A DNA stretch of 64,000 nt from the NCBI GenBank assembly GCA_040752335.1, contig JBFMEV010000008.1, positions 3,272-67,271 on the forward strand, given 5' to 3'. Source of the DNA: Chloroflexota bacterium. GTDB taxonomy: Bacteria > Chloroflexota > Limnocylindria > Limnocylindrales > CSP1-4. Both the position numbers and the translations under genes were made by a program. The notes beneath the pieces were generated by a model. That model did not search any database, was not told the origin of the DNA, and saw only the letters and a list, made by a program, of their open reading frames with translations. The first letter of the stretch is position 1, and every line of letters starts with the position of its first letter. Shown piece by piece: positions 1 to 64,000 of this stretch.

Positions 1-602
1 GGCTGCGCCAGGAGGGTTTTGACGTCACCTCGGTCACGACCGCCGGCGACGGCCTCGGGCAGCTTCGAAGCGCGCGGCCCGACGTCGTCATCCTGGACGT
101 GGGACTGCCCGACATCGACGGCCTCGACCTGCTCGCCACGATCCGAGCCGAGTCCGATGTCCCGGTCATCATGCTCACCGCCCGCGGTGAGGTGGACGAT
201 CGTGTCCGCGGTCTCGAGCTTGGGGCGGACGACTACGTCGCCAAGCCCTTCCATTTCGCCGAGCTGCTGGCCCGGGTCCGGGCCCAGCTCCGGCGCCGGA
301 ATCCCCGTGATGCAGTCCTCCGCGCCGGCGACGTCGCCCTGGACCCCCGGAGTCACGCCGTGACCCGGGGCGAGCGGGCCGTCCACCTCAGCGCCCGCGA
401 GTACGAGCTGCTGGAGCTGTTCCTTCGCCACCCCGGCGAAGTCCTCTCGAAGGAATCGATCCTCGACCGGCTGTGGGGCTACGCCTTCGATGCCAACCTC
501 GTCGAGGTCTACGTCGGCTATCTCCGTCGCAAGCTCGGCGAGCCGCCGCTCATCGAGACGCTCCGCGGCGCCGGCTACGTCCTCCGCGAGCCCGGGTCGT
601 GA
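1..602 (+). CDS. OmpR/PhoB-family response regulator (5' end lies outside the window)
   Basis: The frame is open from position 3. The receiver domain reads (…DVVILDVGLPDIDGLDLL…GADDYVAKPF). The winged-helix output domain reads (…LSAREYELLELFLRHPGEVLSKESILDRLWG…VEVYVGYLRRKL). The stop TGA at 600-602 overlaps the GTG of the downstream kinase. Confidence 0.92.
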   Translation, partial: LRQEGFDVTSVTTAGDGLGQLRSARPDVVILDVGLPDIDGLDLLATIRAESDVPVIMLTARGEVDDRVRGLELGADDYVAKPFHFAELLARVRAQLRRRNPRDAVLRAGDVALDPRSHAVTRGERAVHLSAREYELLELFLRHPGEVLSKESILDRLWGYAFDANLVEVYVGYLRRKLGEPPLIETLRGAGYVLREPGS

Positions 603-2107
603 CACGGCTCCGCTCGCTCCGGTGGCGCCTCGCGGCGGTGTACGCGGCCGTCGCCGCGGTCATGCTGGTCGTCGTCCTGACCGTTGTCGCGAACGCCGTG
701 GAGACCGCGCTCATCCGGAGCGCTGCCGAGCGGCTGACGATCGAGGCCGGGCTGATCGCCGCGGAGACGGGCCCGGGCCGGAGCGGACCGCGCGCGACCG
801 ACCTGGCGGCCGGCGAGCTCGCGACGGTCCTCGGCGGCCGCGGCACGGCGGTCGTGATCCTCGATCCCAGCGGCGCAACACTGGCGGCCCAGGGCAACGG
901 CGCCGCCCCGGCCGTCCTGGATGCCCGGCTCGCCGCCGCCGACTACGCCGCGGTCGTCGCCCAGGGGATGACGATCGACGCCGTTGAACCCCTCGCCGGC
1001 GGTGGTCGGGCGCTCATCGTCGCCGCGCCCGTTCAGCTCCGAGCGGGGGGACCCGGCGGCGGCGTCGGTCAGGGCCGCGGCCAGGGCAATGGTCGCGGCC
1101 TCGGCAACCAGGGGGATGGGCGAGCGGAGGCCGCCGATGGCCCGGCCAACGCGGTCGCCCAGCTTGCCATCTCCCTCGACGCGATCGACGCCTCGCTGGC
1201 CGACCTGCGGTTGCGCCTGGCCCTGCTCGGGGCCGGCATGCTGGTCGCGGCCGTGGTGGTCGCCTGGCTCCTCACCCGCCTCGGACTGCGGGCCCTCGAA
1301 CGGGTGACCGGCGCCGCGGACAGGATCGCCGCCGGCGATCTGGATGCCAGGGCCGCCCTGCCCGCGGGGACGGACGAGGTCGGTCGGCTGGGGCGGGCAT
1401 TCGACGGGATGGCCGAGCGGGTCGACGCGACGCTGACGGCCCAGCGCCAGTTCGCGGCCGACGCTTCGCACGAGCTGCGGACCCCGTTGACGGTCCTCGG
1501 CGGCTACGTCGATGTCCTCGCCGCCGGGGATCTCGACCCGGAGACCCGGACCCGGACGCTCGGCGCGATGCGGCGCGAGATCGACCGACTGTCCCGTCTC
1601 TCCAACGACCTGCTGCTGTTGACCCAGCTGGAGGCCGGCGGCGGGCGGCTCGCCCCGCGGGTGCTCGACCTCGGCGAGCTCGTCGAGGACATCGCCGCCG
1701 CGGCCCGCGTCATCGGTCCCGACAGGCGGGTCGAGGTCGTCCGCGACGGGACCCTTCCGGTCGTCGCCGATCCGGATCGGCTGACACAGGCGCTCATGAA
1801 CCTCGTCGACAACGCCGTCCGTCACACCCAGCCCGGGGGCACGATCCGGCTGACCGCGACCCGGACGGACGGCCTGGCCGTGGCCGAGGTGAGCAACACC
1901 GGGGAGCCGATCCCGGCCGACGATCTGGCCCGCGTCTTCGACCGCTTCTATCGGGCGTCGGGCCGCTCCGGGTCGCGGGACGGGTCACACGCCGGGCTCG
2001 GCCTCGCGATCGCGCGGGCGATCACCGAGGCGTCGGGCGGTTCGGTCAGCGCGGCAAGCGATCGCGACGGGACGCGCTTCTCCATTCGGCTGCCCGCCGC
2101 GGGCTGA
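599..2107 (+). CDS. Sensor histidine kinase (TM - periplasmic region - HAMP - HisKA - HATPase)
   Basis: H-box FAADASHELRTPLT. The N/G boxes read LMNLVDNAVRHT … NTGEPIPADD … GLGLAIAR. The GTG at 599 is in frame and forms a GTGA overlap with the regulator stop. The longer track ORF from 473 overlaps the regulator, so I did not use it. Confidence 0.9.
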   Translation: MTRLRSLRWRLAAVYAAVAAVMLVVVLTVVANAVETALIRSAAERLTIEAGLIAAETGPGRSGPRATDLAAGELATVLGGRGTAVVILDPSGATLAAQGNGAAPAVLDARLAAADYAAVVAQGMTIDAVEPLAGGGRALIVAAPVQLRAGGPGGGVGQGRGQGNGRGLGNQGDGRAEAADGPANAVAQLAISLDAIDASLADLRLRLALLGAGMLVAAVVVAWLLTRLGLRALERVTGAADRIAAGDLDARAALPAGTDEVGRLGRAFDGMAERVDATLTAQRQFAADASHELRTPLTVLGGYVDVLAAGDLDPETRTRTLGAMRREIDRLSRLSNDLLLLTQLEAGGGRLAPRVLDLGELVEDIAAAARVIGPDRRVEVVRDGTLPVVADPDRLTQALMNLVDNAVRHTQPGGTIRLTATRTDGLAVAEVSNTGEPIPADDLARVFDRFYRASGRSGSRDGSHAGLGLAIARAITEASGGSVSAASDRDGTRFSIRLPAAG

Positions 2108-2218
2108 AGGGCGCGGCGGGCGGGGACCGCGGACGGACGCGTGCTTCGTGATTCGTGTGCTGAGCCCAGCTGCGCCGTCGCCCCCGCATACAGGGCGTCA
2201 TCCGTGGGAAGCTCGAGC

Positions 2219-2992
2219 TCAGGGCAGGCCGCTCGTCGCGAGCACCGTGACCGATTTGCGATTGATTCGGATCCGCGCCCAGGCTGTGTTGTTCTGCTCG
2301 TTCGCCTCGATGAACTGGCCGGTCTCACCCGGCGCCGCCGGGTCGGCGGCGACGGTCACGAGGTACTCGCCGTTACCGAGCTTCGAGATGTCGATGTACT
2401 GGAAGGCGATGTTGTAGGGGTAGCGGTCACCCCAGCGGACGGACAGGCCCATGGGCACCGTGCCGTCCGGCGCGAGCTCGCAGGCGTCGGTCGTCGACGG
2501 GTGGTAGTACGCCGGCGCCGGCGCGCCGTAGTTGTAGTTGTCCCAGAAGCAGAAGCCACGCTTCGCCCCGCGGGCGAGGACCAGCGCGTTCAAGTTCTGG
2601 AGGGTCATCTCCTGCAGGTCGCGAACGTGGAAGTGGTTGTGGCCGTCCCCGGACCAGAACATCGTCGCCCCCGTCGGGTGGTCGGACAACCCGCCGCCCG
2701 GCTCGGCCAGATGCTGGACGACGTCGTATGGATCGCCGGAGGTGGCGCCGTTGAGCTGGCCCAAGACCTGGAACGGGCCCGGGCCGAGATTGACGATCAC
2801 GGTCGAGAACCGGAGAAGGCGGGTCTTCCGGGCCTGCTGCTCGATCTTGAAGTCGCTCGGCGGCAGCATCACGAGGTCGGGCAGCGTTGCGTCCTCGGTG
2901 TGGGCGGCTCGAGTCGCAGGTACCCCCGCTCCCCAGCCGGCGGCAATGACTGCCAGCGCCAGCGCGCCCGCGAGGATTCGACGAGCGGTCAT
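2219..2992 (-). CDS. Secreted lysyl-oxidase-family (copper amine oxidase, LTQ-type) protein
   Basis: GHNHFH (His-x-His-x-His copper motif), AKRGFCFWDN and GDRYPYNIAFQYIDIS resemble the LOX catalytic-domain signatures. The N-terminus has a signal peptide (MTARRILAGALALAVIAAGWG). GGGAGGG lies 6 nt upstream of the ATG at 2992. Confidence 0.75.
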   Translation of the reverse strand: MTARRILAGALALAVIAAGWGAGVPATRAAHTEDATLPDLVMLPPSDFKIEQQARKTRLLRFSTVIVNLGPGPFQVLGQLNGATSGDPYDVVQHLAEPGGGLSDHPTGATMFWSGDGHNHFHVRDLQEMTLQNLNALVLARGAKRGFCFWDNYNYGAPAPAYYHPSTTDACELAPDGTVPMGLSVRWGDRYPYNIAFQYIDISKLGNGEYLVTVAADPAAPGETGQFIEANEQNNTAWARIRINRKSVTVLATSGLP

Positions 2993-3166
2993 GGACCTGC
3001 CCTCCCGTGCGAGCCGCCGCGCCTCCACGGTCGACCGTCCGCGGCGAGCCGAACGCCGGACATTGTGCGCCGTAGGTCCCGCCGCGCGCCATCCCCTGGA
3101 CGTTGTCGAGCCGTTGGCGTCGTCTGCCGTCGCCCGCGGTGTCGCCGGCGGGCGCGGTTGGCAGCT

Positions 3167-4375
3167 TCAGCGGCTGCGTGAGCCGGTCGCGTCATCGGCA
3201 CGGCCGACCGGATCGATCGGGGCGAGCTCCGGGGCCTGCCCTGCCGGCCTGATCCGCCAGATCGACCGGATGAGGACGGGCGCGGCCACGAACATCAGGG
3301 CGAAGGCGATGATGACCACGAGCAGGGACAGCGGGATGCCGGTCACGATGACCATGTTCTTGGCGCCCGTGGTGAGCGCGCCGTAGAGGACCGCGACCAG
3401 CACCACGCCGCTCGGCCGCAGACCGGCAATCAGCGCCAGGGCCAGGGAGACGTACCCCATGTCGCCGGAGGGGCCGCCCGAGAGACCCCCGGCAGGCCCG
3501 AGGGCGAAGAACGCGCTGCCCAGGCCGACGAGCCCGCCGGACAGCGACATGGCCAGGACCGTGGTCCGGCCCGGGTTCATGCCCGCGCCGCGGGCCGCGC
3601 TGCGACTGAAGCCGGTGGCGCGGAGCTCGAAACCGAGGCGCGTCCGGAACAACATGAAAGACACCACGACCGCCGTCAGCAGGGCGGCGAAGAAGCCCCA
3701 GTCGAGACGGATCGCCGGCAGGTCGAAGAGCAGCGGCACGTCGGCGATCGATGCCAGGCTTCGGGTGAGCTCGCCCGAGCTCATGGCGAAGATCGTGATC
3801 TCCGGCGCGATCGAGCTGAGCATGAGCGTGGTGATGACCTCGTGCGCGCCCGTGCGCGCCTTGAGAAAGCCGGGCACGAAGCCGTACGCAGCGCCAAAGA
3901 TGGTCCCGCCCGCCAGCGCTGCGACCAGGATGAGGGCCGGCGGCAGATGCCCGTCCAGGAGGATCGCGGTGATCGTCGCGCCGAGACCGCCGATGAGGAA
4001 TTGGCCCCCGGCTCCGAGGTTGAACAGCCCGGCGTGGAACGACACCGCGAGGCCCAGGCCCACGAAGATGAACGGCGTCGCGCTGACGAGGGTCTCGGTG
4101 ATCGGCCGGATGGCGTTCGCGATGTCGTTCGCGGCGCCAGTCTGGACGGCAGCGACGACCCTGCCGGGGTCCCCGATCGCGCCGGAGAACATCGCACCAT
4201 AGCCCTCGAGCACGCCACCGAACGCGCCGCCGAGCGCCGCGGCGGGATCGGTCCCGAGGCGCCGAAGGTGCTCGACGTCGGTCAGCACGATGAGGATCGC
4301 GCCCGCGATGAATGCGCTGATCAGTGCCAGCGCCGGGACCACAAGGCGACGCGGCGGCTCGGCGTGATGGTTCAT
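3167..4375 (-). CDS. ABC transporter permease, BMP/nucleoside-sugar (YufP-like) family; orphan in this window
   Basis: Polytopic membrane protein with a typical branched-chain/sugar permease core (…LGLAVSFHAGLFNLGAGGQFLIGG…). The only start upstream of the first TM helix is the ATG at 4375. That ATG is 6 nt after the tRNA-Gln 3' end. Confidence 0.8.
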   Translation of the reverse strand: MNHHAEPPRRLVVPALALISAFIAGAILIVLTDVEHLRRLGTDPAAALGGAFGGVLEGYGAMFSGAIGDPGRVVAAVQTGAANDIANAIRPITETLVSATPFIFVGLGLAVSFHAGLFNLGAGGQFLIGGLGATITAILLDGHLPPALILVAALAGGTIFGAAYGFVPGFLKARTGAHEVITTLMLSSIAPEITIFAMSSGELTRSLASIADVPLLFDLPAIRLDWGFFAALLTAVVVSFMLFRTRLGFELRATGFSRSAARGAGMNPGRTTVLAMSLSGGLVGLGSAFFALGPAGGLSGGPSGDMGYVSLALALIAGLRPSGVVLVAVLYGALTTGAKNMVIVTGIPLSLLVVIIAFALMFVAAPVLIRSIWRIRPAGQAPELAPIDPVGRADDATGSRSR

Positions 4376-4381
4376 GGGAGT

Positions 4382-4456
4382 TGGCTGGCGAGGGAGGATT
4401 CGAACCTCCAATCCCCTGATCCAGAGTCAGGTGCCTTACCGTTTGGCCACTCGCCA
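4382..4456 (-). tRNA. tRNA-Gln (anticodon CUG), CCA encoded
   Basis: The reverse complement is TGGCGAGTGGCCAAACGGTAAGGCACCTGACTCTGGATCAGGGGATTGGAGGTTCGAATCCTCCCTCGCCAGCCA. It folds as a cloverleaf with anticodon stem CCTGA/TCAGG and loop CTCTGGA. It has U1:A72, G73 and a GGTTCGAATCC T-arm. Confidence 0.93.
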
Positions 4457-4503
4457 GCGGGGCCCGCGGGCCGAAATCGAATCTACCCCATCGTGTCCGG
4501 CGG

Positions 4504-6195
4504 TCAGCCCTTCGACTGGACCCGGGCCCAGGTGTCGCGCAGGGTAAGCGCGCGATTGAAGACCGGCGCGCCGGGCCGCGAATCGGGGTCGGCTACGAAG
4601 TAGCCCAGGCGCTCGAACTGGACGGGCTCGCCGACCGCGGCGTCGGCCAGGGCCGGCTCAAGCATCGCCGCGCGGACGATCGTCTCGGAGGCCGGGTTCA
4701 GGTCACCGAACAGGTCCAGCCCGCCGGCCCCGGGGAACGGCTGCGAGAACAAGTGGTCGTAGAGCCGGACCTCGGCCGGGACGGCGTGGGCCGCCGAGAC
4801 CCAGTGGAGGGTGGCCTTCGGGCGACGGCCGTCGGGCGCATCGCCGCCGCGGGTCGCCGGGTCGTACGTGCAGCGCAGCTCGACGACGGCGCCCGTCGCG
4901 TCCTTGACGACCTCGTCACAGACGACGAAGTAGGCATTCCGGAGGCGGACCTCGCGACCCGGGGCGAGCCGGAAGAACTTCGGCGGAGGCTCCTCCATGA
5001 AGTCGTCGCGCTCGATCCACAGCTCCCGCCCGAATTCGACCGGGCGCTCGCCGGCGGCGGGATCCTCGGGGTTGTTGACGACCTCCATCGTCTCGACGTG
5101 GCCGGCCGGCCAGTTCGTGATCGTGAGCTTCAGGGGATCGAGGACCCCGAACCGGCGCGGCGCCGTCCGATTGAGGACCGCCCGAACGGCGAACTCGAGC
5201 TGGCCGACCTCTATGACCGAGTCCGTCTTCGCGACGCCGATCATCGTCGCGAAGTCTCGGATGGCTGCGGCCGGGTAGCCCCTCCGCCGGAGGCCGGAGA
5301 TCGTCGGCATCCGGGGGTCGTCCCAGCCGCGGACGTGGCCCTCCTGGACGAGCCGCAGCAGGACCCGCTTCGAGAGCACGGTGTGGGTCAGGTTGAGCCG
5401 GGCGAACTCGTACTGGTGGGGGACGTGCGGGACCGGCAGGTGCTCGACGAGCCAGTCGTAGAGCGGCCGGTGGTTCTCGAACTCGAGGGTGCAAATGGAG
5501 TGGGTGACGCCCTCGATGGCGTCCGACTGGCCGTGGGCGAAGTCGTAGGTCGGGTAGACGCACCACGCGTCGCCGGTCCGGGGGTGGCTGGCGTGGACGA
5601 TCCGATAGAGGATCGGGTCGCGGAGGTTGAGGTTCGGGCTGGCCATGTCGATCTTCGCCCGCAGGACGCGGGCCCCGTTCGGGAACTCGCCGGCCCGCAT
5701 CCGGGCGAAGAGATCGAGGCTCTCGCCCACCGGGCGGTCACGCCAGGGCGACTCGCGGCCGGGCGCAACCAACGTGCCGCGGGTCTCCCGGATCACCTCG
5801 GCCGACTGGTCGTCGACGTAGGCCAGGCCGCCTTCGACGAGATGGACGGCCCAGCCGTACAGCTGTTCGAAGTAGTCGGACGCGTGGTAGAGGTGCTCGC
5901 CCCAGTCGACGCCGAGCCAGCGCATGTCGTCGACGATCGCGTCGATGTACTCCTGCTCCTCCTTCTCCGGGTTGGTGTCATCGAAACGGAGGTGGCAGCG
6001 GCCGCCGAACTCCTCGGCGATGCCGAAGTTCAGGTAGATCGACTTCGCGTGGCCGATGTGGAGGTAGCCGTTGGGCTCCGGCGGGAAGCGGGTGACGGGC
6101 ACCCCGACCCGGCCGGCGGCGACGTCGGCGGCGACGATCTCGCGGATGAAGTCACGCCGCTCGGGGGCTTCGAGGTCGGCGGTCGGGCTGGTCAT
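4504..6195 (-). CDS. glnS: Glutamine--tRNA ligase (GlnRS)
   Basis: 563 aa. The HIGH motif is in PEPNGYLHIGHAKS, and the KMSKS-type motif is VLSKR. A full class-I catalytic domain is followed by the C-terminal anticodon-binding beta-barrels (…YDPATRGG…HWVSA…). Confidence 0.93.
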   Translation of the reverse strand: MTSPTADLEAPERRDFIREIVAADVAAGRVGVPVTRFPPEPNGYLHIGHAKSIYLNFGIAEEFGGRCHLRFDDTNPEKEEQEYIDAIVDDMRWLGVDWGEHLYHASDYFEQLYGWAVHLVEGGLAYVDDQSAEVIRETRGTLVAPGRESPWRDRPVGESLDLFARMRAGEFPNGARVLRAKIDMASPNLNLRDPILYRIVHASHPRTGDAWCVYPTYDFAHGQSDAIEGVTHSICTLEFENHRPLYDWLVEHLPVPHVPHQYEFARLNLTHTVLSKRVLLRLVQEGHVRGWDDPRMPTISGLRRRGYPAAAIRDFATMIGVAKTDSVIEVGQLEFAVRAVLNRTAPRRFGVLDPLKLTITNWPAGHVETMEVVNNPEDPAAGERPVEFGRELWIERDDFMEEPPPKFFRLAPGREVRLRNAYFVVCDEVVKDATGAVVELRCTYDPATRGGDAPDGRRPKATLHWVSAAHAVPAEVRLYDHLFSQPFPGAGGLDLFGDLNPASETIVRAAMLEPALADAAVGEPVQFERLGYFVADPDSRPGAPVFNRALTLRDTWARVQSKG

Positions 6196-6268
6196 CGGGC
6201 GCGACTCCTGCTACCTGGTGGGGGAGGCGTCGCGGCGCACGCGGGGACGCACCACACTCCCTCGGAGT

Positions 6269-6343
6269 TGGCTGGCGCGCCAGGATTCGAACCTGGAACC
6301 CCCTGATCCAGAGTCAGGTGCTCTACCGTTGAGCCACGCGCCA
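6269..6343 (-). tRNA. tRNA-Gln (anticodon CUG), second copy with different arms, CCA encoded
   Basis: The reverse complement is TGGCGCGTGGCTCAACGGTAGAGCACCTGACTCTGGATCAGGGGGTTCCAGGTTCGAATCCTGGCGCGCCAGCCA. The anticodon stem-loop is identical to the copy at 4382-4456. The acceptor, D and T stems carry compensatory differences. Confidence 0.92.
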
Positions 6344-6387
6344 GCGGCCGCTCGGAATGATACTCGACACCCGCGAGTGACCGGCCG

Positions 6388-7347
6388 TCAGGCGTCGGCG
6401 ACCGCCTGCTGTCGTCCGCGCAGCGGCCGATAGACCGCCCCGAGATAGACCCCGGCCAGGACGACCGCGCCGCCGGCCAGGAACGATGGCCGGATCGCTT
6501 CGCCGAGGAGCAGCCAGCCGAAGACGATCGCCACGAGCGGGAACAGCAGGAACGCGTACGACGTCGCCGACGCGGTCCAGCGCGCCAGGATGAAGAGGAC
6601 CAGGAGGAAGACCGCGATCGAGCCCGGCCCGATGAGATAGGCCATCGCCAGCCACGTCTCGGCGCGCGTCGGCACCACGATCGGCTCGCCCCCGACGACG
6701 GCGACGACGGCGAGCATCGCCGCGCCGAGGAGCATCCCGACAGCGTTCGCCGCGACCGGGTCACCAGGTGGGAACCGCTTCACGATGACGCCCGATTCCG
6801 CCTGGCAGACGGCGGCCCCGAGCAGGAGCAGGAGGGCCGTGATCGGAACGTCGAGCCGGACCTGGTCGGCCGCGACGAGGACGATGCCAAGGCTGGCGAT
6901 CGCGGCGCCTGCCAGCCCGAGCAGCCGGATGCGCTCGACGCGGTGGGCAACGGCGAGGAGGGACGTGAGGAGCGGCACGACCGACAGGATCAGCATCGTC
7001 GTCCCGGCTGGGGCGTCCCGGAGGGCCTCATACAGGCAGAGGTAGGCGAGCCCGAACCCGATGATCCCGAACAGCGCGCTGCCGAGCAGCCGTTCACCCC
7101 GTGGCCACGGGCGGCCACCGGCGAGGACGAGCCCGACGAGGAGAAGGCCGGCGATCGCGAACCGGATCGCCGCCGACCAGAACGGGCCCATCTCGTGCAG
7201 GACGAACCGAACGCCGATCGCGTTCGAGCCGCCGAAGAGGACGAGCGCGGCAAAGGCGGCCAGGACGACAGCACCGGTTCGGGCTGGCAGGGACGCACCT
7301 CCTCCGCCCGCAGCGTAGCGTGCCCTGACAACCCGCAGAGCGGGCAA
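6388..7347 (-). CDS. EamA/DMT-family transporter (start uncertain)
   Basis: About 10 TM helices with two EamA-like halves. The 470-aa track ORF has an Arg/Pro-rich N-terminal extension that overlaps the upstream gene, so I consider that extension spurious. The nearest in-frame start before TM1 is the TTG at 7347, which has no good SD. Confidence 0.7.
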   Translation of the reverse strand: MPALRVVRARYAAGGGGASLPARTGAVVLAAFAALVLFGGSNAIGVRFVLHEMGPFWSAAIRFAIAGLLLVGLVLAGGRPWPRGERLLGSALFGIIGFGLAYLCLYEALRDAPAGTTMLILSVVPLLTSLLAVAHRVERIRLLGLAGAAIASLGIVLVAADQVRLDVPITALLLLLGAAVCQAESGVIVKRFPPGDPVAANAVGMLLGAAMLAVVAVVGGEPIVVPTRAETWLAMAYLIGPGSIAVFLLVLFILARWTASATSYAFLLFPLVAIVFGWLLLGEAIRPSFLAGGAVVLAGVYLGAVYRPLRGRQQAVADA

Positions 7348-7352
7348 GGAGG

Positions 7353-7664
7353 TCAGGCCCGTTCGATCCGGAGCATCGCCGCGCCACGGGCGTCGACGAA
7401 CGTCGCCGTCGCGGTTTCCACGATCCGGATCACGACGCCGGTGCAGGCGGGGCAGCGGAGGACGATCCCGGGGCCGCCGACCCAGGCCCGGAGCTCGGCC
7501 ATCACGGTCACGGTCGCGCAGTGGGCGCAGCGGGCCGGGACCTCGGTCATGTCCGCCCCGAGGGCGGCGGCGAGCGCACCGGCCGCGACGTTGCCGTCGA
7601 GCGGCGCCCCGTCGCGGTCGCCGTCGAGGTCGACATCGAGGTTGCGAGGCTGCGGTTCGGACAT
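7353..7664 (-). CDS. Small Cys-containing protein, DUF6510-like
   Basis: CAHCATVTVMAEL … LRCPACTGVV is a CxxC…CxxC arrangement. GAGGAGG lies 7 nt upstream of the ATG at 7664. The position, downstream of a sulfite-oxidase-like/FNR-like pair, is as I recall from actinobacterial genomes. Confidence 0.6.
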   Translation of the reverse strand: MSEPQPRNLDVDLDGDRDGAPLDGNVAAGALAAALGADMTEVPARCAHCATVTVMAELRAWVGGPGIVLRCPACTGVVIRIVETATATFVDARGAAMLRIERA

Positions 7665-7684
7665 CGATCGATCCTCCTCGCGCG

Positions 7685-8431
7685 TCACGTGCCGCTCGGG
7701 CCGAAACGCTCGGTCCGGACCCGGTCGGGAGGCAGCCCCAGCCGGACGAGGGCGTTGGCGGCGGTCTCGACGAGGGCTGTGGGGCCGCAGATGAATGCAC
7801 GCGCCCCGATCCCTACTGGCTCCAGCGTCTCGGCCAGCATTCGCTCGTCGATCCGCCGGTCGTAGCCGGCCCAGCCGTCCGGCCGCGAGCGGGTGAGGGT
7901 GTGCCAGACCGTCAGCCCGTCGCCGGCGCCGGCGAGCCGGTGGAGCTCGGCCCGGTAGATGATCTCTTCGGCGTGGCGGGAGCTGAAGAGCAGGCCGGCC
8001 CTCGGGCGTCGCTCGGCGGCGGCCCCCGCCCGGTGGCGGAGCATGGCCATGAGCGGCACCACCCCGGAGCCGCCCGCGACGAGGTAGAGCGGGCCGGCCG
8101 CTGCAATGTCCCAGACGAAGTAGCCACCGATCGGCCCCCGCAGCTCGATCCGGTCGCCGACCTCGGCGATGTCGTGCAGAAACGTGGAGACCTCGCCGTC
8201 CTCGATCCGCTCGACTGTGAGGTCCACGAGGCCGGCCCGCTCCGGCTCCGAGGCGATCGAGTAGCTCCGTTCCACGCTGTAGCCATCGGCCGCGGTGAGC
8301 CGCAGGTCCACGTGCTGGCCCGGTCGATGGCTCGGCCAGTCGGGGATCGACAGGGCGAACGACTTGACGGTCGGCGTCTCGTCGCGGATCCCTACGATCG
8401 TCGCGAGGCGCCAGGCGATGGGGCTGGTCAT
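7685..8431 (-). CDS. FNR-like FAD/NAD(P)-binding oxidoreductase (ferredoxin reductase type)
   Basis: RSYSIAS (RxYS FAD motif). LVAGGSGVVPLMAML (NAD(P) binding). A C-terminal …CGPTALV… segment. Confidence 0.85.
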   Translation of the reverse strand: MTSPIAWRLATIVGIRDETPTVKSFALSIPDWPSHRPGQHVDLRLTAADGYSVERSYSIASEPERAGLVDLTVERIEDGEVSTFLHDIAEVGDRIELRGPIGGYFVWDIAAAGPLYLVAGGSGVVPLMAMLRHRAGAAAERRPRAGLLFSSRHAEEIIYRAELHRLAGAGDGLTVWHTLTRSRPDGWAGYDRRIDERMLAETLEPVGIGARAFICGPTALVETAANALVRLGLPPDRVRTERFGPSGT

Positions 8432-8452
8432 GACCGGGTCTCGCTCACGAGC

Positions 8453-9082
8453 TCAGTCGCCGCCGTAGCGCTCTTCGAGCCACTGGTCGCCGCGGTTGTG
8501 GTAGCCGAGCGATTCCCAGAAGCCGGGCTCGTCGCGGTCGGTGATTCGCAGGCCCCGGATCCACTTGGCGCTCTTCCAGAAGTAGCGGGCCGGGACGACG
8601 AGCCGGGCCGGACCGCCGTGCTCGGGGCTGAGCGGCCGACCGTCGTACTCCCAGGCCACGAAGGCCGCGCCGTTGAGGACGTCGCCGAGCGGCAGGTTCG
8701 TCGTGTAGTCGCCGTCCGACCAGGCGATGACGAAGGCCGCCCGGTCGCCGAGCTCGACGCCCTCGAGGAGCGTGTCGACACTCACCCCGCGCCAGCGCAT
8801 GTCGAGCTTCGTCCACTTCGTGACGCAGCTGATGTCGACCGTCCAGTCCCGGGCCGGCAGGGCTCGGAAGGCATCCCAGGACCAGGTGACGGGCTCCCGG
8901 ACGAGGCCCTCGATCGTGAACGTCCAGCGATCGAGTGGGGTCCGCGGCGTGGGGCCGGCGGACAGGACCGGGAAGTCGGTCGTCAGGTACTGGCCCGGCG
9001 GCGTCCGGCGGGCCGCGTCAGCGGTGCCGCCGCCCCGGTCTCGACGGCCGGTGAAGCCCCGGGTGACGAACCGATCGACCAT
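8453..9082 (-). CDS. Sulfite-oxidase-like molybdopterin oxidoreductase (YedY/MsrP-type catalytic domain only)
   Basis: …WTFTIEGLV…VDISCVTKWTKLDMRWRGV…GGPARLVVPARYFWKSAKWIRGLRI… The internal ATG at 9082 is preceded by GGGGAGGG. The upstream part of the track ORF is Arg-rich and looks like shadow sequence. Confidence 0.82.
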   Translation of the reverse strand: MVDRFVTRGFTGRRDRGGGTADAARRTPPGQYLTTDFPVLSAGPTPRTPLDRWTFTIEGLVREPVTWSWDAFRALPARDWTVDISCVTKWTKLDMRWRGVSVDTLLEGVELGDRAAFVIAWSDGDYTTNLPLGDVLNGAAFVAWEYDGRPLSPEHGGPARLVVPARYFWKSAKWIRGLRITDRDEPGFWESLGYHNRGDQWLEERYGGD

Positions 9083-9311
9083 TCGATCCCTCCCCTCGAA
9101 CGAGCCCCACCCAGCGGCTCGTGGCGCGATGATGGCACGGCCGCCGACCCGTCGGGCGATCAGGTGGTCGTGAGGACCTGACCCAGTCGCCGCGCGAGCT
9201 CGGCCGCGGCCTGCCGGTCGGCCCGCGGCGCGACCTCGTCGCTGCGGTGCCACCGCGTGTCGGACGAGACGGCGGCGTACGGCCCGGCCCCTGCGGAGCG
9301 AAGATAGGGCC

Positions 9312-10313
9312 ATGCCCGCCTACCCCGAGACCTTCCGTGCCTACGTCGTGAACCGCGACGGCGACCGCTTCGAGCGCGGCCTCCGGAGCCTCGTCCTGGC
9401 CGACCTGCCCGACGGCGATGTCGAGATCCGGGTGGAGTGGTCGTCGGTCAACTTCAAGGACGGTCTCGCGGCGACGGCCGACGGCAAGGTCGCCCGGGCC
9501 TACCCGCTCGTACCGGGAATCGATCTCGCCGGGACGGTGATCCGCTCCGCCGTTTCGGCCTTCCGGCCGGGCGCCCAGGTCATCGCCCACGGCTACGACC
9601 TGGGGGTCAGTCGCCATGGCGGCTTCGCCGGCATGGCCCGCGTGCCGGCCGGGTGGGTCGTGCCGCTGCCGCCCGGGCTCACCCTCCGTGAGGCCATGGC
9701 CCTCGGCACGGCCGGCTTCACGGCCGGGCTGTCGGTCGTGGAGCTCGAGGCGCGGGGCCTGGCGCCGGCCGACGGCCCGATCCTCGTGACCGGCGCGACC
9801 GGCGGCGTGGGCAGCACCGCCGTCGCGATCCTCGCCGAGCTCGGCTACGAGGTCTGGGCAGCGACCGGCAAGAGCGACGAGCGGGCCTGGCTCGAGACGC
9901 TCGGCGCCGTTGGGTTCCTGACCCGCGACGAGGTCACGGCCGAGGGCCGACCCCTCGAATCCGAGCGCTGGGCCGGCGCCGTCGATTCCGTCGGCGCGGC
10001 GACCCTGCCATACATCCTGCGAACCCTCCGGCGGGGCGCGGCGGTCGCCGCCTGCGGCAACGCCTCCGGTCCGGCGCTGGTGACGACGGTCTTCCCGTTC
10101 ATCCTCCGCGGCACCGCCCTCCTGGGGATCGATTCGGCGTACCTCGCGATCGATAAGCGGCGCCGGGTCTGGGAGCGCCTCGCCACGGACCTGCGGCCGC
10201 GGTCGCTCGCCGAGCGCGTGACCGAGGTCACGCTCGAGACGCTCGAGCCGGCCCTCGACGCGATCCGGGCGGGCGAGGCTCGGGGCCGCTGGGTGGTCCG
10301 GATCGGGGGCTGA
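9312..10313 (+). CDS. MDR-family NADPH-dependent oxidoreductase (YhdH/AcuI-like)
   Basis: …EWSSVNFKDGLA…PLVPGIDLAGTV…VTGATGGVGSTAV… These are typical of the YhdH subfamily of zinc-free MDRs. Confidence 0.85.
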   Translation: MPAYPETFRAYVVNRDGDRFERGLRSLVLADLPDGDVEIRVEWSSVNFKDGLAATADGKVARAYPLVPGIDLAGTVIRSAVSAFRPGAQVIAHGYDLGVSRHGGFAGMARVPAGWVVPLPPGLTLREAMALGTAGFTAGLSVVELEARGLAPADGPILVTGATGGVGSTAVAILAELGYEVWAATGKSDERAWLETLGAVGFLTRDEVTAEGRPLESERWAGAVDSVGAATLPYILRTLRRGAAVAACGNASGPALVTTVFPFILRGTALLGIDSAYLAIDKRRRVWERLATDLRPRSLAERVTEVTLETLEPALDAIRAGEARGRWVVRIGG

Positions 10314-10425
10314 CAGGCGCGACGGTCAGCGGGGTTGGACCCTGGCGCCGTGGCCCCATCGTCCCGTTCGGAACGGGACCCTCTGGTGGCTTGCCGGGGA
10401 CCCCACCGCAGGCGAGGCTCGCTCC

Positions 10426-12486
10426 ATGTCCCGAACGCCGCGTCCCTCTCTCGACCGTCTGCTCCGCCTCGCGCTGGCCATCGGCCTGGCCGCCGTGGCC
10501 CTCCCGCTCGGCGCCCAACCCGTGGCCGCGAGCATCGTCCCGTCGGCCACGGTGACGAGCGAGCGGCTCGGCGGCGCCGATCGCTACGGCACGGCCGTCG
10601 CGATCTCGCAGCGACTCTTCCCGGACGGCGCCGCACCAGTCGCCTACCTCGTCTCGGGCGAGACCTTCGCCGACGCCCTCTCGGCCGGCCCCGCTGCGGC
10701 CCGGGCTGGTGGTGTCGTCCTGCTCACCGCGCGACTGACGCTTCCCGCGGTCGTCGAGGCCGAGCTCGTCCGGCTCGCGCCGCCGCGGGTCGTGGTCGTT
10801 GGTGGGCCTTCGGCCGTCTCCGGCGCCGTCATGGAGCGTGTCCGGACGGTGCTCGCCCCGTCTACCTCGATCGAGCGCGTCGCCGGCAGCGATCGCTACG
10901 AGACGAGCGCTCGGCTCGCTGCCGCGACATTCCCGGCCGGTGAGGCTGGAATCGTCTTCGTCGCGACGGGCACGAACTTCCCGGACGCGGTCGCCGCGGG
11001 ATCGGCCGCGGCCACCCTCGGGGCCGCAGTCCTCATCACCCGGCCCGACACCCTGCCGGCCTCGATCGCCGCCGAGCTGGCCCGCCTGGCGCCCGGCCGG
11101 GTCGTGATGGTGGGCAGCAGCGCGGCAGTCTCGGACAACGTCGGCATCGCCATCCGGGCGATCGTCGGCGACGTCTCACGCTCGAGCGGCCCGGATCGCT
11201 TTGCGACCGCCGCAGCGATTGCCAACGACTTCCTGCCGGACGCCGCCGCGATCGTCGTCGCCACCGGCCTCAATTACCCGGATGCCCTCGCGGCCGTCCC
11301 TCTGGCCGGCGTCCTGAGCGCCCCGATCCTCCTCGTTGAGCCCGAGAACGTGCCAGCCGTCACCCGAGATGCGATCCGGACTCGCGCTCCGAGCGGGATC
11401 ACCGTCGTCGGCGGGCCCCCCGCGGTGGAGCGGATCACCCTCGGCGAGCTCGTGGGCTGGGCCGACGGGCGGCTGAGCGTGCCGCCGCCGGGTCCCACCT
11501 ATCCGGGCTACGACTCGCGCTACCACGACTACGGCGAGATGCTGACCTACATTCGGGCCGCCGAGATCGCCTACCCCGACATCGTCCAGGTCCTCTCGAT
11601 CGGCAAGAGCTACTTCGGTCGTGACATCTGGGCGGCCAAGATCTCGGACAACGTGGCCCTCGACGAGGACGAGCCCGAGGTCCTGGTGGATGCGCTCCAC
11701 CACGCCCGCGAGCACCTGACCGTGGAGCACGCGTTGTACCTGCTCAAGGTCCTCGCCACCGGGTACGACGGGAGCTCGGAGGTGCAGCGCCTCGTCGACG
11801 AGCGCGAGGTCTGGATCGTCTTCGCCGTGAACCCCGACGGCTGGGACTACGACCTGACCGGCAGCCCCTATGTCGGCTGGCGCAAGAACCGCCAGCCGAA
11901 TGCCGGGACCTCGGCCGCCGGGATCGATCCGAACCGCAACTACGACTATCGCTGGGCCTGCTGCAATGGCTCATCCGGCAACCCATCGGCCTGGAACTAC
12001 CGTGGGCCGGCGCCGTGGAGCGCGACCGAGACGCGGGTCATGCGCGACTTCGTCCTCAGCCGCGTCATCGATGGTGAGCAGCAGATCAAGACCCACGTGA
12101 CGCTGCATACGAACGGCGAGCTGATCCTCTACCCGTATGGCTACACCAGGACGGACGTCCCGGCCGACATGACCCTCGACGATCACCGGACGTTCGTCGC
12201 CATGGCCCGGGCGATGGCTTCGATGAACGGCTACACGGCGCAGCAGTCGAGCGACCTGTACGTCACCGACGGCGACCAGATCGACTGGATGTACGCCGCC
12301 CAGGGGATCTTCTCGTTCACCTACGAGCTGTTCCCGACCGAGCAGGTCAGCTCCCACGCCGACCACGAGCCACCCGACGAATTCATCGCCGCCCAGACGG
12401 CCCGCAACCGCTCGGCGCTGCTCTATCTCATCGACATGGCGGCCTGCCCCTACGCCGCGATCGGCAAGGCCGGCCAGTACTGCTGA
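10426..12486 (+). CDS. Secreted M14 zinc carboxypeptidase with three N-terminal cell-wall-binding (CWB2-type) repeats
   Basis: Signal peptide present. There are 3 copies of a roughly 100-aa repeat (GADRYGTAVAIS…/GSDRYETSARLA…/GPDRFATAAAIA… each with …FADALSAGPAAA…LL). The M14 signatures HHAREHLT, NPDGWDY, NRNYDYRW and HTNGELILYPYGY follow. Confidence 0.85.
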   Translation: MSRTPRPSLDRLLRLALAIGLAAVALPLGAQPVAASIVPSATVTSERLGGADRYGTAVAISQRLFPDGAAPVAYLVSGETFADALSAGPAAARAGGVVLLTARLTLPAVVEAELVRLAPPRVVVVGGPSAVSGAVMERVRTVLAPSTSIERVAGSDRYETSARLAAATFPAGEAGIVFVATGTNFPDAVAAGSAAATLGAAVLITRPDTLPASIAAELARLAPGRVVMVGSSAAVSDNVGIAIRAIVGDVSRSSGPDRFATAAAIANDFLPDAAAIVVATGLNYPDALAAVPLAGVLSAPILLVEPENVPAVTRDAIRTRAPSGITVVGGPPAVERITLGELVGWADGRLSVPPPGPTYPGYDSRYHDYGEMLTYIRAAEIAYPDIVQVLSIGKSYFGRDIWAAKISDNVALDEDEPEVLVDALHHAREHLTVEHALYLLKVLATGYDGSSEVQRLVDEREVWIVFAVNPDGWDYDLTGSPYVGWRKNRQPNAGTSAAGIDPNRNYDYRWACCNGSSGNPSAWNYRGPAPWSATETRVMRDFVLSRVIDGEQQIKTHVTLHTNGELILYPYGYTRTDVPADMTLDDHRTFVAMARAMASMNGYTAQQSSDLYVTDGDQIDWMYAAQGIFSFTYELFPTEQVSSHADHEPPDEFIAAQTARNRSALLYLIDMAACPYAAIGKAGQYC

Positions 12487-12494
12487 CCGCGCGG

Positions 12495-12514
12495 CGCCCG
12501 CCGTCGGGCGGGCG
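12495..12514. terminator. GC hairpin between convergent genes (possible bidirectional terminator)
   Basis: CGCCCGCC-GTCG-GGCGGGCG is an 8-bp perfect stem. It sits exactly between the stop codons at 12486 (+) and 12515 (-). There is no U-tract. Confidence 0.45.
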
Positions 12515-13330
12515 TCAGTCGAGCTCGCCGCGAAGCTGGGCGAGGGCCCGGTCCAGGGGCTCGATCGAGCTCGCCGGGTCGAAGGGCATGGCGGCGAGCG
12601 CGGCCGGACGATCGAGCTCGCCGGCCTGGAGCCTCCGGGCGACGGCCACGACCGCCGCGAGGTCGGCAAGCTGGCGCTCGACGAAGGATCGATCGCCGAT
12701 CGAGCCGTGGCCCGGGACAACCGGTCCGCTGACGAGCGCCAGGAGTCGCTCCACCGTCGCCGGCCACTCGAGCGGGTAGCCATCGCCGAAGTAGGGGACC
12801 GCGTCGTTCTCCAGCAAGTCGCCGGCGAAGAGGACCCGGGCGTCGGGGACGACGATGACGATGTCGGCGTCGGTGTGGCCCCGACCGAGGAGCGTCAGCT
12901 CGACGGCACGACCGCCGACCTCGACCGTCGCGGCCTTGGCGAACGTCCGGTCGGGCGGGTCGATGACGACCGCCTCGATCTCGATGGCCAGGGCCGGCTC
13001 CTCGGCCGACACCCAGGCGCGCTGTGCCTCGCCGTTCTCGAGGAGTCGCGACCGGCATCGCTCGTGGCCCCAGATCGTGGCCGGCCGGAAGTCGTGGTTG
13101 CCGAAGACGTGGTCGTAGTGCCAGTGGCTGTCGATGACGTGGCGGACCGGGAGCGGCGTCAGGCGGCCGATGTCGGCGATGAGCTCGCGGGCCTGGCCCG
13201 GCGTCGTCCGGGTGTCGACGACGAGGGCCTCGCCGGCGCCGAGGACGACGCCGATCTGCTGGTCGTAGAAGCGGTAGCGCCGGGTGAAGACCCGGTCTCC
13301 GACCTCGAGCCAGTCCCCAACGCTGCTCAT
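12515..13330 (-). CDS. MBL-fold metallo-hydrolase
   Basis: HVIDSHWHYDH is the HxHxDH motif. Downstream motifs are …GHTDADI… and …PGHG… Start taken at MSSVGDWLEV. The longer track ORF adds an unlikely Arg-rich leader. Confidence 0.82.
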   Translation of the reverse strand: MSSVGDWLEVGDRVFTRRYRFYDQQIGVVLGAGEALVVDTRTTPGQARELIADIGRLTPLPVRHVIDSHWHYDHVFGNHDFRPATIWGHERCRSRLLENGEAQRAWVSAEEPALAIEIEAVVIDPPDRTFAKAATVEVGGRAVELTLLGRGHTDADIVIVVPDARVLFAGDLLENDAVPYFGDGYPLEWPATVERLLALVSGPVVPGHGSIGDRSFVERQLADLAAVVAVARRLQAGELDRPAALAAMPFDPASSIEPLDRALAQLRGELD

Positions 13331-13370
13331 TCGCGGATGGTATCGGGCGCCACGCCCCCGAACCCCAGAA

Positions 13371-13408
13371 ATCGTCATCCAGAACCGAGCCAACCGTTCG
13401 TCAACCGG
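13371..13408. repeat. Direct repeat copy A (38 bp; 33/38 identical to the copy at 14247-14284)
   Basis: ATCGTCATCCAGAACCGAGCCAACCGTTCGTCAACCGG. It lies 41 nt upstream (minus-strand sense) of the MBL hydrolase start. Confidence 0.8.
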
Positions 13409-13459
13409 GAATCGTCGGCCAGTCGGGGCACGCATGGATGGCGGTACCTGGACGTCGGA

Positions 13460-14176
13460 TCACGCACGGGGCGGCGTCCGCGACCGCCCGACGCGGTGAC
13501 GACCAGTCGCCTGGGTACTGATTGACAGAAACCAGAGCCCACGGATCGTTCCGGACGGTCGAGCCAGGAACCGCCGTACCTCCGAGGTCCGCGCCGGCAG
13601 GTGCGTGGCGAAGGTCGCTCCGACGGCCTGGACACGGCGACGATGCGTCCGCCCCTCGGCCACGACGAGGATCGTCGCGACGCGCTCGCACCTCCAGCCA
13701 CGGTCACGCGCTATTGCCGGACCCAGCCTGACCTTGCGGTCCAGCGTGGCGAGCGTGGCTTGGATGTCCGGGATGACCGACTTCACCTCGATGACGAGCA
13801 GCGTTCCCGTCGCCTCGTGGAGGGCAAGGACGTCGACGGACCCCCGCTCCCGGCCGATGGCGAACGTGACTTCGACGAGACAGCGCCAGCCGGCGCCCTG
13901 GAGCTCGCGGACCACCCGCTCGACGAGCGTGGCGTGGTCGGCGTCGAGGAGACGATCCAGGGCCTCGCCCTGCCAGTCGACACGCACGGTCAGCCTTGCT
14001 CCCAGCGCGTCGCAGATTCTCCGAAGGACGGCGGGCGTAACCCGGTCGGCGCCGCCGCGCTCGACGCGGGCGATCGACGACTGCGAGACTCGGGCTCGAC
14101 GACCGAGCTCCTTCTGCGGCCAGCCGAGTCAACGTCGAAGCGCGCGGATTGCGAGACCGAACCGAACAGGGTCCAT
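13460..14176 (-). pseudogene. XRE-type HTH + PD-(D/E)xK nuclease-fold protein interrupted by one in-frame TGA (codon 16)
   Basis: Hand translation from the ATG at 14176 gives MDPVRFGLAIRALRR*LGWPQKELGRRARVSQSSIARVERGGADRVTPAVLRRICDALGARLTVRVDWQGE… It runs in frame into the 175-aa track ORF. The stop is at 14129-14131. The C-terminal domain carries GSVDVLA…LLVIEVKS, a D…ExK motif. Confidence 0.65.
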
Positions 14177-14246
14177 CGTCGGACACGATGACGATGCCTG
14201 CTTGTCCGCGGCTCATCGGGAGGGGGAGGGGTGGCTCCAGGACTGA

Positions 14247-14284
14247 ATCGTCATCCAGAATCCAGGCAACTGTTCGTCGACCGG
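14247..14284. repeat. Direct repeat copy B (38 bp)
   Basis: ATCGTCATCCAGAATCCAGGCAACTGTTCGTCGACCGG. It lies 71 nt upstream (minus-strand sense) of the HTH-nuclease ATG. Confidence 0.8.
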
Positions 14285-14446
14285 TTCTCGTCGTTTGGTC
14301 GCCTGGTACATCCGTGCCGATCCAAGCCGACTCGGTCGACCGGGAGGTCACCGCGGTGACCGGCTGTCGCTGACGAGCAGTCGCTCGAGTTCTATACGAC
14401 GACGGGGCGGGCACTCGACCGGGTTCCACGCTACGCTCGCGAGGCG

Positions 14447-15298
14447 ATGACCTCGACCACCGACAGCGCGACGACCCGCGACGGCGTGCGCCTCCTCACC
14501 CGGCACTGGCCGGCCGCGGCGCCGCGGGCCGGCGTGCTGCTGGTCCATGGCCTCGGAGAGCACAGCGGGCGCTGGGAGCACGTCGGCGACCAGCTGGCCG
14601 CCGCCGGCCTGGAGACGTTCGGCTGGGACCATCGCGGTTTCGGGGCGTCGGGCGGCGAACGGGCCTGGATCGATCGCTGGTCTCGCCTCCACGACGACGT
14701 CGAGGGCCGCCTGGCCGCGGCCCGGGCGGCGCTGCCGGGCCTGCCGGTGGTCCTGTACGGCCACTCGATGGGCGGGCTCATCGCCCTCGGCTACGCCGTC
14801 GCCGAGCCGCCCCGGCCGGCCCCTGACCTGCTCGTCCTGTCGGCGCCGGGAATCGACGACGACGCCCCGCGCTGGAAGCACGCCCTGGCCCCGGTCCTGG
14901 CCCGGCTCGTGCCACGGCTCCGGATCGCCAACGGGGTTCCCCCGGAGATGCTGTCGCGTGACCCCGCCCGCCAGGAGGCGACGAGGACGGACCCGCTCAA
15001 CCTGGACGCATCGACGACCGGGTTCGGGGCGCGCTTCTTCGAGGAGCAGGCGCGCGTCCGCGCCGCTGCCGCCCGGCTCTCGATCCCGACGCTCGTCATC
15101 CACGGCCTGGACGACCCGATCGTGCCGCCGCGCTCGTCCGAGCCGCTGGCGGATCTCCCCGGCGTCACTCGGCGGGCCTACGCCGGGATCCGCCACGAGC
15201 TCCACAACGAGCCCGAGGGCCCCCAGATCCTGGCCGACGTCATCGCCTGGATCGACGACCACCTAGTCGCCACGCCGCCGGCGGCTGGGTCGGTGTAG
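14447..15298 (+). CDS. Alpha/beta hydrolase (lysophospholipase / monoacylglycerol-lipase-like)
   Basis: The nucleophile elbow is GHSMGG. HGLGEHSGRW is an oxyanion-region motif. The C-terminal …GIRHELHNEP… supplies the catalytic His. Confidence 0.85.
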   Translation: MTSTTDSATTRDGVRLLTRHWPAAAPRAGVLLVHGLGEHSGRWEHVGDQLAAAGLETFGWDHRGFGASGGERAWIDRWSRLHDDVEGRLAAARAALPGLPVVLYGHSMGGLIALGYAVAEPPRPAPDLLVLSAPGIDDDAPRWKHALAPVLARLVPRLRIANGVPPEMLSRDPARQEATRTDPLNLDASTTGFGARFFEEQARVRAAAARLSIPTLVIHGLDDPIVPPRSSEPLADLPGVTRRAYAGIRHELHNEPEGPQILADVIAWIDDHLVATPPAAGSV

Positions 15299-15317
15299 GA
15301 TCGACCCACAACTGAAG

Positions 15318-15412
15318 ATCGCCTCCGGGGAGCGCCGCAGCGCTGAGAGTGTGGCAGGGGCCACAGACCCGCCGAACCTGATCCGGCTCGTACCGGCGAA
15401 GGAAGCAGGCCT
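15318..15412 (+). promoter_or_regulatory. TPP (THI-box) riboswitch
   Basis: …CGGGGAGCGCCGCAGCGCUGAGAGUGUGGCAGGGGCCACAGACCCGCCGAACCUGAUCCGGCUCGUACCGGCGAAGGAAG… It carries the conserved CUGAGA, ACCC and GAACCUGAUCCGG…ACCGGCG…GGA elements. It sits directly upstream of an HMP/thiamine ECF transporter. Confidence 0.85.
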
Positions 15413-15472
15413 ATTCGAGCTCGATGCCGCCCTCCCGGGGGCGGCGTCTCTGCACTCGGAGGATCTGCAGCC

Positions 15473-16078
15473 ATGACCACCACCACCGCCGGATCGGCCG
15501 GGGCGTCCCCGGGCCTGCTGATCGACACTCGCTGGCGCACTCGCGACATCCTCGTGACCGCCGTCATCGGCGTCGCCTTCGGCGTCGTCTTCTGGGCCTG
15601 GGGAGCCGCGGCCTGGCCGGCGCTCGCTCCGCTCAACGGCGCCGTCCCCGTGTTCCAGGACCTCTTCTACGCCGTCTGGCTCGTGCCGGCCGTGCTCGCT
15701 CCGTTGATCGTCCGCAAGCCGGGCGCGGCCCTCTTCGCCGAGATGGTGGCTGCCGGCCTGTCCGCGCTCCTCGGCAGCCAGTGGGGGGTCGACACGCTCC
15801 TGTCCGGGTTCGTCCAGGGAGCGGCCGCCGAGCTCGTCTTCGCCTTCACCCTCTACCGCGCCTGGACGCTGCCGGTCCTCGCCGTGGCCGCTGTCGCCAG
15901 CGCCGCCGCGGCCTGGATTCACGACTGGGTCTTCTACTACCCGGAGGTCGCGATCGAGATCCAGGTCGCGCGCGGCATCGCGATGGCGATCTCGGCGGTC
16001 GTGATCGTGGCATTCGGGTCGCAGGCGCTCGCTCGATCGCTCCGACGGGCAGGCGTCCTGGAAGGGTTCCCCGACTGA
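15473..16078 (+). CDS. ykoE: ECF transporter S (substrate-capture) component, YkoE-like (HMP/thiamine precursor)
   Basis: About 6-TM small membrane protein. GGAGGA lies 8 nt upstream of the ATG. It is followed by a duplicated ATPase and a T component, and preceded by the TPP riboswitch. Confidence 0.8.
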   Translation: MTTTTAGSAGASPGLLIDTRWRTRDILVTAVIGVAFGVVFWAWGAAAWPALAPLNGAVPVFQDLFYAVWLVPAVLAPLIVRKPGAALFAEMVAAGLSALLGSQWGVDTLLSGFVQGAAAELVFAFTLYRAWTLPVLAVAAVASAAAAWIHDWVFYYPEVAIEIQVARGIAMAISAVVIVAFGSQALARSLRRAGVLEGFPD

Positions 16079-17622
16079 CCGCCGCGCCCGGGGCGGGGGG
16101 ACCGCTTCCGCTCGCCGCCGACGGCGTCCGCTTCCGCTACGCCGGGGCGGATCGGCCTGCCCTCGACGGGATCGACCTCCGGCTCGACGCGGGCGGCGTC
16201 CTCCTCGTCGTGGGGCCGTCCGGGTCCGGCAAGAGCACGCTGGGGAAGGCGGTCGCGGGCCTCGTCCCGCGGGACGTCCCCGGGGAGTGGGGGGGCTCGC
16301 TGCGCGTCGGTGGCCTGGAGGTCGCGTCGGCGGAGCCGGCCGAGGTCGCCGCTCGCGTCGGGATCCTGTTCCAGGATCCGGCCAGCCAGCTGGTCATGGA
16401 CCGAGCGGCCGACGACGTCGCGTTCGGCCTCGAGAACCGGGCCTGGCCGCTCGAGGCGATGCGGAGGCGGGTGCCGGAAGCGCTCGGGGCCGTGGGCCTC
16501 GGCGGCTTCGGGCGGCGGCGCGGGACGCGCCTCTCGGGTGGCGAGCAGCAGCGACTCGCGCTGGCCGGCGTGGAGGCTCCCTCGCCCGCCGTCCTGGTCC
16601 TCGACGAGCCGACGGCGAACCTGGATCCGGCGGGCGCCGACGCGGTGTTCAGGCGCATCGCCGAGCTCCGGTCCGCGCGGCGGACGACGATCGTCCTCGT
16701 CGAGCATCGAGCCGACCTCGCCTGGCCCCTCGCCGACATGATCCTCGCCCTCGACGAACGGGGCTCGCCGATCGCTCTCGAGCCCCCAGCTCGAATGGCC
16801 AGCCGGCACGGCAGGCGCCTCGCCGGTGAGGGGATCTGGCTGCCGGCCGACTGGACGGCGCCCGCCCGTCCCGCGGACGGCGCCCCGCCGGGCAGCGCCG
16901 CCGACGGCCGGCCAATCGTCGAGGTCCATCACGCCCGGTTCAGCTACGCATGCGGCGTCGAGCCCGCCGTCCGCGACGTCGAGCTCGAGATCGGGGCCGG
17001 CGAGCGGGTGGCGATCGTCGGACCGAATGGCAGCGGCAAGTCGACGCTCCTTCGGCTCGTCGGAGGCCTCCTCCGTCCCTCGGCGGGATCCATCGAGGTC
17101 GGCGGCGCGGATCCCCGGCGCCTGCCGGCGCCGCTCCTCGCCCGGCTCGTCGGGCTGGTCTTCCAGGACCCCGAGCTGGGGTTCCTCGGGGAGACCGTGG
17201 CCGGTGAGATCGGCCTCGGTCTCGACCAGGCTCGGGCCTCGGCGGCGGGCGAGCTCCTCGAGCGGCTGGGCATGCCGCTCGAGGCCTTCGGCGAGCGGAG
17301 TCCGTACCGCCTCTCGGGCGGCGAGCAGCGTCGCCTGTCCGTCGCCACCGCCCTGGCGAGGCGGCCGCGGGTCCTCCTCCTCGACGAGCCCACGTTCGGC
17401 CAGGACCGGCGCGGCTGGGAGGCCCTCGCCTCGATCCTCGATGAGCTCGTGGAGGAGGGGACCGCGGTCCTGGCCGCGACCCACGACGCGCGGTTCGCCG
17501 CGCGCGTCGCGGGCCGCCGCATCCAGATGGCCGACGGCTGGGTCGTCGCCGACGACGGCCCAGGAGCCGACGACGACCCCATCACCGGCACGCACGAGCT
17601 CCTCCCCGCGGCAGGCGCCTGA
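16075..17622 (+). CDS. ykoD: ECF transporter duplicated ATPase (two ABC domains), YkoD-like; start uncertain
   Basis: Two Walker A motifs (GPSGSGKST, GPNGSGKST). Two signature motifs (LSGGEQQRLALA, LSGGEQRRLSVA). No ATG/GTG/TTG lies in frame just upstream of the first domain. The CTG at 16075 overlaps the ykoE stop (CTGA). Confidence 0.85.
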   Translation: MTAAPGAGGPLPLAADGVRFRYAGADRPALDGIDLRLDAGGVLLVVGPSGSGKSTLGKAVAGLVPRDVPGEWGGSLRVGGLEVASAEPAEVAARVGILFQDPASQLVMDRAADDVAFGLENRAWPLEAMRRRVPEALGAVGLGGFGRRRGTRLSGGEQQRLALAGVEAPSPAVLVLDEPTANLDPAGADAVFRRIAELRSARRTTIVLVEHRADLAWPLADMILALDERGSPIALEPPARMASRHGRRLAGEGIWLPADWTAPARPADGAPPGSAADGRPIVEVHHARFSYACGVEPAVRDVELEIGAGERVAIVGPNGSGKSTLLRLVGGLLRPSAGSIEVGGADPRRLPAPLLARLVGLVFQDPELGFLGETVAGEIGLGLDQARASAAGELLERLGMPLEAFGERSPYRLSGGEQRRLSVATALARRPRVLLLDEPTFGQDRRGWEALASILDELVEEGTAVLAATHDARFAARVAGRRIQMADGWVVADDGPGADDDPITGTHELLPAAGA

Positions 17623-18374
17623 TGCTGACCCCGATCGAGCTCAGCGATGCCCAGGCCTCGAGCCTCCTCGGCCGGACCAGCCCGCTCGTGAAGCTGGCCC
17701 TGGCAATCGCCTGGCTCGTCGGGCTGGCCGTCATCGGCGAGCCCGGCCCGCCGCTCCTCCTGGCCGCCCTGGCCGTCGCCGCCGGGCTTTCGATCGGGCG
17801 GGTGCCGCCGGGCAACCTCGCCCGCGGCCTGGCCCCGCTCGTCCTCGCGGCGACCTCGATCGCCCTCGCCAACCTCCTCTGGGCGGGCGCCAACACGGAT
17901 CCAGCCGCCACCGAGCTCGCGAGGCTGGGCCCCTTCCGGATCACCCGCGAGGCGGCCGAGGCCGCCGGGGCCCTGGCATCACGTGTCCTCGCGATCGTGG
18001 CGGTCGGCGCCGTCTTCGCCCAGACGACCGACCCGACCCGGCTGGTCGATGCGCTCGTCCAGCAGGCTCGCGTCCCGGAGCGGTTCGCCTACGGCGCGCT
18101 CGCCGCGTACCAGGCCGTCCCGGGCCTGGCCGAGGACCTCGTCACGCTCCGCCAGGCGCGCCGGATCCGGGGGCTCCGGGGCTGGCACCCGAGGCTGCTC
18201 CTGGGCCTGCTGGTCCGGGCCATCCGCCATGCCGACCAGCTCGCCCTGGCGATGGATGCCCGGGCCTTCGGGAGCGGTCCCCGGACGACATTCCGGCCCA
18301 TCCGCTGGGGCTGGCCCGATCTCGTGGTCGGGATCGGTGGCCTGGCGGTTCTCGCCCTTGCCCTCCGGATCTGA
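17622..18374 (+). CDS. ykoC: ECF transporter T (transmembrane energy-coupling) component, CbiQ family
   Basis: Polytopic membrane protein with the conserved …LRQARRIRG…ALAMDARAF… (Ala-Arg-Gly-type) coupling helices. ATGA overlap with ykoD. Confidence 0.82.
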   Translation: MLTPIELSDAQASSLLGRTSPLVKLALAIAWLVGLAVIGEPGPPLLLAALAVAAGLSIGRVPPGNLARGLAPLVLAATSIALANLLWAGANTDPAATELARLGPFRITREAAEAAGALASRVLAIVAVGAVFAQTTDPTRLVDALVQQARVPERFAYGALAAYQAVPGLAEDLVTLRQARRIRGLRGWHPRLLLGLLVRAIRHADQLALAMDARAFGSGPRTTFRPIRWGWPDLVVGIGGLAVLALALRI

Positions 18375-18505
18375 TCCCGGAAGAACCACCGGGACCGCGG
18401 GCTGGAACGACCTACCGCGGGGGGCGCACAATGTCCGGACATCCCTCGATCGTTCGTGCGCGCCCGATCGGCGGGCCCGCGTCAGTGCCCAGATGGAGGT
18501 TCCCG

Positions 18506-19951
18506 ATGACCGAGGTCATGGACAAGGTCCAGGCGTACCAGCAGTTCATCGGCGGGGAGTGGGTGGACAGCGCCAGCGGGGGGACCCTGGACGTCCTCAA
18601 CCCGGCCACCGACGAGGTGGTTGCGCGGGTCCCGGCGAGCGACACCGAGGATGTCGATCGGGCGGTCCGGGCGGCCGAGCGGGCCTTCGAGACCTGGCAG
18701 CACACGACGCCCCAGGACCGCAGCCTCCTCCTCCTCAAGCTCGCCGATGCCCTCGACTCCCGGGCCGACGAGCTCGGCCGCCTCGAGAGCCTCCACACCG
18801 GCAAGCCCATCCACATCGCCATCGACGAGATGGCCGTCTGCTCCGATCTGTTCCGCTTCTTCGCCGGCGCGGCCCGGGTCATGGAGGGCAAGGCCGCCAA
18901 CGAGTACATGGCCGGGCACACCTCGCTCATCAGGCGCGAGCCGGTCGGCGTCGTCGCCTCCATCGCGCCCTGGAACTACCCGCTCTACATGGCCGCCTGG
19001 AAGCTGGGCCCGGCCCTCGCGACCGGCAACACCGTCGTCCTGAAGCCCTCGGCGCGGACACCTCTGACGGCCCTCGCCTTCGCCTCGACCCTCGGCGAGA
19101 TCTTCCCGGCCGGCGTCGTCAACGTCCTGTCCGGCACGGGGGCCGCGATCGGCGACGCGCTCGTGGGCCACCCCGGCGTCCGGATGATCTCGGTCACCGG
19201 CGACACCGAGACTGGCAAGCGGATCGCCCGCATCGCCGCCGACCGGGTCAAGCGCCTCCACCTGGAGCTCGGGGGCAAGGCCCCGGTCATCGTCTTCGAC
19301 GACGCCGACATCGATGCCGCCGCCGAGACGATCAAGTTCGCCGGCTATTGGAACAGCGGCCAGGACTGCACGGCCGCCTGCCGGGTCATCGCCGGCCCCA
19401 AGGTCTACGACAGGTTCGTCTCGGCCCTGACCGACCAGGTCCGCTCGATCAAGTGGGGCAACCCGACCGAGGCCGACGACCTGGACATGGGCTCGCTCAT
19501 CGCCCAGGCCCAGGCAGACAAGGTCGAGGGCATGGTGAACCGCGCCCGCGAGGGGGCCGAGGTCCTGGTCGGCGGCGTCCGGCCGAGCGGCCCCGGCGCC
19601 TACTACGAGCCGACGGTCATCGCCGGCCCGGACCAGCGCTCCGAGATCATCCAGGACGAGGTCTTCGGGCCGGTCGTCACCGTCCAGCGGTTCTCGGACG
19701 AGGAGCAGGCCATTGCCTGGGCCAACGACGTCCGGTTCGGGCTGGCGGCGTCGGTCTTCACCAACGACATCGGACGGGCGATGCGGGTCGCCAAGGCGAT
19801 CCAGTTCGGGACGGTCTGGATCAACGAGCACTTCACGCTCGTCTCCGAGATGCCCCACGGCGGCTTCAAGGAGTCGGGCTACGGCAAGGACGGCTCGATG
19901 TACGCCCTCGAGGACTACACGATCGTCAAGCACGTGATGCTGAAGATCTGA
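18506..19951 (+). CDS. NAD(P)-dependent aldehyde dehydrogenase (aminobutyraldehyde/betaine-aldehyde-dehydrogenase-like)
   Basis: ELGGKAP and the catalytic Cys in GQDCTAACR. FIGGEWV at the N-terminus. GGAGG lies 5 nt upstream of the ATG at 18506. The 1041-aa track ORF is a spurious upstream extension. Confidence 0.9.
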   Translation: MTEVMDKVQAYQQFIGGEWVDSASGGTLDVLNPATDEVVARVPASDTEDVDRAVRAAERAFETWQHTTPQDRSLLLLKLADALDSRADELGRLESLHTGKPIHIAIDEMAVCSDLFRFFAGAARVMEGKAANEYMAGHTSLIRREPVGVVASIAPWNYPLYMAAWKLGPALATGNTVVLKPSARTPLTALAFASTLGEIFPAGVVNVLSGTGAAIGDALVGHPGVRMISVTGDTETGKRIARIAADRVKRLHLELGGKAPVIVFDDADIDAAAETIKFAGYWNSGQDCTAACRVIAGPKVYDRFVSALTDQVRSIKWGNPTEADDLDMGSLIAQAQADKVEGMVNRAREGAEVLVGGVRPSGPGAYYEPTVIAGPDQRSEIIQDEVFGPVVTVQRFSDEEQAIAWANDVRFGLAASVFTNDIGRAMRVAKAIQFGTVWINEHFTLVSEMPHGGFKESGYGKDGSMYALEDYTIVKHVMLKI

Positions 19952-19987
19952 TCAGGCGCTCTCGAGACCACGCGAGCCGAGGCTGAC

Positions 19988-20515
19988 CTGAGGCGCTCTG
20001 CCCTCGTCGTCCCGTTCCGGCTGCCGCCGCGCCTGGCCGCGATCCGCCGGCGCGAGGTCGAGGTCGCCCGGCTCGGCGTGCCGCCGCACGTGACGATCCT
20101 GTCGCCGTTCGTGGAGGTCGAGGAGATCGATGGCGCCGTCGTCGCTCGGGTTGCCGAGGTCGTGGCGGGCGTGCCGGCCTTCGACGTCTCGTTCGGCGCC
20201 GTGCGGCGCTGGCCAGCGTCCGAGCTGGGGCCCGGTGTCGTGTGGCTCGAGCCGACGCCGGCCGAACCCTTCGTCGCCCTGACCCGCGCGAGCTGGGCGG
20301 CGTTTCCGGGTTACCCGCCGTACGGTCGCGAGGACGACGACCTCGAGACCCACCTGACGATCGCCATCGACGAACCCGCTCGCTTCGACGCCGTCGAGGC
20401 CGAAGCCTCCCGGCTCGTGCCCTTCCGGCGCCGGGCGACGTCCGTGGCCCTCCTCGTGGAGGGCCCGCAAGGTCGCTGGCGAACCCGGCGACGCTTCCCG
20501 CTCGCGGTCGGCTGA
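19988..20515 (+). CDS. 2H phosphoesterase / 2'-5' RNA ligase-family protein (start uncertain)
   Basis: Two H-x-T motifs are present (PHVTIL and THLTIA). The N-terminal strand ALVVPF lies upstream of the track ORF start at 20078. The only in-frame candidate there is the CTG at 19988. Confidence 0.65.
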   Translation: MRRSALVVPFRLPPRLAAIRRREVEVARLGVPPHVTILSPFVEVEEIDGAVVARVAEVVAGVPAFDVSFGAVRRWPASELGPGVVWLEPTPAEPFVALTRASWAAFPGYPPYGREDDDLETHLTIAIDEPARFDAVEAEASRLVPFRRRATSVALLVEGPQGRWRTRRRFPLAVG

Positions 20516-20584
20516 CGCCGGCTCATCACGCCCGGCGTCCGGTCGCGCCCAAGGGCACTGGTGGGCGGCGGGTGGCGCCTGCGA

Positions 20585-20721
20585 CCGCCAAGCGACGAAG
20601 GAACGTCGCCGTGGCAGGTGTCGCGGACCGCCCCAGCCGACCTCGGCCGCTGCTTGGCGCCGTGCCCCGCCAGGCAACGACGGAGCCTGCCGCAGCGCGA
20701 CCGATCTTCGTCGTTTGGCGG
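20585..20721 (+). ncRNA. Candidate structured RNA / complex terminator in the convergent intergenic region
   Basis: A 16-bp closing helix joins 20585-20600 (CCGCCAAGCGACGAAG) to 20706-20721 (CTTCGTCGTTTGGCGG). A nested 8-bp helix joins 20611-18 to 20686-93. The imperfect position in each helix is G:U on the + transcript only. Confidence 0.25.
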
Positions 20722-20859
20722 CGATTCCCGCCACGCGGGAGTGGCGCCAGCCGGGGTCGTCGGGGTCGGCCGGCCGTAGCCGACAACCGATCCGCCGAGG
20801 GCCAGGAAAGCTTCCCGACCGGGCGCGGGCTCTGGCGACCCGACGAATCGGGCCTGCGA

Positions 20860-22842
20860 TCAGGCGATCCCGACGATGCGGGCGATGACGCCGCCCGCGG
20901 CGAGGGCGAGCGCCAGCGAACCGAGGGTGATCGTCAGGGCCGGGCGGCGGCCCAGCTCGGCGATGAGGGCGGCGAGCGTCGCGGCGCAGGGGATCGAGAT
21001 CGAGGTCACGATCGCGAAGACGAAGACCTGGCCGGCGGTCATGAATGTGCCGAGGTCGCCCGCCCCGAGGCCGTACTCGACGACGGCGAGGGCAATCAAC
21101 AGCTGCAGCGCCAGCTCCTTGCGCAGGAAGCCGAAGGCGAACGCGACGCCGGCGATCGGCGGCAGGCCCAGCCAGCCCTCGGTCAGCGGGCCGAGGGCCG
21201 TCGAGATCGGGGCCCAGGCGCCGGTCTCCCAGGCCAGCCCGACGACGAACGAGCCGATGAGCATGATCGGTGCGGCGGTGAGGACGAAGCCCCGGAAGCG
21301 GGCCCAGGCCTTCTGGGCGACGTGGCCTGCGACGGGCACCCGGAGGCGGGCCATCTCCAGGACCAGGCTCGGCTGACGGCCCGGGACGAGCTTGTTGGCA
21401 CCGACGCCGGCCGCGATCGCCACCGCCGCCGTGACGACGAAGGCCGCCAGGGCCACGCCTGGACCGGCCAGCGGCACGAGCGCCGCGATGACGACGGCGC
21501 TCCGGGCGGAGCAGGGCGTGAGGGTGATGAGGAACGAGGCGAGGATCCGCTCGCGGCGGGTCCGCAGGATCCGGGTCCCGTACAGGGCCGGGACGTTGCA
21601 GCCGGCGGCGGCCAGCAGGGGCACGGCGGCCCGGCCGGGCAGCCCCAACGCGTTGAAGACGCGGTCGAGGAGGACGGCCGCGCTGGTCAGGTAGCCCGAA
21701 TCCTCGAGGGCGGCGAGGAGGACATAGAAGGTCAGGATGTACGGGATCCCGACGGAGATCAGGGCCAGGAGACCACCGTCCACGGCCCACAGGATCGAGC
21801 TCGCCAGGCTCGGGATGGGGATGATCGCGGTGACGACCGCGGTCAGGGCCGGCGAGACAGCGGCGGCCCAGGCATTGCCGAGGATCGCCGCCAGCCAGCC
21901 GCCGACGACGACCATCAGCCCGAACGTGGCGAGGGTCACGGCCACGAACGCCGGGATGCCGGGGACCGGCTCGGTGGCCAGGCGCTCGAGCCGGTCGCGG
22001 AGCGGCGGCCGCACAGCCCGCAGGCGCTCGACCTGGCGGCTCCACGACCCGGCGAGATCGGCCCGCGCGGCGTCGAGCTCGGTGCCGAGGACGATCGTCG
22101 CCGCGCCCCGCGGGTTGGCAACGCCGGCCTCGATGAGGCGGCCGAAGCCCGTCGCGTCGAGGACCGCGGCACCGACCGAGCGGAGCCCGGGAACTCGGGC
22201 CGAGAGCTCGGCCGCCTCGGCCCCGACCCGGGCCTCCAGCGACGGCGGGTAGATCGGTGCCGGCAGGGTCGACGACGGCGCGCTGAGGCCCAGCCGGACG
22301 TCCCGCCGTCGCGTCGCCAGGCGGATCGCGTCGGCCAGGGCCGCCTGGACCCCCTCGCCGGAGCGTCCGTTGGTCACGTGGACCGGCGCCAGGAGGAGCT
22401 GGGAGAGGCGGCCCGTGTCGAGCTCGATGCCGTGACGGGCGGCCTCGTCGGACAGGTTGGCGGCGACGACGATCGGCAGACCCAGGTCGCGACAGGCGAG
22501 AGCCAGGGGCAGGTGCCGGGCCAGGTCGCCGGCGTCGACCAGGACGAGCAGCGCGTCCGGCCGCGCCGTCTCAAGGTGCTGCCAGAAGGGCCCGCTGCCG
22601 GCCGGGCGGTCCAGGAGCGAGCGCGTGCCCGGCAGGTCGACGAGGAGCGCCTCCCGGCCGTCGGCGCAGACCCGGCGGCGTTCGAGGAAGACGGTCGTTC
22701 CGGGGGCGTTGGCGGTCTCGGCGAAGCGCCCGCTGCCGCGGGCAAGGAAGGTCGACTTGCCGACGTTCGGGCGGCCGACGAGGGCCACGACCGGCAGGTC
22801 GCCGGTCCGATCCGGGGCGGCCGCTCCGTGGTGGTGCATCAT
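20860..22842 (-). CDS. feoB: Ferrous iron transporter FeoB
   Basis: The N-terminal G domain has GRPNVGKST, DLPG and NLSD. The C-terminal part is a polytopic gate domain. The ATGATG start at 22842 overlaps the stop of the upstream cgoX-feoA ORF. Confidence 0.9.
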   Translation of the reverse strand: MMHHHGAAAPDRTGDLPVVALVGRPNVGKSTFLARGSGRFAETANAPGTTVFLERRRVCADGREALLVDLPGTRSLLDRPAGSGPFWQHLETARPDALLVLVDAGDLARHLPLALACRDLGLPIVVAANLSDEAARHGIELDTGRLSQLLLAPVHVTNGRSGEGVQAALADAIRLATRRRDVRLGLSAPSSTLPAPIYPPSLEARVGAEAAELSARVPGLRSVGAAVLDATGFGRLIEAGVANPRGAATIVLGTELDAARADLAGSWSRQVERLRAVRPPLRDRLERLATEPVPGIPAFVAVTLATFGLMVVVGGWLAAILGNAWAAAVSPALTAVVTAIIPIPSLASSILWAVDGGLLALISVGIPYILTFYVLLAALEDSGYLTSAAVLLDRVFNALGLPGRAAVPLLAAAGCNVPALYGTRILRTRRERILASFLITLTPCSARSAVVIAALVPLAGPGVALAAFVVTAAVAIAAGVGANKLVPGRQPSLVLEMARLRVPVAGHVAQKAWARFRGFVLTAAPIMLIGSFVVGLAWETGAWAPISTALGPLTEGWLGLPPIAGVAFAFGFLRKELALQLLIALAVVEYGLGAGDLGTFMTAGQVFVFAIVTSISIPCAATLAALIAELGRRPALTITLGSLALALAAGGVIARIVGIA

Positions 22843-24557
22843 CGGCCGGCTGCGGCTGCCGGCTCGGGGGCGGGCTCCACGGCGACAGTTGAGGCGACGG
22901 ATCGCGCAACGGCGACCCTGGCCCGCCCCACCCCGACGACGAGCGGCCCGCCGAGGGGCGCCCGCGAGGCGACGGCGACGATCGTGCCCGGAACGACGCC
23001 CTCGAGGGCCAGCTCGGCCGCGTGGTCGGCGGCGACCGAGACGACCCGGGCTCCGGCGCCGATCGGGAGGGCGTCCAGGCTCGTGGAGCCGGCGCCAACC
23101 GCGGCGGTGGGCGCGGCTGCGTCGGCGGCCCCGGCGGGCGCTTCCGCCGGCGCCCCGCCGGACAGCAGCAGGGCGATCGAATCGGCAGCCGCCCGGCCCT
23201 GGGCGATGCAATCGGGCAGGCCGACCCCGCGATAGGCACCGCCGGCGATCCGGAGCGCCGGGTAGGGTGCCAGGGCGGCCTCGGCGGCGGCCACCCGCTC
23301 CAGGTGGCCAACGGTGTAGTGGGGCATCGCAGCGGGATAGCGGGCGACGCGGGTGAGCAGCGGCTCGCCGCGGATGCCGACCGTCCCGGCGACGTCGCGG
23401 TGGGCGGCCGCCACGAGCCCGGGATCGTCGAGGTCGTGGGCCCCGGTCCGCCGATCCCCGATGAAGGCCCGGACGAGGAGGGTCCCCTCGGGCGCCCGGC
23501 CGGCCCACTTCCGGGAGCTGAACGTGGCGGCGCTGATCGTCAGCGGCTCGTCATCGGCGACGAGGAACCCGTGGCCGGCGAGGTCGTCGGGTAGCTGGTC
23601 GTCGCCGTAGGCCAGGTTCACCACGGCCGTCGCACCATGCGGGATCGACCGGATCTGGCCGGCCGCATCGGGCGCGCCTCTCTCGAGGAGATCGGCCGTC
23701 ACCCGGGCCGGGGTGGCCAGGATCGTGGCCTCGGGGGCCAGCCGTTCGCCGCCGCAGAAGCGAACCCGGACGCGCGAGCCGTCGAACTCGAGGTCCTCGA
23801 GGAGACACTGGGTCCGAATCCCGACGTGGGGCATCCCGTGGAGGGCCTCGGCGAGCGCATCGACGAGCTGCTGGGTGCCGCCGGCGAGGGTCACGAACGG
23901 GGACGGCGACGGCCCGTCATGTCGACCGTCCGCCGCGGCCTCCTTCCGCGCCCGGGCCTCGGCGAGGGCGGCGAGAAGGAGCGATCGATGGCGGCGCTCC
24001 GATTCCCGGAGCTGGGGGACGACCGCATCGAGGCTCAGCTCGTCGATCGGAGTGCCATAGACCCCGCCGATGAGCGGGCCAGCCAGCCGATCGACGAGGG
24101 CCGACCCCAGGCGCCGCCGGAGGAACGGCCCGACGGCCACGTCGCCGTCGCTCCCGTCGCGCGGCAGGAGGAGGTCCAGGCCCATCCGCGCCTTGGCCAG
24201 CGGCGAGAAGAGGTCGCTCGTCAGGAACGGCCGGAGCTTCGTGGGGAGGACGAGGCCCATGCCGTCGGGGAAGCGGCGGAAGCGGCCGCCGGCTCGGATG
24301 AAGACGATCCGCGGCTCTTGCGGCCGGACGACCGCGTCGCCGAGGCCCAGCTCGCGGATGAGGGCCAGGCCCGCCGGTCGGTAGCTCACGAACGAATCCG
24401 GGCCGTGCTCGATGACGAAGCCGTCGACCTTTTCGGTCCGGATCTTGCCGCCCAGGCGGCGCGAGCCCTCGACGAGGAGGGTCGGGATGCCGGCCTTGCC
24501 CAGCGCATAGGCGCTCATCAGGCCGGTGATGCCGCCGCCGACGACGAGGACTGTCAT
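22839..24557 (-). CDS. cgoX: Coproporphyrinogen/protoporphyrinogen oxidase (HemY/CgoX) with a C-terminal FeoA domain fused in frame
   Basis: 572 codons with no internal stop. The N-terminal 465 aa are a HemY-type FAD oxidase ([13 protein letters not shown]…MPHYTVGH…GGAYRGVGLPDCI). An Ala/Pro linker follows. The last part is FeoA-like (…LPIGAGARVVSV…GVVPGTIVAV…PLVVGVGRARVAVARSVASTV). Confidence 0.85.
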   Translation of the reverse strand: MTVLVVGGGITGLMSAYALGKAGIPTLLVEGSRRLGGKIRTEKVDGFVIEHGPDSFVSYRPAGLALIRELGLGDAVVRPQEPRIVFIRAGGRFRRFPDGMGLVLPTKLRPFLTSDLFSPLAKARMGLDLLLPRDGSDGDVAVGPFLRRRLGSALVDRLAGPLIGGVYGTPIDELSLDAVVPQLRESERRHRSLLLAALAEARARKEAAADGRHDGPSPSPFVTLAGGTQQLVDALAEALHGMPHVGIRTQCLLEDLEFDGSRVRVRFCGGERLAPEATILATPARVTADLLERGAPDAAGQIRSIPHGATAVVNLAYGDDQLPDDLAGHGFLVADDEPLTISAATFSSRKWAGRAPEGTLLVRAFIGDRRTGAHDLDDPGLVAAAHRDVAGTVGIRGEPLLTRVARYPAAMPHYTVGHLERVAAAEAALAPYPALRIAGGAYRGVGLPDCIAQGRAAADSIALLLSGGAPAEAPAGAADAAAPTAAVGAGSTSLDALPIGAGARVVSVAADHAAELALEGVVPGTIVAVASRAPLGGPLVVGVGRARVAVARSVASTVAVEPAPEPAAAAGR

Positions 24558-24571
24558 GGCCGTACGCTTGC

Positions 24572-25771
24572 TCAGGCCCGCGCGGCGGCCGCGACCGGCG
24601 GGACGAACAGGCAGAGCGGGTCCGATTCGAAGGCGTCGCCGGTCCAGGCGAAGGCCCGGGCCCGGGAGCCGCCACAGATCGCGGCGTATTCGCAACGGCC
24701 GCAACGGCCCTTGAAGTTCTCCGGGTCCCGCAGGCCGGTGAAGACCGGGTGCTCGCGGTAGAGGGTCACGATGTCGTCGGTCCGGACGTTGCCGGTCGGG
24801 AGCGGCAGGAAACCGGACGGGAAGACGAAGCCGTTGTTGGCGACGAACATGATCCCGTTGCCGTCGCGGACCCCGAACCCGCGCCCGACGGATGTCGCGG
24901 CGATCGCGGCGTCGTCGAGTCCCTCGGCCTGCATCCGCTTGACCGCCACGCGCCGGTAGTGGGTCGCCTCGGTCGTCTTGATCGCGAACGGGGCGTCCTT
25001 CGACAGGCCGTACAGCCAGTGATTCAGGCGCTCCGCCTCCACGGGCGTGACCTCCTTTAGGGCCGAGCCGCGCCCGACCGAGATGAGGAAGAACAGGCTC
25101 CAGCGGATCACCCCGATCTCGACCATCAGGTCGTAGATCGCCGGCAGGTCCTCGAGGGTCTCGTCGGTGATGAGGGTGTTGACCTGGAGCGGCAACCCGA
25201 TCTCGTGGGTCCACCCCGCCGCCCTGAGGGTTGCCTCGAATGTCCCGGGAACGCCCCGGAAGCCGTCGTGCCGCTCGGGCGTTGAGCCGTCGAGCGACAG
25301 CGACATCGTCTGGATCCCGGCCGCCTTGAGGGCCCGCAGCCGTTCCGGCGTCAGCTCGGGGGTCGCCGCGGGGGCCAGCGAGGCGCCGATGCCACGGGCC
25401 GTAGCGCCTTCGACGAGGATCTCGAGGTCCGGCCGGCGCAGGGGATCGCCGCCGGTGAAGACGACGTGTGGATAGGGCTGCCCGAAGCCGGTGATCGCGT
25501 CGAGGAGCAGGAATCCCTCCTCGGTCGTTAGCTCGTCGGGGGCGCGCTCGGGGATGGCCTCGGCCCGGCAGTGGCGGCAGGCGAGGCCGCACGAGGTCGT
25601 CGTCTCCCAGTAGACGAGCATCGGGGCGCGGTTGAAGAGGTAGCCCTCCGGCCGGACCGACCCCACGCCGCCGATCGCACCGGGATGGCCGCCGGGATGG
25701 CCGCCGGGACGGCCTCCCGGGCCCGAGGGACTGCCGCCGGGATGCCCGGCGGGGGGCATGACCATGGTCAT
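24572..25771 (-). CDS. Radical SAM/SPASM-domain protein, AhbD/NirJ-like
   Basis: The CxxxCxxC motif is in TSCGLACRHC. The C-terminal SPASM Cys cluster is in GRCGRCEYAAICGG. The N-terminus is Gly/His/Pro-rich and low-complexity (GHPGG repeats). AGGAG lies 8 nt upstream of the ATG at 25771. That ATG overlaps the cpfC stop (ATGA). Confidence 0.85.
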   Translation of the reverse strand: MTMVMPPAGHPGGSPSGPGGRPGGHPGGHPGAIGGVGSVRPEGYLFNRAPMLVYWETTTSCGLACRHCRAEAIPERAPDELTTEEGFLLLDAITGFGQPYPHVVFTGGDPLRRPDLEILVEGATARGIGASLAPAATPELTPERLRALKAAGIQTMSLSLDGSTPERHDGFRGVPGTFEATLRAAGWTHEIGLPLQVNTLITDETLEDLPAIYDLMVEIGVIRWSLFFLISVGRGSALKEVTPVEAERLNHWLYGLSKDAPFAIKTTEATHYRRVAVKRMQAEGLDDAAIAATSVGRGFGVRDGNGIMFVANNGFVFPSGFLPLPTGNVRTDDIVTLYREHPVFTGLRDPENFKGRCGRCEYAAICGGSRARAFAWTGDAFESDPLCLFVPPVAAAARA

Positions 25772-26724
25772 CGGACGGCTCCTGAAAGGTCGTGGGTGGA
25801 GGTGGTGGCAAGGGCTCGGGTCGCCACGTCGGCCAGGCCGCCAATGAAGGTCGGGTCGTCGTTCATGGAGCGGGCCCGCTCGAGCCGGATGCCGGCCGCC
25901 TCGGCGACCGCCCGGGCCTCGATGTCGATGTCGTACAGGATCTCGAGATGGTCGGCCACGAAGCCGACAGGCGACACGACGACCTCGCGGACACCCTCGG
26001 CCGCGAGCCGCCGGAGCTCGTCGCGGAGGTCCGGGCCCAGCCATGGCTCGGCGGTCCGGCCGGCGCTCTGGAAGCACTGCTCGTACTCGGCGCAGCCGAG
26101 CCGGTCGGCGACCAGCCTGGCCGTCGCCGCGATCTCGTCGGGGTAGCGATCGCCCTCCGCGACGACCCGGGTCGGGAGGCTGTGGGCCGTGAACACGAGG
26201 CGGACGACGGCCGGCATCTCGAAGCGCTCGAGGGCCTCGCGGGTCGCCCGGGCGAGGGCCTCGATGAAGCGCGGCTCGTCGTGCCACGACTCGACGAAGA
26301 TCGCGGTGGGCATCAGCCGGTCGCCCCCGGCCGCTGCCGCCAGCCCGGCCTCGACCGCCCGCCGGTAGCCGGCGCCGTTGGACGAGCGCTGCGGCGCCAG
26401 GGCGATCGCCACGAACCGCTCGATCCCGTCGCGGGCCATCGCCTCCACGACGGTCGCGATCCGCGGCTCGATGTGGCGCATCCCGGCGTACACCGGCATC
26501 GCGCGGCCCCGCCGCGCCAGCTCGCCCTCGAGGGCCGCGCGCTGGCGCTCCACGACCCCCGACAGGGGCGAGGCGCCGCCGATCGCGCGGTAGCGGCCCA
26601 GGAGCTCCTCGAGCAGCTCCGGCGGCGGCGGGCTGCCGCGCCGGATGTCGGTGTAGTAGGCGGGCACCTCGTCGAGGGAGCGGGGGCCGCCGTAGGCCAT
26701 GAGCAGGACGGCGTCGCGGGGCAT
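25768..26724 (-). CDS. cpfC: Ferrochelatase (coproporphyrin ferrochelatase type)
   Basis: LLMAYGGP, FTAHSLP and …VGFVADHLEILYDIDIE… GGAGG lies upstream of the start. TGATG junction with hemE. Confidence 0.9.
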   Translation of the reverse strand: MPRDAVLLMAYGGPRSLDEVPAYYTDIRRGSPPPPELLEELLGRYRAIGGASPLSGVVERQRAALEGELARRGRAMPVYAGMRHIEPRIATVVEAMARDGIERFVAIALAPQRSSNGAGYRRAVEAGLAAAAGGDRLMPTAIFVESWHDEPRFIEALARATREALERFEMPAVVRLVFTAHSLPTRVVAEGDRYPDEIAATARLVADRLGCAEYEQCFQSAGRTAEPWLGPDLRDELRRLAAEGVREVVVSPVGFVADHLEILYDIDIEARAVAEAAGIRLERARSMNDDPTFIGGLADVATRALATTSTHDLSGAVR

Positions 26725-27812
26725 CACTGACCTCCGGGTCGGTACGCGTGGACGAGGTCGACGAGGCGGCGGAGGACGTCCGGGTCGGTCTCGGGGATGA
26801 CGCCGTGGCCCAGGTTGAAGACGTGACCGGGGCGCCCGGCGGCGAGATCGAGGATCCAGCGCGCGGCGCCTGCGACGTCGACCCACGGCCCGAGGAGCAG
26901 CGCCGGATCGAGGTTCCCCTGCACCGCCCGGTCGCCGACGACGGCCCAGCCCTCGTCGAGGGCGATCCGCCAGTCGAGGCCGATGACGTCGCCGCCGGCC
27001 TGGGCCTGGAGCCGCAGGAGCCCGGCCGTGTCGACCCCGAAGTGGGTCGAGGGCACACCGAGGCCGGCGATGCCCTCGAAGAGCCGGGTCATCCACGGCG
27101 CGACCGAGCGCCGGTAGTCGAGCGGCGACAGGCCGCCGACCCACGAATCGAAGACCTGGACGGCCTGGGCCCCGCTCTCGACCTGGGCCGTGAGGTAGGC
27201 GATCGTGGCGTCCACAAGCCGACTCATGAGCGCGTCCCACGTCGCCGGCTCGGCATGCATGAGCAGCCGCGTCCTCGGGAATTCGCGCGACGGCCCGCCG
27301 TCGACGAGGTAGCAGGCGAGGGTGAAGGGCGCCCCGGCGAAGCCGATGAGCGGCACCGGGCTCTCGGCCCTGACGAGGCGGATCGCCTCCAGCAGCGGAC
27401 CGACCGCCTCCACGGGATCGAACGGCCGGAGCCGCTCGACGTCGTCCGCGGAGGCGATCGGCCGCTCGATCACCGGGCCGACACCTGGCGCGATCTCGAA
27501 GCTCACGCCGAGCCCGGCGAGGGGCGTCGTGATGTCTGCGAAAAGGATGGCCGCGTCGACGCCGAGGCGGCGCACGGGCTGGAGGGTGACCTCGGCGCAC
27601 AGGGCCGGGTCGCGGGTGATCTCGACGAGCGAGGCCCGCTCGCGGATCGCCCGGAACTCGGGCAGCGACCGACCGGCCTGGCGCATGAACCAGACCGGGG
27701 TGACGTCGACCGGCAGGCGCAGCGCCGCCCGCAGATAGCGATCCGTGCGCGGCTCGGCCACGGCCACGGGGAGCTCGTCGGGGGTCGCGGCGGCGACGGC
27801 GCCGGCGGTCAT
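26724..27812 (-). CDS. hemE: Uroporphyrinogen decarboxylase
   Basis: PVWFMRQAGRSLPEF, …ILFADI…, …FDSWVG… and NLGHGV. Confidence 0.92.
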   Translation of the reverse strand: MTAGAVAAATPDELPVAVAEPRTDRYLRAALRLPVDVTPVWFMRQAGRSLPEFRAIRERASLVEITRDPALCAEVTLQPVRRLGVDAAILFADITTPLAGLGVSFEIAPGVGPVIERPIASADDVERLRPFDPVEAVGPLLEAIRLVRAESPVPLIGFAGAPFTLACYLVDGGPSREFPRTRLLMHAEPATWDALMSRLVDATIAYLTAQVESGAQAVQVFDSWVGGLSPLDYRRSVAPWMTRLFEGIAGLGVPSTHFGVDTAGLLRLQAQAGGDVIGLDWRIALDEGWAVVGDRAVQGNLDPALLLGPWVDVAGAARWILDLAAGRPGHVFNLGHGVIPETDPDVLRRLVDLVHAYRPGGQ

Positions 27813-29113
27813 GCCAGGAAGGCCTTGCGGGCCGCGGCGAGCGTCTCCTCGACGAGCTCGCGGTCGTGGGCCAGGGAGATGAACCAGGCCTCGAACTGCG
27901 AGGGCGGCAGGAGGATGCCCGCGTCGAGCATCGCCCCGAAGAAGCGGGCGTAGGCGGCCCGATCGGAGGCCATCGCGGCGTCGGACGTGGTGGGGACCCC
28001 CTCCCGGAAGAAGACCGTCAGGAGCGAGCCAACGCGGGCGATCCCGACCGTCCGGCCGGCGGCCGCCGCTGCCGCCCGGAGTCCCCCCTCCAGCTCCGCT
28101 CCGGTGGCCTCGAGGCGGTCGTACGCGGCGTCGTTTAGCAGCCCCAGCGTCGCTGCGCCGGCGGCCATCGAGAGGGGGTGGCCCGACAGCGTGCCGGCCT
28201 GGTACACGGGTCCGTCCGGGGCGATGCGGGCCATGAGGTCGCGTCGCCCGCCGTACGCCCCCACGGGCATGCCGCCGCCGACGATCTTGCCGAGGACGGT
28301 CAGCTCCGGCCGGATCCCGTAGCGAGCCTGGGCGCCGCCACGGGCCACGCGGAAGCCGGTGATGACCTCGTCGAAGACGAGCAGCGCGCCGTGGGTCTCG
28401 GTCACCGCCCGAAGCCCCTCGAGGAAGCCCGGGGCCGGGGCGATGACCCCGACGTTCGCCGCAACCGGCTCCACGATCACGGCCGCGATCCGGCCGGGAT
28501 GGGCCTCGAACGCCGCCCGGACGCCGGCGAGGTCGTTGATCGGGACGACGATCGTCGCGGCCGCGACCTGGGCCGGCACGCCGGCGCTGCCTGGGATTGC
28601 CAGCGTCGCGACCCCGGAGCCGGCGTCCACGAGGAGACCGTCGGAGTGGCCGTGATAGCCGCCGGCGAACTTCATCACCAGGTCGCGGCCGGTCGCGCCG
28701 CGGGCCAGGCGGAGGGCGCTCATCGCCGCCTCCGTCCCGGACGAGGTGAAGCGCAGCTTCTCCAGCGATGGCATCGCGGCACGGATCGTCTCGCCCAGGA
28801 CGACCTCCGACGGCGACGTCGCCCCCAGGGCAAAGCCCTCGAGGGCCGCTGCGCGGACGGCGTCGACGACGGCGGGATGGGCATGGCCGACGATGGCCGG
28901 ACCCCACGCGCCGATGTAGTCGATGTACCAGCGCCCGTCTGCGTCGCGGACCCGGGCGCCGGCGCCGCCGGCCAGGACGACGGGCGGGCGGCCGACCGAA
29001 CGGAAGGCCCGTACGGGGCTGTTGACGCCGCCCGGGAAGAGATCCTCGGCCCGCCGGACGATGGTCTCCTGGCGGGTCGGAGCGGAGGTGCCCGCGGGGC
29101 CGGCGGCGGTCAT
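27809..29113 (-). CDS. hemL: Glutamate-1-semialdehyde 2,1-aminomutase
   Basis: …[11 protein letters not shown]…, …FDEVITGFR…, and the PLP-binding lysine in [14 protein letters not shown] overlaps at both ends. Confidence 0.93.
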
Positions 29114-30168
29114 CGGGCCTGGCCCTCCCGGAGCCACGTGGCGAGATCCGCGGCGGCGTAGCTGATGACGATGTCGGCGCCCGCCCGGACGATCGAGGTC
29201 AGGGCCTCCAGGTGCGTCCGTCGCCGGTCGATCCAGCCCAGCTGCGCGGCCGCCTCGATCTGGGCGTACTCGCCGCTGACCTGGTAGGCCGCGATCGGCA
29301 GCTCGAAACGGGCGCGGGCGGCGGCCAGGATGTCGAGCGACGGCATGGCCGGCTTCACGAGCAGGGCGTCGGCGCCCTCGTCCACGTCGATCGCCATCTC
29401 GCGCATCGCCTCGCGGAAGTTCGCCGGGTCCATCTGGTAGCCGCGCCGATCGCCGAAGGCCGGGGCGGAATCGGCAGCCTCGCGGAACGGGCCGTAGAAG
29501 GCCGAGGCCGTCTTGGCGGGATAGGCGAGGATCGCGGTCCCCGTCTCGCCGGCGGCATCGAGGCCGGCCCTGATCGCCGCGACCTGGCCGTCCATCATCG
29601 CGCTGGGAGCGACGATGTCGGCGCCCGCCTGGGCCTGCGAGACGGCGGTGGCGGCCAGGAGCTCGATGGCCGCGTCGTTGTCGACGCTGCCGTCCGGCAG
29701 GACGGGGCCGCAGTGGCCGTGGGCCGTGTACTCGCACAGGCAGGTGTCGGCGATGAGAACGAGGTCCGGGTCGGCGTCGCGGAGGCGCCGGAGGGTCTCC
29801 TGGACGATGCCGTCCTCGATCCAGGCGCCGGATCCCTCGGCGTCCTTCGAAGCCGGCAGGCCGAACAGGATGACCCCGCCGATGCCGAGCTCCACGAAGC
29901 GAGCGACGTCGATGGCCGCCTCATCGGGCGAGACCCGGGCCACGCCCGGGAGCGACGAGATCGGGCTGCGGACGCCGTGTCCGGGCTGGACGAAGATCGG
30001 CGCCACCAGCTGGCGGGGATCCACCCGCGTCTCGCGGACGAGCGCCCGCAGGGCGGCGGTCCGGCGGGTCCGCCGGAGACGATGGGCCGGGTCGACGGGC
30101 GCCGCCGGCGCCGGACGGTCCAGGCCTGCGGCGGCGGCCGCGCTCGCGCGGTCGATGAGGACGTTCAC
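29110..30168 (-). CDS. hemB: Porphobilinogen synthase (Zn-type)
   Basis: The Cys-rich Zn site is [14 protein letters not shown]. …[11 protein letters not shown]… The active-site Lys is in LLVKPA. The GTG start overlaps the hemCD stop (GTGA). Confidence 0.92.
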
Positions 30169-31985
30169 GCGGGATCCTCCTGGCGCGGTGTTCGCGACGG
30201 GCCGCCGGAGCGGCCGGGGAGCGAGGTTCGAACGAGGTCGGCGAGCGCGGCCGGCTCGGGTGCCGGGGCGACGAGGACAAGCTCGAAGCCGGCGCTCCGG
30301 GCGGCCTCCGCAGTCGACTCGCCGATGCAGCAGGCGATCGTGCGCCGGGCGACCGCCGGGTGGGCGCGGCCGAGGAGCCGGGTCAGGCCGCGGACGGCGG
30401 ATGGGCTTGCGAAAACGATCGCGGCAGGCCCGCCGGCCGCGAACACCGCGCGGAAGGCCTCCCGCGAGCCTTCCGGTCCCTCGATCGTGAGGTAGGCGAC
30501 GACGGCATCGACGCGGGCGCCGCGAGCCTCGAGATCCGCGACGGTCCGCGAGTCGGCGATGTCGGCGCGGGGCAGGAAGACGATCTCGCCACGCTCGATC
30601 GGCAGCTCCGCGGCGAGCGACGCCGCGTCGGCGTGCGAGGGGACGAACGTGACTTCGACACCGCGCGCCTCCAGGGCCGCCGCCGTGGCGGTCCCCACGG
30701 CCGCCCAGCGAAGGCCCGAGAGATCGACCCCCACACGAGCGGCAGCTTCGAGGATCGGCCCGACGGCGTTGGCGCTCGTGACAGCGATCCAGCTCGCCCG
30801 GGTCGCACGGACGACCGCACGATCGAGGTCCCCGCCAGCCTCCACCGGCCGGATCTCGATGGTCGGGATCGTCGCGGCGTCGAGGTCGAGGGCGTCGAGT
30901 GTCGCGACGAGGCGCTCTGCCTCGGCGGCCGGGCGCGTCACGAGGACGAGCGGTCGAGACGGCTGGCGGGGCGCCGCGCCCGGAACGGTCGCACCGGCCG
31001 CGACGCCGGCTGCGACGCTCGCCGCGAGCTCGGCGGTCAGTCGGGAGGCAAGCTCGGCGGCGAGCTCCAGCCGGTCGGCGATCGGGCCTCGGACCTCACC
31101 TCGCACCAGGGCCGGACGACCGTCCTCGGAGAGCGTCGGCTCGGTCGTGCCTGCCGTCGCGCCGCGAAGGACGATCTCGTCGCCCTCGACCGTCGCCAGG
31201 GCGCCGATCGGGGCTCGGCAACCGCCGCCGGTCGCCCGCAGGAACTCCCGCTCGGCCTCGACCGCGGCACGGGTCCCGGGATCGTCGAGCCGGGCCACGA
31301 TGGCCCGGGTGACCGGATCGTCGGTCCGGCACTGGACGGCGAGGGCCCCCTGGCCCGCCGCCGGCGGGCACAGCTCGGCCGAAACGATCTCGCCGATCCG
31401 ATCGGCCCGGTCCAGGCGAACCAGACCGGCGACCGCGAGGACGACTGCGTCGGTGGCGCCCTCGTCGAGCCGGCGGAGCCGGGTGTCGACGTTGCCGTGG
31501 AGCGGGTGGACGTTGAGATCCGGGCGGACGGCCCGCAGGAACGCCGAGCGGCGCGGGCTGTCGGTCCCGACCCGGGCCCCGTCGGGCAGGGCCGCGAGCG
31601 TCATCCCCGGCTTGCGCCCGACGACCGCATCGCGAGGGTCGGCCCGTCGCGGGTAGGCGGCGATCGTGAGCCGCGCAGGCTCTGCCGTCGGCACGTCCTT
31701 GGCGCTGTGGACGGCGAGATCGATGGTCCCGTCGAGGAGGCCGGCCTGGAGGGCGCCCACGAACGCGCCCTCACCCCAGGTCGTGTCAGGTGGGCGGTCG
31801 TCGCCGAGGGTCCGGACGGTCACCAGCTCGACCTCAACGCCGAGCGCCCGGAGGGCCTCGGCGACGGTCGACGACTGGGCGACGGCGAGGGCGCTTCCGC
31901 GGGTGCCGAGGCGCAGCGGCGGCGGCGCGATCCCGGCGAACTCGCCGGCAGTCGGGGCCGCGATCGCGGGACGCGAGGCGATCAC
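30165..31985 (-). CDS. hemC: Fused hydroxymethylbilane synthase / uroporphyrinogen-III synthase
   Basis: The N-terminal part is HemC ([14 protein letters not shown] … GNVDTRL … [10 protein letters not shown]). An Ala-rich linker follows. The last roughly 250 aa are HemD-like (…LVLVTRPA…[10 protein letters not shown]…IVFASPSAV…). The GTG at 31985 lies 2 nt after the hemA stop. Confidence 0.85.
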
Positions 31986-31987
31986 CG

Positions 31988-33169
31988 TCAGACTCCGAAG
32001 AGCTCGCGAGCGGCCCGCTCCAGGTCCGAGGACGGGTCCTCGTGCAGGGCGGCCAGGGGCGCGTGGAGGATCCCGGCGACGAGCCGGTGGCTCATCTGCT
32101 CGACGAGCGCGAGATCCTCCGGCGTCAGGTCGGTCAGCCGCCGGCGGAGCCACTCGACCTCGGCCGTTCGGTGTTGCTCGGCCTGCTCGACGACCGCCTG
32201 GATCGCCGGGACAGCGTCGCGCGACCGGAGCCACTGGCAGTAGTCGCGGCCGGCCTGGGCGATGAGTGTCTCGAGCTTTCGGCGGACCCGATCGCCCGGT
32301 CCATGGTCGTCGTCGGCGAGGTCGTCGACCGACACGAACCGCCCGCCGAGGCCATCCTGGAGACGGACCGGCACGGCTGGCGGAGAGGACAGGTCGACGA
32401 CCGGCGTCCGGGCCCTGACGAGCTTCGCCGCGGCCTCGGGTTCGAGTGGCCACTCGCCACCGATCGCGACGACGACGCCCTCGGGCGGCTCCTCGCCGAG
32501 CGTCCCGAACGTCGCGGTGGCGCCGCCGACCTCGCGGGCCAGGGCCGCGGCGCGGTCCTCGCCCCGGTTCGAGACGACAACCCGGCAGCCGCGCCGCTGG
32601 GCCGCGAACGCCGCCAGTCGGCCCATCCGGCCGACCCCCACGACCAGGATCCGGCGGCCATCGAGCGGGCCGATCTCGCCGCTGATCCGATCGAGCGCCA
32701 CGTCGGCCAGCGAGCGAGGCGCGCCGTTGAACCAGCCATGGGCGATCCGGCCGGCGTGGAGCGCGGCCTGGAACAGGCGGTCCAGGACGGGGTCGAGGGC
32801 CCGCTCGGCCCGGCGCTCGGCGATCGTCTGGCGGAGCTGGTGGAGGATCTGGGTCTCGCCGATGACGGCGCTGTCGAGACCGCAGGCGACCGAGATGAGG
32901 TGGCGCGCCGCGGCGACGTCCTGTAGCCGGACGGTGCCCTCGGGGATGGCCGGCAGCTCCTGCCGGAAGGCCGCCGGTGCCAGGTACAGCTCGACCCGAT
33001 GGCAGGTGTGGACGACGACGTGGCCCGGGCCTTCGCCGAGGTCGGCGAGCCGTCCGGCGAACGCCTCGCGCCGCCGGCTGGGCACGGTCCGGGCGTGGGC
33101 GACGAGGGCCGTGACGAAGGTCGCCTGGTCACCGTCGATCTCGGACCCCCGGGCCAGCTCGACGATCAC
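31988..33169 (-). CDS. hemA: Glutamyl-tRNA reductase
   Basis: HTCHRVELY holds the catalytic Cys. …DSAVIGETQILHQ… …ILVVGVGRMG… is the NADPH site. The GTG start overlaps the regulator stop. Confidence 0.9.
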   Translation of the reverse strand: MIVELARGSEIDGDQATFVTALVAHARTVPSRRREAFAGRLADLGEGPGHVVVHTCHRVELYLAPAAFRQELPAIPEGTVRLQDVAAARHLISVACGLDSAVIGETQILHQLRQTIAERRAERALDPVLDRLFQAALHAGRIAHGWFNGAPRSLADVALDRISGEIGPLDGRRILVVGVGRMGRLAAFAAQRRGCRVVVSNRGEDRAAALAREVGGATATFGTLGEEPPEGVVVAIGGEWPLEPEAAAKLVRARTPVVDLSSPPAVPVRLQDGLGGRFVSVDDLADDDHGPGDRVRRKLETLIAQAGRDYCQWLRSRDAVPAIQAVVEQAEQHRTAEVEWLRRRLTDLTPEDLALVEQMSHRLVAGILHAPLAALHEDPSSDLERAARELFGV

Positions 33170-33942
33170 GCCGATCCCTCCACTGCCCGGGAGGCGGCCG
33201 GGGTCGCGGTCCCATCACCGGCCGGCGCGGCAATGCGGGGCTTCGGGCGGCCGCTCGCCGTCGTGCGCCTGGCGGCCGCCGGGCTCGGGTCGTCGTAGCC
33301 ACGCAGGAGCTCCAGGAGCAGGCGGTCGAAGACTCGTGAGGCCGCGAGCATCAGGTCGATGGCCTCGTCCGTGTCGAGGCGGCGGCGATGTGCGATCCGG
33401 CTGAGCTCGTGCAGGAACGGCATCCGGAAGCGGAGGAACGTGTCGGTCAGGGCGTCCCGTGCCAGCTCGTGACCCCGCGCCATGGCGCCGTACCGTGCCG
33501 CGGACTCGAGCGCTCCGGCCAGCGCCGCCTCGCCCTCCTCGGGGGCGGCCGCATCGAGATAGCCCAGGACACCGGTGAGGATCCCCCGTCCCGGCTCGCG
33601 GAAGGCTTCCCGCTCAGTCTCATCGAGTGACCCGACGACGGCGTCGGGCCGGTTCTCGGCCGAGAGCTCGCGAGACAGCTCGCGGCGGTACTGCCGGACG
33701 ATGCGTTCAGGGGTCTCGCCGAGCTCATGGAGCCGTCGGCGACGCTGTGGGCCCTGGGGCAGGAGCTTCAGGATCGTCGCCCGGGAAAAGCGACGGTGGC
33801 CGCCGGGCGTGACGAACGCCTCGACGTCGCCGGCCTCGGTCCAGCGGCGGAGCGTCGCCGGGGAGACCCCGACGAGATCGCTTGCCTCGTGGATCGTCAG
33901 CCAGGTCCGGGGGGCACCACGTCGGTCCCGGGGCGATCCCAT
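33166..33942 (-). CDS. MerR/excisionase-type HTH (HTH_17-like) regulator with an uncharacterised helical C-terminal domain; first gene of the hem operon
   Basis: WLTIHEASDLVGVSPATLRRWTEAGDVEAFVTPGGHRRF is the helix-turn-helix. The remaining roughly 190 aa have no motif I recognise. Confidence 0.7.
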   Translation of the reverse strand: MGSPRDRRGAPRTWLTIHEASDLVGVSPATLRRWTEAGDVEAFVTPGGHRRFSRATILKLLPQGPQRRRRLHELGETPERIVRQYRRELSRELSAENRPDAVVGSLDETEREAFREPGRGILTGVLGYLDAAAPEEGEAALAGALESAARYGAMARGHELARDALTDTFLRFRMPFLHELSRIAHRRRLDTDEAIDLMLAASRVFDRLLLELLRGYDDPSPAAARRTTASGRPKPRIAAPAGDGTATPAASRAVEGSA

Positions 33943-33980
33943 CTAGCCTCCTCGATTCGGTCGGATGTGCAGAAGCCGCT

Positions 33981-33990
33981 CAAATCGCTC
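33981..33990. promoter_or_regulatory. Operator-like motif CAAATCGCTC (regulator-proximal copy)
   Basis: Exact reverse complement of 34126-34135. It lies 39 nt upstream of the regulator start codon. Confidence 0.35.
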
Positions 33991-34125
33991 GCAGTATCCC
34001 GAGCCCGCCACCGGGACCGAACGGGCCGATCCGGGGGTTCGTCGGGGGCCATTCGGCATGACATCGGACCTAGCCCGGAGGGCCCGCCGATGACCTGTCC
34101 GATTTAGATACTATCAGGCAGATTT

Positions 34126-34135
34126 GAGCGATTTG
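34126..34135. promoter_or_regulatory. Operator-like motif GAGCGATTTG (chdC-proximal copy) inside an AT-rich island
   Basis: It lies within GATTTAGATACTATCAGGCAGATTTGAGCGATTTGTAGGTAGG, the most AT-rich stretch in this neighbourhood. It is 45 nt upstream of the chdC ATG. Confidence 0.35.
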
Positions 34136-34179
34136 TAGGTAGGCGGTCCGGCAATGCCCGGGCGCCCCCGGGAGAGCAC

Positions 34180-34860
34180 ATGAACCAGTACGTCCAGGCG
34201 ATGGTCCTCGGCCTCGACCCGACGTGGCGCCGGCTCGACGGCGCCACCCGGGCCGCGGGCGCCGCCGCGTTCGCCGAGGTCATCGAGGGCCGCAACGACG
34301 TCGTCACCGCGACGTACGAGATGATCGGGCGGCGGGCCGCAGCGGACATCCTGGTCTGGCGCCTCGCGCCGAGCGTCGACGTCCTCGACGACGAAGCGGC
34401 GCGCCTCCTCCGGACCGGCGTCGGGAGGTGGCTGTCGGTCCGCGAGTCGTTCCTCGGGCGGATCAGTGAATCGCAGTACGTCGCCCGTCCCACGAGCCAG
34501 GAGCAGTCGCTCTTCGCCGGTGACCGCGCCCGGTACCTCATCGTCTATCCGTTCACGAAATCGGTCGAGTGGTACCTGCTCCCGCGCGAGGTCCGCCAGG
34601 GCTCGATGAACGAGCACATGCGCGTCGGGCGGGCGTATCCGCAGGTGCGCCAGCTGCTGGCCTACTCGTTCGGCCTCGATGACCATGACTTCCTGGTGGC
34701 CTACGAGACCGATGACCTGCCCGCGTTCTCCGAGCTCGTCCGGGAGCTCCGCGCCACTGACGCTCGCCGCTCGACCGTCCGTGACACGCCGATCCTGCTC
34801 GGGGTTCACCGGCCGATGTCGGAGATCCTGGAGCTCCTTGGCGCCGCCGATCCGGGCTGA
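34180..34860 (+). CDS. chdC: Coproheme decarboxylase (HemQ/ChdC, chlorite-dismutase family)
   Basis: …YLIVYPFTKSVEWYLL…MNEHMRVGRAYPQVRQLLAYSFGLDDHDFLVAYETDDL…FSELVRELR… matches the HemQ family pattern. Confidence 0.85.
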   Translation: MNQYVQAMVLGLDPTWRRLDGATRAAGAAAFAEVIEGRNDVVTATYEMIGRRAAADILVWRLAPSVDVLDDEAARLLRTGVGRWLSVRESFLGRISESQYVARPTSQEQSLFAGDRARYLIVYPFTKSVEWYLLPREVRQGSMNEHMRVGRAYPQVRQLLAYSFGLDDHDFLVAYETDDLPAFSELVRELRATDARRSTVRDTPILLGVHRPMSEILELLGAADPG

Positions 34861-34900
34861 GCGGGCGCGGCCGGGACGCCCTCGCCGGTATCGTTGGGAC

Positions 34901-35890
34901 GTGTCCGATCCCGCGCAGCCGACGGAGGCCGTCCCGGCGGTCGTCCAGCCGGCCGTCCCGGCGGCCGTCCCGCCGGCCGTCCCGCCGGCCCTTCGCGACG
35001 CGATCCTTGGCTGGTTCGATGCGGAGGGCCGGCCGCTGGCGTTCCGGGCGACGACCGACCCGTGGGCGATCCTCGTCTCGGAGGCGATGGCCCAGCAGAC
35101 CCAGGCCGCCCGGGCGGCCGACGCCTGGGGTCGCTTCCTCGCCGAGTATCCGACGGCAGCCACCCTCGCCACGGCGACGCCGGCGGCCGTCCTGCGGGCC
35201 TGGCGCGGCCTCGGCTACAACCGCCGGGCGCTGGCCCTCCGACGAGCGGCGATGGCGATCGTCGACGAGCACGGCGGCCGGGTGCCGTCCGAGATCGAGG
35301 CGCTGCGGCGCCTCCCGGGCGTGGGGCCATACACCGCCAGGGCCGTGGCGGCGCTGGCCTTCGGGCGGCGCGTGGGAGCGGTGGACACGAACGTTCGACG
35401 GGTGCTGAACCGGGCCGTCGGCGGCCGGCCGGGGGCGTTCACCGAGGCGCAGCTCCAGGCCGTTGCCGATGACTCCGTCCCGGCCGACCGGCCCGGCGAG
35501 TGGACCCACGCCCTGATGGACGTCGGCGCGACGTTCTGCCGGCCGCGGGCGCCGTGCTGCGAGGCCTGCCCGGCCAGGCCCTGGTGTCGGGCGGCGATCG
35601 ATGGGACCGCGGAGGTTCGAGCGGCCGCCTCCGGGTCGGTCGCCGTCAGCGCCCGGCCTCGTGTCACACGCGAGCGCCCCGATGCCTTCGAGTCGACGTC
35701 GCGCTGGCTGCGCGGCCTGATCCTCGACGCGCTGCGGGACGCGCCGCCAGAGGGCTGGGCGCGGCTCGACGCGCCGCTCGGCGGCCACGACGGTCCCGCC
35801 CTGGAGACCGCCCTCAGCGGGCTCGCCCGCGACGGCCTGGCCGAGCGCCATCCAACGGATGCGTCGCTGGCCCGGCTGCCGCTGGCCTGA
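34901..35890 (+). CDS. HhH-GPD / [4Fe-4S] adenine DNA glycosylase (MutY-like)
   Basis: …PWAILVSEAMAQQTQ…LGYNRRA…LPGVGPYTARAV…VDTNVRRV… The 4-Cys cluster is CRPRAPCCEACPARPWC. GTG at 34901 is the first in-frame start after the chdC stop. Confidence 0.8.
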   Translation: MSDPAQPTEAVPAVVQPAVPAAVPPAVPPALRDAILGWFDAEGRPLAFRATTDPWAILVSEAMAQQTQAARAADAWGRFLAEYPTAATLATATPAAVLRAWRGLGYNRRALALRRAAMAIVDEHGGRVPSEIEALRRLPGVGPYTARAVAALAFGRRVGAVDTNVRRVLNRAVGGRPGAFTEAQLQAVADDSVPADRPGEWTHALMDVGATFCRPRAPCCEACPARPWCRAAIDGTAEVRAAASGSVAVSARPRVTRERPDAFESTSRWLRGLILDALRDAPPEGWARLDAPLGGHDGPALETALSGLARDGLAERHPTDASLARLPLA

Positions 35891-35913
35891 CGCTCCGGTA
35901 GGCTTGACCGGCC

Positions 35914-36717
35914 GTGAACGTGTCCGCCCCTGCCACCGACCTGCCCGCGCCGCTGCCGGCCGACGATCCAGAGCTCTTCTCGCTCGACCTCCGCGGGCTC
36001 CGGGCTCGCTGGGCCGCGGCCGCCGCCCGGTCGCCGATCGGGGCGGAGGCGATGGCCGGCGCCGATCTCCGGGCCCAGGCGCTCGGCGTACCGGGTGAGC
36101 GGCTCATGGAGCATGCCGGGGCCGCGGTCGCGGCCGCGGTCCACGCCATCGCCCGGGCGACGGGCCGGGTCGGCAAGGGCCCGGTCCTCATCCTGTGCGG
36201 GCCCGGCAACAACGGCGGCGACGGCTTCGTCGCGGCGCGGCGGCTCGCGGAGGCGGGCACGGAGGTCGTCGTGGCCCTCGTCTCGACGGCGCCGCGGCCC
36301 TCGACGCCGGACGCGGCCCGCAACTGGGATCGACTCAACACTCTGCCGCGGGTGACCCGGGTCCTGACCCCGGTCGCGCGCGACACCGCGATGCTTGCCG
36401 CCGACATTGACCGGGCCTCGCTCGTCGTCGATGCCCTCCTCGGGACCGGCGTCCGGGGCGCTCTCCGCGAGCCGATCCGAGGCGCCGTCGAGCTCGTTGC
36501 CAAGGCCCGGGCCCTCGGCATCCCGATCGTCGCCGTGGATACCCCGACCGCCGTCGACCTCTCCTCGGGCGACCCGTCCGACCCCGTCGTCCAGGCCGAC
36601 CTCACGGTCACCTTCCATCGACCCAAGTCCGGCCTCCTGACCCGGCGCGGGGCGGCCCTCGCCGGCAAGATCCTCGTCGCCCCGATCGGGATCCCGCTCG
36701 AGGCCGACCGTGGCTGA
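35914..36717 (+). CDS. nnrE: NAD(P)H-hydrate epimerase (YjeF N-terminal domain only)
   Basis: …ILCGPGNNGGDGFVAARRL…VDALLGTG…VAVDTPT…. Confidence 0.8.
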   Translation: MNVSAPATDLPAPLPADDPELFSLDLRGLRARWAAAAARSPIGAEAMAGADLRAQALGVPGERLMEHAGAAVAAAVHAIARATGRVGKGPVLILCGPGNNGGDGFVAARRLAEAGTEVVVALVSTAPRPSTPDAARNWDRLNTLPRVTRVLTPVARDTAMLAADIDRASLVVDALLGTGVRGALREPIRGAVELVAKARALGIPIVAVDTPTAVDLSSGDPSDPVVQADLTVTFHRPKSGLLTRRGAALAGKILVAPIGIPLEADRG

Positions 36718-36734
36718 TTGGCGGGCGGACCTGG

Positions 36735-36968
36735 TTGAGCGCTCGGAGGTCGATCGTGGTTGAGCGGGCGCCGGTCGGCGCCCGCCACGTGGTCATCGTC
36801 GCGGTGGTCGCCGTTGGCGTCGTCCTCGGCGCGGCGGTCGTGACCAGCCTGCTCCCGGAGGGCGTCCAGCGCTTCCTGTTCCATGAACCGGTGACGATTG
36901 GCGTGCTCGTCGCCGGGACCGCGTTCGTCCTGTGGCGCGTCGCGACGCGCCAGCCGCCCGAGCCGTGA
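36735..36968 (+). CDS. Small two-TM hypothetical membrane protein
   Basis: Two hydrophobic helices (VVIVAVVAVGVVLGAAVV, IGVLVAGTAFVLW). Its stop overlaps a GTG in the glpD frame (GTGA). No homology recognised. Confidence 0.4.
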   Translation: MSARRSIVVERAPVGARHVVIVAVVAVGVVLGAAVVTSLLPEGVQRFLFHEPVTIGVLVAGTAFVLWRVATRQPPEP

Positions 36969-38710
36969 ACGAGCCGCCCCGGCCGGCGGTCGCGGCCCGG
37001 CGAAGGGCCCTGGAGGCGCTCGCCTCGGAGCGTTTCGACGTCCTCGTGGTCGGTGGCGGGATCGTGGGCTGCGGGGCCGCCCTGGACGCGGCCAGTCGCG
37101 GCCTCCGGACGGCCCTCATCGAGCAGACGGACATCGGGGCGGGGACGTCATCCCGCAGCTCGCGGCTGATCCACGGCGGCCTGCGCTACCTCGAGCAGCT
37201 CCACTTCGGCCTCGTCGCCGAGGCCCTCGACGAGCGCGCCCGGCTCCTCCGGCTGGCGTCCCACCTGGTCCGCCTGGAGCCGTTCCTGTTCCCCATCTAC
37301 GGCCTGCCGCTCGTCCACCAGGGCTTCTACGGCGCCGGGATCTTCCTGTACGACCTCCTGGGATCCAGGCACGGCGGGGGCTTCGCCCGCCACATGCGGG
37401 CCGAGGCGGCCCGCGAGTTCGCGCCCCAGCTCCGGTCCCAGGGCCTCCAGGCCGGGATCCTGTACCACGACGGGGTCGAGGACGACGCCCGCTATACCCT
37501 CGCCGTTGCGCGGACGGCGATCCAGACCGGGCCAGGAACGGTCATCGCCACCCGCGTCCAGGGCCAGGCAACGCTGACCGAGGCAGGGCGAGCGATCGGG
37601 GTCCGGGCCCGTGACCTCGTCTCCGGCGACGCGCTCGACATCCGGGCGGAGCGTGTCGTCGATGCGACGGGCGCCTGGGCGGCCCACGCTGGCGACAACG
37701 GCTCGGGCGTCGCCGCGGCCGCCGCCCGGATCGTCCCCAGCCGCGGCGCCCACCTGGTGATCCGTCGCGAGCGGCTCCAGGCGGCCGGGGGGATGACCCT
37801 CCGGATCCCTGGCCGGGTCGTCTTCGTCATCCCCTGGCCGGACCGCTGGATCATCGGCACGACCGACCACGCCGACACCCGCCCGCCCGAGCGTCCCACG
37901 GCCCTCGACGAGGACGTCGACGAGCTTCTCGAGGTCGTCAACCATCGTCTCGACATCGATCTCTCGCGGGCCGACATCCTGGCCACGTACGCCGGGCTTC
38001 GGCCGCTCGTGGGCGACGTCGGCGGCTCGACCGTGAAGGCCTCGCGCGAGCACAAGGTGACGACCGACGATGCCGGCGTCGTCCGGATCGGCGGCGGCAA
38101 GTACACGACCTACCGGATCATGGCCCGCGACACGATCGACGCCGCGCTGGGCCGCGACGAGGCCCGGCGGCGCCCATCCGCCACGGCCGAGCTGCCGCTG
38201 GTGGGGGCCGCAACCCGCGAGGCACTCGGGGCGCTGGCGACGTCGATCGCCCGGCAGACCGGCCTGTCCGACCAGGTCTCGCGGCGGCTCGTGGACCGGC
38301 ACGGCTCGCGCGCGCTCGAGGTCATCGCCCTGGGCCGGGAGCTCGACCTCCTGCAGCCCCTGGCGCCCGATATTGACCATCTCGAGGCCGAGGTCGCCTG
38401 GGCGGCCCGCGATGAGCTCGCCGGCTCGCTCGACGACGTCCTCGCCCGCCGGATGCGACTGGCCCAGGAGCGGACGGACCACGGCGGCGCGGTGGCGCCG
38501 CGGGTTGCCGCGATCCTCGGCGCCGAGCTCGGCTGGGATCCGGCCGTCCAGGCGGCCGAGATCGCGCGCTACGTGACCGGCGCGGCCGTCGAGTACGCCG
38601 TGCCGGAGGGCGTGGCCGCGGGTGCGGTCGGGGCGGCGGCCGGGCCCGCGGGGATGGGTGAGCCGGCGCCGGCGGCGGCCAGCCCGGCCGCGCTCGTCCG
38701 CGACACCTGA
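36965..38710 (+). CDS. glpD: FAD-dependent glycerol-3-phosphate dehydrogenase
   Basis: [22 protein letters not shown], …[15 protein letters not shown]…, and the GlpD C-terminal helical domain. The start could be 36932 or 36965. I prefer 36965 because of the GTGA coupling. Confidence 0.88.
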
Positions 38711-38718
38711 GCCGCAGC

Positions 38719-40245
38719 GTGACCCGCGGCGCGGGCGGGGACACCGCCCCGGACCTGATCCTCGCGCTCGACCAGGGCACGACCTCTTCCCGGGCGATCG
38801 CGTTCGGCCACGATGGGCGCCCGGTTGCCAGCGCCCAGCAGCCCTTCGAGCAGCGCTTCCCCTCGCCGGGCCACGTGACCCACGACCCGGAGGCGATCTG
38901 GGGCTCGCAGCTCGGCGTCGCCCGCGAGGTCGTTGCCCGGGTCGGCGGAGCGGCGCGGATCGCCGCGATCGGGATCGCCAACCAGCGCGAGACGACGATC
39001 GTCTGGGACCGGGCCAGCGGCGCGCCGGTCGCCGACGCGATCGTCTGGCAGAGCCGGATTACCGCGCCGGCCTGCGAGCGGCTGCGAACCGCCGGCCTGG
39101 AGCCGCTCTTCCGGGAGCGGACGGGCCTGCCCCTCGATGCCTACTTCTCGGGCCCCAAGATCGCACACATCCTCGACGGGGTGGTCGGGGCGCGGGCGCG
39201 AGCCGAGCGCGGCGAGCTCGCCTTCGGGACCGTGGATTCGTTCCTGGCCTGGCGGCTGACGGGCGGCCGCGTCCACGCGACCGACGTCTCGAACGCCAGC
39301 CGGACCCTCCTCTTCGACCTCGACCGCCTGGCCTGGGACGACGAGCTCCTGGAGCACGTCGGTGCGCCGCGGGCGATCCTGCCCGAGGTCATCCCGACGT
39401 CGGGCGTCCTCGGCGAGACGGAGGCGTCGCTGTTCGGGCGGGCCATCCCGATCGCCGCCCTCGCCGGCGACCAGCAGGCGGCGACGTTCGGCCAGGCCTG
39501 CTTCCGACCGGGCGAGGCCAAGGTCACGTACGGGACCGGGGCGTTCCTGCTCCTGAACGTGGGGGAGCGCCCGGTCGCCTCGCGGAACCGTCTCCTCACG
39601 ACGGTCCTCTGGCAACTGGGCGCCGGCGGGCCCGTGGCCTACGCCCTCGAGGGCTCCGTGTTCGTGGCCGGGGCCGCGGTCCAGTGGCTCCGCGACGGCC
39701 TCCGGGCGTTCGATGCGTCGGCGGACATCGAGCGGCTCGCGGCGTCCGTCCCCGACGCGGGCGGCGTGGTCGTCGTGCCGGCGTTCACCGGCCTCGGCGC
39801 CCCGTACTGGGATCCCGACGCCCGCGGCGCGATCCTCGGCATCACCCGGGGCACCGGCCTGGCCGAAATCGCCCGGGCGACCCTCGACGGCATCGCCCAC
39901 CAGGTTACCGACGTCGTCGAGGCTATGGCCGCCGACACCGGCCGGCCGCTGGCGGCCCTGCGCGCCGACGGCGGAGCGTCGGCCAACGACGGGCTCCTCC
40001 AGCTCCAGGCCGATCTCCTGGGACTGCCGGTCGAGCGGCCGGTCGTCGCCGAGACGACGGCCCTGGGGGCGGCGTATCTCGCCGGGCTCGCCGTCGGCTT
40101 CTGGCACGACACCGCCGAGCTCGAGGCGAACTGGGCCCTCGACCGGCGCTTCGCACCGTCGATGGCGGGGGAGCGGCGAGCCTCGATACGCCGGACCTGG
40201 GCCCGGGCGGTCGATCGCGTCAGGGGCTGGGTCAGGGACGAGTAG
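38719..40245 (+). CDS. glpK: Glycerol kinase
   Basis: [11 protein letters not shown], …[11 protein letters not shown]…, …[10 protein letters not shown]…, …[12 protein letters not shown]…. Confidence 0.93.
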
Positions 40246-40360
40246 GGGCGCGCCGGCGCCTTCGCGTCAGCGCGCGTCACGAAGGCGTCACGCGCCCGTC
40301 AGCGCCCTGTCATCGGCGCTGGTCAGGCTGGCCGGACAAGCCGCCCCCACGAGGTGAGCC

Positions 40361-40849
40361 ATGGATCGCACCCGTCGCATCGCCCCCAGCCTGGCCGGTC
40401 TCGCCGCCATCTCGTTGCTCATCGTGGCCTGCGGGGCCGCGGCCTCGCCCTCGCCAACCGCCGCACCTTCGCCGACCGCAGCCCCGACGCCGACCCCTGG
40501 CCAGATGCAGGTCATGGCGACCGGCGAGCTCGAGGACATCGATGGCACGGCGTCCGGGACGGCCAAGCTGGTGGTGGAGGCCGACGGCAGCTATGCCCTG
40601 GTCCTGGAGGACTTCGCCATCGATTCGGCCGCCCACACCAGCGTCCTCCTCGTCGCCGAGGCCGTCCACATGACCGACGAGGTCGATGCCGCCGCAGCCC
40701 TCGACCTCGGCCCCCTCCAGGGGACGTCCGGGATGCAGTCGTACCCGATCCCGGCCGACATGGCGGCCGGCGTCATGGACGGCTACCACGCCGTCGTGAT
40801 CTGGGACACAGAGATGACCCACGCGATCGCTGCGGCGGAGCTTGGCTGA
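40361..40849 (+). CDS. Lipoprotein with DM13-like beta-sandwich domain
   Basis: The lipobox is LLIVAC. An Ala/Pro/Thr linker follows. …GTASGTAKLVVEADGSYALVLEDFAIDSAAHTSVLLV… resembles the DM13 domain. Confidence 0.6.
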   Translation: MDRTRRIAPSLAGLAAISLLIVACGAAASPSPTAAPSPTAAPTPTPGQMQVMATGELEDIDGTASGTAKLVVEADGSYALVLEDFAIDSAAHTSVLLVAEAVHMTDEVDAAAALDLGPLQGTSGMQSYPIPADMAAGVMDGYHAVVIWDTEMTHAIAAAELG

Positions 40850-40860
40850 GGCCCGTGAAG

Positions 40861-40899
40861 CGCGGCCGGCGGCGGATCGCCGGCGGATCGCCGGCCGCG
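40861..40899 (+). terminator. Hairpin terminator after the DM13 lipoprotein gene
   Basis: CGCGGCCGGCG-(17 nt)-CGCCGGCCGCG is an 11-bp perfect stem. It begins 12 nt after the stop. Confidence 0.5.
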
Positions 40900-40997
40900 A
40901 ATTCGGGGCTAGGCAGGTATCTGGATGTCGTCTACACTCCCGGAGCCCAATGTCGAGGCACCGGTCTCGACTGCATACGCGTAGACGACCACGAACC

Positions 40998-41061
40998 GGA
41001 CTCCTCTCACGGCTGACGCGAGAACCCGAGCGCGGGATCGGCGTCGGCTACCGAGAGGAGT
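40998..41061 (+). promoter_or_regulatory. SD-sequestering leader helix upstream of the zinc-ribbon gene
   Basis: ACTCCTCTC (41000-41008) is the perfect complement of GAGAGGAGT (41053-41061). That second segment contains the ribosome-binding site of the TTG-initiated gene at 41066. Confidence 0.35.
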
Positions 41062-41065
41062 TTCT

Positions 41066-41458
41066 TTGTACAGCGACAAGAATCTGACCTGCGCGGACTG
41101 CGGACAGGAGTTCGTCTTCACCGCATCCGAGCAGGACTTTTACGCGCAGCGCGGCTTCACCGAGCCGCGCCGCTGCCCGTCGTGCCGCGCCAGCCGCAAG
41201 GCCGCGCGCGCCTCGACCGGGGCCGGATACGGCTCGGGCAGCGATTACGGCTCGTCCGGCGGCTACTCGGCCGGCGGCAGCTACAGCGCCGGCGGCTACG
41301 GCGGTGGTGGCGGGGGCTACGGCAACCGCGATCGCGGCACCCGCGAGATGTTCACGGCGACCTGCTCCAACTGCGGTAACGAGGCTCGCGTCCCGTTCCG
41401 CCCGACCAGCGGCAAGCCCGTCTACTGCTCCGATTGTTTCAGGACGATGCGGGGCTAG
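41066..41458 (+). CDS. Dual zinc-ribbon protein with a Gly/Tyr/Ser-rich low-complexity linker
   Basis: The N-terminal ribbon is CADCGQEFVFTASEQDFYAQRGFTEPRRCPSC. The linker is GYGSGSDYGSSGGYSAGGSYSAGGYGGGGGGYG. The C-terminal CxxC-x17-CxxC ribbon is CSNCGNEARVPFRPTSGKPVYCSDC. TTG start with GGAG 5 nt upstream. Confidence 0.75.
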   Translation: MYSDKNLTCADCGQEFVFTASEQDFYAQRGFTEPRRCPSCRASRKAARASTGAGYGSGSDYGSSGGYSAGGSYSAGGYGGGGGGYGNRDRGTREMFTATCSNCGNEARVPFRPTSGKPVYCSDCFRTMRG

Positions 41459-41472
41459 CACTCCTCTCGGCA

Positions 41473-41543
41473 CGCGGGTCCAGCGGGGACCCGCGAGAAC
41501 CAGAGCTCAATGCACGACCCGGGCAGTCAGCCGGCCCGGGTCG
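41473..41543 (+). terminator. Two consecutive GC hairpins after the zinc-ribbon gene
   Basis: CGCGGGTCC-AGCGG-GGACCCGCG (41473-41495). CGACCCGGGC-(9 nt)-GCCCGGGTCG (41515-41543), followed by TTCGATT. Confidence 0.5.
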
Positions 41544-41674
41544 TTCGATTCCCTGGCCGATCGGTTGACACGCAGCGCTACCTCGGAGGCGGTTGAGGCC
41601 CGAGGTCCGAGGTAAACCGTCACGGTGTCCTTCGGCCCTGGCGGCCAGCCGCCGGTTGCGCATCATGGCGTACG

Positions 41675-42055
41675 GTGCAGCCAGGGATCGTGCCGCGAAT
41701 CCGGGTCCTCCACGTTGCGGTCGTCGTGACTGTGATGCTGATTGCCACGTTCGTCATCGTCGGTCGACCGAGCCTTCCCTTTCCTGACGGCAACGCGATC
41801 AGCGCCGATCGGGCTGTCGCCATCGCCCGCGACTTCGCCGTCGCCGGGCAGGCCTCGAACGAGGACATCCGCGAGGTCAGAACCGGCAAAGTCGAGGCCG
41901 CCGGCGACTACTGGCGGGTGCAGGTCGATCTCCTCGTCGTCTGGGGCCAGGCGACTGGAGCGACGCCGAACCCTTCGGACCCGCCGATCTGGATCTATTA
42001 CCTGATCGACGTCCACCGAACAACAGGCGCGCCCAGCATCTACGCGCAGGGTTGA
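41675..42055 (+). CDS. Hypothetical membrane-anchored protein
   Basis: One N-terminal TM helix (VLHVAVVVTVMLIATFVIV) followed by a roughly 90-aa soluble domain. No motif recognised. The region has lower GC than its surroundings. Confidence 0.4.
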   Translation: MQPGIVPRIRVLHVAVVVTVMLIATFVIVGRPSLPFPDGNAISADRAVAIARDFAVAGQASNEDIREVRTGKVEAAGDYWRVQVDLLVVWGQATGATPNPSDPPIWIYYLIDVHRTTGAPSIYAQG

Positions 42056-42303
42056 AACCGAGCCCTCGCCTTCGGGACCTCGCGCCGACCTGCTCGAGCC
42101 TGCACGAATCTCTTTCCTGCCCGATGATGCCGCCGTGAACGCCGCGATCGTGGGCCGCTGCACCTGTCTCGAGCGGGTCTCGGGCCTGCTCCGCGCGTGC
42201 GCCTCCGAGCGGCGAGGCATCCGTACCGCGTAGAGCCGCCGTTCCGGTCCGAGCCCGCGTCGCCGCCGTCGAGACCACGAACCAGCCTTCGACGGAGGAA
42301 CCC

Positions 42304-42810
42304 GTGACCACCCAGACTCACAGCGCCGAGTACGCGCGTGCCCTGGCCGAGAACGCGCGCTACGCGGCCCAGTTCGACCACTCGGTGCTGCCCCTGCCGC
42401 CCGGCCGCAAGCTCGCCGTCCTCGCCTGCATGGACGCCCGACTGACGGTCGAGGACGTGCTCGGCCTGCGGACCGGCGACGCCCACATCATCCGCAACGC
42501 CGGCGGCCTCGCCACCGACGACGCGATCCGCTCGCTGGTCATCAGCCAGCAGCTCCTCGGGACCGAGGAGGTCATCGTCATCGAGCACACCGGCTGCGGG
42601 ATGCTCACCTTCCAGGACCACGAGGTCCACCGCGACTTGGTTGCGAAGACCGGCGCCGACATCGATCTTGCGTTCCACGCCTTCCCCGAGCTCGAGGCGA
42701 ACCTGCGCACGCAGGTCGATCGAATCCGGGACCACCCGTGGATCAAGGACGTGCCGGTCCACGGCCTCGTCTACGAGGTCGAATCGGGTCGGCTTCGAGA
42801 AGTCGCCTGA
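42304..42810 (+). CDS. Beta-class carbonic anhydrase
   Basis: The zinc ligands are CMDAR … HTGCG. GGAGGA lies upstream of the GTG start. Confidence 0.85.
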   Translation: MTTQTHSAEYARALAENARYAAQFDHSVLPLPPGRKLAVLACMDARLTVEDVLGLRTGDAHIIRNAGGLATDDAIRSLVISQQLLGTEEVIVIEHTGCGMLTFQDHEVHRDLVAKTGADIDLAFHAFPELEANLRTQVDRIRDHPWIKDVPVHGLVYEVESGRLREVA

Positions 42811-42891
42811 CGTCCGAAGCGGGGGAGTGGCGATCGTCGCCGCTCCCCCGAACGACGCGGCGCCGCCCCCGGCGGTTCCGCCCCGCCCCGC

Positions 42892-43545
42892 CTACGCCGC
42901 CCCGCCACCGCGGCGGCCGCCGAGGAGTCCCAGGTCGAACTTCCGCTCGGTGCCGTGGAGCAGGCGGTCGATGTTGTCGGCGTGGGCCAGCCAGATGAGC
43001 ACCGGGCCGATCGCCGCCCAGCCGACGTAGGCCGGCGGCACCGCACCGGAAGCGACCGCCCAGATGATGAGCGTGGCCGGGAACATCGCGGCCGAGCCGA
43101 GCAGCGAGCCGAGCGACACGTAACGCGTCACCAGGATCGCGACGAAGAACACCGGCGCGGCGAGGACGACCGCGAGCGGCTGGATCACGAGCATCGTCCC
43201 GACCCCGGCCCCCACCCCGCGGCCGCTCCGGAAGCCGGCAAAGACCGACCAGATCGCTCCGGCGACGGCGCCGGCCCCGCACAGCACCTCGGTCAGCGGA
43301 TCGCCGCCGGTCAGGAGCCTGGCCAGGAGCACCGGGCCGGCGCCCTTGGCGAGGTCGCCGGCCACGACGAGCGCAGCCAACTTCCGGCCGAGGGCTCGGA
43401 GGGCGTTGGTCCCGCCGGTCCGGCCGGAGCCGATCGTCCGTGGATCCGGACCGCCGCTGGCCCGGGCGACCACGACACCGACCGGGATCGAACCGATCAG
43501 GTACGCCCCGACCACGAGCAGCACGCGAAGGACGGTCGCGTCCAC
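42892..43545 (-). CDS. plsY: Glycerol-3-phosphate acyltransferase PlsY
   Basis: …YLIGSIPVG…GSGRTGGTNALR… Multi-TM protein. The GTG at 43545 gives a 217-aa protein. The longer track ORF adds an Arg-rich leader. Confidence 0.85.
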   Translation of the reverse strand: MDATVLRVLLVVGAYLIGSIPVGVVVARASGGPDPRTIGSGRTGGTNALRALGRKLAALVVAGDLAKGAGPVLLARLLTGGDPLTEVLCGAGAVAGAIWSVFAGFRSGRGVGAGVGTMLVIQPLAVVLAAPVFFVAILVTRYVSLGSLLGSAAMFPATLIIWAVASGAVPPAYVGWAAIGPVLIWLAHADNIDRLLHGTERKFDLGLLGGRRGGGAA

Positions 43546-43973
43546 GGCGGCGAGTCTAGCATCGGGCTCCCCGGGCGCCCGGGACCCGCGGGCAACGAAG
43601 GCGCGTGTGGGCGCTCCTCGACATGCTGCTGGGGGGTCGCGGGGCCGGTTCCTGTGTCTGGCCGTCAAGTCGTGCCTCGATGGGCCCCTCGCACGGCCCC
43701 GTGTGGGCCCGTCGGATCTCGGCGCGCTCTGCAGCGCCGCTCGGGATGGGCTCCCTTCGGTCGCGCTTCCCGCGTTGGGCCGCTCGGTCGCGCCGCTCGC
43801 GTTTGGCCGCTTGGTTGCGCCCCTCGCGACCCCGCGCGTACCATCGGCGCCGATGATCCACCCGCCCCGCCGGGCTCCCCGGGCGCGCCTCGACGCCGCC
43901 CTCGACGCCGCCGGCGCGGGCCCCTCCCGAACCTCCACGTGAAACCCTCGACCCTTCCGGAGACCGCCTGACC

Positions 43974-45413
43974 ATGGCCGTCGGCTCGTCCAACGACTTC
44001 GACCTCGTCGTCCTCGGCGCCGGCACGGGCGGCTACACAGCCGCGTTCCGGGCCGCCCAGCTGGGGCTCAAGGTGGCGCTCGTCGACGAGGACAAGATCG
44101 GCGGCACGTGCCTCCACCGCGGCTGCATCCCGACCAAGGCGCTCCTCGAATCGGCCGCCTTCACGGAGCGCATCCGGCATGCGAAGGACTTCGGCATCGA
44201 TGCCGGCGACCCCGTCGTCGACTACGCCCGGATGGCGGCCCGCCGCGACCAGGTCGTGAAGCGGATGTGGACCGGCCTCAAGACCCTCATCGACAAGAAC
44301 AAGGTGGCCTGGATCGCCGGTCGCGGCCGCCTCGACGGGCCGACCACCGTCCGGGTCCAGATGCACGGCGAGGACGGCACGCCCGGGGCGGGCGGCGAGC
44401 GGGTCCTCAAGGGCACGGACGTGATCCTGGCCACGGGCTCTCGGGTCAAGTCGCTTCCCGGCCTCGAGCCCGACGGCGTGCGGATCGTGACCTCGGACGA
44501 GGTGCTCGCCGCTGACTCCCTGCCGAAGGACGTCATCGTCGTGGGCGCTGGCGCGGTGGGCGTCGAGTTCGCCTCGATGTACCACGACCTCGGGGTCAAG
44601 GTGACGCTCCTGGAGTACCTGCCGGCCGTCGTCCCGGCCGAGGATCGTGAGGTCGGCCAGCTCATCGAGCGGAGCTTCACGCGGCGCGGCATGACCGTCA
44701 TGACCAACGCCCGCTTCGACGTCACGTCGGTGAAGGCCGGCAAGGACGGCGTGAAGCTGACGGTCGGGCCGGCGGGCAAGGAGGCCGCCGAGATCTCCGC
44801 CGAGCTCCTCCTCGTCGCCACCGGCCGCGCGCCGAACATCGAGAACGTTGGCCTCGAGACCACGAAGGCCGAGGTCGAGAGGGGCTTCGTCAAGGTCGAC
44901 GGCCGGATGCGGACCCGCGAGCCCCATCTCTACGCCATCGGCGACATCGTCGGCGGCCTGCTGCTGGCCCACACCGCGGCGCACGAGGGACTCGTGGCCG
45001 CCCACGTCATCGCCGGCGACAAGGACGTCCACCCGATCGACTACGTCCAGCAGCCGCGGGCCACGTACTGCCGGCCGGAGATCGCCTCCGTCGGGCTCAC
45101 GGAACAGCAGTGCCAGGAGCAGGGCATCCCGTACAAGGTCGGCAAGGTCCCGTTCCAGGCGATCGCCAAGGCGATCATCGGCGGCGAGTACGAGGGCTTC
45201 GCCAAGGTCATCGGCCACAAGGAGACCGACGACACGCTCGGGATCCACCTCGTGGGCCCGCACGCCACCGATCTCGTGGCCGAGGCCTCGCTCGCCTTCA
45301 CCCTCGACGCCACGCCGTGGGAGATCGGCGGCGCGACCCACGCCCACCCGACGCTCGCCGAGATCGTCGGCGAGGCGGCGATGGCCGTCGACGGCCGGTC
45401 GATCAACTTCTGA
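43974..45413 (+). CDS. lpdA: Dihydrolipoyl dehydrogenase (E3)
   Basis: VVLGAGTGGY. The redox disulfide is in GGTCLHRGCIPTK. The C-terminal HAHPTLAE segment is present. Confidence 0.93.
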   Translation: MAVGSSNDFDLVVLGAGTGGYTAAFRAAQLGLKVALVDEDKIGGTCLHRGCIPTKALLESAAFTERIRHAKDFGIDAGDPVVDYARMAARRDQVVKRMWTGLKTLIDKNKVAWIAGRGRLDGPTTVRVQMHGEDGTPGAGGERVLKGTDVILATGSRVKSLPGLEPDGVRIVTSDEVLAADSLPKDVIVVGAGAVGVEFASMYHDLGVKVTLLEYLPAVVPAEDREVGQLIERSFTRRGMTVMTNARFDVTSVKAGKDGVKLTVGPAGKEAAEISAELLLVATGRAPNIENVGLETTKAEVERGFVKVDGRMRTREPHLYAIGDIVGGLLLAHTAAHEGLVAAHVIAGDKDVHPIDYVQQPRATYCRPEIASVGLTEQQCQEQGIPYKVGKVPFQAIAKAIIGGEYEGFAKVIGHKETDDTLGIHLVGPHATDLVAEASLAFTLDATPWEIGGATHAHPTLAEIVGEAAMAVDGRSINF

Positions 45414-45436
45414 GCCGCCAGGGCGGCCGACGACCG

Positions 45437-46552
45437 ATGGCGGTGTCCCGGAAGAGCCAGTCGGACCTCGCGACGTCGGTCGGCCTGACCGATGCGGACC
45501 TCCTGGCGATGTACAGGACGGTCGCCCTCGCCCGGGCCGTCGACGAGCGGATGTGGATCCTCAACCGGGCCGGCCGGATCCCGTTCGTCATCAGCGGCCA
45601 GGGCCACGAGGGCGCCCAGGTCGGGATCGCCTGGCCGCTCGAGCGCAAGAAGGACTTCATCGCCCCGTTCTATCGCTCCATCGCGACCTGCCTCGCCTTC
45701 GGGATGACGGCCCAGGACATCCTCATGGCCCAGTACGCCAAGGCGACCGATCCCTCGTCGGGCGGCCGCCAGATGCCCGGCCACTACGGCAACGCCGAGA
45801 ACAACCTCCTGTCGCTCTCCTCGCCGGTCGCGACCCAGATGCTCCACGCGGTGGGGATCGCGCTGGCGGCCAAGATCCGCGGCTCCGGGCAGGTGGCGAT
45901 GACCTCGATGGGCGAGGGCAGCTCCAACCAGGGCGACGTCCACGAGGGCCTCAACTTCGCGGCCATCCACCGCCTGCCGTTCATCCTGGTCATCGAGAAC
46001 AACGGCTACGCGATCAGCGTTCCTGCCGCTCGCCAGCTCGCCACCCAGAACGTCGCCGACCGGGCGTCGGGCTACGGGATGCCGGGGGTCGTCGTGGACG
46101 GCTCGGACGTGCTGGCCTGCTACAAGGCGTCCCGCGAGGCCGTGGAGCGGGCTCGCCGGGGTGAGGGGCCCACGCTCATCGAGGCCAAGGTCATCCGCTT
46201 GACCGCCCATTCCTCGGACGATCAACAGACGAAGTACCGGCCCGAGCAGGAGCTCGCAGGGCTGCGCTCGCACGACGCGCTGCCGCGTTTCCGGGACCAG
46301 CTTCGCGAGGCCGGCGTGCTCGCCGACGCCGAGGAAACCCGGATCGCCGCCGAGATCAAGGCCGAGGTCGACGCCGCCACCGACCACGCGGAGGCCGAGC
46401 CGGACCCCGATCCACGGACGGCGATGCGCTGGGTCTTCGCCGAGGAGTGGCCGTCCGAGACACCACCGGCCTGGGGCCTCGGCGAGGCCCACACCGCCGC
46501 CGACCACGCCGCCGAGGAGCCGCACTCGGCCGCCGAGGGGGCGAAGGACTGA
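45437..46552 (+). CDS. 2-oxoacid dehydrogenase E1 alpha subunit (TPP-dependent; PDH/BCKDH type)
   Basis: …YRTVALARAVDERM…GQGHEGAQVG… The TPP-binding region is MGEGSSNQGDVHEGLNFAA. Confidence 0.88.
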   Translation: MAVSRKSQSDLATSVGLTDADLLAMYRTVALARAVDERMWILNRAGRIPFVISGQGHEGAQVGIAWPLERKKDFIAPFYRSIATCLAFGMTAQDILMAQYAKATDPSSGGRQMPGHYGNAENNLLSLSSPVATQMLHAVGIALAAKIRGSGQVAMTSMGEGSSNQGDVHEGLNFAAIHRLPFILVIENNGYAISVPAARQLATQNVADRASGYGMPGVVVDGSDVLACYKASREAVERARRGEGPTLIEAKVIRLTAHSSDDQQTKYRPEQELAGLRSHDALPRFRDQLREAGVLADAEETRIAAEIKAEVDAATDHAEAEPDPDPRTAMRWVFAEEWPSETPPAWGLGEAHTAADHAAEEPHSAAEGAKD

Positions 46553-47535
46553 TGGCCACGAAGACCTTCATCGAGGCCATCCGCGAGACGCTGGCCGAGG
46601 AGATGCGGCGGGACGAGTCGGTCATCGTCCTGGGCGAGGACGTGGGCAAGAAGGGTGGCGTGTTTCTTGCCACCGACGGCCTGTGGGCCGAGTTCGGCGA
46701 CGACCGCGTCATCGACACGCCGCTGACGGAATCGATGATCGTGGGGACCTCGATCGGGGCAGCCGTCAACGGCCTCCGGCCGGTTGCCGAGATCCAGTTC
46801 GCCGACTTCATCTTCCCGGCCTTCAACCAGATCCTGTCCGAGGCGGCCCGGATGCGGTACCGCTCCAACAACGGCTTCGGCGTGCCGATGACGATCCGGG
46901 CCCCCTACGGCGGCGGCGTCCACGGCGCGCTCTACCACAGCCAGTCCGTGGAGGCGTTCTTCACCCACATTCCGGGATTGAAGGTGGTCATCCCCTCGAC
47001 GCCCTACGACGCGAAGGGCCTCCTGCGGTCCGCCATCCGCGACGACGACCCGGTCCTCTTCTTCGAGCACAAGAAGATGTACCGGTCCGTTCGCGGGGAC
47101 GTGCCCGACACCGATTACGTCGTGCCGCTGGGGCGGGCCGCGATCACCCATCCCGGGACCCAGATCACCGTGGTTGCCTACGGCCTGATGGCCCACTACG
47201 CCCTGGAGGCGGCCGATGTGGTCGCCGACGAGGGGATCAGCGTCGAGGTCGTCGACCTCCGGACCCTCCGGCCCATCGACAAGGACACCCTCCTGACGTC
47301 GGTCCGCAAGACCGGCAAGTGCCTCGTCGTCTACGAGGACAACCGGTTCGGCGGCTATGGGGCCGAGGTCGCCGCGATCGTGGCCGAGGAGGCGTTCGAC
47401 TACCTCGACGGGCCGGTGACGCGGATCGCGGGCCCGGATGTGCCCGGGGTGCCCTACAACCACGTCCTCGAAGACTGGTTCATGGTCAACCCAGAGAAGC
47501 TCGCCGACGGCATCCGCAGGCTGGCGGCGTACTGA
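46552..47535 (+). CDS. 2-oxoacid dehydrogenase E1 beta subunit
   Basis: …VIVLGEDVG…GGVF…DTPLTE…IQFADFIFPAFNQI… The ATG overlaps the E1-alpha stop (TGATG). Confidence 0.9.
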   Translation: MATKTFIEAIRETLAEEMRRDESVIVLGEDVGKKGGVFLATDGLWAEFGDDRVIDTPLTESMIVGTSIGAAVNGLRPVAEIQFADFIFPAFNQILSEAARMRYRSNNGFGVPMTIRAPYGGGVHGALYHSQSVEAFFTHIPGLKVVIPSTPYDAKGLLRSAIRDDDPVLFFEHKKMYRSVRGDVPDTDYVVPLGRAAITHPGTQITVVAYGLMAHYALEAADVVADEGISVEVVDLRTLRPIDKDTLLTSVRKTGKCLVVYEDNRFGGYGAEVAAIVAEEAFDYLDGPVTRIAGPDVPGVPYNHVLEDWFMVNPEKLADGIRRLAAY

Positions 47536-47545
47536 GGTTCGCGCG

Positions 47546-47887
47546 GTGGGGGACCTGGTGGCGGTGGAGGCACGGCTCCGGGCAATCCTTGAGCCCTACA
47601 ACGATCCCCTCGAAGAGGGCACGATCTACGGCATGGCCGTCTTGCGGCGGTCCGGCGCGAAGGCCCACGACTGGTTCGCCGGGGTCCAGCCGGCCGACGG
47701 TTACGTGAAGCTGAACTTCCTGCCGATGCACGGCCACCCCGAGCTCCTCGACGGCATCTCGCCGGCGCTCCGAAAGCGCAAGACCGGCGCAACCGTGTTC
47801 CGGTTCACCGACGTCGATGAGACACTGCTCGCCGAGCTCGAAAGTGTGATCGCCCGGGGCTTCGATGTGTACATGAGAGAGGGCTGA
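47546..47887 (+). CDS. Small alpha/beta protein, DUF1801/YdhG-like (paralog 1)
   Basis: VGDLVAVEARLRAILEPY…IYGMAVL…F… aligns with the next gene. The GTG at 47546 was chosen by alignment to the paralog's N-terminus. Confidence 0.55.
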   Translation: MGDLVAVEARLRAILEPYNDPLEEGTIYGMAVLRRSGAKAHDWFAGVQPADGYVKLNFLPMHGHPELLDGISPALRKRKTGATVFRFTDVDETLLAELESVIARGFDVYMREG

Positions 47888-47888
47888 G

Positions 47889-48272
47889 GTGGCCGACTTC
47901 CAAGCGGTCGAGGCGCGGCTGCGGCGGATCCTGGAGCCGTATAGGGGCGAGCTGACGGTGACGAAGGACGGACCCGAGGGCATGGTCCTCGAGCTGCCCG
48001 GCTATGAGGGCAAGCCGTGGGGCTACGTCGCGGGCACGAAGATCAACAGGCGTTACGTCAGCTTCCACCTCATGAGCGTCTACGCCGACCCAGAGCTCGT
48101 GGCCTCGATGTCACCGGGATTGCGCCGGCGCATGCAGGGCAAGTCGTGCTTCAACTTCACGACGATCGACGAGCCGCTCTTCGCCGAGCTCCAGGCCGTC
48201 GCGGCAAAGGGCATTGCCCGCCACCCGGCGATGGTCGAGCAGGCGCTCGCCCGCGACCGGAGGCGCCGCTGA
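47889..48272 (+). CDS. Small alpha/beta protein, DUF1801/YdhG-like (paralog 2)
   Basis: MADFQAVEARLRRILEPY…KSCFNFTTIDEPLFAELQAV… This is a tandem paralog of 47546-47887. Confidence 0.55.
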   Translation: MADFQAVEARLRRILEPYRGELTVTKDGPEGMVLELPGYEGKPWGYVAGTKINRRYVSFHLMSVYADPELVASMSPGLRRRMQGKSCFNFTTIDEPLFAELQAVAAKGIARHPAMVEQALARDRRRR

Positions 48273-48429
48273 CGAGCTCCGCCGCTACACCTCGGCCATG
48301 CCGTCCCTCGCCGGCGGAACGCTACGTCGTCACGGCTGACGCGACGCCTCTGCCCGGGTCGAGCTCAGAGCTTCGACGGTCGGCGCGATCATGGCCGAAC
48401 ACCACTCGGTCGGAGGCTCCGGTGGTCCG

Positions 48430-48933
48430 TCACCGCGCCCTGCCCGCCATTTCGGACTGTAGCAAGATCGCCGCGAGGAGCGCGCCGCCAAGCGCGACGT
48501 CGATCACGACCCCTGCAGCGATGGCGGGCCCGAAGGCGTCGCCGAGCTCCAAGCCGAGGCCCAGGAAAGGCGAGACGGTTGCGGCGACAGCGAGCCCGAT
48601 CACCGCCGCAATGCATGCGACGATGAGCCCGATCGCCAGCGCGACTCCGAGAATCTGGATGTGTTCGCCACGGGTCGCAATGGTGTCGCCCACGCCGATG
48701 ATCGCCACGACGCCGATCGCCGCGCAGAGGCCGGTGCCGACAGTCGCGGCGGGCCACAGCATGACCGCGACCCCGAACATTGAACCAAGGTCGTCGGGCA
48801 CGGTGCCGCCGACCGCCTGGATCGCCACGAGCCATAAAGTCGTCGGGATCGTCCCGGCGGCGAGCGCCTTGCCTGCGATTCTCAGATGTGCTCGCACTGG
48901 CACCTCCCAACCCTGCACGGTCAATGGCGACAA
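48430..48933 (-). CDS. Hypothetical polytopic membrane protein, antisense to the surrounding operon
   Basis: 4-5 hydrophobic Gly/Ala/Ile/Val-rich helices. The overlapping + frame (read-through from 48017) translates to Ser/Pro/Thr/Ala-rich shadow sequence. TTG start, uncertain. Confidence 0.45.
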   Translation of the reverse strand: MSPLTVQGWEVPVRAHLRIAGKALAAGTIPTTLWLVAIQAVGGTVPDDLGSMFGVAVMLWPAATVGTGLCAAIGVVAIIGVGDTIATRGEHIQILGVALAIGLIVACIAAVIGLAVAATVSPFLGLGLELGDAFGPAIAAGVVIDVALGGALLAAILLQSEMAGRAR

Positions 48934-49186
48934 GACGCTCGAAGCGACGAGACGTTACCGACTGGCCACGCGCGGAGTCGCAGCTCCGTCGCCGATCGCG
49001 GTCAACTCTGCCCGGGGTGCCTCATCGGCGGCCAGCTACCCGAAGCGGGTGACGGCGACTGCGCGATACATCGTCGGCGATGAGCGGGGGTGCGAACATG
49101 CCTTCGAGCGGCGCGAGATCCCGTGATCCGCGAGATTGTCGCAAACTTGCCTGCATGTGTGACACCTCGACCGGAGGAACCTGATC

Positions 49187-50650
49187 GTGGCCAAGGTGAC
49201 GATGCCCCAGCTCGGCGAGAGCGTGGCCGAGGGGACGATCGGCAAGTGGCTCAAGCAGCCCGGCGACCATGTCGACAAGTACGAGCCGCTCCTCGAGGTC
49301 ATCACCGACAAGGTCAACGCCGAGGTCCCGTCGCCGTTCGAGGGCACGCTCACCAAGATCCTGGTCGAGGAGGGAGCGACCGTCCCGAACAACGCCGAGA
49401 TCGCGGTCATCGAGGAGGCCGGCGCGGGGAGCGGGACATCTGCCGCCGTCGCTTCCGTTCCTCCGAGAGCCGCCGCACCGGGAGCCCCCACTGAGGCCGC
49501 GCCGAAGCCGGCTCCGGCGGAGCCTCGTGAACCGGCCCCGGCGCCGACCACACCCGCGCCGACTCCACCCACCCCGGCCCCGGCCCACGGCCCTGCCGGT
49601 TCCGACGAGCGCGCTCTCCACGAGCTACCTGGTAACGCCGACGCGCGGATGACCCCAGCCGTGCGCCGTCTCCTCCGCGAGCACGGCCTGACCGCAGCCC
49701 AGATCGTGGGCACCGGCGGCGGCGGCCGGATCACCCGCGAGGACGTGACCGACTACGTCGAGTCGCAGCGGACGGGCAAGCCGGTGGGCCGGCAGGATGC
49801 CACCGGGGCCGCCACTGGCGCAGCGGCCGTGACCGCCCCCGCGGCACCCGGCGCCGCACCCGGAGTCGCCGCCGCCCCGCGAACGGCGCCTGCCGCCCCC
49901 GCATCAGCGACGACCGCGGCGGGCATCGTCTTCCCTGCCGGCGCGGACGAGGTCCTCGTCCCGATGACCCAGATGCGGAAGGGCATCGCCGCCCAGATGA
50001 CGCGGGCCCTTCAGGTTCCGCACGCCTACGTCCAGATGGAGGTCGACGTCACCAACCTGGTCCGCTTCCGGGACCGGAACAAGAAGGACTTCCAGGCCCG
50101 CGAGGGCGTCTCTCTCAGCTTCGTGCCCTTCGTCGTGAAGGCCTCGGCCGAGGCCCTCAGGCGCAACCCGACCTTCAACGCCCACTGGACCGAGAACGGC
50201 CTGCTGGCCAAGCGCCGCGTGAACATCGGCATCGCCGTGGCCCTCGCCGACGGGCTCATCGTCCCGGTGATCCGCGACGTCGACGGCCTCTCGATCGCCG
50301 GCATCAACCGGGCGATCGCCGAGGTCTCCGACCGCGCGCGAGCGAACAAGCTCCGGATCGATGACTTCGGCGGCGGGACGTTCACCGTCGACAACACCGG
50401 CTGGCTCGGCACGAACCTGGTCATGCCGATCATCAACGTCCCCGAGGTCGGGATCGTGACCATGGACCGGATCACGAAGCGAGCGGTCGTCGTCGAGACG
50501 CCCGACGGTGACGTCATCGCCGTGCGCTCGATCATGAACATGGTCCTCGGCGTCGACCATCGGGCCAACGACGGCGCCGGCGGCGCCGCGCTCCTCCGCG
50601 ACATCAAGGCCTGGCTGGAGGGCGTGGGTCCCGACACGGCGATCTACTAG
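49187..50650 (+). CDS. Dihydrolipoamide acyltransferase (E2)
   Basis: The lipoyl domain is …LLEVITDKVNAEVPSP… There are Ala/Pro linkers. The subunit-binding domain is …TPAVRRLLREHGL… The catalytic motif is DHRANDGA. GGAGGA lies upstream of the GTG start. Confidence 0.92.
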   Translation: MAKVTMPQLGESVAEGTIGKWLKQPGDHVDKYEPLLEVITDKVNAEVPSPFEGTLTKILVEEGATVPNNAEIAVIEEAGAGSGTSAAVASVPPRAAAPGAPTEAAPKPAPAEPREPAPAPTTPAPTPPTPAPAHGPAGSDERALHELPGNADARMTPAVRRLLREHGLTAAQIVGTGGGGRITREDVTDYVESQRTGKPVGRQDATGAATGAAAVTAPAAPGAAPGVAAAPRTAPAAPASATTAAGIVFPAGADEVLVPMTQMRKGIAAQMTRALQVPHAYVQMEVDVTNLVRFRDRNKKDFQAREGVSLSFVPFVVKASAEALRRNPTFNAHWTENGLLAKRRVNIGIAVALADGLIVPVIRDVDGLSIAGINRAIAEVSDRARANKLRIDDFGGGTFTVDNTGWLGTNLVMPIINVPEVGIVTMDRITKRAVVVETPDGDVIAVRSIMNMVLGVDHRANDGAGGAALLRDIKAWLEGVGPDTAIY

Positions 50651-50680
50651 GCGCCGTCTCGCGGTCGAGATCGGCGTCCC

Positions 50681-51676
50681 GTGACCGAGCCCCGGAAGCC
50701 GAGGCGGTCCAGCCGCATCGCCGTCACCGGCGCCGCCGGCTTCGTGGGCCGGTACGTCGTCCGGCGGCTCCACGAGCGCGGCGACCAGGCCGTCGCGATC
50801 GTCCGCGAAAAGGGACGCGCGACCTCGATCACCGACCTCGTGGCGGAGGGCCTCGATCTCATCGAGGACGACCTCTCCGAACCCGCGCGCCTGGCCGAGC
50901 ACCTCCGCGACGCCGACGGCGTGGTCCACGCGGCCGGGCGGTACGCGGTCGGCATCCGCCCCGACGAGCGCGACGCGATGTGGGACGCCAACGTCGGGGC
51001 CACGACCGCGGTCCTGGATGCCGCCGAGGCATCCGGCGTTCCGCGGATCGTGTACGTCTCGACCTGCGGCGTCTTCGGCGACACCCGCGGCGAGATCGTC
51101 GACGAGTCGTACCGGCGCGACCTCCGCGACGGCTTCGTGTCGTGGTACGACGAGACGAAGTACGACGCACACGAGGTCGCCGAGCTACGGATCCGGGCGG
51201 GGGCGCCGATCGTCATCGTCCTGCCGAGCCAGGTCTACGGGCGGGGCGATCACTCGGATGTCGGCCACGTGCTCCGCCGCGCTGCGGCGGGTCGTCTTCG
51301 CTCCGCCGCCCTCGACGACGTCGGCCTCGGCTTCGTCCACGTCGAGGACCTGGCGACGGGCATCGTCGCGGCCCTCGACCTCGGCCGGGTCGGCGAGGCC
51401 TACGTCCTCAGCGGCCCGACGGCTCGCCTGCGCGAGGCGATCGAGGTCGCGGCCGCCGTCGGCGGCCACTTGCCGCCGCGACTCCGGATCCCGACCGGCC
51501 TCCTCCGTGCTCTCGCGCCGATCGGCGGGCTCATCGGCCGGCCCGGCCTGCGCGAGATCGTCAGCGCCGGGGCCGGTGTCACGTACTGGGCGTCGGCCGC
51601 AAGGGCCCACCGTGAGCTCGGCTTCAGCCCGCGGGGTCTCGAGCAGGGCTTCCGCGACACGTTCACGGGGGCCTGA
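50681..51676 (+). CDS. NAD-dependent epimerase/dehydratase-family (extended SDR) protein
   Basis: VTGAAGFVGRYVV is the Rossmann GxxGxxG motif. …YDETKYDAH… is the YxxxK motif. Confidence 0.82.
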   Translation: MTEPRKPRRSSRIAVTGAAGFVGRYVVRRLHERGDQAVAIVREKGRATSITDLVAEGLDLIEDDLSEPARLAEHLRDADGVVHAAGRYAVGIRPDERDAMWDANVGATTAVLDAAEASGVPRIVYVSTCGVFGDTRGEIVDESYRRDLRDGFVSWYDETKYDAHEVAELRIRAGAPIVIVLPSQVYGRGDHSDVGHVLRRAAAGRLRSAALDDVGLGFVHVEDLATGIVAALDLGRVGEAYVLSGPTARLREAIEVAAAVGGHLPPRLRIPTGLLRALAPIGGLIGRPGLREIVSAGAGVTYWASAARAHRELGFSPRGLEQGFRDTFTGA

Positions 51677-51692
51677 CTACACTCGACGCGAG

Positions 51693-52760
51693 ATGACCGC
51701 TCGCGAGCTCCCGATGTTCCAGCCCCAGGGGACGGGGCACGTTCACGGCCCGCACGACCCGATCTCGATCGCGATGGGCGGCGGCGGGCTGGCGGCGGTC
51801 CCGGGACTCATGGCCGCGGATGGCACGGCACCGCGCCGCCATCCCGACTGGATCAAGGCCCGGATGCCCGCCGGCGAGACGTACCACGACCTCAAGCGCC
51901 GGCTGCGGGGCCTCAACCTCAACACGGTCTGCGAGGAGGCCCATTGCCCCAACATCGGGGAGTGCTGGGATCAGCGGACCGCCACGATCATGATCCTGGG
52001 CGACACCTGCACCCGGGCCTGCGGTTTCTGCAACATCAAGACCGGCCGGCCCACCTGGTTCGACGACGACGAGCCGCGCCGGGTCGCCGAGGCCCTCGAC
52101 GGCCTCGGCCTGGACCACGTGGTCGTGACCTCGGTCGCCCGCGACGACCTGCCCGACGGCGGCGCCCACGTCTTCGCCGAGACGATCCGTGCGATCCGCG
52201 GGCGGATCCCGGGCATGGGCGTCGAGGTCCTCATCCCCGACTTCAACGGCGCCGAGGCGCCGCTGCGCGAGGTCATGGCCGCCGGGCCGGACATCCTCAA
52301 CCACAACCTCGAGACCGTCCGGCGGCTCCAGAAGCCGGTCCGCAAGCGGGCCCGCTGGGATCGGACGCTCGGTGTCCTGGAGCGGGCCAAGGCGTATGCC
52401 GCCGAGTACGGCCGAGAGGCCCACACGAAGAGCTCGCTGATGGTCGGCCTGGGCGAGACCCGCGCGGAGATGACCGAGGCCTTCGAGGCCCTCCGCGAGG
52501 TCGACGTCGACATCCTCACGATCGGGCAGTACCTCCGCCCCTCGGAGCGGCACCTCCCTGTCGAGCGCTACTACCACCCCGACGAGTTCGCCGAGATGAA
52601 GGCCGAGGCCCTCGCCCTCGGCTTCCGACACGTCGAGTCCGGGCCGCTCGTTCGCTCCAGCTACCACGCTCGGGACCAGGTGCCGGGCGCCGAGCTGCGT
52701 GCCCTCCGCCGCCGCGCGACGCTCGACGCCGACGGCCGGGTGGTCCCGCTCGCGGGCTGA
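51693..52760 (+). CDS. lipA: Lipoyl synthase
   Basis: CEEAHCPNIGEC is the auxiliary cluster. CTRACGFC is the radical SAM cluster. …SSLMVGLGET…SSYHA… is also present. Confidence 0.93.
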   Translation: MTARELPMFQPQGTGHVHGPHDPISIAMGGGGLAAVPGLMAADGTAPRRHPDWIKARMPAGETYHDLKRRLRGLNLNTVCEEAHCPNIGECWDQRTATIMILGDTCTRACGFCNIKTGRPTWFDDDEPRRVAEALDGLGLDHVVVTSVARDDLPDGGAHVFAETIRAIRGRIPGMGVEVLIPDFNGAEAPLREVMAAGPDILNHNLETVRRLQKPVRKRARWDRTLGVLERAKAYAAEYGREAHTKSSLMVGLGETRAEMTEAFEALREVDVDILTIGQYLRPSERHLPVERYYHPDEFAEMKAEALALGFRHVESGPLVRSSYHARDQVPGAELRALRRRATLDADGRVVPLAG

Positions 52761-53072
52761 CGCCCGCCGCCGCGCCGCGCGGCTACGCCCCAGCGCGAGG
52801 CGCAGCTCGTCGGCAAAGCCGCGGTTGCAGGCGCCCTCGCTCGCGCCCTTCGCGATCACGACCGTCACGACGCTCTGGTGCGCGCCGACCGGCACGGATC
52901 CGCCTGCCGCCCGGTAAGCAAGGCCGGTGCCGCCCCCGCGGGTCGCCGACCGTGACGGGTCCGGTCTCAGACAACCCGAGGACGTGCGCCCCCTGCTACA
53001 AGGTGACTCCCACGACAGGGTTGCCCTCCTGAGTCCGGCCGCATAGCTCGCAACCCAGGCATGCGAAAGCGA

Positions 53073-55421
53073 TTAGCTCGTTGGGTCGACGACGAAGTAG
53101 CTGAAGCCCGTGTCGCCCACGACCGGCCCCGTGAGGTGGACGGTGAACGAATTCGCCGCCCACTCGATCCACGAGACAGCGACGGCGGCGCCCGGGTTCT
53201 GATACAGGGAAACGCTCACGTGGCTGTTCGCGGCGGGAACGGCGACCGACGCGGCCGACTCGCCGGCCAGGATCGTGCCAAAGCCAACGGTGCTGAACCG
53301 CACTCGGCCCTGGGCATGAATCGCCGCGCCCGACCCGCCGCCGGAGCGGACCGCGACGATCGCGTCGCCGTCGCCGTCGTCCTTGCGCTCGGCGATCAGC
53401 GCCGCGCCGACGCCACCCTCGCTCCGAATCGCGACGAGCCCGTTGCCGGGCGTCGAGGTCCTCCGCTCGATCACAGCGGCCGGGTGCCCGCCCGGAGAGG
53501 TCGACTCGCTGATCGCCCCCAATGCCCAGCCGTCGCCGTCACCGGACCTCCAGGTCAGCACCCCGTGACCGCCGCCGGGGCCCTCACGTGATGCGGTCAG
53601 CGCTTCGCCGCCGCCGCCGTCCGTTCGAGTCGCCCGGATTGCGCCACCCGGTGCAGAGCCGGATCGCGTCGCCAGCAGCGCGTCCGCGTAGTCAGGATGG
53701 GTGCTGGAGTTGTGCGCCTCGAGCGCCAAGCCGTGGCCCTCGCCGGTCCGGATGACAACGGCCCCATGACCGGGACCAGAGCCTTCCCGGATCGACGTCA
53801 GGCCGCTGCCCGCTCCTTCCTCGGTCCGAGTGGTGTAGACGCCATCCCCCTCGCCCGATCCCGAGCGGTTGGTCCAGATGGCATTGCCAGCACCCTCGTT
53901 CATGCGGTGAGCAGCGACGGCCATCCCGAACGCCGACCCTACGCGGAAGGCTTCTAGGCCGTTTCCGTTCTCTCCATCGTGCCAGGCACGAACACCCGCA
54001 CCCTCGCCACTCCCATGGCGCTCCCCGGTCACGCCCTGGCCGGGGCCGCCGTCGTTGCGCGACGCGGCGAGCCCGTCCCCGTAGCCGGGGCCCTCACCGT
54101 AGCGCTCGGTATGGATCGAATGCCCCAAATCCTCGTCGCCACTTCGGTTCGCGTACATGGCGTTGCCAGGCCCGCCTTGCTCCCGGAACGCGATGATGGC
54201 GTTGCCGTGGCCCGATCCTCGTCGGAAGGCTTCGACGCCGTTGCCGATGCCGTCGTCGTTGCGTTCGCCGACGACGCCTGAGCCAGCACCCGAAGCAGTC
54301 CGAGCGCCGATGACGCCATGTCCGGGTCCGCCGCCGCTGCGATGGCCGCGGATCGCGTCGCCGTAGACGACGTCGCCGTTCCGGTCGGCAACGAGCGCAT
54401 GGGTGTCGTTGTCGGTCTCGTCGTCTCCCTCGCGGAGGGCATATATCGAGTGCCCGGGGCCGCCCGATTCCCTGGATGCATAGAGGGCATTCCCGCCGCC
54501 GGTTCCCCGACGGTGGGCTTCGATACCGTCACCATTGCCGTTGTCGGTCCGATCGCTGACGAGGCCCGCGCCATCCCCCAGCCCTGACTTGATCGTCGAG
54601 AGGCCGTGGCCGAACTCGTCGCCGTCACGATGGGCGTGGATCGCGTCGCCGGGCCCGCCGGGCTCGCGAAACGCGGTGATGGCGTCTCCGCCGCCCTCTC
54701 CGAGCCGATGGCCACGGATTGCTGCCCCGCCACCCGACCCCTCCCGGAAGGCTGCGACCGCGTCGCCCGCATCGCCGTCGTGGTAGGCGTGGACGCCGTC
54801 GCCCTGGCCGGTGCCATGTCGAGCGCCGCTGACTCCGTGCCCATCGCCGCCGTCCCAGCGTTCGCCGAGGACCGCATCGCCGTACGTCGGTGCGTCTCCG
54901 TACCGGACGCCGAGGACGCTGGAGCCGTCGCCGCTGCTCGAGTTGATCGAGGTGACGCCGTCGCCTCCACCGGTGTTGCCCTTCTCGACGTACAGGCCGC
55001 TCCCAGCGGCCTCCTGGTTCTGGTTCAAGTGGATGGCATCGCCTCGACCGTAGCCGTCGATGACTGCCAGGATTGCATGGTCGTCGCCGGTGTCAGCGGC
55101 GCCGCTCCGGTAGACGCTGATCGCGCTCCCCGGCGCGTTCGTGTTCTTCTCGGCGAGGATCGCCTCCCCGCTCCCGGTGCTCAACGCATGGAGAGCCGGA
55201 TCGGCATCGTTCGTTGTGAATGTCGCCGTCGGTGGTCCCGGAGGGAAGGCGAGCACTGCCGCGGGACCTGTCAGGGCCATGGCGGCGGCACCGGCGCCGG
55301 CACCCGCCACCGTTGCCAGGAACGCGCGTCGATCGCGCGGCGAATCGCTCGCGGCGGGTTGACTCGTGGGTTGCGCGTCGACCTCGTCTGGACGCGGCGC
55401 AGTACGCAGGACGCGGGACAT
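53073..55421 (-). CDS. Tat-signal secreted protein made of about 45 tandem 13-residue Gly/Arg/His repeats plus a conserved C-terminal domain (no family recognised)
   Basis: The twin-arginine signal is SPRDRRAFLATVAGAGAGAAAMALTGPAAVLA. The repeats follow G-[DNH]-[GA]-[IVL]-x-[AG]-x-R-x-G-x-G-x. The C-terminus reads …FTVHLT…FSYFVVDP. GGAGGG lies 7 nt upstream of the ATG at 55421. Confidence 0.8.
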   Translation of the reverse strand: MSRVLRTAPRPDEVDAQPTSQPAASDSPRDRRAFLATVAGAGAGAAAMALTGPAAVLAFPPGPPTATFTTNDADPALHALSTGSGEAILAEKNTNAPGSAISVYRSGAADTGDDHAILAVIDGYGRGDAIHLNQNQEAAGSGLYVEKGNTGGGDGVTSINSSSGDGSSVLGVRYGDAPTYGDAVLGERWDGGDGHGVSGARHGTGQGDGVHAYHDGDAGDAVAAFREGSGGGAAIRGHRLGEGGGDAITAFREPGGPGDAIHAHRDGDEFGHGLSTIKSGLGDGAGLVSDRTDNGNGDGIEAHRRGTGGGNALYASRESGGPGHSIYALREGDDETDNDTHALVADRNGDVVYGDAIRGHRSGGGPGHGVIGARTASGAGSGVVGERNDDGIGNGVEAFRRGSGHGNAIIAFREQGGPGNAMYANRSGDEDLGHSIHTERYGEGPGYGDGLAASRNDGGPGQGVTGERHGSGEGAGVRAWHDGENGNGLEAFRVGSAFGMAVAAHRMNEGAGNAIWTNRSGSGEGDGVYTTRTEEGAGSGLTSIREGSGPGHGAVVIRTGEGHGLALEAHNSSTHPDYADALLATRSGSAPGGAIRATRTDGGGGEALTASREGPGGGHGVLTWRSGDGDGWALGAISESTSPGGHPAAVIERRTSTPGNGLVAIRSEGGVGAALIAERKDDGDGDAIVAVRSGGGSGAAIHAQGRVRFSTVGFGTILAGESAASVAVPAANSHVSVSLYQNPGAAVAVSWIEWAANSFTVHLTGPVVGDTGFSYFVVDPTS
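53307..55175 (-). repeat. In-frame 39-bp periodic coding repeat array (degenerate)
   Basis: The 13-aa period is visible over about 620 residues. An example run is GDAVAAFREGSGG/GAAIRGHRLGEGG/GDAITAFREPGGP/GDAIHAHRDGDEF/GHGLSTIKSGLGD. Confidence 0.8.
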
Positions 55422-55809
55422 TGCCAGACCCTCCACTCCGTATCGCTTGGTCTGGCCGGTAGACGCGCCGAGCCGTTATGCATTACGGCCGCGGGCGAAG
55501 CCGGCGAGCCCGCGATATCAGGCCGGGGTCAGGCCTCCAGCGCGGGCAAGGTCGCTCGCGACACCCCCCGGCCGGGCTCCGGATCGCGCATGTGTATCAC
55601 CCGGGCCTCTCCGTGTCACCAGGTTTCGCAGAGTCCGGTGCCCGGACGCACCACCCCCGCTCGTTGCGGAGCACTGACCGGGCAAGCGAACCGACCCACG
55701 CGGGGAAGCGACTATGCCATCGGGCGCGGCCCGTCCGTCCGCGTGGCTCCGGGTGCGTATAGGACCGCGCGCGGGCTGACCGCCAGAGGTGGCCGATCTG
55801 CCCGGAGCC

Positions 55810-56523
55810 TCAGCTGCCCGACTTCAGGGCCGCCAGCCGAGCGTCGACCTCGAGCTCGTCCTCCGCCGAGTCGAGCGAGGCGAACTGCTCTTCGAGCGAG
55901 GAGGCCGAGACCTCCTCCATCCCGCGGACCATCGCCTCCTGGCGCCGGACGTTCTCCTCGAAGCGCGAGATCTCGCTCGTGGGGTCCATGACCGAGACGC
56001 TCTTCATCGTCTGCTGGACCTGGGCCTGGGCGCGGGCCATCTTGGCCCGGCTGACGAGCTCGTCGCGCTTCTGGACGAGCTCCTCGCGGCGGACGCGAAG
56101 CTTGTTGAGGCCGTCCTTGAGCTTGTTCGCCAGCTCGGTCTGCTGGGCCGCCTGCGTCTCGAGGGTCTTCGCCTGCTCCTCGTAGCTGATCTGGCGGCGG
56201 AGGGCGATCTTCGCGAGCTCGTCGAAGCGGTCAGCCTCGGTGGCGTTGCCGCCGCTCCGCAGTTCGTCCGCCCGCCGCGACGCCGCTGCGGCCTTGCCGC
56301 CCCACTCGGTGACGGCCTCGCGGGCCTCGCGGGCGTCGTCCTCGACGAGGCGAAGGTTGCCGATCGTCTGGGCCACGGCCTCCTCGGCCTCGGCCATGTT
56401 GTTCGTGTAGTCGCGGACCAGCTGGTCGAGCATCTTCTCGGGGTCCTCGGCGCTGTCGAGGATCGCGTTGACGTTCGCCCGGATGAGCTGGCCGATCCGG
56501 CCGAGGATCGACGACTGAGCCAT
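55810..56523 (-). CDS. pspA: PspA/IM30 (ESCRT-III-like membrane-remodelling) protein
   Basis: The N-terminus is MAQSSILGRIGQLIRANVNAILDSAEDPEKMLDQLVRDY…, followed by a long coiled coil. AAGGAGG lies 5 nt upstream of the ATG. Confidence 0.92.
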   Translation of the reverse strand: MAQSSILGRIGQLIRANVNAILDSAEDPEKMLDQLVRDYTNNMAEAEEAVAQTIGNLRLVEDDAREAREAVTEWGGKAAAASRRADELRSGGNATEADRFDELAKIALRRQISYEEQAKTLETQAAQQTELANKLKDGLNKLRVRREELVQKRDELVSRAKMARAQAQVQQTMKSVSVMDPTSEISRFEENVRRQEAMVRGMEEVSASSLEEQFASLDSAEDELEVDARLAALKSGS

Positions 56524-56587
56524 GCCTACCTCCTTCGGGGTGCTGCCCCGCGAAGCCTACCTGCCTGATGGATCGAGATGGCCCGGC

Positions 56588-58657
56588 TCACCACCGGCCG
56601 CCCCGCGAATGCCCGCCGCCGCCCCCGCCGAAGCCACCGCCCCGGCTGTGGCCTCCGCCGCCCCAACCGCCGCCGCCCCCGCCCCCAGACGGGCCGGATG
56701 AGCCCCACGGCGAGCCGCCCCAGCCGCCGCCATGGTGGCCGCCGCCGGACAGGATCCCGCCGATGATGCCGCCGAGGATCGCCCCGGCGATATCCGACCC
56801 GCCACCGCCCCGCGTGGGGCTCGGCCCACCGCGGTCCCACTTATCGAAGTCCGAGGCCGCGAGCGCGTACGCCTCCTCGGCCAGTCGTTCCGCGCGCTTG
56901 GAGTGCTCCATCGCCGCCGCGGGGTCGGCGTCGCGGAGGCGGACCGCGGTCTCGAGTGACCGCTCGGCCTCGGCCAGCCGCGTTCGGGCCCGGCGCCCGA
57001 CGCCGCCCCGGCGGGTAGCGATGAAGTCGGATGCCCGGTCGACGTCGGCCGCGGCCGCAGCCAGCGACGCGTTCAGCGCGGCCGCGAACTGGGCCCGCTG
57101 CTCGGCGTCACGGCGAACGGCGGCGAGGGCCTCGCCCGCACCACGTCGGGCCGTGGCCGCGAGTCTGATGGCTCCCAGCGGGTCGCGCGGCGTGGTGGTC
57201 GCGGCCGCCGTCGCGGCGCGGAGGGCATCCGCGGCCGCGTCGAAGCTGGCCGGAACCGCCGGCGCCACGCCGGAGGCCGAGGTCGCGGCGCGAAGACCAC
57301 CCCTCGCCGCGGCGAGGTCGGCGTCGGCCGCCCGGAGCTCGTCGGCCAGCTTCGACTCGGCCTCGCGGACCGAGGCAGCCAGCTTGTCGATGGCATCGAG
57401 GAGCTTGGTCGCGCCGGCGATCCCCTCCTGGGCCGTGACGATCTCGCGGGCGGCGGTCCGCCCGTTGCCCTTGGCCGCCGCCGCCAGCCCGCGCTCAATG
57501 GCGGCCCGGGCCCCGGTCAGGCCCTTGCGGGCCTCGGCGGCGTTGCCGATCACGGGGCCCCACGTCGACTCCGCATAGCCGCGGAGCTCGCCGAGCGTCG
57601 ACTCGGCGCCAGGCAGGTGGCGCTCCTGGGCCTCGACGAGCGCCGGCAGGCCGGCCAGGATCGTCGGGGCATTGCGCTCCAGGTTGCGGAGTTCGTCGAT
57701 CCGGGCGGCCTGGCGGTCGAGGGCGGCCCCGGCCCGGCTGCAGCGGGAGACGATCTCGTTGAGCATCGCCTCACGGGTCGGCGGGTCCTCGGGCTCGGCA
57801 TCGTCGAGCTTCTGGCGGACCCCGAACGCCGCGCGGAGCTCGTCGCGGGCCTCGGCGATCGCTGCCCGGAAGGGCTTCGCCTCGGCCTCCCCGTACTCGG
57901 CCTCGACAAAGCCGGCCTCCTGATCGGCGGTCCGGGTGCGCTCGTCGACGGCGATGAGCATCGAGTTCGCCTCGCGCGCGAGCCTGCCGGTCCGCCGATC
58001 GCGCTCCTCCGCCTCGCGCCACCTCCCAACCCGGGATGCCAGCCAGGCGCCAAGGATGACGACGCCGCCGCTGACGAGGACGAAGCCGACGATGATGCCG
58101 AGATCAAGGCCGCCACTCGCGGCTCCGCCGCCATCGTCAGCGGGCGGCTCGGTCGCAACCGGGGTGGGTTCCGCGGTCGGGATCACTTCGGGCTCGGACG
58201 CCTTGCCGAGCCCTCCGGCGGTCGCGATCGCCGCGCCCGCGACGTCACCGTCGCGGAGGGCCGGCTCGAGGGTGTCGGAGATGATCGAGTCGAGCTCGAG
58301 GTCGGTGATCTCGTCGTCGAGGCGGTCGGAGACCCAGATCGCATCCGTCCGGTCCCCCATCGCCACGACCAGCAGCGCGTCATCGGCGCCGAGCGAATTC
58401 AGCCGGGCGGTCTCGTCAGCGAACTCGGTGACCGTCAGGTCGTCGGTGGTGTCGACGAACAGGACGAAGAGCTGGACGCCGTGCTCGTCGAGGAGGTCGG
58501 CAAGGGCCGCCTCGACGGCATCGACCTCGCCGCCGAGGGCGTCGACCTGGTCCGTGACGGCCCCGTCGAGCCGGGGCGGGGCGGCCGCCAGCACGCCGGT
58601 CGCACACGCGAACGCGAGGCCGATGGCGAGGAGCGAGGGGATTCGAAGGGTTCGCAT
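56588..58657 (-). CDS. TPM-domain membrane protein with a roughly 430-aa cytoplasmic helical region and a Gly-rich tail
   Basis: Signal peptide, then a TPM fold (…VTDQVDALGG…LFVLFVDTT…ALLVVAMGDRTDAIWVSD…). One TM helix (IIVGFVLVSGGVVILGAWLA). A long Ala/Arg/Glu-rich helical segment. The tail reads GGHHGGGWGGSPWG…GGGGGGHSRGGRW. Confidence 0.85.
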   Translation of the reverse strand: MRTLRIPSLLAIGLAFACATGVLAAAPPRLDGAVTDQVDALGGEVDAVEAALADLLDEHGVQLFVLFVDTTDDLTVTEFADETARLNSLGADDALLVVAMGDRTDAIWVSDRLDDEITDLELDSIISDTLEPALRDGDVAGAAIATAGGLGKASEPEVIPTAEPTPVATEPPADDGGGAASGGLDLGIIVGFVLVSGGVVILGAWLASRVGRWREAEERDRRTGRLAREANSMLIAVDERTRTADQEAGFVEAEYGEAEAKPFRAAIAEARDELRAAFGVRQKLDDAEPEDPPTREAMLNEIVSRCSRAGAALDRQAARIDELRNLERNAPTILAGLPALVEAQERHLPGAESTLGELRGYAESTWGPVIGNAAEARKGLTGARAAIERGLAAAAKGNGRTAAREIVTAQEGIAGATKLLDAIDKLAASVREAESKLADELRAADADLAAARGGLRAATSASGVAPAVPASFDAAADALRAATAAATTTPRDPLGAIRLAATARRGAGEALAAVRRDAEQRAQFAAALNASLAAAAADVDRASDFIATRRGGVGRRARTRLAEAERSLETAVRLRDADPAAAMEHSKRAERLAEEAYALAASDFDKWDRGGPSPTRGGGGSDIAGAILGGIIGGILSGGGHHGGGWGGSPWGSSGPSGGGGGGGWGGGGHSRGGGFGGGGGGHSRGGRW

Positions 58658-58725
58658 GTTCCCGGTTCGGGCGGGCAGGGTACGGGGACCCGTCAATCGT
58701 ATTCGGGAACGCCCGGACGGACAGA

Positions 58726-58758
58726 GACGCTCGGCCCGAACGAGTTGGGCCGAGCGTC
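58726..58758 (-). terminator. Strong hairpin terminator after the 435-aa repeat-protein gene
   Basis: GACGCTCGGCCC-(9 nt)-GGGCCGAGCGTC is a 12-bp perfect stem. It ends 43 nt downstream of the stop at 58801 (minus-strand sense). Confidence 0.6.
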
Positions 58759-58800
58759 AGTCTCGATCGGTTGGCGGCCGCCCCCCCGGCCGACCGCCGA

Positions 58801-60108
58801 TCAAGCGGGATCGACGATGAAGTACGAGAAGTCGACGGGATTCGTCGCCGGGCTCGTGAGGTGGACGGTGAAGCTGACCCCAGGAACGCGAGTGACGTAG
58901 GCCACGCTCGCCCCGGCGTCGCCGAGCAGCGTCACCGAAACGTGGCTCGCGCCGCCAACCATCGCGGTCGCGATGGTGGCGCTGCTCTCGGTGGCACCGA
59001 TCGACCCCGAGCCGACCGAGGCGAACCGTGAGCGACCCTCGACGAGCAGCCCGAGTTCGCCGACGGCGTGAACGGCCGCGCCTGGCCCGGCTTCCCGGCG
59101 GGCGAACAGCGCATCGCCCTCCGCGCTCCCGTCATGGTGGCCGAACAGAGCGAAGCCGGTCCCGTCATCGTGCTTGTACGCGGCAACGGCGGAACCGTGT
59201 CCGGAACCGGTGCGATCCGAAATGATCGCGTCACCCTCACCAGCGCCGCTCCGGCTGGCCTCAATCGCATGGCCGGGCGCGGTGCTGTCGTTCTCGCCCC
59301 GGAGCCCGGTCCCGCCGCCGCCGCCGGTGCGGATGGCTCGCAGGCCTGCGCCAGGTGAGTCGCCGTAGCGGACACCCAGGATGGCGTCCGCGTACTCGCC
59401 GACATCGCTGTGGTTGTGGGCCTCGAGGGCAGAGCCGTGGCCCTCGGGGTTCCGCATGACAAAGGCGCCGTGGCCGAACCCGGGACCCTCACGGATGGCG
59501 ACCACGCCGCTCCCGGTCCCCTCTCCCGTCCGGGTCAGGTACGCCCCGTCACCCTCACCGGCACCCGATCGGTCGGTCCAGACGCCGTGGCCGCCGCCGT
59601 CGTCCATCCGGTGGGCGGCGATGGCCTGCCCGTACGACGGACCGACCCGGAACGCCGAGAGCCCCTCACCAGCGTCGCCGTCGTGCCAGGCGCTCACCGC
59701 GTCGCCAGAGCCGGTGTCATGGCGCTCGCCACTGACCCCGTTGCCCGACCCGGAGCCAAACCGCAGCCCGGCGATCCCCGGACCCGCGCCTTCGTCAAAG
59801 TGCGCCCCGACCACGCCGGAGCCTTCGCCGTTGCCGGAGCGCTCGCCCCAGACGCCGTCGCCGTTGGAGCCCGTGCTGACGCCCTTCAGGCCCGGGCCGG
59901 TGGCGGTATTGATCCCCGTGAGCGCCGGGTCATCGTCGTGGCTTGTGAACGTGGGGTTCGGGGGTCCCTGCGGCACGGCGAGCGCCGCGGCCGGCACCGC
60001 GAGGGCGACCGCGGCGGCGCCTGCGCCAGCCCCGGCCACGGCCGCGAGAAACGCCCGTCGATCCTTGCCCTGCCTCTGCGTGTCGGGGCTGTCTGTTCGC
60101 TCCATCAC
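58801..60108 (-). CDS. Tat-signal secreted 13-residue-repeat protein, shorter paralog of 53073-55421
   Basis: The signal is GKDRRAFLAAVAGAGAGAAAVALAVPAAALA. It has about 21 repeats of the same type. The C-terminus reads …FTVHLT…FSYFIVDPA. GGAGGA lies upstream of GTG 60108 / ATG 60105. Confidence 0.8.
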   Translation of the reverse strand: MMERTDSPDTQRQGKDRRAFLAAVAGAGAGAAAVALAVPAAALAVPQGPPNPTFTSHDDDPALTGINTATGPGLKGVSTGSNGDGVWGERSGNGEGSGVVGAHFDEGAGPGIAGLRFGSGSGNGVSGERHDTGSGDAVSAWHDGDAGEGLSAFRVGPSYGQAIAAHRMDDGGGHGVWTDRSGAGEGDGAYLTRTGEGTGSGVVAIREGPGFGHGAFVMRNPEGHGSALEAHNHSDVGEYADAILGVRYGDSPGAGLRAIRTGGGGGTGLRGENDSTAPGHAIEASRSGAGEGDAIISDRTGSGHGSAVAAYKHDDGTGFALFGHHDGSAEGDALFARREAGPGAAVHAVGELGLLVEGRSRFASVGSGSIGATESSATIATAMVGGASHVSVTLLGDAGASVAYVTRVPGVSFTVHLTSPATNPVDFSYFIVDPA

Positions 60109-60225
60109 CGATGTCCTCCTTGGACGCCTAGCTCAGATTCAGGACGCGATCGCGTCGCGAGCGTTACAGCGGAAGACGTACCGGCGGGTCGCCCCGGCTC
60201 TGCTCGACCCCGTATCCTTCGGGCT

Positions 60226-61281
60226 ATGGTCCGCCACCTGTCCCGGTCGATCCCGCTGGCCGAGCTCCACTGCCATCTCGGCGCGGCGGTGACGCCGGCG
60301 ATCATGTGGGGCATCGCCCACTCCCAGGGCATCAAGCTCCCGACCAAGGACTACTGGGAGTTCCGCGAGCTCATCACGGTCAAGCCCCACGGCACGAAGT
60401 CGTTCGACGGCTACCTCCAGCTCTTCCACTGGACCGAGCTCATCCAGAGCTCGCCGCTGGCGGTCGAGCGGAGCGTGTACGAGGTCGTCGGCGGGGCCTA
60501 CCGGAAGAACAACGTCACGACGATGGAGCTCCGCTTCAACCCCATGAAGCGGAACCGGGGCGGCGAGCAGGACCTCGATCACATCATCGCCGCGGCGACA
60601 CGGGGCATGGACCGGGCGAGCCTCGAATACCCGATCAAGCCGGGCCTGATCTTCTGCCTCGACCGGGCCTTCCCGTACGAGCTCAACGAGATCATCGTGG
60701 AGAAGGCGATCGCCTGGCGCGATCGCGGCGTCGTCGGCGTCGACATCGCCGGTCCCGAATCGAGCACCTTCCGGGTCGCCGAGTATCGCAAGCTGTTCCG
60801 CCGCGCTCGCCAGTTTGGGCTCGGGATCACGGTCCACACCGGCGAAGCCGGCCCGGTCGAGGAGGTCGCCCGCGTCGTCGAGCTCCTGGAGCCCGATCGG
60901 ATCGGCCACGGCGTCAAGGCCGCCTACGACCCCCGGGCGATGGCGATGATCCGGGAGCGGGGCATCGTCCTCGAGATCTGCCCGACCTCGAACCTCAACA
61001 CGAAGGTCGTCTCGGGTTGGGATGAGATCCGCTGGATCTTCGACACCTTCCGCCGCAATGGCGTCCGATTCACGATCTCGACTGACGGGCCGGAGATGCT
61101 CAAGACCTACATCCGGGACGAGCTGGCGACGCTCGGCCGGCTGGGGATCCTGTCGGTCGAGGAGCAGGAGCAGGCGGCCGCGACCGCGATGGCCGCGTCC
61201 TTCGTCCCGAACGTCTCCGACGTCCCGCTGCCCGCCCGCCCGCCGGCGACCCGCGAGGCCGTGGAGCGCGAAGAGGCATAG
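60226..61281 (+). CDS. Adenosine/adenine deaminase-family metallohydrolase
   Basis: LAELHCHLG is the HxH metal site. …GVDIAG…, …ITVHTGE… and …ISTDGP… are present. Confidence 0.85.
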   Translation: MVRHLSRSIPLAELHCHLGAAVTPAIMWGIAHSQGIKLPTKDYWEFRELITVKPHGTKSFDGYLQLFHWTELIQSSPLAVERSVYEVVGGAYRKNNVTTMELRFNPMKRNRGGEQDLDHIIAAATRGMDRASLEYPIKPGLIFCLDRAFPYELNEIIVEKAIAWRDRGVVGVDIAGPESSTFRVAEYRKLFRRARQFGLGITVHTGEAGPVEEVARVVELLEPDRIGHGVKAAYDPRAMAMIRERGIVLEICPTSNLNTKVVSGWDEIRWIFDTFRRNGVRFTISTDGPEMLKTYIRDELATLGRLGILSVEEQEQAAATAMAASFVPNVSDVPLPARPPATREAVEREEA

Positions 61282-61539
61282 CCGAGCTCACACGCGCGGA
61301 GGATCGTCGCCCGGCCGCCGGCGAGCCCGAGTTTCGGTCACCTACGATCCGGGATCGTGGAAGGTGGCGCGACCGCCAATGGGGCCCCCCGGTTCGCGCC
61401 CATCTCCACCTCGAGTCGTGCGTGGGGCATGCCCGGAGGGAGCTCGGGGTCGATTCGAGTGACAGGGCCGGATCTACCACGATCCCCGGTCGTTTCTGAC
61501 TGGCGGGACCGGCGCCGCGCTACACGGCGCCAGGCACTA

Positions 61540-62286
61540 TCAGTCGCCGGCGCGGCTCTCCATCCGGTAGGTGCACGACCGGTCGCCCGAGGCGATGTGC
61601 GTCTCGCGGACGACGTCCGCCCCGAGGACCTCGCGGAACAGGGCCAGCTCGGCCTCGCAGCACGAGCCGGCCTCGCGGGCCAGGTGGAAGATCGCGCAGT
61701 TGTGCTCGCGAAGGCGGATAGTGCCGTCGGACGTGACGATCGCCTCGGCCAGGTAGCCCGCGCCGTCCTGGATGACGGCCAGCTCGCGGACGCGCTCGGC
61801 CAGGGGCGCGTCGGGCGCGACCCGCGCCGCGAGTCGCTCCCGGAGGCGGGCGCCCAGCTGTCGCCTGCGGGCCGCGAAGACCTCCTCGACGAGGTCCTGC
61901 CCGCCGACCGACTCGATCGCATCCAGGAGGGCAGAGGCGAAGCCATCGTAGTCGGCCGGGAAGAGGTCCTGGGCATCGGGTGTCACGTCGTACAGGTGGC
62001 GCGGCCGGCCGACCCCATGGCGTTCGATCGAGTGGGCCACCAGGCCCGCCTGCTCCAGGGCGTGGAGCTGCTGGAGGACCCCGGTCCGGCTGGCGCCGAG
62101 GTGGGTGGCCAGGCCGTCGGGCGACATCGGCCCGCGCTGGCGGAGGTTGACGAGGATCGCCCGACGGAGCGTCGAGGGCGACGGACCGACCGGCGAGGCG
62201 GCGGCGGCGCCCGGCAGGCGCCCGATCGCCGAGACGGCGACGCTGTCGCGAAGGTCGGCGTCGGGGCTCGGGACGGTCTCCGACAT
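61540..62286 (-). CDS. Winged-helix (ArsR-like) transcriptional regulator with a C-terminal Cys-containing domain
   Basis: …RRAILVNLRQRGPMSPDGLATHLGASRTGVLQQLHALEQAGLV… The C-terminus has …HNCAIF…GSCCEAE…SC… It is divergent from the acyl-CoA dehydrogenase gene. Confidence 0.75.
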   Translation of the reverse strand: MSETVPSPDADLRDSVAVSAIGRLPGAAAASPVGPSPSTLRRAILVNLRQRGPMSPDGLATHLGASRTGVLQQLHALEQAGLVAHSIERHGVGRPRHLYDVTPDAQDLFPADYDGFASALLDAIESVGGQDLVEEVFAARRRQLGARLRERLAARVAPDAPLAERVRELAVIQDGAGYLAEAIVTSDGTIRLREHNCAIFHLAREAGSCCEAELALFREVLGADVVRETHIASGDRSCTYRMESRAGD

Positions 62287-62337
62287 GGCGGGAGGCTAGC
62301 AGGAAACGCCCCGAACGGTGGTGCTACGCTCGCGACG

Positions 62338-63504
62338 ATGGACCTCGACCTCTCGCCGGAGCACGACCTCCTGCGCTCGACCATCCGCGAGTACATGCTC
62401 CAGGAAGTGGCCCCCGAGATCGAGGCCCACGAGCGCGAGCGGCGCTTCCCGGTCGACATCGTCCGCCACCTCGGCGAGATGGGCTGGCTCGGCATCCCGT
62501 TCCCGGAGGACGAGGGCGGGGCCGGGCTGGACACACTGGCCTACGCCATCGCGGTCGAGGAGATCAGCCGGGTCTGGGGCTCCCTCGGGATCATCGTCGC
62601 GGCTCACACCTCCCTGGGCTGCGGCCCGCTCCACCTCGCCGGGACCCGCGACCAGAAGGACCGCTTCCTCGTCCCGATGGCCGGCGGCAAGGTCCTCGGC
62701 GCCTACGGGTTGACGGAGCCGGGCGCCGGCTCCGACGCCGGCGGGACCAGGACGACCGCCCGTCTCGAGGGCGATGCGGAAACCGGCAGCTGGGTCCTCG
62801 ACGGCGGCAAGCGCTTCATCACCAACGCCGGTCAGGCCGGGACGTACGTCATCACGGCCCGGACCGGCTCCAAGCCCGACGGCGCGGCCGAGATCAGCGC
62901 CTTCATCGTCCCCGCCGACACCCCGGGCTTCCGGGTGGGGCGCTTGGAGGACAAGCTGGGGCTCCACGCCTCGGCTACCGGCGAGCTGTTCTTCGACGCC
63001 TGCCGGATCCCGGCCACGAATCTCCTCGGCGAGCGTGGCGAGGGCTTCCGGACATTCCTGAAGATCCTCGACGGCGGCCGGATCAGCATCGGCGCGATGG
63101 CCCTCGGCATCGCCCAGGGCGCCCTCGACGCCGCCGTCCCATATGCCCAGACACGCGAGCAGTTCGGCCGCCCGATTGGCTCGTTCCAGGGTGTCGCCTT
63201 CATGGTCGCCGACATGGCCACCGAGATCGAGGCCGCCCGGTCGTTGGTCTATCGCGCTGCCTGGCTCAAGGATCAGGGTCGCGACTACAGCCTCGCGGCG
63301 GCCCAGGCGAAGCTCTTCGCCTCGGAGGTCTCGAGCCGGGCAACGAACGCGGCAATCCAGATCCACGGCGGCTACGGCTACGTCACCGACTACCCGGTGG
63401 AGCGCTACCTTCGCGACGCGAAGCTGACCGAGATCGGGGAGGGGACGAGCCAGGTCCAGCGGCTCGTCATCGCCCGCCGAACTCTGGACCTGCGGATCGT
63501 CTAG
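62338..63504 (+). CDS. Acyl-CoA dehydrogenase
   Basis: …GLTEPGAGSD…, …FITNAG…, …QIHGGYGY… and …RDAKLTEIGEGTSQVQR…. Confidence 0.92.
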   Translation: MDLDLSPEHDLLRSTIREYMLQEVAPEIEAHERERRFPVDIVRHLGEMGWLGIPFPEDEGGAGLDTLAYAIAVEEISRVWGSLGIIVAAHTSLGCGPLHLAGTRDQKDRFLVPMAGGKVLGAYGLTEPGAGSDAGGTRTTARLEGDAETGSWVLDGGKRFITNAGQAGTYVITARTGSKPDGAAEISAFIVPADTPGFRVGRLEDKLGLHASATGELFFDACRIPATNLLGERGEGFRTFLKILDGGRISIGAMALGIAQGALDAAVPYAQTREQFGRPIGSFQGVAFMVADMATEIEAARSLVYRAAWLKDQGRDYSLAAAQAKLFASEVSSRATNAAIQIHGGYGYVTDYPVERYLRDAKLTEIGEGTSQVQRLVIARRTLDLRIV

Positions 63505-63780
63505 GCCTTGGGGCCCAGAGTGAGGCCGGCGCTCAGGGCCTGTGGCTGAAATGCTCCGACCGAAGGGCCTGATCAAGGCCGAGCCAGGATCGATCAGCGC
63601 CGGGAGCACTCGCCGATGGTGCTCAACGAATTCGGCAACAGGCCCTAAGTCGCCGGCGCGAATCCTCAGATCACCCGGTTCGTTCGAGGTCGGCCCCGTC
63701 CGGCGGGACGAACGTGATAGAGGGCCGCCGGCTCGCTTCAATCGATAACAAACACGGGTGGTGCAGCGGCAGTCCACAGC

Positions 63781-64000
63781 TCAACATGACGCGGTCACGC
63801 ATAGCGAGTAGTTGTCGCCGCTTGCGGCGTGTGCGATGTAAGCCAATCGACCGTAGCCATACGGCGTATACCACCCGCTCTGGCCAAGGACCGGGACGGT
63901 ATTGCCTTCGACGGAGTGCACATGAGTACCCAGCATGATTCGATTGAGCGAAGTGGGATTCGGTATCTGAAACACTGGCCCACCGCTGTCTCCGGGGATG
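63781..64000 (-). CDS. C-terminal fragment of an S1 (chymotrypsin/alpha-lytic-type) serine protease; the gene continues beyond the window
   Basis: Hand translation from 63999 gives IPGDSGGPVFQIPNPTSLNRIMLGTHVHSVEGNTV…SLCVTASC*. GDSGGP is the catalytic-serine motif. Local GC is clearly lower than the rest of the window. Confidence 0.7.
   Translation of the reverse strand, partial: IPGDSGGPVFQIPNPTSLNRIMLGTHVHSVEGNTVPVLGQSGWYTPYGYGRLAYIAHAASGDNYSLCVTASC

Follow-up and report, generated by a model that had tools for sequence, protein, structure and literature searches.

How FeoA acts on FeoB, and by what route Fe(II) reaches the bacterial ferrochelatase without free-iron toxicity or a build-up of porphyrin, are long-standing questions. 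The locus described here brings the two together: why should a FeoA domain be carried by an enzyme of heme synthesis? The window that we analysed is a stretch of 64 000 nt, and all coordinates given are positions within it. On its reverse strand a single open reading frame (ORF) of 572 residues, which opens with ATG and is uninterrupted by stops, runs from 24557 to 22839 and encodes a protein of ~58 kDa. The sequence-only reading had proposed that this is an in-frame fusion of HemY, a linker and FeoA. The proposal stands, as the ORF is continuous and both domains score above their Pfam cut-offs. The features of the locus are collected in Table 1.

Table 1. Features of the hem–feo locus in window coordinates.
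Feature	Position	Strand	Evidence
feoB, Fe(II) transporter, 660 aa	20860–22842	-	Pfam FeoB_N, Gate x2, FeoB_C
Variable C-terminal tail of the fusion + TGA stop	22839–22862	-	Read from sequence
FeoA SH3-like domain, residues 491–565 (Pfam match 493–562)	22863–23087	-	PF04023, PDB sequence and Foldseek matches
Flexible Ala/Gly/Pro-rich linker, residues 466–490	23088–23162	-	Low pLDDT, poor conservation
HemY/CgoX oxidase domain, residues 1–465	23163–24557	-	Pfam, TIGR00562, AF2/fold matches
Radical SAM/SPASM protein, AhbD-related	24572–25771	-	TIGR04053
cpfC/hemH, ferrochelatase	25768–26727	-	Pfam Ferrochelatase, E = 1.6e-79; TIGR00109, 219 bits, cut-off 124.6
hemE	26724–27812	-	
hemL	27809–29113	-	
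hemB	29110–30168	-	
Fused hemC–hemD	30165–31985	-	
hemA	31988–33169	-	
HTH regulator	33166–33942	-	
ChdC/HemQ-family coproheme decarboxylase	34180–34860	+	Pfam Chlor_dismutase, E = 8.6e-51

The oxidase domain is matched by Pfam Amino_oxidase (PF01593) over residues 10–461 (E = 4.8e-47, 161.7 bits; cut-off 19.8), by NAD_binding_8 and by NCBIfam TIGR00562 (proto_IX_ox; 230.3 bits, cut-off 97.85), and it carries the FAD-binding Rossmann motif VVGGGITGL at residues 4–12. Its AF2 model is confident. The top PDB folds are those of B. subtilis CgoX (9a78_B) and M. xanthus PPO, with Foldseek TM scores of 0.89–0.91 (normalized to the target), and the fold and FAD-binding N-terminus are also common to B. 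subtilis HemY (PDB entry 3i6d). By fold search CgoX and PgoX are indistinguishable; the genomic context supports assignment of the enzyme as the CgoX of the coproporphyrin-dependent pathway, with coproporphyrinogen III as its predicted substrate. cpfC is present in the operon, and no hemF or hemN (CgdC/CgdH) was seen in the operon or in the subset of the remaining window ORFs that was scanned. A gene of the ChdC/HemQ family also lies beside the hem operon, which is a signature of the coproporphyrin-dependent pathway and backs the earlier reading of the enzyme as CgoX; together with this gene, the order hemE–hemH–...–hemY matches that pathway. Characterized CgoX and PgoX enzymes stop after the oxidase domain (419–470 residues in the PDB matches), whereas the window protein continues for a further 107 residues that include FeoA.

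Within this extension, residues 466–493 read SGGAPAEAPAGAADAAAPTAAVGAGSTS and are followed by LDALPIGAGARVVSV... in the translation. Pfam FeoA (PF04023) is matched at residues 493–562, with 45.9 bits in the full protein (E = 6e-12; gathering cut-off 23) and 49.1 bits when the tail is taken alone, so that the tail does score as FeoA. The significant PDB sequence matches of the tail are the FeoA entries 3e19, 3mhx and 2k5i. Its AF2 model (pLDDT 95.5) contains five strands and two helices, as in an SH3-like barrel, and FeoA structures fill the first ten Foldseek ranks (TM 0.78–0.86, r.m.s.d. 1.5–2.7 Å). We describe the tail as a FeoA domain rather than a canonical FeoA protein, as it is the C-terminal domain of a 572-residue protein and not a stand-alone protein of ~8 kDa. 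Comparison of 47 fused homologues indicates that this domain, with 52% pairwise identity, no indels, a length of 71–72 residues and ~18 invariant or near-invariant positions, appears to be under selection, unlike the linker, for which pairwise identity is 17%. No Cys/His cluster fit for metal binding was found among the conserved residues of the domain. The linker varies from 13 to 41 residues among the same homologues and has a pLDDT of 31–41 at residues 469–488; it is disordered and free of constraint on length or sequence. For the closest pair the dN values are 0.22 (FeoA), 0.53 (linker) and 0.09 (HemY); dN/dS is not reliable, given a saturated dS and a GC3 of ~90%.

The sequence around the junction also agrees with the earlier claim that the FeoA part has no canonical start of its own. 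Between residues 430 and 520 there is no in-frame ATG, GTG or TTG, only CTG and ATC codons (including a CTG at residue 494), and no Shine–Dalgarno-like motif was seen upstream of them. The third-position GC profile holds to one coding frame over 22901–24557, and there is no second, separate feoA within the 64 kb window. At the 3' end the TGA of the fusion (22841–22839) shares bases with the ATG of feoB (22842–22840), which gives the ATGA overlap (22842–22839) noted in the sequence-only reading. FeoA and FeoB do not form a single polypeptide, as the TGA ends the FeoA domain and feoB is read in a different frame from the overlapping ATG. A search for the same architecture (PF01593 plus PF04023) among the 120 closest homologue clusters, formed at 90% identity from JGI, ENA, NCBI and Logan assemblies, found it in 51; the fused clusters are 56–100% identical to the window protein. 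A local sequencing error at the junction, which had been a concern, is excluded because the same fusion recurs in these assemblies. The fusion is a genuine two-domain protein and not an artefact. We found no published description of a HemY/CgoX–FeoA architecture; the fused proteins are publicly annotated as `protoporphyrinogen oxidase' alone, and the FeoA part has therefore been overlooked.

The fusion is the penultimate gene of an operon with the order hemA, hemCD, hemB, hemL, hemE, cpfC, AhbD-like radical SAM gene, hemY–feoA, feoB. The genes overlap tightly, with most of the junctions from the HTH regulator to hemE overlapping by 4 nt. As previously described, cpfC lies two genes upstream of the fusion. 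The intervening radical SAM protein matches TIGR04053 (457 bits, cut-off 395), with heme b synthase AhbD as second-best match (292 bits), and is a candidate O2-independent coproheme decarboxylase on the basis of these matches; the position of its gene is kept in the related loci L001, L003, L006, L010, L092 and L093. The ChdC-family gene is upstream of, and divergent from, the hem operon, and its best NCBIfam match, HemQ_actino, is below the equivalog cut-off (123 versus 235 bits). FeoB contains the G1 motif GRPNVGKST and scores above the Pfam cut-offs for FeoB_N (97 bits), Gate x2 (91 bits) and FeoB_C (30.5 bits); its match to TIGR00437 is full length at 290.5 bits, with a cut-off of 315.65.

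The fused clusters come from independent assemblies of Limnocylindria-type Chloroflexota and are dispersed over the whole of the HemY tree; within this clade the fusion is both ancient and conserved. An 84% identical relative (L001) is missing the whole FeoA/feoB module, and the module is therefore dispensable. A total of 52 hemY clusters carry feoA, namely the 51 that are fused and the unfused HemY P0037, in which hemY, feoA and feoB are apparently split (L006). This sole apparent fission is indistinguishable from one frameshift error. Many frameshifts are present in contigs L007, L008 and L009, and P0121 and P0122, two `free' FeoA proteins, come from frameshifted hemY–feoA genes. The most likely origin of the fusion is that hemY lost its stop codon beside an adjoining feoA.

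The presence of the FeoA domain strictly follows that of feoB. Where the domain is intact (in the window and in L003, L012, L092, L093 and L094), feoB is directly downstream, and ATGA or TGATG overlaps also occur in L092, L093, L094 and L006. L001/L002 and L010 have neither the FeoA domain nor feoB; L009 keeps a domain with an in-frame deletion of 21 residues and a FeoB reduced to a fragment of ~130 residues; L011 has a frameshifted domain and has lost feoB. All of the intact FeoA domains examined thus directly precede feoB, and without feoB the domain is absent or decayed, which argues that it serves FeoB and not HemY. From this pattern of gene content, the function of the domain appears to be tied to FeoB. 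The window FeoB is 61–74% identical to the FeoBs behind the other fused genes and to that of a stand-alone feoAB operon (L095). The latter is an ordinary feoA–feoB operon encoding a free FeoA of 91 residues, within the usual ~75–95, of the same subfamily, with the same stop/start overlap and a FeoB 61% identical to that of the window. The canonical operon differs in that its FeoA has its own start and the operon is unlinked to heme genes, whereas in the window FeoA has none and lies at the 3' end of the hem operon.

In our view, the locus probably encodes an anciently fused protein, produced by loss of the hemY stop, in which CgoX is tethered to a functional FeoA that partners FeoB within a coproporphyrin-dependent heme operon. 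The Feo importer is then the last cistron of that operon, with iron import and heme synthesis co-transcribed, feoB translationally coupled to the fusion, CgoX co-expressed with FeoB and FeoA produced 1:1 with CgoX. Should the FeoA domain bind the FeoB G-domain, CgoX would be held at the membrane beside the point of Fe(II) entry, and the coproporphyrin III destined for CpfC would be produced close to the Fe(II) as it comes in. Such proximity may amount to the metabolon or channelling device suggested in the sequence-only reading. In natural FeoA–FeoB fusions, FeoA binds NFeoB and stabilizes its GTP-bound form (PMC8980893). Those of Bacteroides fragilis and Porphyromonas gingivalis (Sestok et al., 2022, PMC8980893) imply action of FeoA on the FeoB G-domain, and in them FeoA is likewise tethered, by a flexible linker of ~35 residues. 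The B. fragilis FeoA (PDB entry 7r7b) has the same fold as that of the window (TM 0.86). In those proteins, however, FeoA is at the FeoB N-terminus, whereas in the window it is at the C-terminus of a heme enzyme, with FeoB made separately from the overlapping ATG.

We consider it unlikely, if worth stating, that CgoX–FeoA goes further and nucleates a membrane complex of FeoB, CgoX and CpfC in which Fe(II) is passed directly to the coproporphyrin ferrochelatase; such a complex might also couple GTP-gated opening of FeoB to porphyrin production. The CgoX reaction itself is iron-free, and CpfC would be the more obvious enzyme to tether in a design for channelling. FeoA has merely been joined to the last hem gene, which adjoins it, as expected from a fusion by stop-codon loss. 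The freedom of the linker in length and sequence and the dispensability of the module in relatives also count against channelling, and FeoA may be released from the fusion by proteolysis, which would count against a tether. In mitochondria, the mitoferrin-1/ABCB10/ferrochelatase complex physically joins an iron importer to the terminal heme enzymes. The analogy is functional only, as the proteins are unrelated and that assembly is non-covalent and formed via ferrochelatase. The `heme metabolon' has been reviewed (PMC13564367). By the fusion, iron import is tied to heme synthesis genetically, and possibly physically.

It is possible, though doubtful, that the fusion of neighbours is selectively neutral, the hemY stop having been lost and FeoA, tolerant of an N-terminal extension, acting with FeoB just as a free FeoA would, with the CgoX tether having no effect beyond co-expression. 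The partner is simply the gene beside feoA in the window, L003, L092, L093 and L094, the disordered linker is free to vary, the module has disappeared whole from many lineages, with nothing in its place at the locus, and both the apparent split in L006 and the free FeoA in L095 are as this explanation would have it. It fits less well with the persistence of the fused state over a deep clade (to 56% HemY identity) with one apparent fission in the 52 feoA-carrying clusters, itself possibly a frameshift error. Any binding of FeoA to FeoB would, moreover, physically co-localize CgoX with FeoB.

An improbable alternative is that the domain is a regulatory SH3 domain, as in DtxR, IdeR and MntR, acting as an intramolecular or FeoB-state-dependent switch that tunes CgoX to iron, for instance through contact with its own Pro-rich linker, such that less phototoxic coproporphyrin III is made at low Fe(II). 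In those regulators a FeoA-family SH3 domain is likewise attached through a linker at the C-terminus of a larger protein (TM ~0.8), the Pfam FeoA family covers these domains, DtxR-family structures occupy Foldseek ranks 11–14, next after FeoA, and the linker is Ala/Pro-rich. The ten best structures are, however, transport-type FeoA, as is every significant PDB sequence match; the conserved residues offer no metal-binding cluster and the linker sequence is unconserved. DtxR-type regulators have HTH and dimerization domains; neither an HTH nor a metal-binding dimerization domain was found in the fusion with Pfam or NCBIfam, a marginal MntR match (E = 0.043) being to the SH3 part. The window domain is a better match to FeoA and co-varies with feoB, and its decay once feoB is lost indicates that it has no FeoB-independent role. 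That the fusion is only apparent, through a missed stop or frameshift or a separate FeoA made from a non-canonical internal start, is scarcely credible and largely refuted: long spurious ORFs are common in high-GC DNA, the related contigs L007–L009 are rich in frameshifts and residue 494 is a CTG, but the in-frame architecture recurs in independent clusters from four data sources, the coding-frame signal is unbroken, the linker lacks a canonical start or Shine–Dalgarno motif and P0121 and P0122 themselves derive from frameshifted fusion genes.

A conserved FeoA–CgoX fusion in an operon that ends in feoB is, in our view, `Rosetta-stone' evidence for functional coupling of Fe(II) import with heme metalation in this lineage. 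The fusion also provides a tractable, soluble FeoA-bearing construct of ~58 kDa for studies of FeoA–FeoB binding and of possible substrate or iron channelling. Should it prove merely neutral, it would show that a large N-terminal cargo is no obstacle to FeoA, and it would still document a heme operon that has an iron importer of its own. If the complex of FeoB, CgoX and CpfC does form, it would be a bacterial counterpart of the mitoferrin–ferrochelatase heme metabolon and would give a natural handle on both the role of FeoA and the delivery of iron to bacterial ferrochelatase.

The sequence-only reading had claimed that a complete HemY-type oxidase, the heme-pathway oxidase HemY/CgoX, continues in frame into a FeoA domain. 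The gene is a single minus-strand reading frame of 572 codons with an ATG start and a TGA end. In its product the Pfam model Amino_oxidase spans residues 10–461 (E 4.8e-47), the NCBIfam protoporphyrinogen oxidase model TIGR00562 exceeds its cut-off and the FeoA model PF04023 matches residues 493–562 (45.9 bits; gathering cut-off 23); the 110-residue tail by itself scores 49.1 bits as a FeoA domain. The 28-residue Ala/Pro/Gly linker that had been quoted corresponds exactly to residues 466–493. No in-frame ATG, GTG or TTG from which a separate feoA could start occurs within residues 430–520, no Shine–Dalgarno-like sequence was found ahead of the CTG at residue 494, and the third-position GC profile holds one coding phase from 24557 to 22901. 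The TGA of the fusion (22841–22839) overlaps the ATG of feoB (22842–22840), whose 660-residue product contains FeoB_N, two Gate domains and FeoB_C (Pfam). Since the reading frame, domain matches, linker, missing starts, coding phase and feoB overlap all agree, the observation of the fusion is correct in every detail, and the domain assignments are supported. A six-frame HMM scan of the 64 kb window found no second FeoA domain.

An AlphaFold2 model of the whole fusion, built on 47 fused homologues, has a mean pLDDT of 84. The HemY domain is predicted with confidence, residues 469–488 are disordered (pLDDT 31–41) and residues 491–565 form a confident small β-barrel. In the PDB, the folds that best match the complete model are those of B. 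subtilis CgoX (9a78_B), of M. xanthus PPO and of B. subtilis HemY (3i6d). The tail modelled separately reached a pLDDT of 95.5 and comprises five strands and two helices. Its ten best matches in the PDB are all bona fide FeoA proteins (TM 0.78–0.86), including the B. fragilis FeoA from a natural FeoAB fusion (7r7b), and a sequence search of the PDB matched the FeoA entries 3e19, 3mhx and 2k5i.

As listed in the table, hemY-feoA is the ninth of ten genes in a tightly packed minus-strand run, in which most junctions overlap by 4 nt. HemY, the ferrochelatase CpfC and the coproheme decarboxylase ChdC together are the signature of the coproporphyrin-dependent pathway; because CpfC and ChdC accompany HemY here, it is likely to be CgoX. 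Judged from the gene order, this heme operon of the coproporphyrin pathway ends with the predicted Fe(II) importer Feo as its final cistron. The FeoA of this importer would be made only as a flexibly tethered C-terminal domain of CgoX, and translation of feoB is predicted to be coupled to that of hemY-feoA. Neither a sigma-70-like promoter nor a convincing terminator was found inside the operon, although such a scan is uninformative for a Chloroflexota genome.

Heme-operon genes in the window and radical SAM genes with HPGG repeats at related loci
Feature	Locus	Coordinates	Strand	Remark
ChdC/HemQ-family gene	window	34180-34860	+	divergently upstream; Chlor_dismutase E 8.6e-51
HTH regulator	window	33942-33166	-	first gene of hem operon
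hemA	window	33169-31988	-	
fused hemC-hemD	window	31985-30165	-	
hemB	window	30168-29110	-	
hemL	window	29113-27809	-	
hemE	window	27812-26724	-	
cpfC/hemH	window	26727-25768	-	
radical SAM/SPASM protein	window	25771-24572	-	TIGR04053 family
hemY-feoA	window	24557-22839	-	
feoB	window	22842-20860	-	
radical SAM protein with HPGG repeats	L001	4824-5990		
radical SAM protein with HPGG repeats	L003	4748-5989		
radical SAM protein with HPGG repeats	L006	271-1494		
radical SAM protein with HPGG repeats	L010	5815-6984		
radical SAM protein with HPGG repeats	L092	4794-5996		
radical SAM protein with HPGG repeats	L093	3761-4987		

Several further features of the neighbourhood were noted. The HTH protein (258 residues) has an N-terminal BldC/excisionase/MerR-like HTH, its gene overlaps hemA by 4 nt, and an HTH gene of similar kind precedes hemA at the related loci L092 and L093; it is a candidate regulator of the heme/feo operon. 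The genes for hydroxymethylbilane synthase (hemC) and uroporphyrinogen-III synthase (hemD) form one ORF, and the same fusion, of 585–614 residues, is also called at L001, L003, L011 and L092. Plus-strand genes at 15554–20515 converge on feoB and encode an ECF-type transporter (ABC_cobalt S-component, double ABC ATPase and CbiQ), an aldehyde dehydrogenase and a 2′-5′ RNA ligase. Of these genes, those for the RNA ligase, CbiQ, ABC ATPase and ABC_cobalt are found at L001, where the aldehyde dehydrogenase is missing; those for the aldehyde dehydrogenase and CbiQ are found at L093 and L094. Depending on the locus, the feoA-feoB module is either present or absent between hemY and the ECF/RNA-ligase neighbourhood.

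The second-best family match of the radical SAM protein is the heme b synthase AhbD, and AhbD-type enzymes are found in some organisms that use the coproporphyrin-dependent pathway (PMC13564367). Genes for a ChdC/HemQ-family decarboxylase and for an AhbD-like radical SAM enzyme are both present at the locus; the two enzymes may allow the final step of heme synthesis to proceed either aerobically or without O2, beside the O2-dependent CgoX. Before its radical SAM core the TIGR04053 protein also has a conserved N-terminal series of HPGG repeats (e.g. GHPGGHPGGHPG). These repeats fall outside the TIGR04053 model, whose match begins at residue 47, were seen in all relatives examined and could bind metal or heme. 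A literature search found no description of the function of TIGR04053.

The fusion is real and conserved. Among the 120 clusters (90% identity) that scored best, 51 contain PF01593 and PF04023 together; these 51 are 56–100% identical to the query and 531–598 residues long, except for the N-terminally truncated P0024 (480 residues). They derive from JGI, ENA, NCBI and Logan assemblies, and the organisms, where named, are Candidatus Limnocylindrales, Limnocylindria or Chloroflexota. In a neighbour-joining tree of the HemY domain the fused forms are spread throughout and interleaved with unfused ones, consistent with a fusion that arose early and was then lost many times. Among 47 fused proteins the mean pairwise identity is 67% for the HemY domain (457–478 residues), 52% for the FeoA domain (71–72 residues, about 18 of them invariant or near-invariant) and 17% for the linker (13–41 residues). 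With dS saturated or undefined at about 90% GC3, the closest DNA pair (the window and L012) alone is informative for dN/dS; its dN values of 0.09 for HemY, 0.22 for FeoA and 0.53 for the linker are qualitative only.

The hemY-feoA-feoB arrangement appears specific to this clade, because in 80 more distant hemY loci (32–58% identity, among the matches listed) FeoA or FeoB adjoined hemY in none; these loci, which serve only as an outgroup, came from metagenome contigs scanned with the fused alignment, whose patterns fell in HemY motifs. A scan of genome contigs with the single protein returned only L004 and L005, which are unfused or short. L005 (DATIUS010000286.1; P0026), whose HemY is 73% identical to the window protein, lies on a 9.8 kb contig in a MAG labelled Candidatus Sulfomarinibacteraceae (Acidobacteriota), and the contig is probably mis-binned.

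Where the FeoA domain is intact (the window, L003, L012, L092, L093 and L094), feoB lies directly downstream, and in most cases the two genes overlap at an ATGA or TGATG. Among the unfused relatives the closest is P0017 (84% identity; L001/L002); its locus shares the hem operon of the window as well as the 2′-5′ RNA ligase and ECF transporter genes downstream, and both the FeoA domain and feoB are missing; L010 is similar. In L009 (8420–9011) the FeoA domain has an in-frame deletion of 21 residues and FeoB is only a fragment of about 130 residues, a decay that may be part assembly error since this locus has many fragmented genes. In L011 (8437–8619) a frameshift disrupts the FeoA coding sequence, and feoB has been lost, with purK in its place. 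Across the loci compared, the domain appears to be kept only with FeoB and to be dispensable for HemY, which argues that it is a working FeoA rather than an integral part of the oxidase itself.

The same FeoA subfamily occurs free, mostly as proteins of 80–130 residues (profile search of 1.8 billion representatives). One of these, P0135 (91 residues; L095), belongs to an ordinary feoA-feoB operon that has no link to heme genes and the FeoB of which is 61% identical to that of the window. A homologue search with the tail alone gave nine short proteins. P0121 and P0122, among the best tail matches, are fragments of frameshifted hemY-feoA genes and so give no evidence for free FeoA. L006 has the apparent split order hemY, feoA, feoB; its split state is uncertain, since the FeoA frame is open back into hemY and a single indel, real or erroneous, could explain it. 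We also note three giant proteins, P0179 (2789 residues), P0243 (2987 residues) and P0259 (2533 residues), with 10–17 separate FeoA-profile matches.

HemY/CgoX, FeoA and FeoB are all known families. In known fusions FeoA is joined to FeoB (Bacteroides, Porphyromonas), or a FeoA-like SH3 domain to DtxR-family regulators, whereas here the partner is CgoX. A literature search found no description of a HemY–FeoA fusion or of FeoA fused to any heme-biosynthesis enzyme, and the public annotation of the fused proteins is 'protoporphyrinogen oxidase' only. A bioinformatic survey set aside 'other non-Feo-related' FeoA fusions, undescribed (PMC8980893). A Feo system with FeoA tethered to CgoX is apparently undescribed.

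Work on natural FeoA–FeoB fusions found that FeoA binds FeoB at its N-terminal G-domain and stabilises the GTP-bound state (PMC8980893). By such binding the FeoA domain would keep CgoX on the cytoplasmic side of FeoB, and coproporphyrin III would be made at the Fe(II) entry site for insertion by CpfC. The metabolon or channelling device proposed from the sequence alone is plausible in this general form, and in its strong version we consider it unlikely. The nearest functional analogy, and an analogy only, is the mitochondrial association of mitoferrin with ferrochelatase. The simplest origin of the fusion would be loss of the hemY stop codon beside an adjacent feoA. A serious alternative is that such a fusion of neighbours was neutral and that the proximity of CgoX to FeoB is a tolerated by-product. 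Several points speak against a designed channel: the iron-using enzyme is not CgoX, the fusion partner is a mere neighbouring gene, the linker is unconstrained and the module is often lost. In favour of some benefit, the fusion has endured throughout a deep clade, with no more than one possible fission observed. A DtxR-type regulatory reading of the FeoA-like domain ranks low; the DtxR, IdeR and MntR SH3 domains stand below the FeoA proteins in the fold search with the tail. We regard CgoX-tethered FeoA as a conserved Rosetta-stone fusion that connects Fe(II) import with heme synthesis, and through the fusion the questions of FeoA function and of iron delivery become open to experiment.

Follow-up and report, generated by a model that had tools for sequence, protein, structure and literature searches.

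The radical SAM gene at positions 24572–25771 (minus strand) of the window, i.e., the whole 64-kb stretch of DNA that was analyzed, probably encodes an AhbD-type heme synthase of the AuxII-only class, a coproheme decarboxylase that would act independently of O2 and H2O2 and in parallel with ChdC. This reading is based on family membership, the pattern of cysteines and other ligand positions, operon position, synteny, and a homolog that has been tested genetically, from which we infer the likely substrate, chemistry, and physiological role by analogy. The idea of an AhbD-like enzyme beside ChdC in an operon of the coproporphyrin-dependent (CPD) pathway is not new and has already been published (Dailey, 2015, as cited in later reviews; Layer, 2022). 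The gene is a well-supported, ordinary case of a named family with some minor unusual features.

The gene is part of a ten-gene operon (HTH-hemA-hemCD-hemB-hemL-hemE-cpfC-rSAM-cgoX::feoA-feoB, where rSAM is the radical SAM gene). The features are as follows.

20860–22842, minus strand: feoB-like ferrous iron transporter (Pfam FeoB_N, Gate, and FeoB_C; TIGR00437 290 bits, cutoff 316)
22839–24557, minus strand: cgoX/hemY fused to feoA (Pfam Amino_oxidase and FeoA; TIGR00562 230 bits, cutoff 98)
24572–25771, minus strand: AhbD-like radical SAM gene of the TIGR04053 family, 399 aa (from its translation, cysteine list, NCBIfam, Pfam, and AF2 model)
25637–25771, minus strand: N-terminal extension of the same protein (aa 1–45), with GHPG-type tandem repeats followed by a conserved IGGVGSVRPEGY segment
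25768–26724, minus strand: cpfC/hemH ferrochelatase (Pfam Ferrochelatase 270 bits; TIGR00109 219 bits, cutoff 125)
26724–27812, minus strand: hemE uroporphyrinogen decarboxylase (TIGR01464 375 bits, cutoff 303)
27809–29113, minus strand: hemL glutamate-1-semialdehyde aminomutase (TIGR00713 536 bits, cutoff 527)
29110–30168, minus strand: hemB porphobilinogen synthase (NF006762 449 bits, cutoff 297)
30165–31985, minus strand: hemC-hemD fusion, hydroxymethylbilane synthase plus uroporphyrinogen-III synthase (TIGR00212 279 bits, aa 24–282)
31988–33169, minus strand: hemA glutamyl-tRNA reductase, divergent (NF000744 171 bits and TIGR01035 150 bits; sub-cutoff, full-length)
33166–33942, minus strand: HTH protein, HTH_17/MerR/BldC-like (Pfam HTH_17 and MerR; NCBIfam BldC-type HTH below cutoff)
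34180–34860, plus strand: chdC/hemQ coproheme decarboxylase, H2O2-dependent (Pfam Chlor_dismutase 172 bits)

The original prediction placed the radical SAM gene in a CPD heme operon. The CPD genes are indeed there, but the scope is wider and covers the whole pathway from hemA, plus feoA and feoB. The HTH protein, whose stop codon overlaps the hemA start, is probably the product of the operon's first gene or its regulator, and the position of hemA is kept in related loci. In the hemC-hemD product, uroporphyrinogen-III synthase models match aa 343–584 with scores under their cutoffs. Translational coupling, which had been proposed for both sides of the radical SAM gene, was found only upstream, where the TGA stop of cpfC overlaps its ATG (ATGA, 25768–25771); cgoX, directly downstream, starts at an ATG at 24557 after a 14-nt spacer from the radical SAM stop codon. 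The cgoX part of the CgoX-FeoA fusion spans aa 1–462 and the C-terminal FeoA domain spans aa 493–562, and its stop overlaps the start of feoB, the last gene of the operon. The expected chdC lies upstream of the operon on the opposite strand. Its product has the coproheme decarboxylases 9mhr and 6xub as best PDB sequence matches and is 63% identical to the in-cluster homolog of a surveyed locus (L003). Scans of part of the genes in the window turned up no ahbA, ahbB, ahbC, or nir, and a siroheme route at this locus was rejected because the three ahb genes did not appear among the genes covered. The scanned parts also contain no O2-independent CgoX activity, which weighs against the AhbD reading because an anaerobic route would need one. 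A literature search for Feo linked to a heme operon found nothing. Minor new features of this locus are the fused CgoX-FeoA protein, accompanied by FeoB in the same operon, and a conserved GHPG tandem repeat, predicted to be disordered, at the N-terminus of the radical SAM protein.

The plus-strand frame at 24572–25771 contains stop codons in its translation, so the gene was placed on the minus strand, where the predicted 399-aa open reading frame fits these coordinates exactly. A GC3 value of 0.93 across its length supports this frame as coding. The protein has seven cysteines in all, consisting of the radical SAM triad and a CX2CX5CX20C pattern. The triad (C61-x3-C65-x2-C68) forms the predicted CGLACRHC motif, and each of its cysteines is kept in at least 93% of the representatives (n = 118). 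The AuxII motif reads C357-x2-C360-x5-C366-x20-C387, with C357, C360, and C366 located in CGRCEYAAICGG. All four AuxI cysteines are absent, and the corresponding positions hold E268, V301, S319, and S369; the spacing (268-x32-301-x17-319-x37-357-x2-360-x5-366-x2-369-x17-387) matches the AhbD SPASM register. The C-terminal SPASM cluster claimed earlier is therefore present as its AuxII cysteines, whereas a full SPASM domain, with 7–8 cysteines in the C-terminal half and two auxiliary clusters, is not: this half has four cysteines. Judging from these residues, the product is a radical SAM protein with one auxiliary cluster (AuxII) and not a full SPASM enzyme. In AhbDs of non-methanogenic archaea, an AuxII-only class with E/S/S in place of the AuxI cysteines has been described (Fix et al., 2023; PMC10452713). 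Under the definition in that study (CX2CX5CX20-38C plus Glu/Ser/Ser at the former AuxI sites), the window protein belongs to this class, with E268, S319, and S369 as the replacing residues.

Profile scores place the protein in the radical SAM superfamily (Pfam PF04055 Radical_SAM, 71.5 bits, cutoff 29.5) and, more specifically, in the NCBIfam family TIGR04053 (radical SAM/SPASM, "BA_1875 family"), with 457.4 bits (E = 3.9e-137; profile positions 3–366 of 366) against a curated cutoff of 395 bits. The second-best NCBIfam model, TIGR04545 (AhbD, heme b synthase), aligns over the full length with 291.7 bits and falls short of its curated cutoff, 500 bits, which counts against the AhbD reading. 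With this model in second place, the original prediction named the right radical SAM group, AhbD/NirJ. Scores for NirJ2 (184 bits), AhbC (141 bits), NirJ1 (140 bits), and NirJ (138 bits) are below the curated cutoffs of 500–650 bits for NirJ, NirJ1 (AhbC), and NirJ2. Because the AhbD of Haloferax volcanii also fails the TIGR04545 cutoff (341 bits), this cutoff marks a narrow subgroup rather than a function. The five nearest full-SPASM representatives also lie in a borderline range (317–470 bits on TIGR04545, all below 500), and two of them score higher on TIGR04053, so that the two models describe a continuum. Although the high G+C hinted at an actinomycete, the nearest database homologs are from Candidatus Limnocylindrales, Chloroflexota (up to 91% identity), and the organism is a Limnocylindria-type member of that phylum; NCBI names the closest of these after TIGR04053, while the JGI label on close homologs is already "AdoMet-dependent heme synthase." A literature search on "TIGR04053" found nothing.

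The most informative relative is HVO_2144 of H. volcanii (P0406), which was identified from its neighbors nirK, Pfam "HVO_2142," DUF2249, cupredoxin, and NorB. The two proteins share 49% identity across 353 aa (E = 6e-116), a seven-cysteine layout with the radical SAM and AuxII motifs only, and the same score pattern (501 bits on TIGR04053 for HVO_2144). When this ahbD gene is deleted, H. volcanii no longer grows anaerobically but still grows aerobically, and protoheme reverses the defect; deletion of the ChdC-type gene pitA affects aerobic growth (PMC5746218). Like the window protein, HVO_2144 shares its host with a ChdC-type enzyme. The support from H. volcanii is a growth phenotype in an organism of the siroheme route, not enzymology.

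The genomic linkage was surveyed in 80 species-representative loci, obtained by a search built on an 8-sequence alignment, with heme genes counted within 10 kb. CPD heme genes are present in 33 loci from at least four phyla, among them Chloroflexota, Actinomycetota, Armatimonadota, and some Acidobacteriota, which bears out the expectation of a conserved linkage. The counts by gene product are 31 loci for CgoX, 22 for CpfC, 19 for HemE, and 15 for ChdC. In four loci the radical SAM gene directly follows chdC, and in several Acidobacteriota there is just a cgoX-rSAM pair. The commonest immediate neighbor is cgoX, not chdC or cpfC, which alone says nothing about the step served. More than half of the loci, mostly from Acidobacteriota, have no heme gene within 10 kb, and this counts against the AhbD reading; these loci have unrelated neighbors, with no recurring partner and no peptide precursor. 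In a neighbor-joining tree with approximate rooting, the heme-linked loci are spread over several clades, and the Actinomycetota loci with the order hemA-hemE-rSAM-cgoX-chdC-cpfC form a sister clade. A literature search for Cutibacterium or Propionibacterium operon papers naming the radical SAM gene gave nothing useful.

By analogy with characterized AhbDs, the N-terminal [4Fe-4S] cluster bound by C61, C65, and C68 would cleave SAM reductively, and the resulting 5'-deoxyadenosyl radical would take hydrogen from the ring A and ring B propionates of coproheme (Fe-coproporphyrin III). Oxidative decarboxylation would then leave heme b with its two vinyl groups, and the single C-terminal [4Fe-4S] cluster (C357, C360, C366, and C387) would take the electron away. 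The coproheme would be supplied by CpfC, which is encoded immediately upstream by the translationally coupled gene. ChdC, whose gene lies 8.4 kb away, would then have an O2/H2O2-independent counterpart in the radical SAM enzyme. With both enzymes, this Limnocylindria-type Chloroflexota could complete the CPD pathway when oxygen or peroxide is scarce.

The original prediction left open whether the ChdC or the CgoX step is bypassed. The former is best supported, by the identity to HVO_2144, the Glu/Ser/Ser AuxII-only signature, and the CPD linkage, and the latter found no support. An oxygen-independent substitute for CgoX, converting coproporphyrinogen III to coproporphyrin III, would be consistent with the position beside cgoX in many genomes, and an anaerobic partner would be useful because CgoX needs O2. 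However, no member of this radical SAM clade is known to catalyze a six-electron ring oxidation, the known chemistry of the family being propionate-to-vinyl decarboxylation. The O2-independent enzyme that is known, CgoN (PMC10965808), is unrelated, homology points to AhbD, and the archaeal ortholog of the window gene works in an organism reported to have neither CgoX nor CpfC. We regard such a substitute as very unlikely. A HemN/CgdH-like decarboxylase of coproporphyrinogen III or metal-free coproporphyrin III, with CgoX/HemY and ferrochelatase acting afterwards in a protoporphyrin-type branch, is also unlikely. It would involve identical chemistry, turning propionate into vinyl at the same pair of rings, and it would suit the frequent adjacency to cgoX (31 of the 80 loci) and the isolated Acidobacteriota pairs. 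Yet every characterized relative uses the iron chelate coproheme, the gene is coupled to that for ferrochelatase and, in four loci, to chdC, and HVO_2144 works in an organism reported to lack the two enzymes that this branch would use.

Another tetrapyrrole modification, such as a NirJ-like one toward heme d1 or a different modified heme, or else chaperoning or insertion of heme in place of bulk heme b synthesis, seems improbable. NirJ2, NirJ1, NirJ, and AhbC are the next-closest families, HVO_2144 lies amid denitrification genes, and many family members are not heme-linked; against this, the NirJ-type models reach 138–184 bits compared with 457 bits, nir and ahbA/ahbB/ahbC are missing from the scanned parts of the window, and it is protoheme itself that rescues the H. 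volcanii phenotype. Structure comparison brings up a further candidate. The AF2 model is confident (pLDDT 86) and most closely resembles SPASM/Twitch radical SAM enzymes, among them SuiB, which is the top structural neighbor of the Methanosarcina barkeri AhbD model as well (PMC10452713); a PDB sequence search gave PqqE, BlsE, and SkfB as the sole matches. A peptide-modifying SPASM/Twitch maturase (RiPP-type), present in the operon as a bystander, would fit these matches to peptide maturases and PqqE. Since the PDB has no AhbD structure, the fold search is unable to separate functions, and the ranking merely reflects the content of that database. Maturase models score about 100 bits or less, far under their cutoffs (PqqE 104, MftC 96, and StsB 91 bits), and a check for a nearby precursor, which had been named as evidence for a non-heme function, revealed no precursor-like small open reading frame or recurring partner in any surveyed locus. 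This identity was rejected on the profile scores and the absent precursor, and its probability is minimal.

The Gly/His/Pro tract noted earlier at the N-terminus is present. It comes from a 12-nt unit repeated in tandem about 6.4 times at 25680–25753 and encoding GHPG units, and residues 1–33 are predicted to be disordered (pLDDT below 50, AF2). The repeat is kept in homologs with variable copy number. Across the six reading frames of the window, no other stretch of 30 residues holds three or more HPG, and for this reason the repeat is considered more than chance. A doubtful suggestion is that the tail may act as a hand-off arm binding heme, coproheme, or Fe(II) and that, with CgoX-FeoA and FeoB, it could be the mark of a terminal "heme metabolon" associated with the membrane. 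FeoB would import Fe(II) for channeling to CpfC, and coproheme would be handed straight to the AhbD-like enzyme. If true, such an organization would be one so far undescribed for the CPD pathway.

For the end of heme synthesis in CPD-pathway bacteria without O2 or H2O2, reviews (including Layer, 2022) note that ahbD co-localizes with hemY, hemH, and hemQ and that ChdC "might" be replaced under anaerobic conditions by a radical SAM enzyme resembling AhbD. A 2024 paper describes the anaerobic ChdC substitute of Bacillaceae as "yet unknown," which counts against the AhbD reading. The locus leaves the overall picture unchanged and adds a clean example in which the gene lies between cpfC and cgoX and is coupled to cpfC. 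The uncharacterized family TIGR04053 contains a genetically tested haloarchaeal ahbD, and the CPD linkage is kept across Chloroflexota, Actinomycetota, Armatimonadota, and some Acidobacteriota. Taken together, these findings support renaming the TIGR04053 members with this linkage as probable heme synthases. They are good candidates for the missing biochemistry, with the Propionibacteriaceae-type clusters being the most accessible experimentally.

Among known systems, HVO_2144 differs from the window protein in sitting among denitrification genes, serving the siroheme route, and having no GHPG repeat tail, whereas the window gene forms part of an operon for the full CPD pathway. The biochemically characterized AhbDs of M. 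barkeri and Desulfovibrio vulgaris (TIGR04545) share with the window protein the CX3CX2C motif, the C-terminal CX2CX5C...C AuxII motif, and, as proposed here, the formation of heme b from coproheme. The window protein, which has about 38% identity to full-SPASM representatives, lacks their AuxI cysteines, and no AuxII-only AhbD had been assayed in vitro as stated by Fix et al. (2023; PMC10452713). ChdC/HemQ, encoded in the same region, is expected to catalyze the same net reaction and differs in its unrelated fold (Chlor_dismutase family) and oxidant-dependent mechanism. A close genomic parallel is the report of Dailey et al. (2015), as cited in reviews, in which AhbD homologs lie beside hemY, hemH, and hemQ in CPD Gram-positives without other Ahb enzymes and are proposed as the anaerobic counterpart of ChdC. 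Compared with the Firmicute and Actinobacterium hosts described there, the window host is a Limnocylindria-like Chloroflexota, and its locus is distinguished by the order cpfC-rSAM-cgoX, the N-terminal GHPG repeat, and the Feo module.

The radical SAM gene is a minus-strand ORF of 399 codons (24572-25771), and the plus-strand translation of the same coordinates is full of stops. The G+C content of the window is 70–77%, so long spurious ORFs are abundant; the ORF has the expected coding signature (GC3 0.93, GC2 0.53). The translated protein contains both motifs named in the original prediction, CGLACRHC and CGRCEYAAICGG, and has exactly seven cysteines (C61, C65, C68, C357, C360, C366, and C387). 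Ten closely packed genes run in the same direction on the minus strand, and the radical SAM gene is the eighth of them.

Genes of the heme operon and the divergently encoded chdC
33166-33942, minus strand, HTH regulator-like gene; stop overlaps the hemA start
31988-33169, minus strand, hemA; divergent in sequence, under NCBIfam cutoffs
30165-31985, minus strand, hemC-hemD fusion encoding one 606-aa protein
29110-30168, minus strand, hemB
27809-29113, minus strand, hemL
26724-27812, minus strand, hemE
25768-26724, minus strand, cpfC; its stop and the radical SAM start overlap in ATGA
24572-25771, minus strand, radical SAM gene, between cpfC and cgoX; 14 nt from its stop to the cgoX start
22839-24557, minus strand, cgoX with a C-terminal FeoA domain (aa 493-562)
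20860-22842, minus strand, feoB; start overlaps the cgoX stop, by coordinates
34180-34860, plus strand, chdC (Chlor_dismutase family), divergent from the operon

The best solved-structure matches of the chdC product are coproheme decarboxylases. None of ahbA, ahbB, and ahbC (the siroheme route) was found among the window genes scanned. In related Chloroflexota loci, hemC and hemD are adjacent in the same order. The intergenic region between the HTH gene and the divergent chdC measures 237 bp. The HTH gene encodes a 258-aa protein with an N-terminal HTH (HTH_17/MerR/BldC-like) followed by a C-terminal domain of some 190 aa, which may serve specifically to regulate the heme operon. The FeoA domain of cgoX and the overlapping feoB indicate that a ferrous-iron uptake module belongs to this operon, an arrangement for which our literature search found no published description. 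The cgoX-feoA-feoB order is repeated in one related locus (L018); three others (L004, L005, and L007) have feoA-feoB in the opposite orientation, starting from the radical SAM gene some 8.5 kb upstream. A few kb past feoB is an ECF/cobalt-type transporter module (15464-18374, plus strand; ABC_cobalt, double ABC ATPase, and CbiQ), and the rest of the window includes genes for glycerol metabolism, a 2-oxoacid dehydrogenase complex, and lipoyl synthase.

For family assignment by NCBIfam curated cutoffs, the protein passes TIGR04053 (radical SAM/SPASM "BA_1875 family"; 457 bits, cutoff 395) and fails the models for AhbD (TIGR04545; 292, cutoff 500), NirJ2 (184, cutoff 500), AhbC (141, cutoff 650), NirJ1 (140, cutoff 650), and NirJ (138, cutoff 515), as well as those for peptide maturases (about 100 bits or less). 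The Pfam match is to the Radical_SAM domain only. The TIGR04053-type family is very large (7993 of 8000 scored candidates at E ≤ 1e-20), and its members are named "TIGR04053 family," "BA_1875 family," or "AdoMet-dependent heme synthase" at source. The closest homologs (up to 91% identity) belong to Chloroflexota MAGs, among them Candidatus Limnocylindrales, which assigns the window to a Limnocylindria-type Chloroflexota rather than to an actinomycete.

The C-terminal cysteines place this protein in a recognized subclass. In Methanosarcina barkeri AhbD, eight C-terminal cysteines (CX20-33CX17CX36-37CX2CX5CX2CX17-35C) ligate two auxiliary clusters, whereas non-methanogenic archaeal AhbDs retain only CX2CX5CX20-38C (AuxII), with three AuxI cysteines replaced by Glu, Ser, and Ser and the fourth position unconserved; this AuxII-only class has had no biochemical study (Fix et al., 2023, PMC10452713). 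Among 118 aligned near-full-length representatives (34–58% identity), a 13-member cluster has cysteines at window-protein positions 268, 301, 319, and 369, giving a spacing (268-x32-301-x17-319-x37-357-x2-360-x5-366-x2-369-x17-387) in exact agreement with the published motif. In the window protein these positions are occupied by E268, V301, S319, and S369, so that by its sequence the enzyme is of the AuxII-only type and carries the Glu/x/Ser/Ser signature of the archaeal proteins. Thus, the C-terminal SPASM cluster originally proposed stands for the AuxII cysteines, but not as a full SPASM domain. Five full-SPASM relatives nearest to the query (P0173, P0208, P0213, P0254, and P0262) score 317–470 bits with TIGR04545 (cutoff 500) and 335–417 bits with TIGR04053 (cutoff 395); P0173 and P0213 exceed the latter cutoff though their AuxI cysteines are present. 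These intermediate scores indicate that the two models do not cleanly split the subclasses. An AlphaFold2 model (54 sequences; mean pLDDT 86, pTM 0.85) has PqqE, SuiB, SkfB, CteB, and anSME as its nearest solved folds, and SuiB is also the top structural neighbor of the M. barkeri AhbD model (PMC10452713). Because no AhbD structure exists, this comparison confirms, at the level of a predicted model, only a SPASM/Twitch radical SAM fold.

The unusual Gly/His/Pro N-terminus is real. Its GHPG units (aa 7-31) are encoded by a tandem repeat with a 12-nt unit and about 6.4 copies (25680-25753, minus strand); in the six frames of the window, this is the sole instance of at least three HPG within 30 residues. 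Close homologs have one to six GHPG-type units, consistent with repeat slippage, followed by a conserved IGxVGSV(R/K)PxGY segment. Actinomycetota members retain HGIG(S/A)V(K/R)P(D/E)GW plus one to three HP units, and many Acidobacteriota members have short His-rich tails without the GHPG repeat. The tract is therefore a lineage-variable, His-rich tail, predicted to be disordered (residues 1-33 in the model), and it may plausibly bind metal or heme.

Linkage to heme genes was surveyed at 80 loci drawn from many phyla, each GTDB species being represented by one genome; the heme proteins of the window served as tblastn queries. CPD or common heme genes lie no more than 10 kb from the radical SAM gene at 33 of the 80 loci: CgoX at 31, CpfC at 22, HemE at 19, and ChdC at 15. 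Chloroflexota share the cpfC-rSAM-cgoX order of the window, and Actinomycetota (Propionibacteriaceae, Micropruina, and others) have hemA-hemE-rSAM-cgoX-chdC-cpfC-hemC. The gene immediately follows chdC in an Anaerolineae MAG (L022), HR23 (L026), an unclassified bacterium (L023), and "Fervidifonticultor" (L070), lies within a full heme cluster including chdC in Chthonomonas, and forms a cgoX-rSAM pair in some Acidobacteriota. In a rough NJ tree, heme linkage appears in at least four clades; the window protein falls in a Chloroflexota clade sister to an Actinomycetota clade, and all members of both are heme-linked. Neighbors at heme-less loci are unrelated (prolyl oligopeptidase, DXP synthase, methyltransferase, HIT protein, polyferredoxin, Na/H exchanger, and CBS protein). 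At one such Acidobacteriota locus (L021), the next gene (11078-12217, plus strand) encodes a Fer4_5/polyferredoxin-type protein that might accept electrons from the radical SAM enzyme.

Haloarchaeal and Thermoplasmata proteins with 45–46% identity to the window protein are named TIGR04053 by NCBI, and a search with a Natrinema member recovered Haloferax volcanii family proteins, including P0406. The neighbors of P0406 (a nirK-type multicopper oxidase, a small Pfam "HVO_2142" protein, DUF2249, a cupredoxin, and NorB) agree with the published surroundings of ahbD (HVO_2144), with which P0406 was equated. It shares 49% identity with the window protein over 353 residues (E 6e-116) and has the same pass/fail pattern (TIGR04053, 501 bits; TIGR04545, 341 bits), so failing the "heme b synthase" cutoff is no argument against AhbD function. 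Deletion of HVO_2144 leaves aerobic growth intact, but the mutant grows far less well when denitrifying or respiring DMSO; protoheme fully restores DMSO-respiring growth and partly restores denitrifying growth (DMSO added), whereas deletion of the ChdC-type pitA impairs aerobic growth (PMC5746218). TIGR04053 thus includes a genetically supported anaerobic heme-synthesis gene. A small Pfam "rSAM_target_put" gene about 4.4 kb downstream of HVO_2144, past norB (L081, 11590-11910, plus strand), is probably unrelated to ahbD.

The best-supported reading, which we consider likely, is that the enzyme would act as an O2-independent, SAM-dependent coproheme decarboxylase parallel to ChdC, and that CpfC, which is co-translated, would supply the coproheme. 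A HemN-like reaction with metal-free substrates is unlikely given the coupling of the gene to cpfC and chdC, and H. volcanii, in which HVO_2144 functions, reportedly has neither CgoX nor CpfC. A different modification of a tetrapyrrole, or a role as a chaperone, seems slightly less likely still, as NirJ scores are low and protoheme rescues the H. volcanii phenotype. The originally suggested bypass of the CgoX step is improbable on chemical grounds, and CgoN, the O2-independent enzyme known for it, is unrelated. A peptide maturase, which the original prediction had named as a refuting outcome, is very improbable: maturase HMM scores are low, and no precursor-like partner gene occurs at the loci without heme genes.

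The preferred role, coproheme decarboxylation, has precedents. Reviews have described ahbD co-localized with hemY/hemH/hemQ (PMC10548856) and AhbD in CPD Gram-positives without other Ahb enzymes (PMC13564367). The original hypothesis is therefore a rediscovery of a published AhbD role that is biochemically still a prediction. To that prediction our analysis makes small additions: it connects TIGR04053 explicitly with HVO_2144, places the AuxII-only signature within bacterial CPD clusters, and describes the GHPG tail and a Feo module that is partly fused to cgoX and partly encoded after it.

What the first reader, a model, noticed from the sequence alone, without database searches (positions are those of the whole stretch)
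53073..55421. Tat-signal protein built almost entirely from about 45 tandem 13-residue Gly/Arg/His repeats; I cannot place the repeat type in a known family
A textbook twin-arginine signal (DRRAFLATVAG…AVLA) is followed by about 620 residues that follow a strict 13-aa period. The consensus is G-[D/N/H]-[G/A]-[I/V/L]-x-[A/G/T]-x-R-x-G-x-G-x. An example run is GDAVAAFREGSGG, GAAIRGHRLGEGG, GDAITAFREPGGP, GDAIHAHRDGDEF.

Three positions are conserved in each unit:
- one buried hydrophobic residue;
- an almost invariant Arg at position 8;
- frequent His/Asp.

The period does not match the solenoid repeats I know. RTX is a 9-mer (GGxGxDxUx). YadA-head repeats are 14-mers. Ice-nucleation repeats are 16-mers. 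Pentapeptide and hexapeptide repeats are shorter.

A Tat signal implies the protein is folded, possibly with metal or cofactor bound, before export. The regular His/Asp/Arg ladder could then be a metal-, anion- or cell-wall-polymer-binding surface.
Basis: partly seen in the sequence, partly recalled or inferred. Interest (0 to 1): 0.8.

Follow-up and report, generated by a model that had tools for sequence, protein, structure and literature searches.

The report
Tat-exported 13-residue-repeat fibre protein
This is a real gene for a secreted, rod-like protein built from 46 copies of an undescribed 13-residue strand-and-turn repeat and ending in a phage-tailspike-like domain; a shorter sister gene lies 3.4 kb away, and the function is not known.

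Summary
Of the 46 units, 31 are exactly 13 aa. Identity at lag 13 is z=12.8 against shuffles.

The gene is real:
- It has orthologues in Limnocylindria-type (Chloroflexota) MAGs and metagenomes, one of them syntenic beside lipA.
- dN/dS is 0.26-0.43.
- A good Shine-Dalgarno sequence precedes the ATG.

The repeat matches nothing in Pfam, NCBIfam, PHROGs or PDB sequences. AlphaFold2 with an alignment (pLDDT 75) predicts one roughly 8-residue strand per unit. Foldseek finds only weak resemblance to beta-helical tailspikes. The CTD resembles the C-terminal beta-sandwich of phage tailspikes and tail fibres (K1-lyase_C, below threshold).

A 435-aa paralogue sits at 58801-60108 (-). A TPM-domain gene and pspA lie between the two copies.

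Best reading: a Tat-exported, tailspike-like extracellular fibre whose length varies by whole units. The nearest functional analogue is Pantoea WceF. Coil geometry, oligomeric state and ligand are unresolved. I rate it a new variant of a known kind, of moderate interest.

The parts
53073..55421 (-). Gene A: CDS of the 782-aa repeat protein (ATG 55421; an alternative GTG at 55436 gives 787 aa; stop codon 53073-53075)
   Evidence: ORF listing. GC3 is 0.80, above GC1 and GC2. Full-length homologue in L003 at 46% identity. dN/dS 0.26-0.43.
55430..55434 (-). Shine-Dalgarno-like GGAGG, 8 nt upstream of ATG 55421
   Evidence: Read directly from the sequence.
55248..55421 (-). Putative twin-arginine signal peptide, 58 aa. 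It has a 30-aa n-region, RR at 55326-55331 within DRRAFL, the h-region AFLATVAGAGAGAAAMALTGPAAVLA, and a V-L-A cleavage motif.
   Evidence: Sequence and hydropathy. The motif is conserved in the paralogue and orthologues. Tat HMMs score only below threshold.
55170..55247 (-). Conserved N-terminal segment of the mature protein (FPPGPPTATFTTNDADPALHALSTGS), a likely N-cap of the repeat stalk
   Evidence: Conserved in L003, L004, L005, P0001, P0006, P0009 and P0011. The cap role is inferred.
53331..55169 (-). Array of 46 tandem units (31 of exactly 13 aa) with consensus G-[DNH]-[AG]-[VIL]-x-[AGTS]-x-R-x-G-x-G-x. It contains an internal duplication of about 270 aa.
   Evidence: Autocorrelation and shuffles. 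Segmentation and positional counts, with a peak at lag 267. Two blocks of A both align to paralogue B. AF2 predicts one strand per unit.
53076..53330 (-). C-terminal domain of about 85 aa: a beta-sandwich of the phage tailspike/tail-fibre C-terminal type, remotely similar to PF24146 K1-lyase_C
   Evidence: Most of the 94 relatives match only this part. 23/38 homologous CTDs hit PF24146 below its cut-off, with a best E of 2.9e-7. AF2 pLDDT is above 95. Foldseek against BFVD gives matches at rmsd about 2 A and probability 1.0.
58801..60108 (-). Gene B: a 435-aa paralogue with the same KDRRAFL signal, about 22 units of 13 aa, and the same CTD
   Evidence: CTD profile E=1.2e-28 and repeat profile E=1.2e-55. 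BLASTP against A gives 45% identity over 360 aa, E=6e-72. Translation.
55810..56523 (-). pspA (PspA/IM30), lying between the two paralogues on the same strand. Association is possible but unproven.
   Evidence: Pfam PF04012, E=3.5e-36.
56588..58696 (-). Gene for a TPM-domain membrane protein, between paralogue B and pspA on the same strand
   Evidence: Pfam PF04536, E=1.6e-20. Translation.

Best explanation
Gene A, and its shorter paralogue B, encode a secreted fibrous protein.

**Architecture and export.**
- An RR-type signal directs the protein to the Tat pathway, so it crosses the membrane already folded. The signal is inferred from the motif; export has not been shown.
- The mature 724-aa protein is acidic and has no cysteine. 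It has a short conserved N-cap, then 46 units of about 13 residues.
- Each unit contributes one beta-strand (positions 1-8) and one Gly-rich turn (positions 9-13). This is predicted.
- The strands stack into an elongated beta-solenoid or beta-helix-like stalk.
- Positions 2, 4, 6 and 8 (D/N/H, V/I/L, A, R) face one side. I infer that I/V/L packs against Ala, and Arg8 pairs with D/N/H2, of a neighbouring or opposing strand. This gives a thin core closed by polar pairs at its edges.
- The 8+5 geometry means a turn of the solenoid needs at least two units (about 26 residues).
- The stalk ends in an 85-aa beta-sandwich of the kind that closes phage tailspikes and tail fibres.

**Function (inferred by analogy).**
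- It is an extracellular or cell-surface rod that binds, and possibly modifies, a polysaccharide or cell-wall polymer. Pantoea WceF, a Tat-exported tailspike-like protein, does this.
- The stalk acts as a rigid spacer or binding face. Its length changes by gain and loss of whole units.
For: **The gene is real and conserved.**
- L003 (a Candidatus Limnocylindrales MAG) carries a 694-aa homologue, 46% identical end to end, with indels of roughly one to two units (12-24 residues).
- L004 carries a 451-aa homologue in the same position beside lipA.
- L005 carries a 446-aa homologue.
- dN/dS is 0.26-0.43.

**Signal.** RRxFL plus an A/G-rich h-region plus V-L-A, conserved across the family. There are weak hits to Tat-signal models.

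**Repeat statistics.**

**Fold.**
- AF2 on residues 491-787 with a 46-row alignment gives mean pLDDT 74.8. Repeat blocks score 75-84, with strands of 6-8 residues every 13. The CTD scores above 95.
- The best Foldseek PDB matches are beta-helical tailspikes (Sf6, Kp9 gp42, K1 lyase) and left-handed beta-helix enzymes, although none reaches E<=1e-3.
- Foldseek against BFVD gives 5 hits at E<=1e-3. They are led by phage proteins annotated K1-lyase_C or pectate-lyase superfamily. CTD-only superpositions reach rmsd about 2 A.

**CTD family.**
- 23/38 CTDs hit PF24146 below its cut-off.
- Relative P0027 joins the same CTD to a pectate-lyase-like N-terminus.
- The unit also occurs in P0064, a phage tail-fibre protein.

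**Precedent.** WceF is a bacterial protein with a Tat signal that forms a trimeric tailspike-like exopolysaccharide hydrolase (PMC7949094).

**Fast evolution typical of exposed proteins.** Flanking LipA and adenosine deaminase are 85-91% identical to those in L001 and L004. The family protein is only 44-67% identical over its N-terminal 150 residues and CTD.
Against: **Structure.**
- No experiment has been done.
- The AF2 model is of moderate confidence. The other four models score 57-69. Its alignment contains three rows taken from the same protein's other repeats.
- I could not inspect coordinates, so handedness, units per coil and the Arg-Asp pairing are inferences.
- No PDB fold match is significant.

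**CTD.**
- The query's own CTD does not hit PF24146.
- The CTD profile does not match the K1 lyase sequence itself by hhalign or any PDB sequence.

**Signal.** Tat HMMs are below their cut-offs.

**Function.**
- There is no conserved gene neighbourhood to hint at a substrate.
- A very regular stalk without obvious insertions is not what catalytic tailspikes look like.
- GC3 is 0.80, against 0.90-0.96 for the neighbouring genes. This argues against very high expression.
Confidence: 0.45

Rival explanations
1. Same protein, different quaternary structure. The 13-aa units build an intertwined homotrimeric fibre (a triple beta-helix or beta-prism, as in phage needles and tail fibres). Each chain lays one 8-residue strand on a face and then turns a Gly-rich corner. 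The CTD is the trimerisation cap, and the Tat pathway exports the pre-assembled trimer.
For: - The CTD type occurs at the C-terminus of trimeric phage tailspikes. In K1 lyase, three such sandwiches form a dome at the trimer interface (PMC8822698).
- The unit occurs in the phage tail-fibre protein P0064.
- WceF is a Tat-signal trimer.
- A strand of 8 plus a turn of 5 suits a prism face plus a corner.
- The only moderate pLDDT of the monomer model would be expected if the true fold is intertwined.
Against: - No multimer prediction could be run.
- The monomer model already gives pLDDT 75-84 for the repeats.
- With only one large hydrophobic residue per unit, a triangular core with 8-residue sides would be poorly filled (inference).
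Confidence: 0.25
2. The signal is not cleaved and serves as an N-terminal membrane anchor, as in Rieske proteins. The protein would then be a cell-anchored surface fibre or envelope-layer component rather than a released protein.
For: - The N-termini of B and of the L005 homologue hit TM_PetC, the Rieske Tat-signal anchor (E=0.004-0.03), and B hits formate_TAT.
- The h-region is long, at 26 residues.
- The protein has no other anchoring motif and no Cys for a lipobox.
Against: - A V-L-A motif followed by a Pro-rich segment is a plausible signal-peptidase site.
- The hits are far below their cut-offs.
- The low GC3 argues against an abundant envelope protein.
Confidence: 0.15
3. The repeat is a metal- or Ca2+-binding beta-roll, an extended RTX-like unit. 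G10-x-G12-x-G1-D2-x-U4-x resembles GGxGxDxUx. In this reading the D/N/H ladder at position 2 binds ions, which would be the protein's function: metal sequestration or ion-dependent rigidity.
For: - The motif resemblance can be read from the consensus.
- The mature protein is acidic (pI 5.1, 89 D+E against 50 R+K, 31 His).
- Tat substrates often carry bound cofactors (established knowledge).
Against: - No hit to HemolysinCabind or any other family at E<=10.
- The period is 13, not 9.
- Position 2 is Asp in only 14/46 units.
- RTX proteins fold outside the cell on Ca2+ and leave by type I secretion, the opposite of Tat logic (established knowledge).
- There is no C-terminal T1SS signal. The protein ends in a beta-sandwich instead.
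Confidence: 0.08
4. A domesticated phage or tailocin receptor-binding protein, for example a secreted decoy or a remnant of a prophage.
For: The CTD and overall architecture resemble tailspikes and tail fibres. The unit is present in one phage tail fibre.
Against: - There are no phage genes nearby. The neighbours are 2-oxoacid dehydrogenase genes, lipA, pspA and adenosine deaminase.
- The position is syntenic in related genomes.
- There are no relatives in IMG/VR or in GenBank phages.
- The protein has a signal peptide instead of a virion-attachment N-terminus.
Confidence: 0.04
5. A spurious ORF in GC-rich DNA that does not code for a protein.
For: GC3 is lower than in the neighbouring genes. 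Long overlapping ORFs are common in this window.
Against: - Homologues are conserved at the protein level with dN/dS below 0.45.
- Indels between homologues keep the reading frame, and most span about one to two units.
- A paralogue exists.
- A Shine-Dalgarno motif is present.
- The CTD belongs to a family of more than 75 representative clusters.
Confidence: 0.01

Closest known systems
Pantoea stewartii WceF (bacterial Tat-signal, trimeric tailspike-like exopolysaccharide hydrolase; PMC7949094)
   Same: Both are chromosomal bacterial genes rather than phage genes. Both have an N-terminal twin-arginine signal, an elongated beta-helical body, a C-terminal beta-sandwich, and an overall phage-tailspike look (compared).
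   Different: WceF has an irregular right-handed beta-helix with a P22-like head domain and a catalytic groove, and it sits in an EPS operon. Here the body is a highly regular 13-aa repeat with no detectable sequence relation to WceF or any other PDB entry. There is no EPS operon. Neither trimer formation nor enzyme activity was tested.
Pfam PF24146 K1-lyase_C (C-terminal beta-sandwich of Klebsiella phage K1 capsule lyase and related phage tail proteins)
   Same: 23/38 CTDs of this family score against it (best E=2.9e-7, about 24-25 bits). The AF2 model's best BFVD match carries this annotation, and CTD-only matches superpose at about 2 A.
   Different: All scores are below the 27-bit gathering cut-off. 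The window's own CTD gives no hit. The CTD profile does not align to the K1 lyase sequence or to any PDB sequence. Here the domain follows a repeat stalk in a signal-peptide protein, not a virion protein.
RTX nonapeptide beta-roll (GGxGxDxUx, PF00353)
   Same: Both have a Gly-rich turn followed by Asp, then a short strand with one buried aliphatic residue. Both are two-sheet solenoids built from half-turn units (by inference for this protein).
   Different: The period is 13 rather than 9. Arg8 is nearly invariant. Asp is not conserved (14/46). There is no HMM hit. The protein has an N-terminal Tat signal instead of a C-terminal T1SS signal.
Short-coil beta-solenoids and adhesin repeats (YadA-head 14-mer, insect antifreeze 12-13-mers, hexapeptide left-handed beta-helix)
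   Same: All have short, regular units with one buried hydrophobic residue and Gly at the turns. Left-handed beta-helix enzymes appear among the weak Foldseek matches.
   Different: No family HMM matches. The protein has no Cys, whereas the insect antifreeze coils are disulfide-braced (own knowledge; for the absence of Cys). The predicted 8-residue strands are too long for a 13-residue coil.
Sister proteins with the same CTD but a 10-residue Gly-rich period (e.g. P0018, P0020, P0037, P0047)
   Same: They share the Tat-type RR N-terminus, the Gly-rich repeat body and the same CTD.
   Different: Their repeat period is 10, not 13, and they lack the Arg8 signature. All are unannotated 'hypothetical proteins'.

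Membership tests
Twin-arginine (Tat) signal peptide | S/T-R-R-x-F-L-K-like motif between a polar n-region and the h-region | tested here: met
   D-R-R-A-F-L-A at residues 30-36 of the ATG-start protein. The same motif occurs in paralogue B and in L003, L004 and L005. About 30 of the 94 relatives carry an RR motif in their first 70 residues.
Twin-arginine (Tat) signal peptide | Weakly hydrophobic h-region followed by an A-x-A-type cleavage site | tested here: met
   The 26-residue A/G-rich stretch has a mean Kyte-Doolittle value of 1.6 and ends V-L-A before FPPGPP. Cleavage itself was not tested.
Twin-arginine (Tat) signal peptide | Score above the curated cut-off of TIGR01409 / PF10518 | tested here: not met
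   TIGR01409 scores 9.4 bits against a 16.7 cut-off. PF10518 gives no hit for A. formate_TAT gives E=4e-4 for B, and TM_PetC gives 0.004-0.03; all are below their cut-offs.
Twin-arginine (Tat) signal peptide | Tat-dependent export of the folded protein | not testable with these tools
   This needs RR-to-KK or tat-mutant export assays.
PF24146 K1-lyase_C (tailspike C-terminal beta-sandwich) | HMM score at or above the gathering cut-off (27 bits) | tested here: not met
   The window's CTD gives no hit at E<=1. 23/38 homologous CTDs hit at E<=1, with a best E of 2.9e-7; the two full-length relatives scored individually reach about 24-25 bits.
PF24146 K1-lyase_C (tailspike C-terminal beta-sandwich) | Same fold as the C-terminal domain of phage tail proteins of this family | tested here: inconclusive
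   The top Foldseek BFVD hit is annotated K1-lyase_C (E=1.1e-4). Several CTD-only matches reach rmsd 1.9-2.9 A at probability 1.0. Against PDB, K1 lyase 7w1c scores only E=0.4, and hhalign to its sequence is negative.
RTX / HemolysinCabind beta-roll | Tandem nonapeptides GGxGxDxUx with a conserved Ca-binding Asp | tested here: not met
   The period is 13. Asp occupies the equivalent position in 14/46 units. No PF00353 hit at E<=10.
RTX / HemolysinCabind beta-roll | C-terminal type I secretion signal and no N-terminal signal peptide | tested here: not met
   An N-terminal RR signal is present and the C-terminus is a folded beta-sandwich.
Known short-repeat solenoids (YadA head 14-mer, ice-nucleation 16-mer, pentapeptide, hexapeptide left-handed beta-helix, PbH1 right-handed beta-helix) | Match to the family HMM and the family's period | tested here: not met
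   0 Pfam and 0 NCBIfam families at E<=10 for the whole protein. The period of 13 differs from all of them. Caveat: HMMER's composition filters can suppress weak hits in Gly-rich sequence.
Bacterial tailspike-like secreted enzymes (WceF type) | Tat signal plus a beta-helical body plus C-terminal sandwich domain(s) | tested here: inconclusive
   The signal motif is present. The predicted body is strand-turn stacked and resembles beta-helices only weakly (TM 0.25-0.31, E>=0.03). The CTD resembles that of tailspikes.
Bacterial tailspike-like secreted enzymes (WceF type) | Homotrimer with polysaccharide-degrading activity | not testable with these tools
   No multimer prediction or assay was available.

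The most novel reading that the evidence does not exclude
The 13-residue unit defines a previously undescribed beta-solenoid or fibre architecture.
- A thin core is built from one aliphatic residue and one Ala per strand.
- The core is closed at its edges by a continuous Arg8-(Asp/Asn/His)2 ladder.
- The rod assembles in the cytoplasm, possibly as a trimer, and is exported by Tat as a rigid rod more than 100 A long.
- The two paralogues that flank pspA and the TPM-domain gene would form a functional unit, in which PspA buffers the membrane stress of exporting such cargo.
Probability: 0.25. Interest if true: 0.75.

Novelty: new variant of a known kind. Interest (0 to 1): 0.5.

Why it matters
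If the prediction holds, this is a new sequence family of beta-solenoid or fibre repeats. It has an unusual, nearly invariant Arg in every rung. It also adds a second, unrelated example (after WceF) of bacteria exporting a tailspike-like rod through the Tat pathway.

It would be a useful test case in two ways:
- How long and how rigid a folded cargo Tat can carry.
- How solenoids without disulfides or metal ions hold together a very thin core.

Whole-unit length variation suggests an exposed, fast-evolving surface molecule in Limnocylindria-type Chloroflexota, a lineage known here only from MAGs and metagenome contigs. Family members run from 126 to 787 aa at one syntenic position, and the protein diverges far faster than its neighbours.

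It does not by itself open a long-standing question, and its function remains inferred.

Tried and rejected
**Searches that found nothing or too little.**
- The word-indexed homologue search failed twice, with the full protein and with the last 221 aa. This was probably because Gly-rich words saturated the 8000-candidate list. With the CTD alignment it returned only 10 proteins.
- The first GTDB scan, with the whole protein, found nothing. A tighter CTD alignment found one MAG locus.
- Exact look-ups of protein A (both start codons) and of PspA found no contig. The source genome is not in the collection.
- PDB by sequence: only adiponectin at E=0.002 with 8-bit segments, which I judge to be chance. 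The CTD profile and the 4-unit repeat profile gave nothing.
- Neither IMG/VR nor GenBank phages by tblastn hold relatives.
- Rfam over 52700-60300 gave nothing. Promoter and terminator scans were uninformative.
- Two literature searches, for the repeat and for Limnocylindria with Tat, returned nothing.

**Structure work that did not settle the question.**
- Single-sequence AF2 of the whole protein was useless (pLDDT 35).
- hhalign of the CTD profile against the K1 lyase C-terminus was negative.
- Mutual information between adjacent units was meant to distinguish stacking models. The top pair was position 6 with position 4 of the next unit (z=6.1), followed by position 5 with position 3 (z=5.6) and by in-register pairs. 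With 128 non-independent unit pairs this cannot discriminate, and I set it aside.
- An overlapping-window repeat alignment was slid out of register by MAFFT and discarded.

**Hits rejected as low-complexity coincidences.** P0013, a eukaryote-like 1386-aa protein, and P0093 both carry other 13-mers.


Full report
**1. The observation**

The minus-strand ORF 53073..55436 is present (787 aa from the first GTG). Five codons downstream, ATG 55421 is preceded by GGAGG at an 8-nt spacing.

Base composition by codon position fits this frame. GC1/2/3 is 0.72/0.60/0.80, and the overlapping ORFs have the wrong pattern. GC3 is nevertheless lower than in neighbouring genes, which reach 0.90-0.96.

The periodicity is real:
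- Residue identity at lag 13 is 0.25 in the repeat region. Composition-preserving shuffles give 0.105 +/- 0.011 (z=12.8).
- Segmentation gives 46 units over residues 90-702. Of these, 31 are exactly 13 residues and the rest are 11-18.
- Key positional counts are G1 43/46, A/G3 40/46, V/I/L4 41/46, R8 33/46 and G12 26/31.
- His is not positionally fixed.

TRF finds no 39-bp repeat in the DNA, so the units are ancient and diverged.

There is higher-order structure as well. Autocorrelation peaks at lags 93 and 267. Two blocks of A (153-424 and 444-780) both align to the shorter paralogue. Gene A is therefore an internally duplicated version of an array of about 21 units.

**2. Is it a gene, and whose?**

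An exhaustive HMMER search of 1.84 billion cluster representatives found 94 relatives at E<=1e-3. None was a full-length match closer than 50%.

Most relatives match only the last 85 residues or so. A handful (P0001-P0005, P0007, P0008) are 240-400-aa proteins with the same 13-aa units and the same C-terminal domain; the full-length ones (P0003, P0004, P0005, P0008) also have an RR-type N-terminus. All are unnamed or 'hypothetical'. One is from a Candidatus Limnocylindria MAG.

Locus scans then found:
- a 694-aa homologue in a Candidatus Limnocylindrales MAG (L003), 46% identical end to end, with gaps of roughly one to two units (12-24 residues);
- a 451-aa homologue (L004) beside lipA, as in the window;
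- a 446-aa homologue (L005).

A third syntenic locus (L001) retains only a 126-aa ORF, essentially the C-terminal domain alone.

Pairwise dN/dS is 0.26-0.43. The flanking LipA and adenosine deaminase are 85-91% identical between the window and L001/L004. The family protein is only 44-67% identical over its N-terminal 150 residues and CTD.

So this is a genuine, fast-evolving gene whose length varies by whole units. It most likely lies in a Limnocylindria-class Chloroflexota genome. That taxon is inferred from the nearest relatives, because the source genome itself is not in the collections.

**3. Anatomy**

*(a) Signal.*
- The n-region is 30 aa, followed by D-R-R-A-F-L.
- The h-region is a 26-residue Ala/Gly-rich stretch ending V-L-A.
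- The motif is conserved in the paralogue and in the orthologues.
- Curated Tat models score only below threshold: TIGR01409 gives 9.4 bits against a 16.7 cut-off, formate_TAT gives E=4e-4 for the paralogue, and TM_PetC gives 0.004-0.03.

I accept Tat targeting as likely, not proven. An uncleaved anchor remains possible.

*(b) N-cap.* The conserved segment FTTNDADPALxAxSTGSG is shared across the family.

*(c) Repeat array.* Described in section 1.

*(d) C-terminal domain (CTD).*
- At least 75 representative clusters share it.
- The domain is attached to different bodies: 13-aa repeats, 10-aa Gly-rich repeats, or a pectate-lyase-like region in P0027.
- 23 of 38 CTDs hit Pfam PF24146 (K1-lyase_C) just below its cut-off, though the window's own CTD does not.

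The mature protein is 724 aa, with pI 5.1, 22% Gly and no Cys.

**4. Fold**

Single-sequence AF2 failed (pLDDT 35).

With a 46-row alignment for residues 491-787, the best model has mean pLDDT 74.8. Three rows of that alignment came from other parts of the same array, which is a caveat. In the model:
- repeat blocks score 75-84;
- there is one strand of 6-8 residues (positions 1-8) every 13 residues, with 5-residue turns;
- the CTD is a six-strand sandwich at pLDDT above 95.

Against the PDB, Foldseek finds nothing at E<=1e-3. The best matches are beta-helical tailspikes (Sf6, Kp9 gp42, K1 lyase) and left-handed beta-helix enzymes, at TM 0.1-0.3.

Against BFVD there are five hits at E<=1e-3. 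They are led by phage proteins annotated K1-lyase_C or pectate-lyase superfamily, and by Gordonia phage minor tail proteins. Many CTD-only matches superpose at about 2 A.

The CTD profile does not match the K1 lyase sequence by hhalign or any PDB sequence. The relation is therefore remote and mostly structural.

Three inferences follow from the pattern:
- Positions 2/4/6/8 (D/N/H, V/I/L, A, R) share one strand face. Positions 1/3/5/7 (G, A/G, variable, variable) share the other.
- An 8-residue strand cannot be closed into a coil by a 5-residue return. One unit cannot be one coil; two units (about 26 residues) per coil, or an intertwined trimer, is needed.
- In either arrangement, I/V/L4 would meet A6, and R8 would meet D/N/H2, of the partner strand. 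That would explain why Arg is nearly invariant.

I could not inspect coordinates, and a mutual-information test between units was inconclusive.

**5. Surroundings**

A profile scan of the six-frame translation revealed a second family member at 58801-60108 (-). It is 435 aa, with the signal KDRRAFLAAVAGAGAGAAAVALA, about 22 units and the same CTD. It is 45% identical to A over 360 aa.

Gene order on the minus strand is B, then a TPM-domain membrane protein, then pspA, then A. The cluster is flanked by adenosine deaminase and lipA.

In L004 and L001, a single family gene lies between adenosine deaminase and lipA, with no pspA or TPM-domain gene. The L004 protein is B-like at its N-terminus (67%) and A-like in its CTD (65%). 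This fits a local duplication or rearrangement around an inserted pspA pair.

PspA is reported to increase Tat export (PMC6708511, citing DeLisa 2004). The juxtaposition is suggestive, but it is not conserved in the few loci available.

Other family members sit alone in unrelated housekeeping contexts.

**6. Comparison with what is known**

The repeat matches no family:
- Pfam and NCBIfam gave 0 hits at E<=10.
- PHROGs gave none at E<=0.1.
- PDB sequence searches gave nothing.

It is not an RTX repeat: the period is wrong, Asp is not conserved, and the secretion logic is the opposite. It is also not a YadA-head, ice-nucleation, penta- or hexapeptide repeat.

The closest functional analogue is Pantoea WceF, a chromosomal, Tat-signal, trimeric tailspike-like exopolysaccharide hydrolase (PMC7949094). 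The architectural idea is shared, but there is no sequence relation.

The 13-aa unit also occurs, in 4-6 copies, in P0064. That protein is a phage tail fibre by its N-terminus and its genomic context. This supports the view that the unit is a fibre-building module.

**7. Verdict**

Best explanation (confidence 0.45): a Tat-exported, tailspike-like extracellular fibre, with a stalk of stacked 13-aa strand-turn units and a tailspike-type C-terminal sandwich. It probably binds or modifies a surface or matrix polymer.

The main rival concerns quaternary structure, namely an intertwined trimer. Metal binding, a membrane-anchored form and a phage-derived decoy are less likely. A spurious ORF is excluded.

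Novelty: new variant of a known kind. Interest: moderate (0.5).

Noticed in passing
window 58801-60108 (-): A second, shorter family member (435 aa). It has the same RR signal, about 22 units of 13 aa and the same C-terminal domain, and it is 45% identical to gene A over 360 aa. It has no Pfam or NCBIfam hit above a curated cut-off and was not part of the finding.
   Followed up: yes
window 55810-58696 (-): pspA and a 702-aa TPM-domain membrane protein lie between the two paralogues on the same strand. The TPM-domain protein has a signal-like N-terminus, an Ala-rich middle and an extreme Gly-rich tail (GGGGGGWGGGGHSRGGGFGGGGGGHSRGGRW). Related genomes have a single family gene at this site and no pspA or TPM-domain gene. 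A link to Tat export stress is possible but untested.
   Followed up: partly
window 53331-55169 (-), protein residues 153-424 and 444-780: Gene A carries an internal duplication of about 270 aa (about 20 units). There is also a weaker block periodicity of about 7 units (93 aa), visible as runs of Gly and then Ala at unit position 3. The repeat hierarchy is therefore 13 aa, about 93 aa and about 267 aa.
   Followed up: partly
L001 10001-10381 (GCA_975252155.1), syntenic with the window: At the orthologous position beside lipA, this genome keeps only a 126-aa ORF that is essentially the C-terminal domain, with no repeats and no RR signal. It is either a decayed copy or a stand-alone domain. The upstream 488-aa ORF is an unrelated secreted protein.
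   Followed up: partly
L006 10001-11332 (ENA ERZ25038451, 51.7-kb contig): P0064 is a phage tail-fibre protein. Its N-terminus hits PHROG tail-fibre families, and a lysozyme gene and a faint terminase-like match lie nearby. It contains 4-6 copies of the same 13-aa unit (GNGVVGNRLSTGE and similar) but lacks the C-terminal domain.
   Followed up: partly
relatives P0018, P0020, P0037, P0047 and others: Many proteins share the C-terminal domain and an RR N-terminus but carry Gly-rich repeats with a 10-residue period instead of 13. This is a sister architecture, also unannotated.
   Followed up: no
P0093 (262 aa): An unrelated-looking protein has near-perfect 13-aa repeats, GDVVTGERTGDAT. These fit the consensus at G1, D2, V4, G6, R8 and G10. 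Its origin is unknown, and the match could be convergence or low-complexity coincidence.
   Followed up: no
window 43974-52760 (+): Upstream lies a cluster of 2-oxoacid dehydrogenase genes: E3 at 43974-45413, E1-beta at 46447-47535 and E2 at 49187-50650. An NAD-dependent epimerase (50681-51676) and lipoyl synthase lipA (about 51699-52760) follow. lipA is convergent with gene A. The same block is conserved in L001.
   Followed up: partly
window 53073-55436 and 58801-60108: Both family genes have lower third-position GC (0.80 and 0.84) than the surrounding genes (0.90-0.96). This could reflect Gly-codon usage, weaker codon selection or a different evolutionary history.
   Followed up: no
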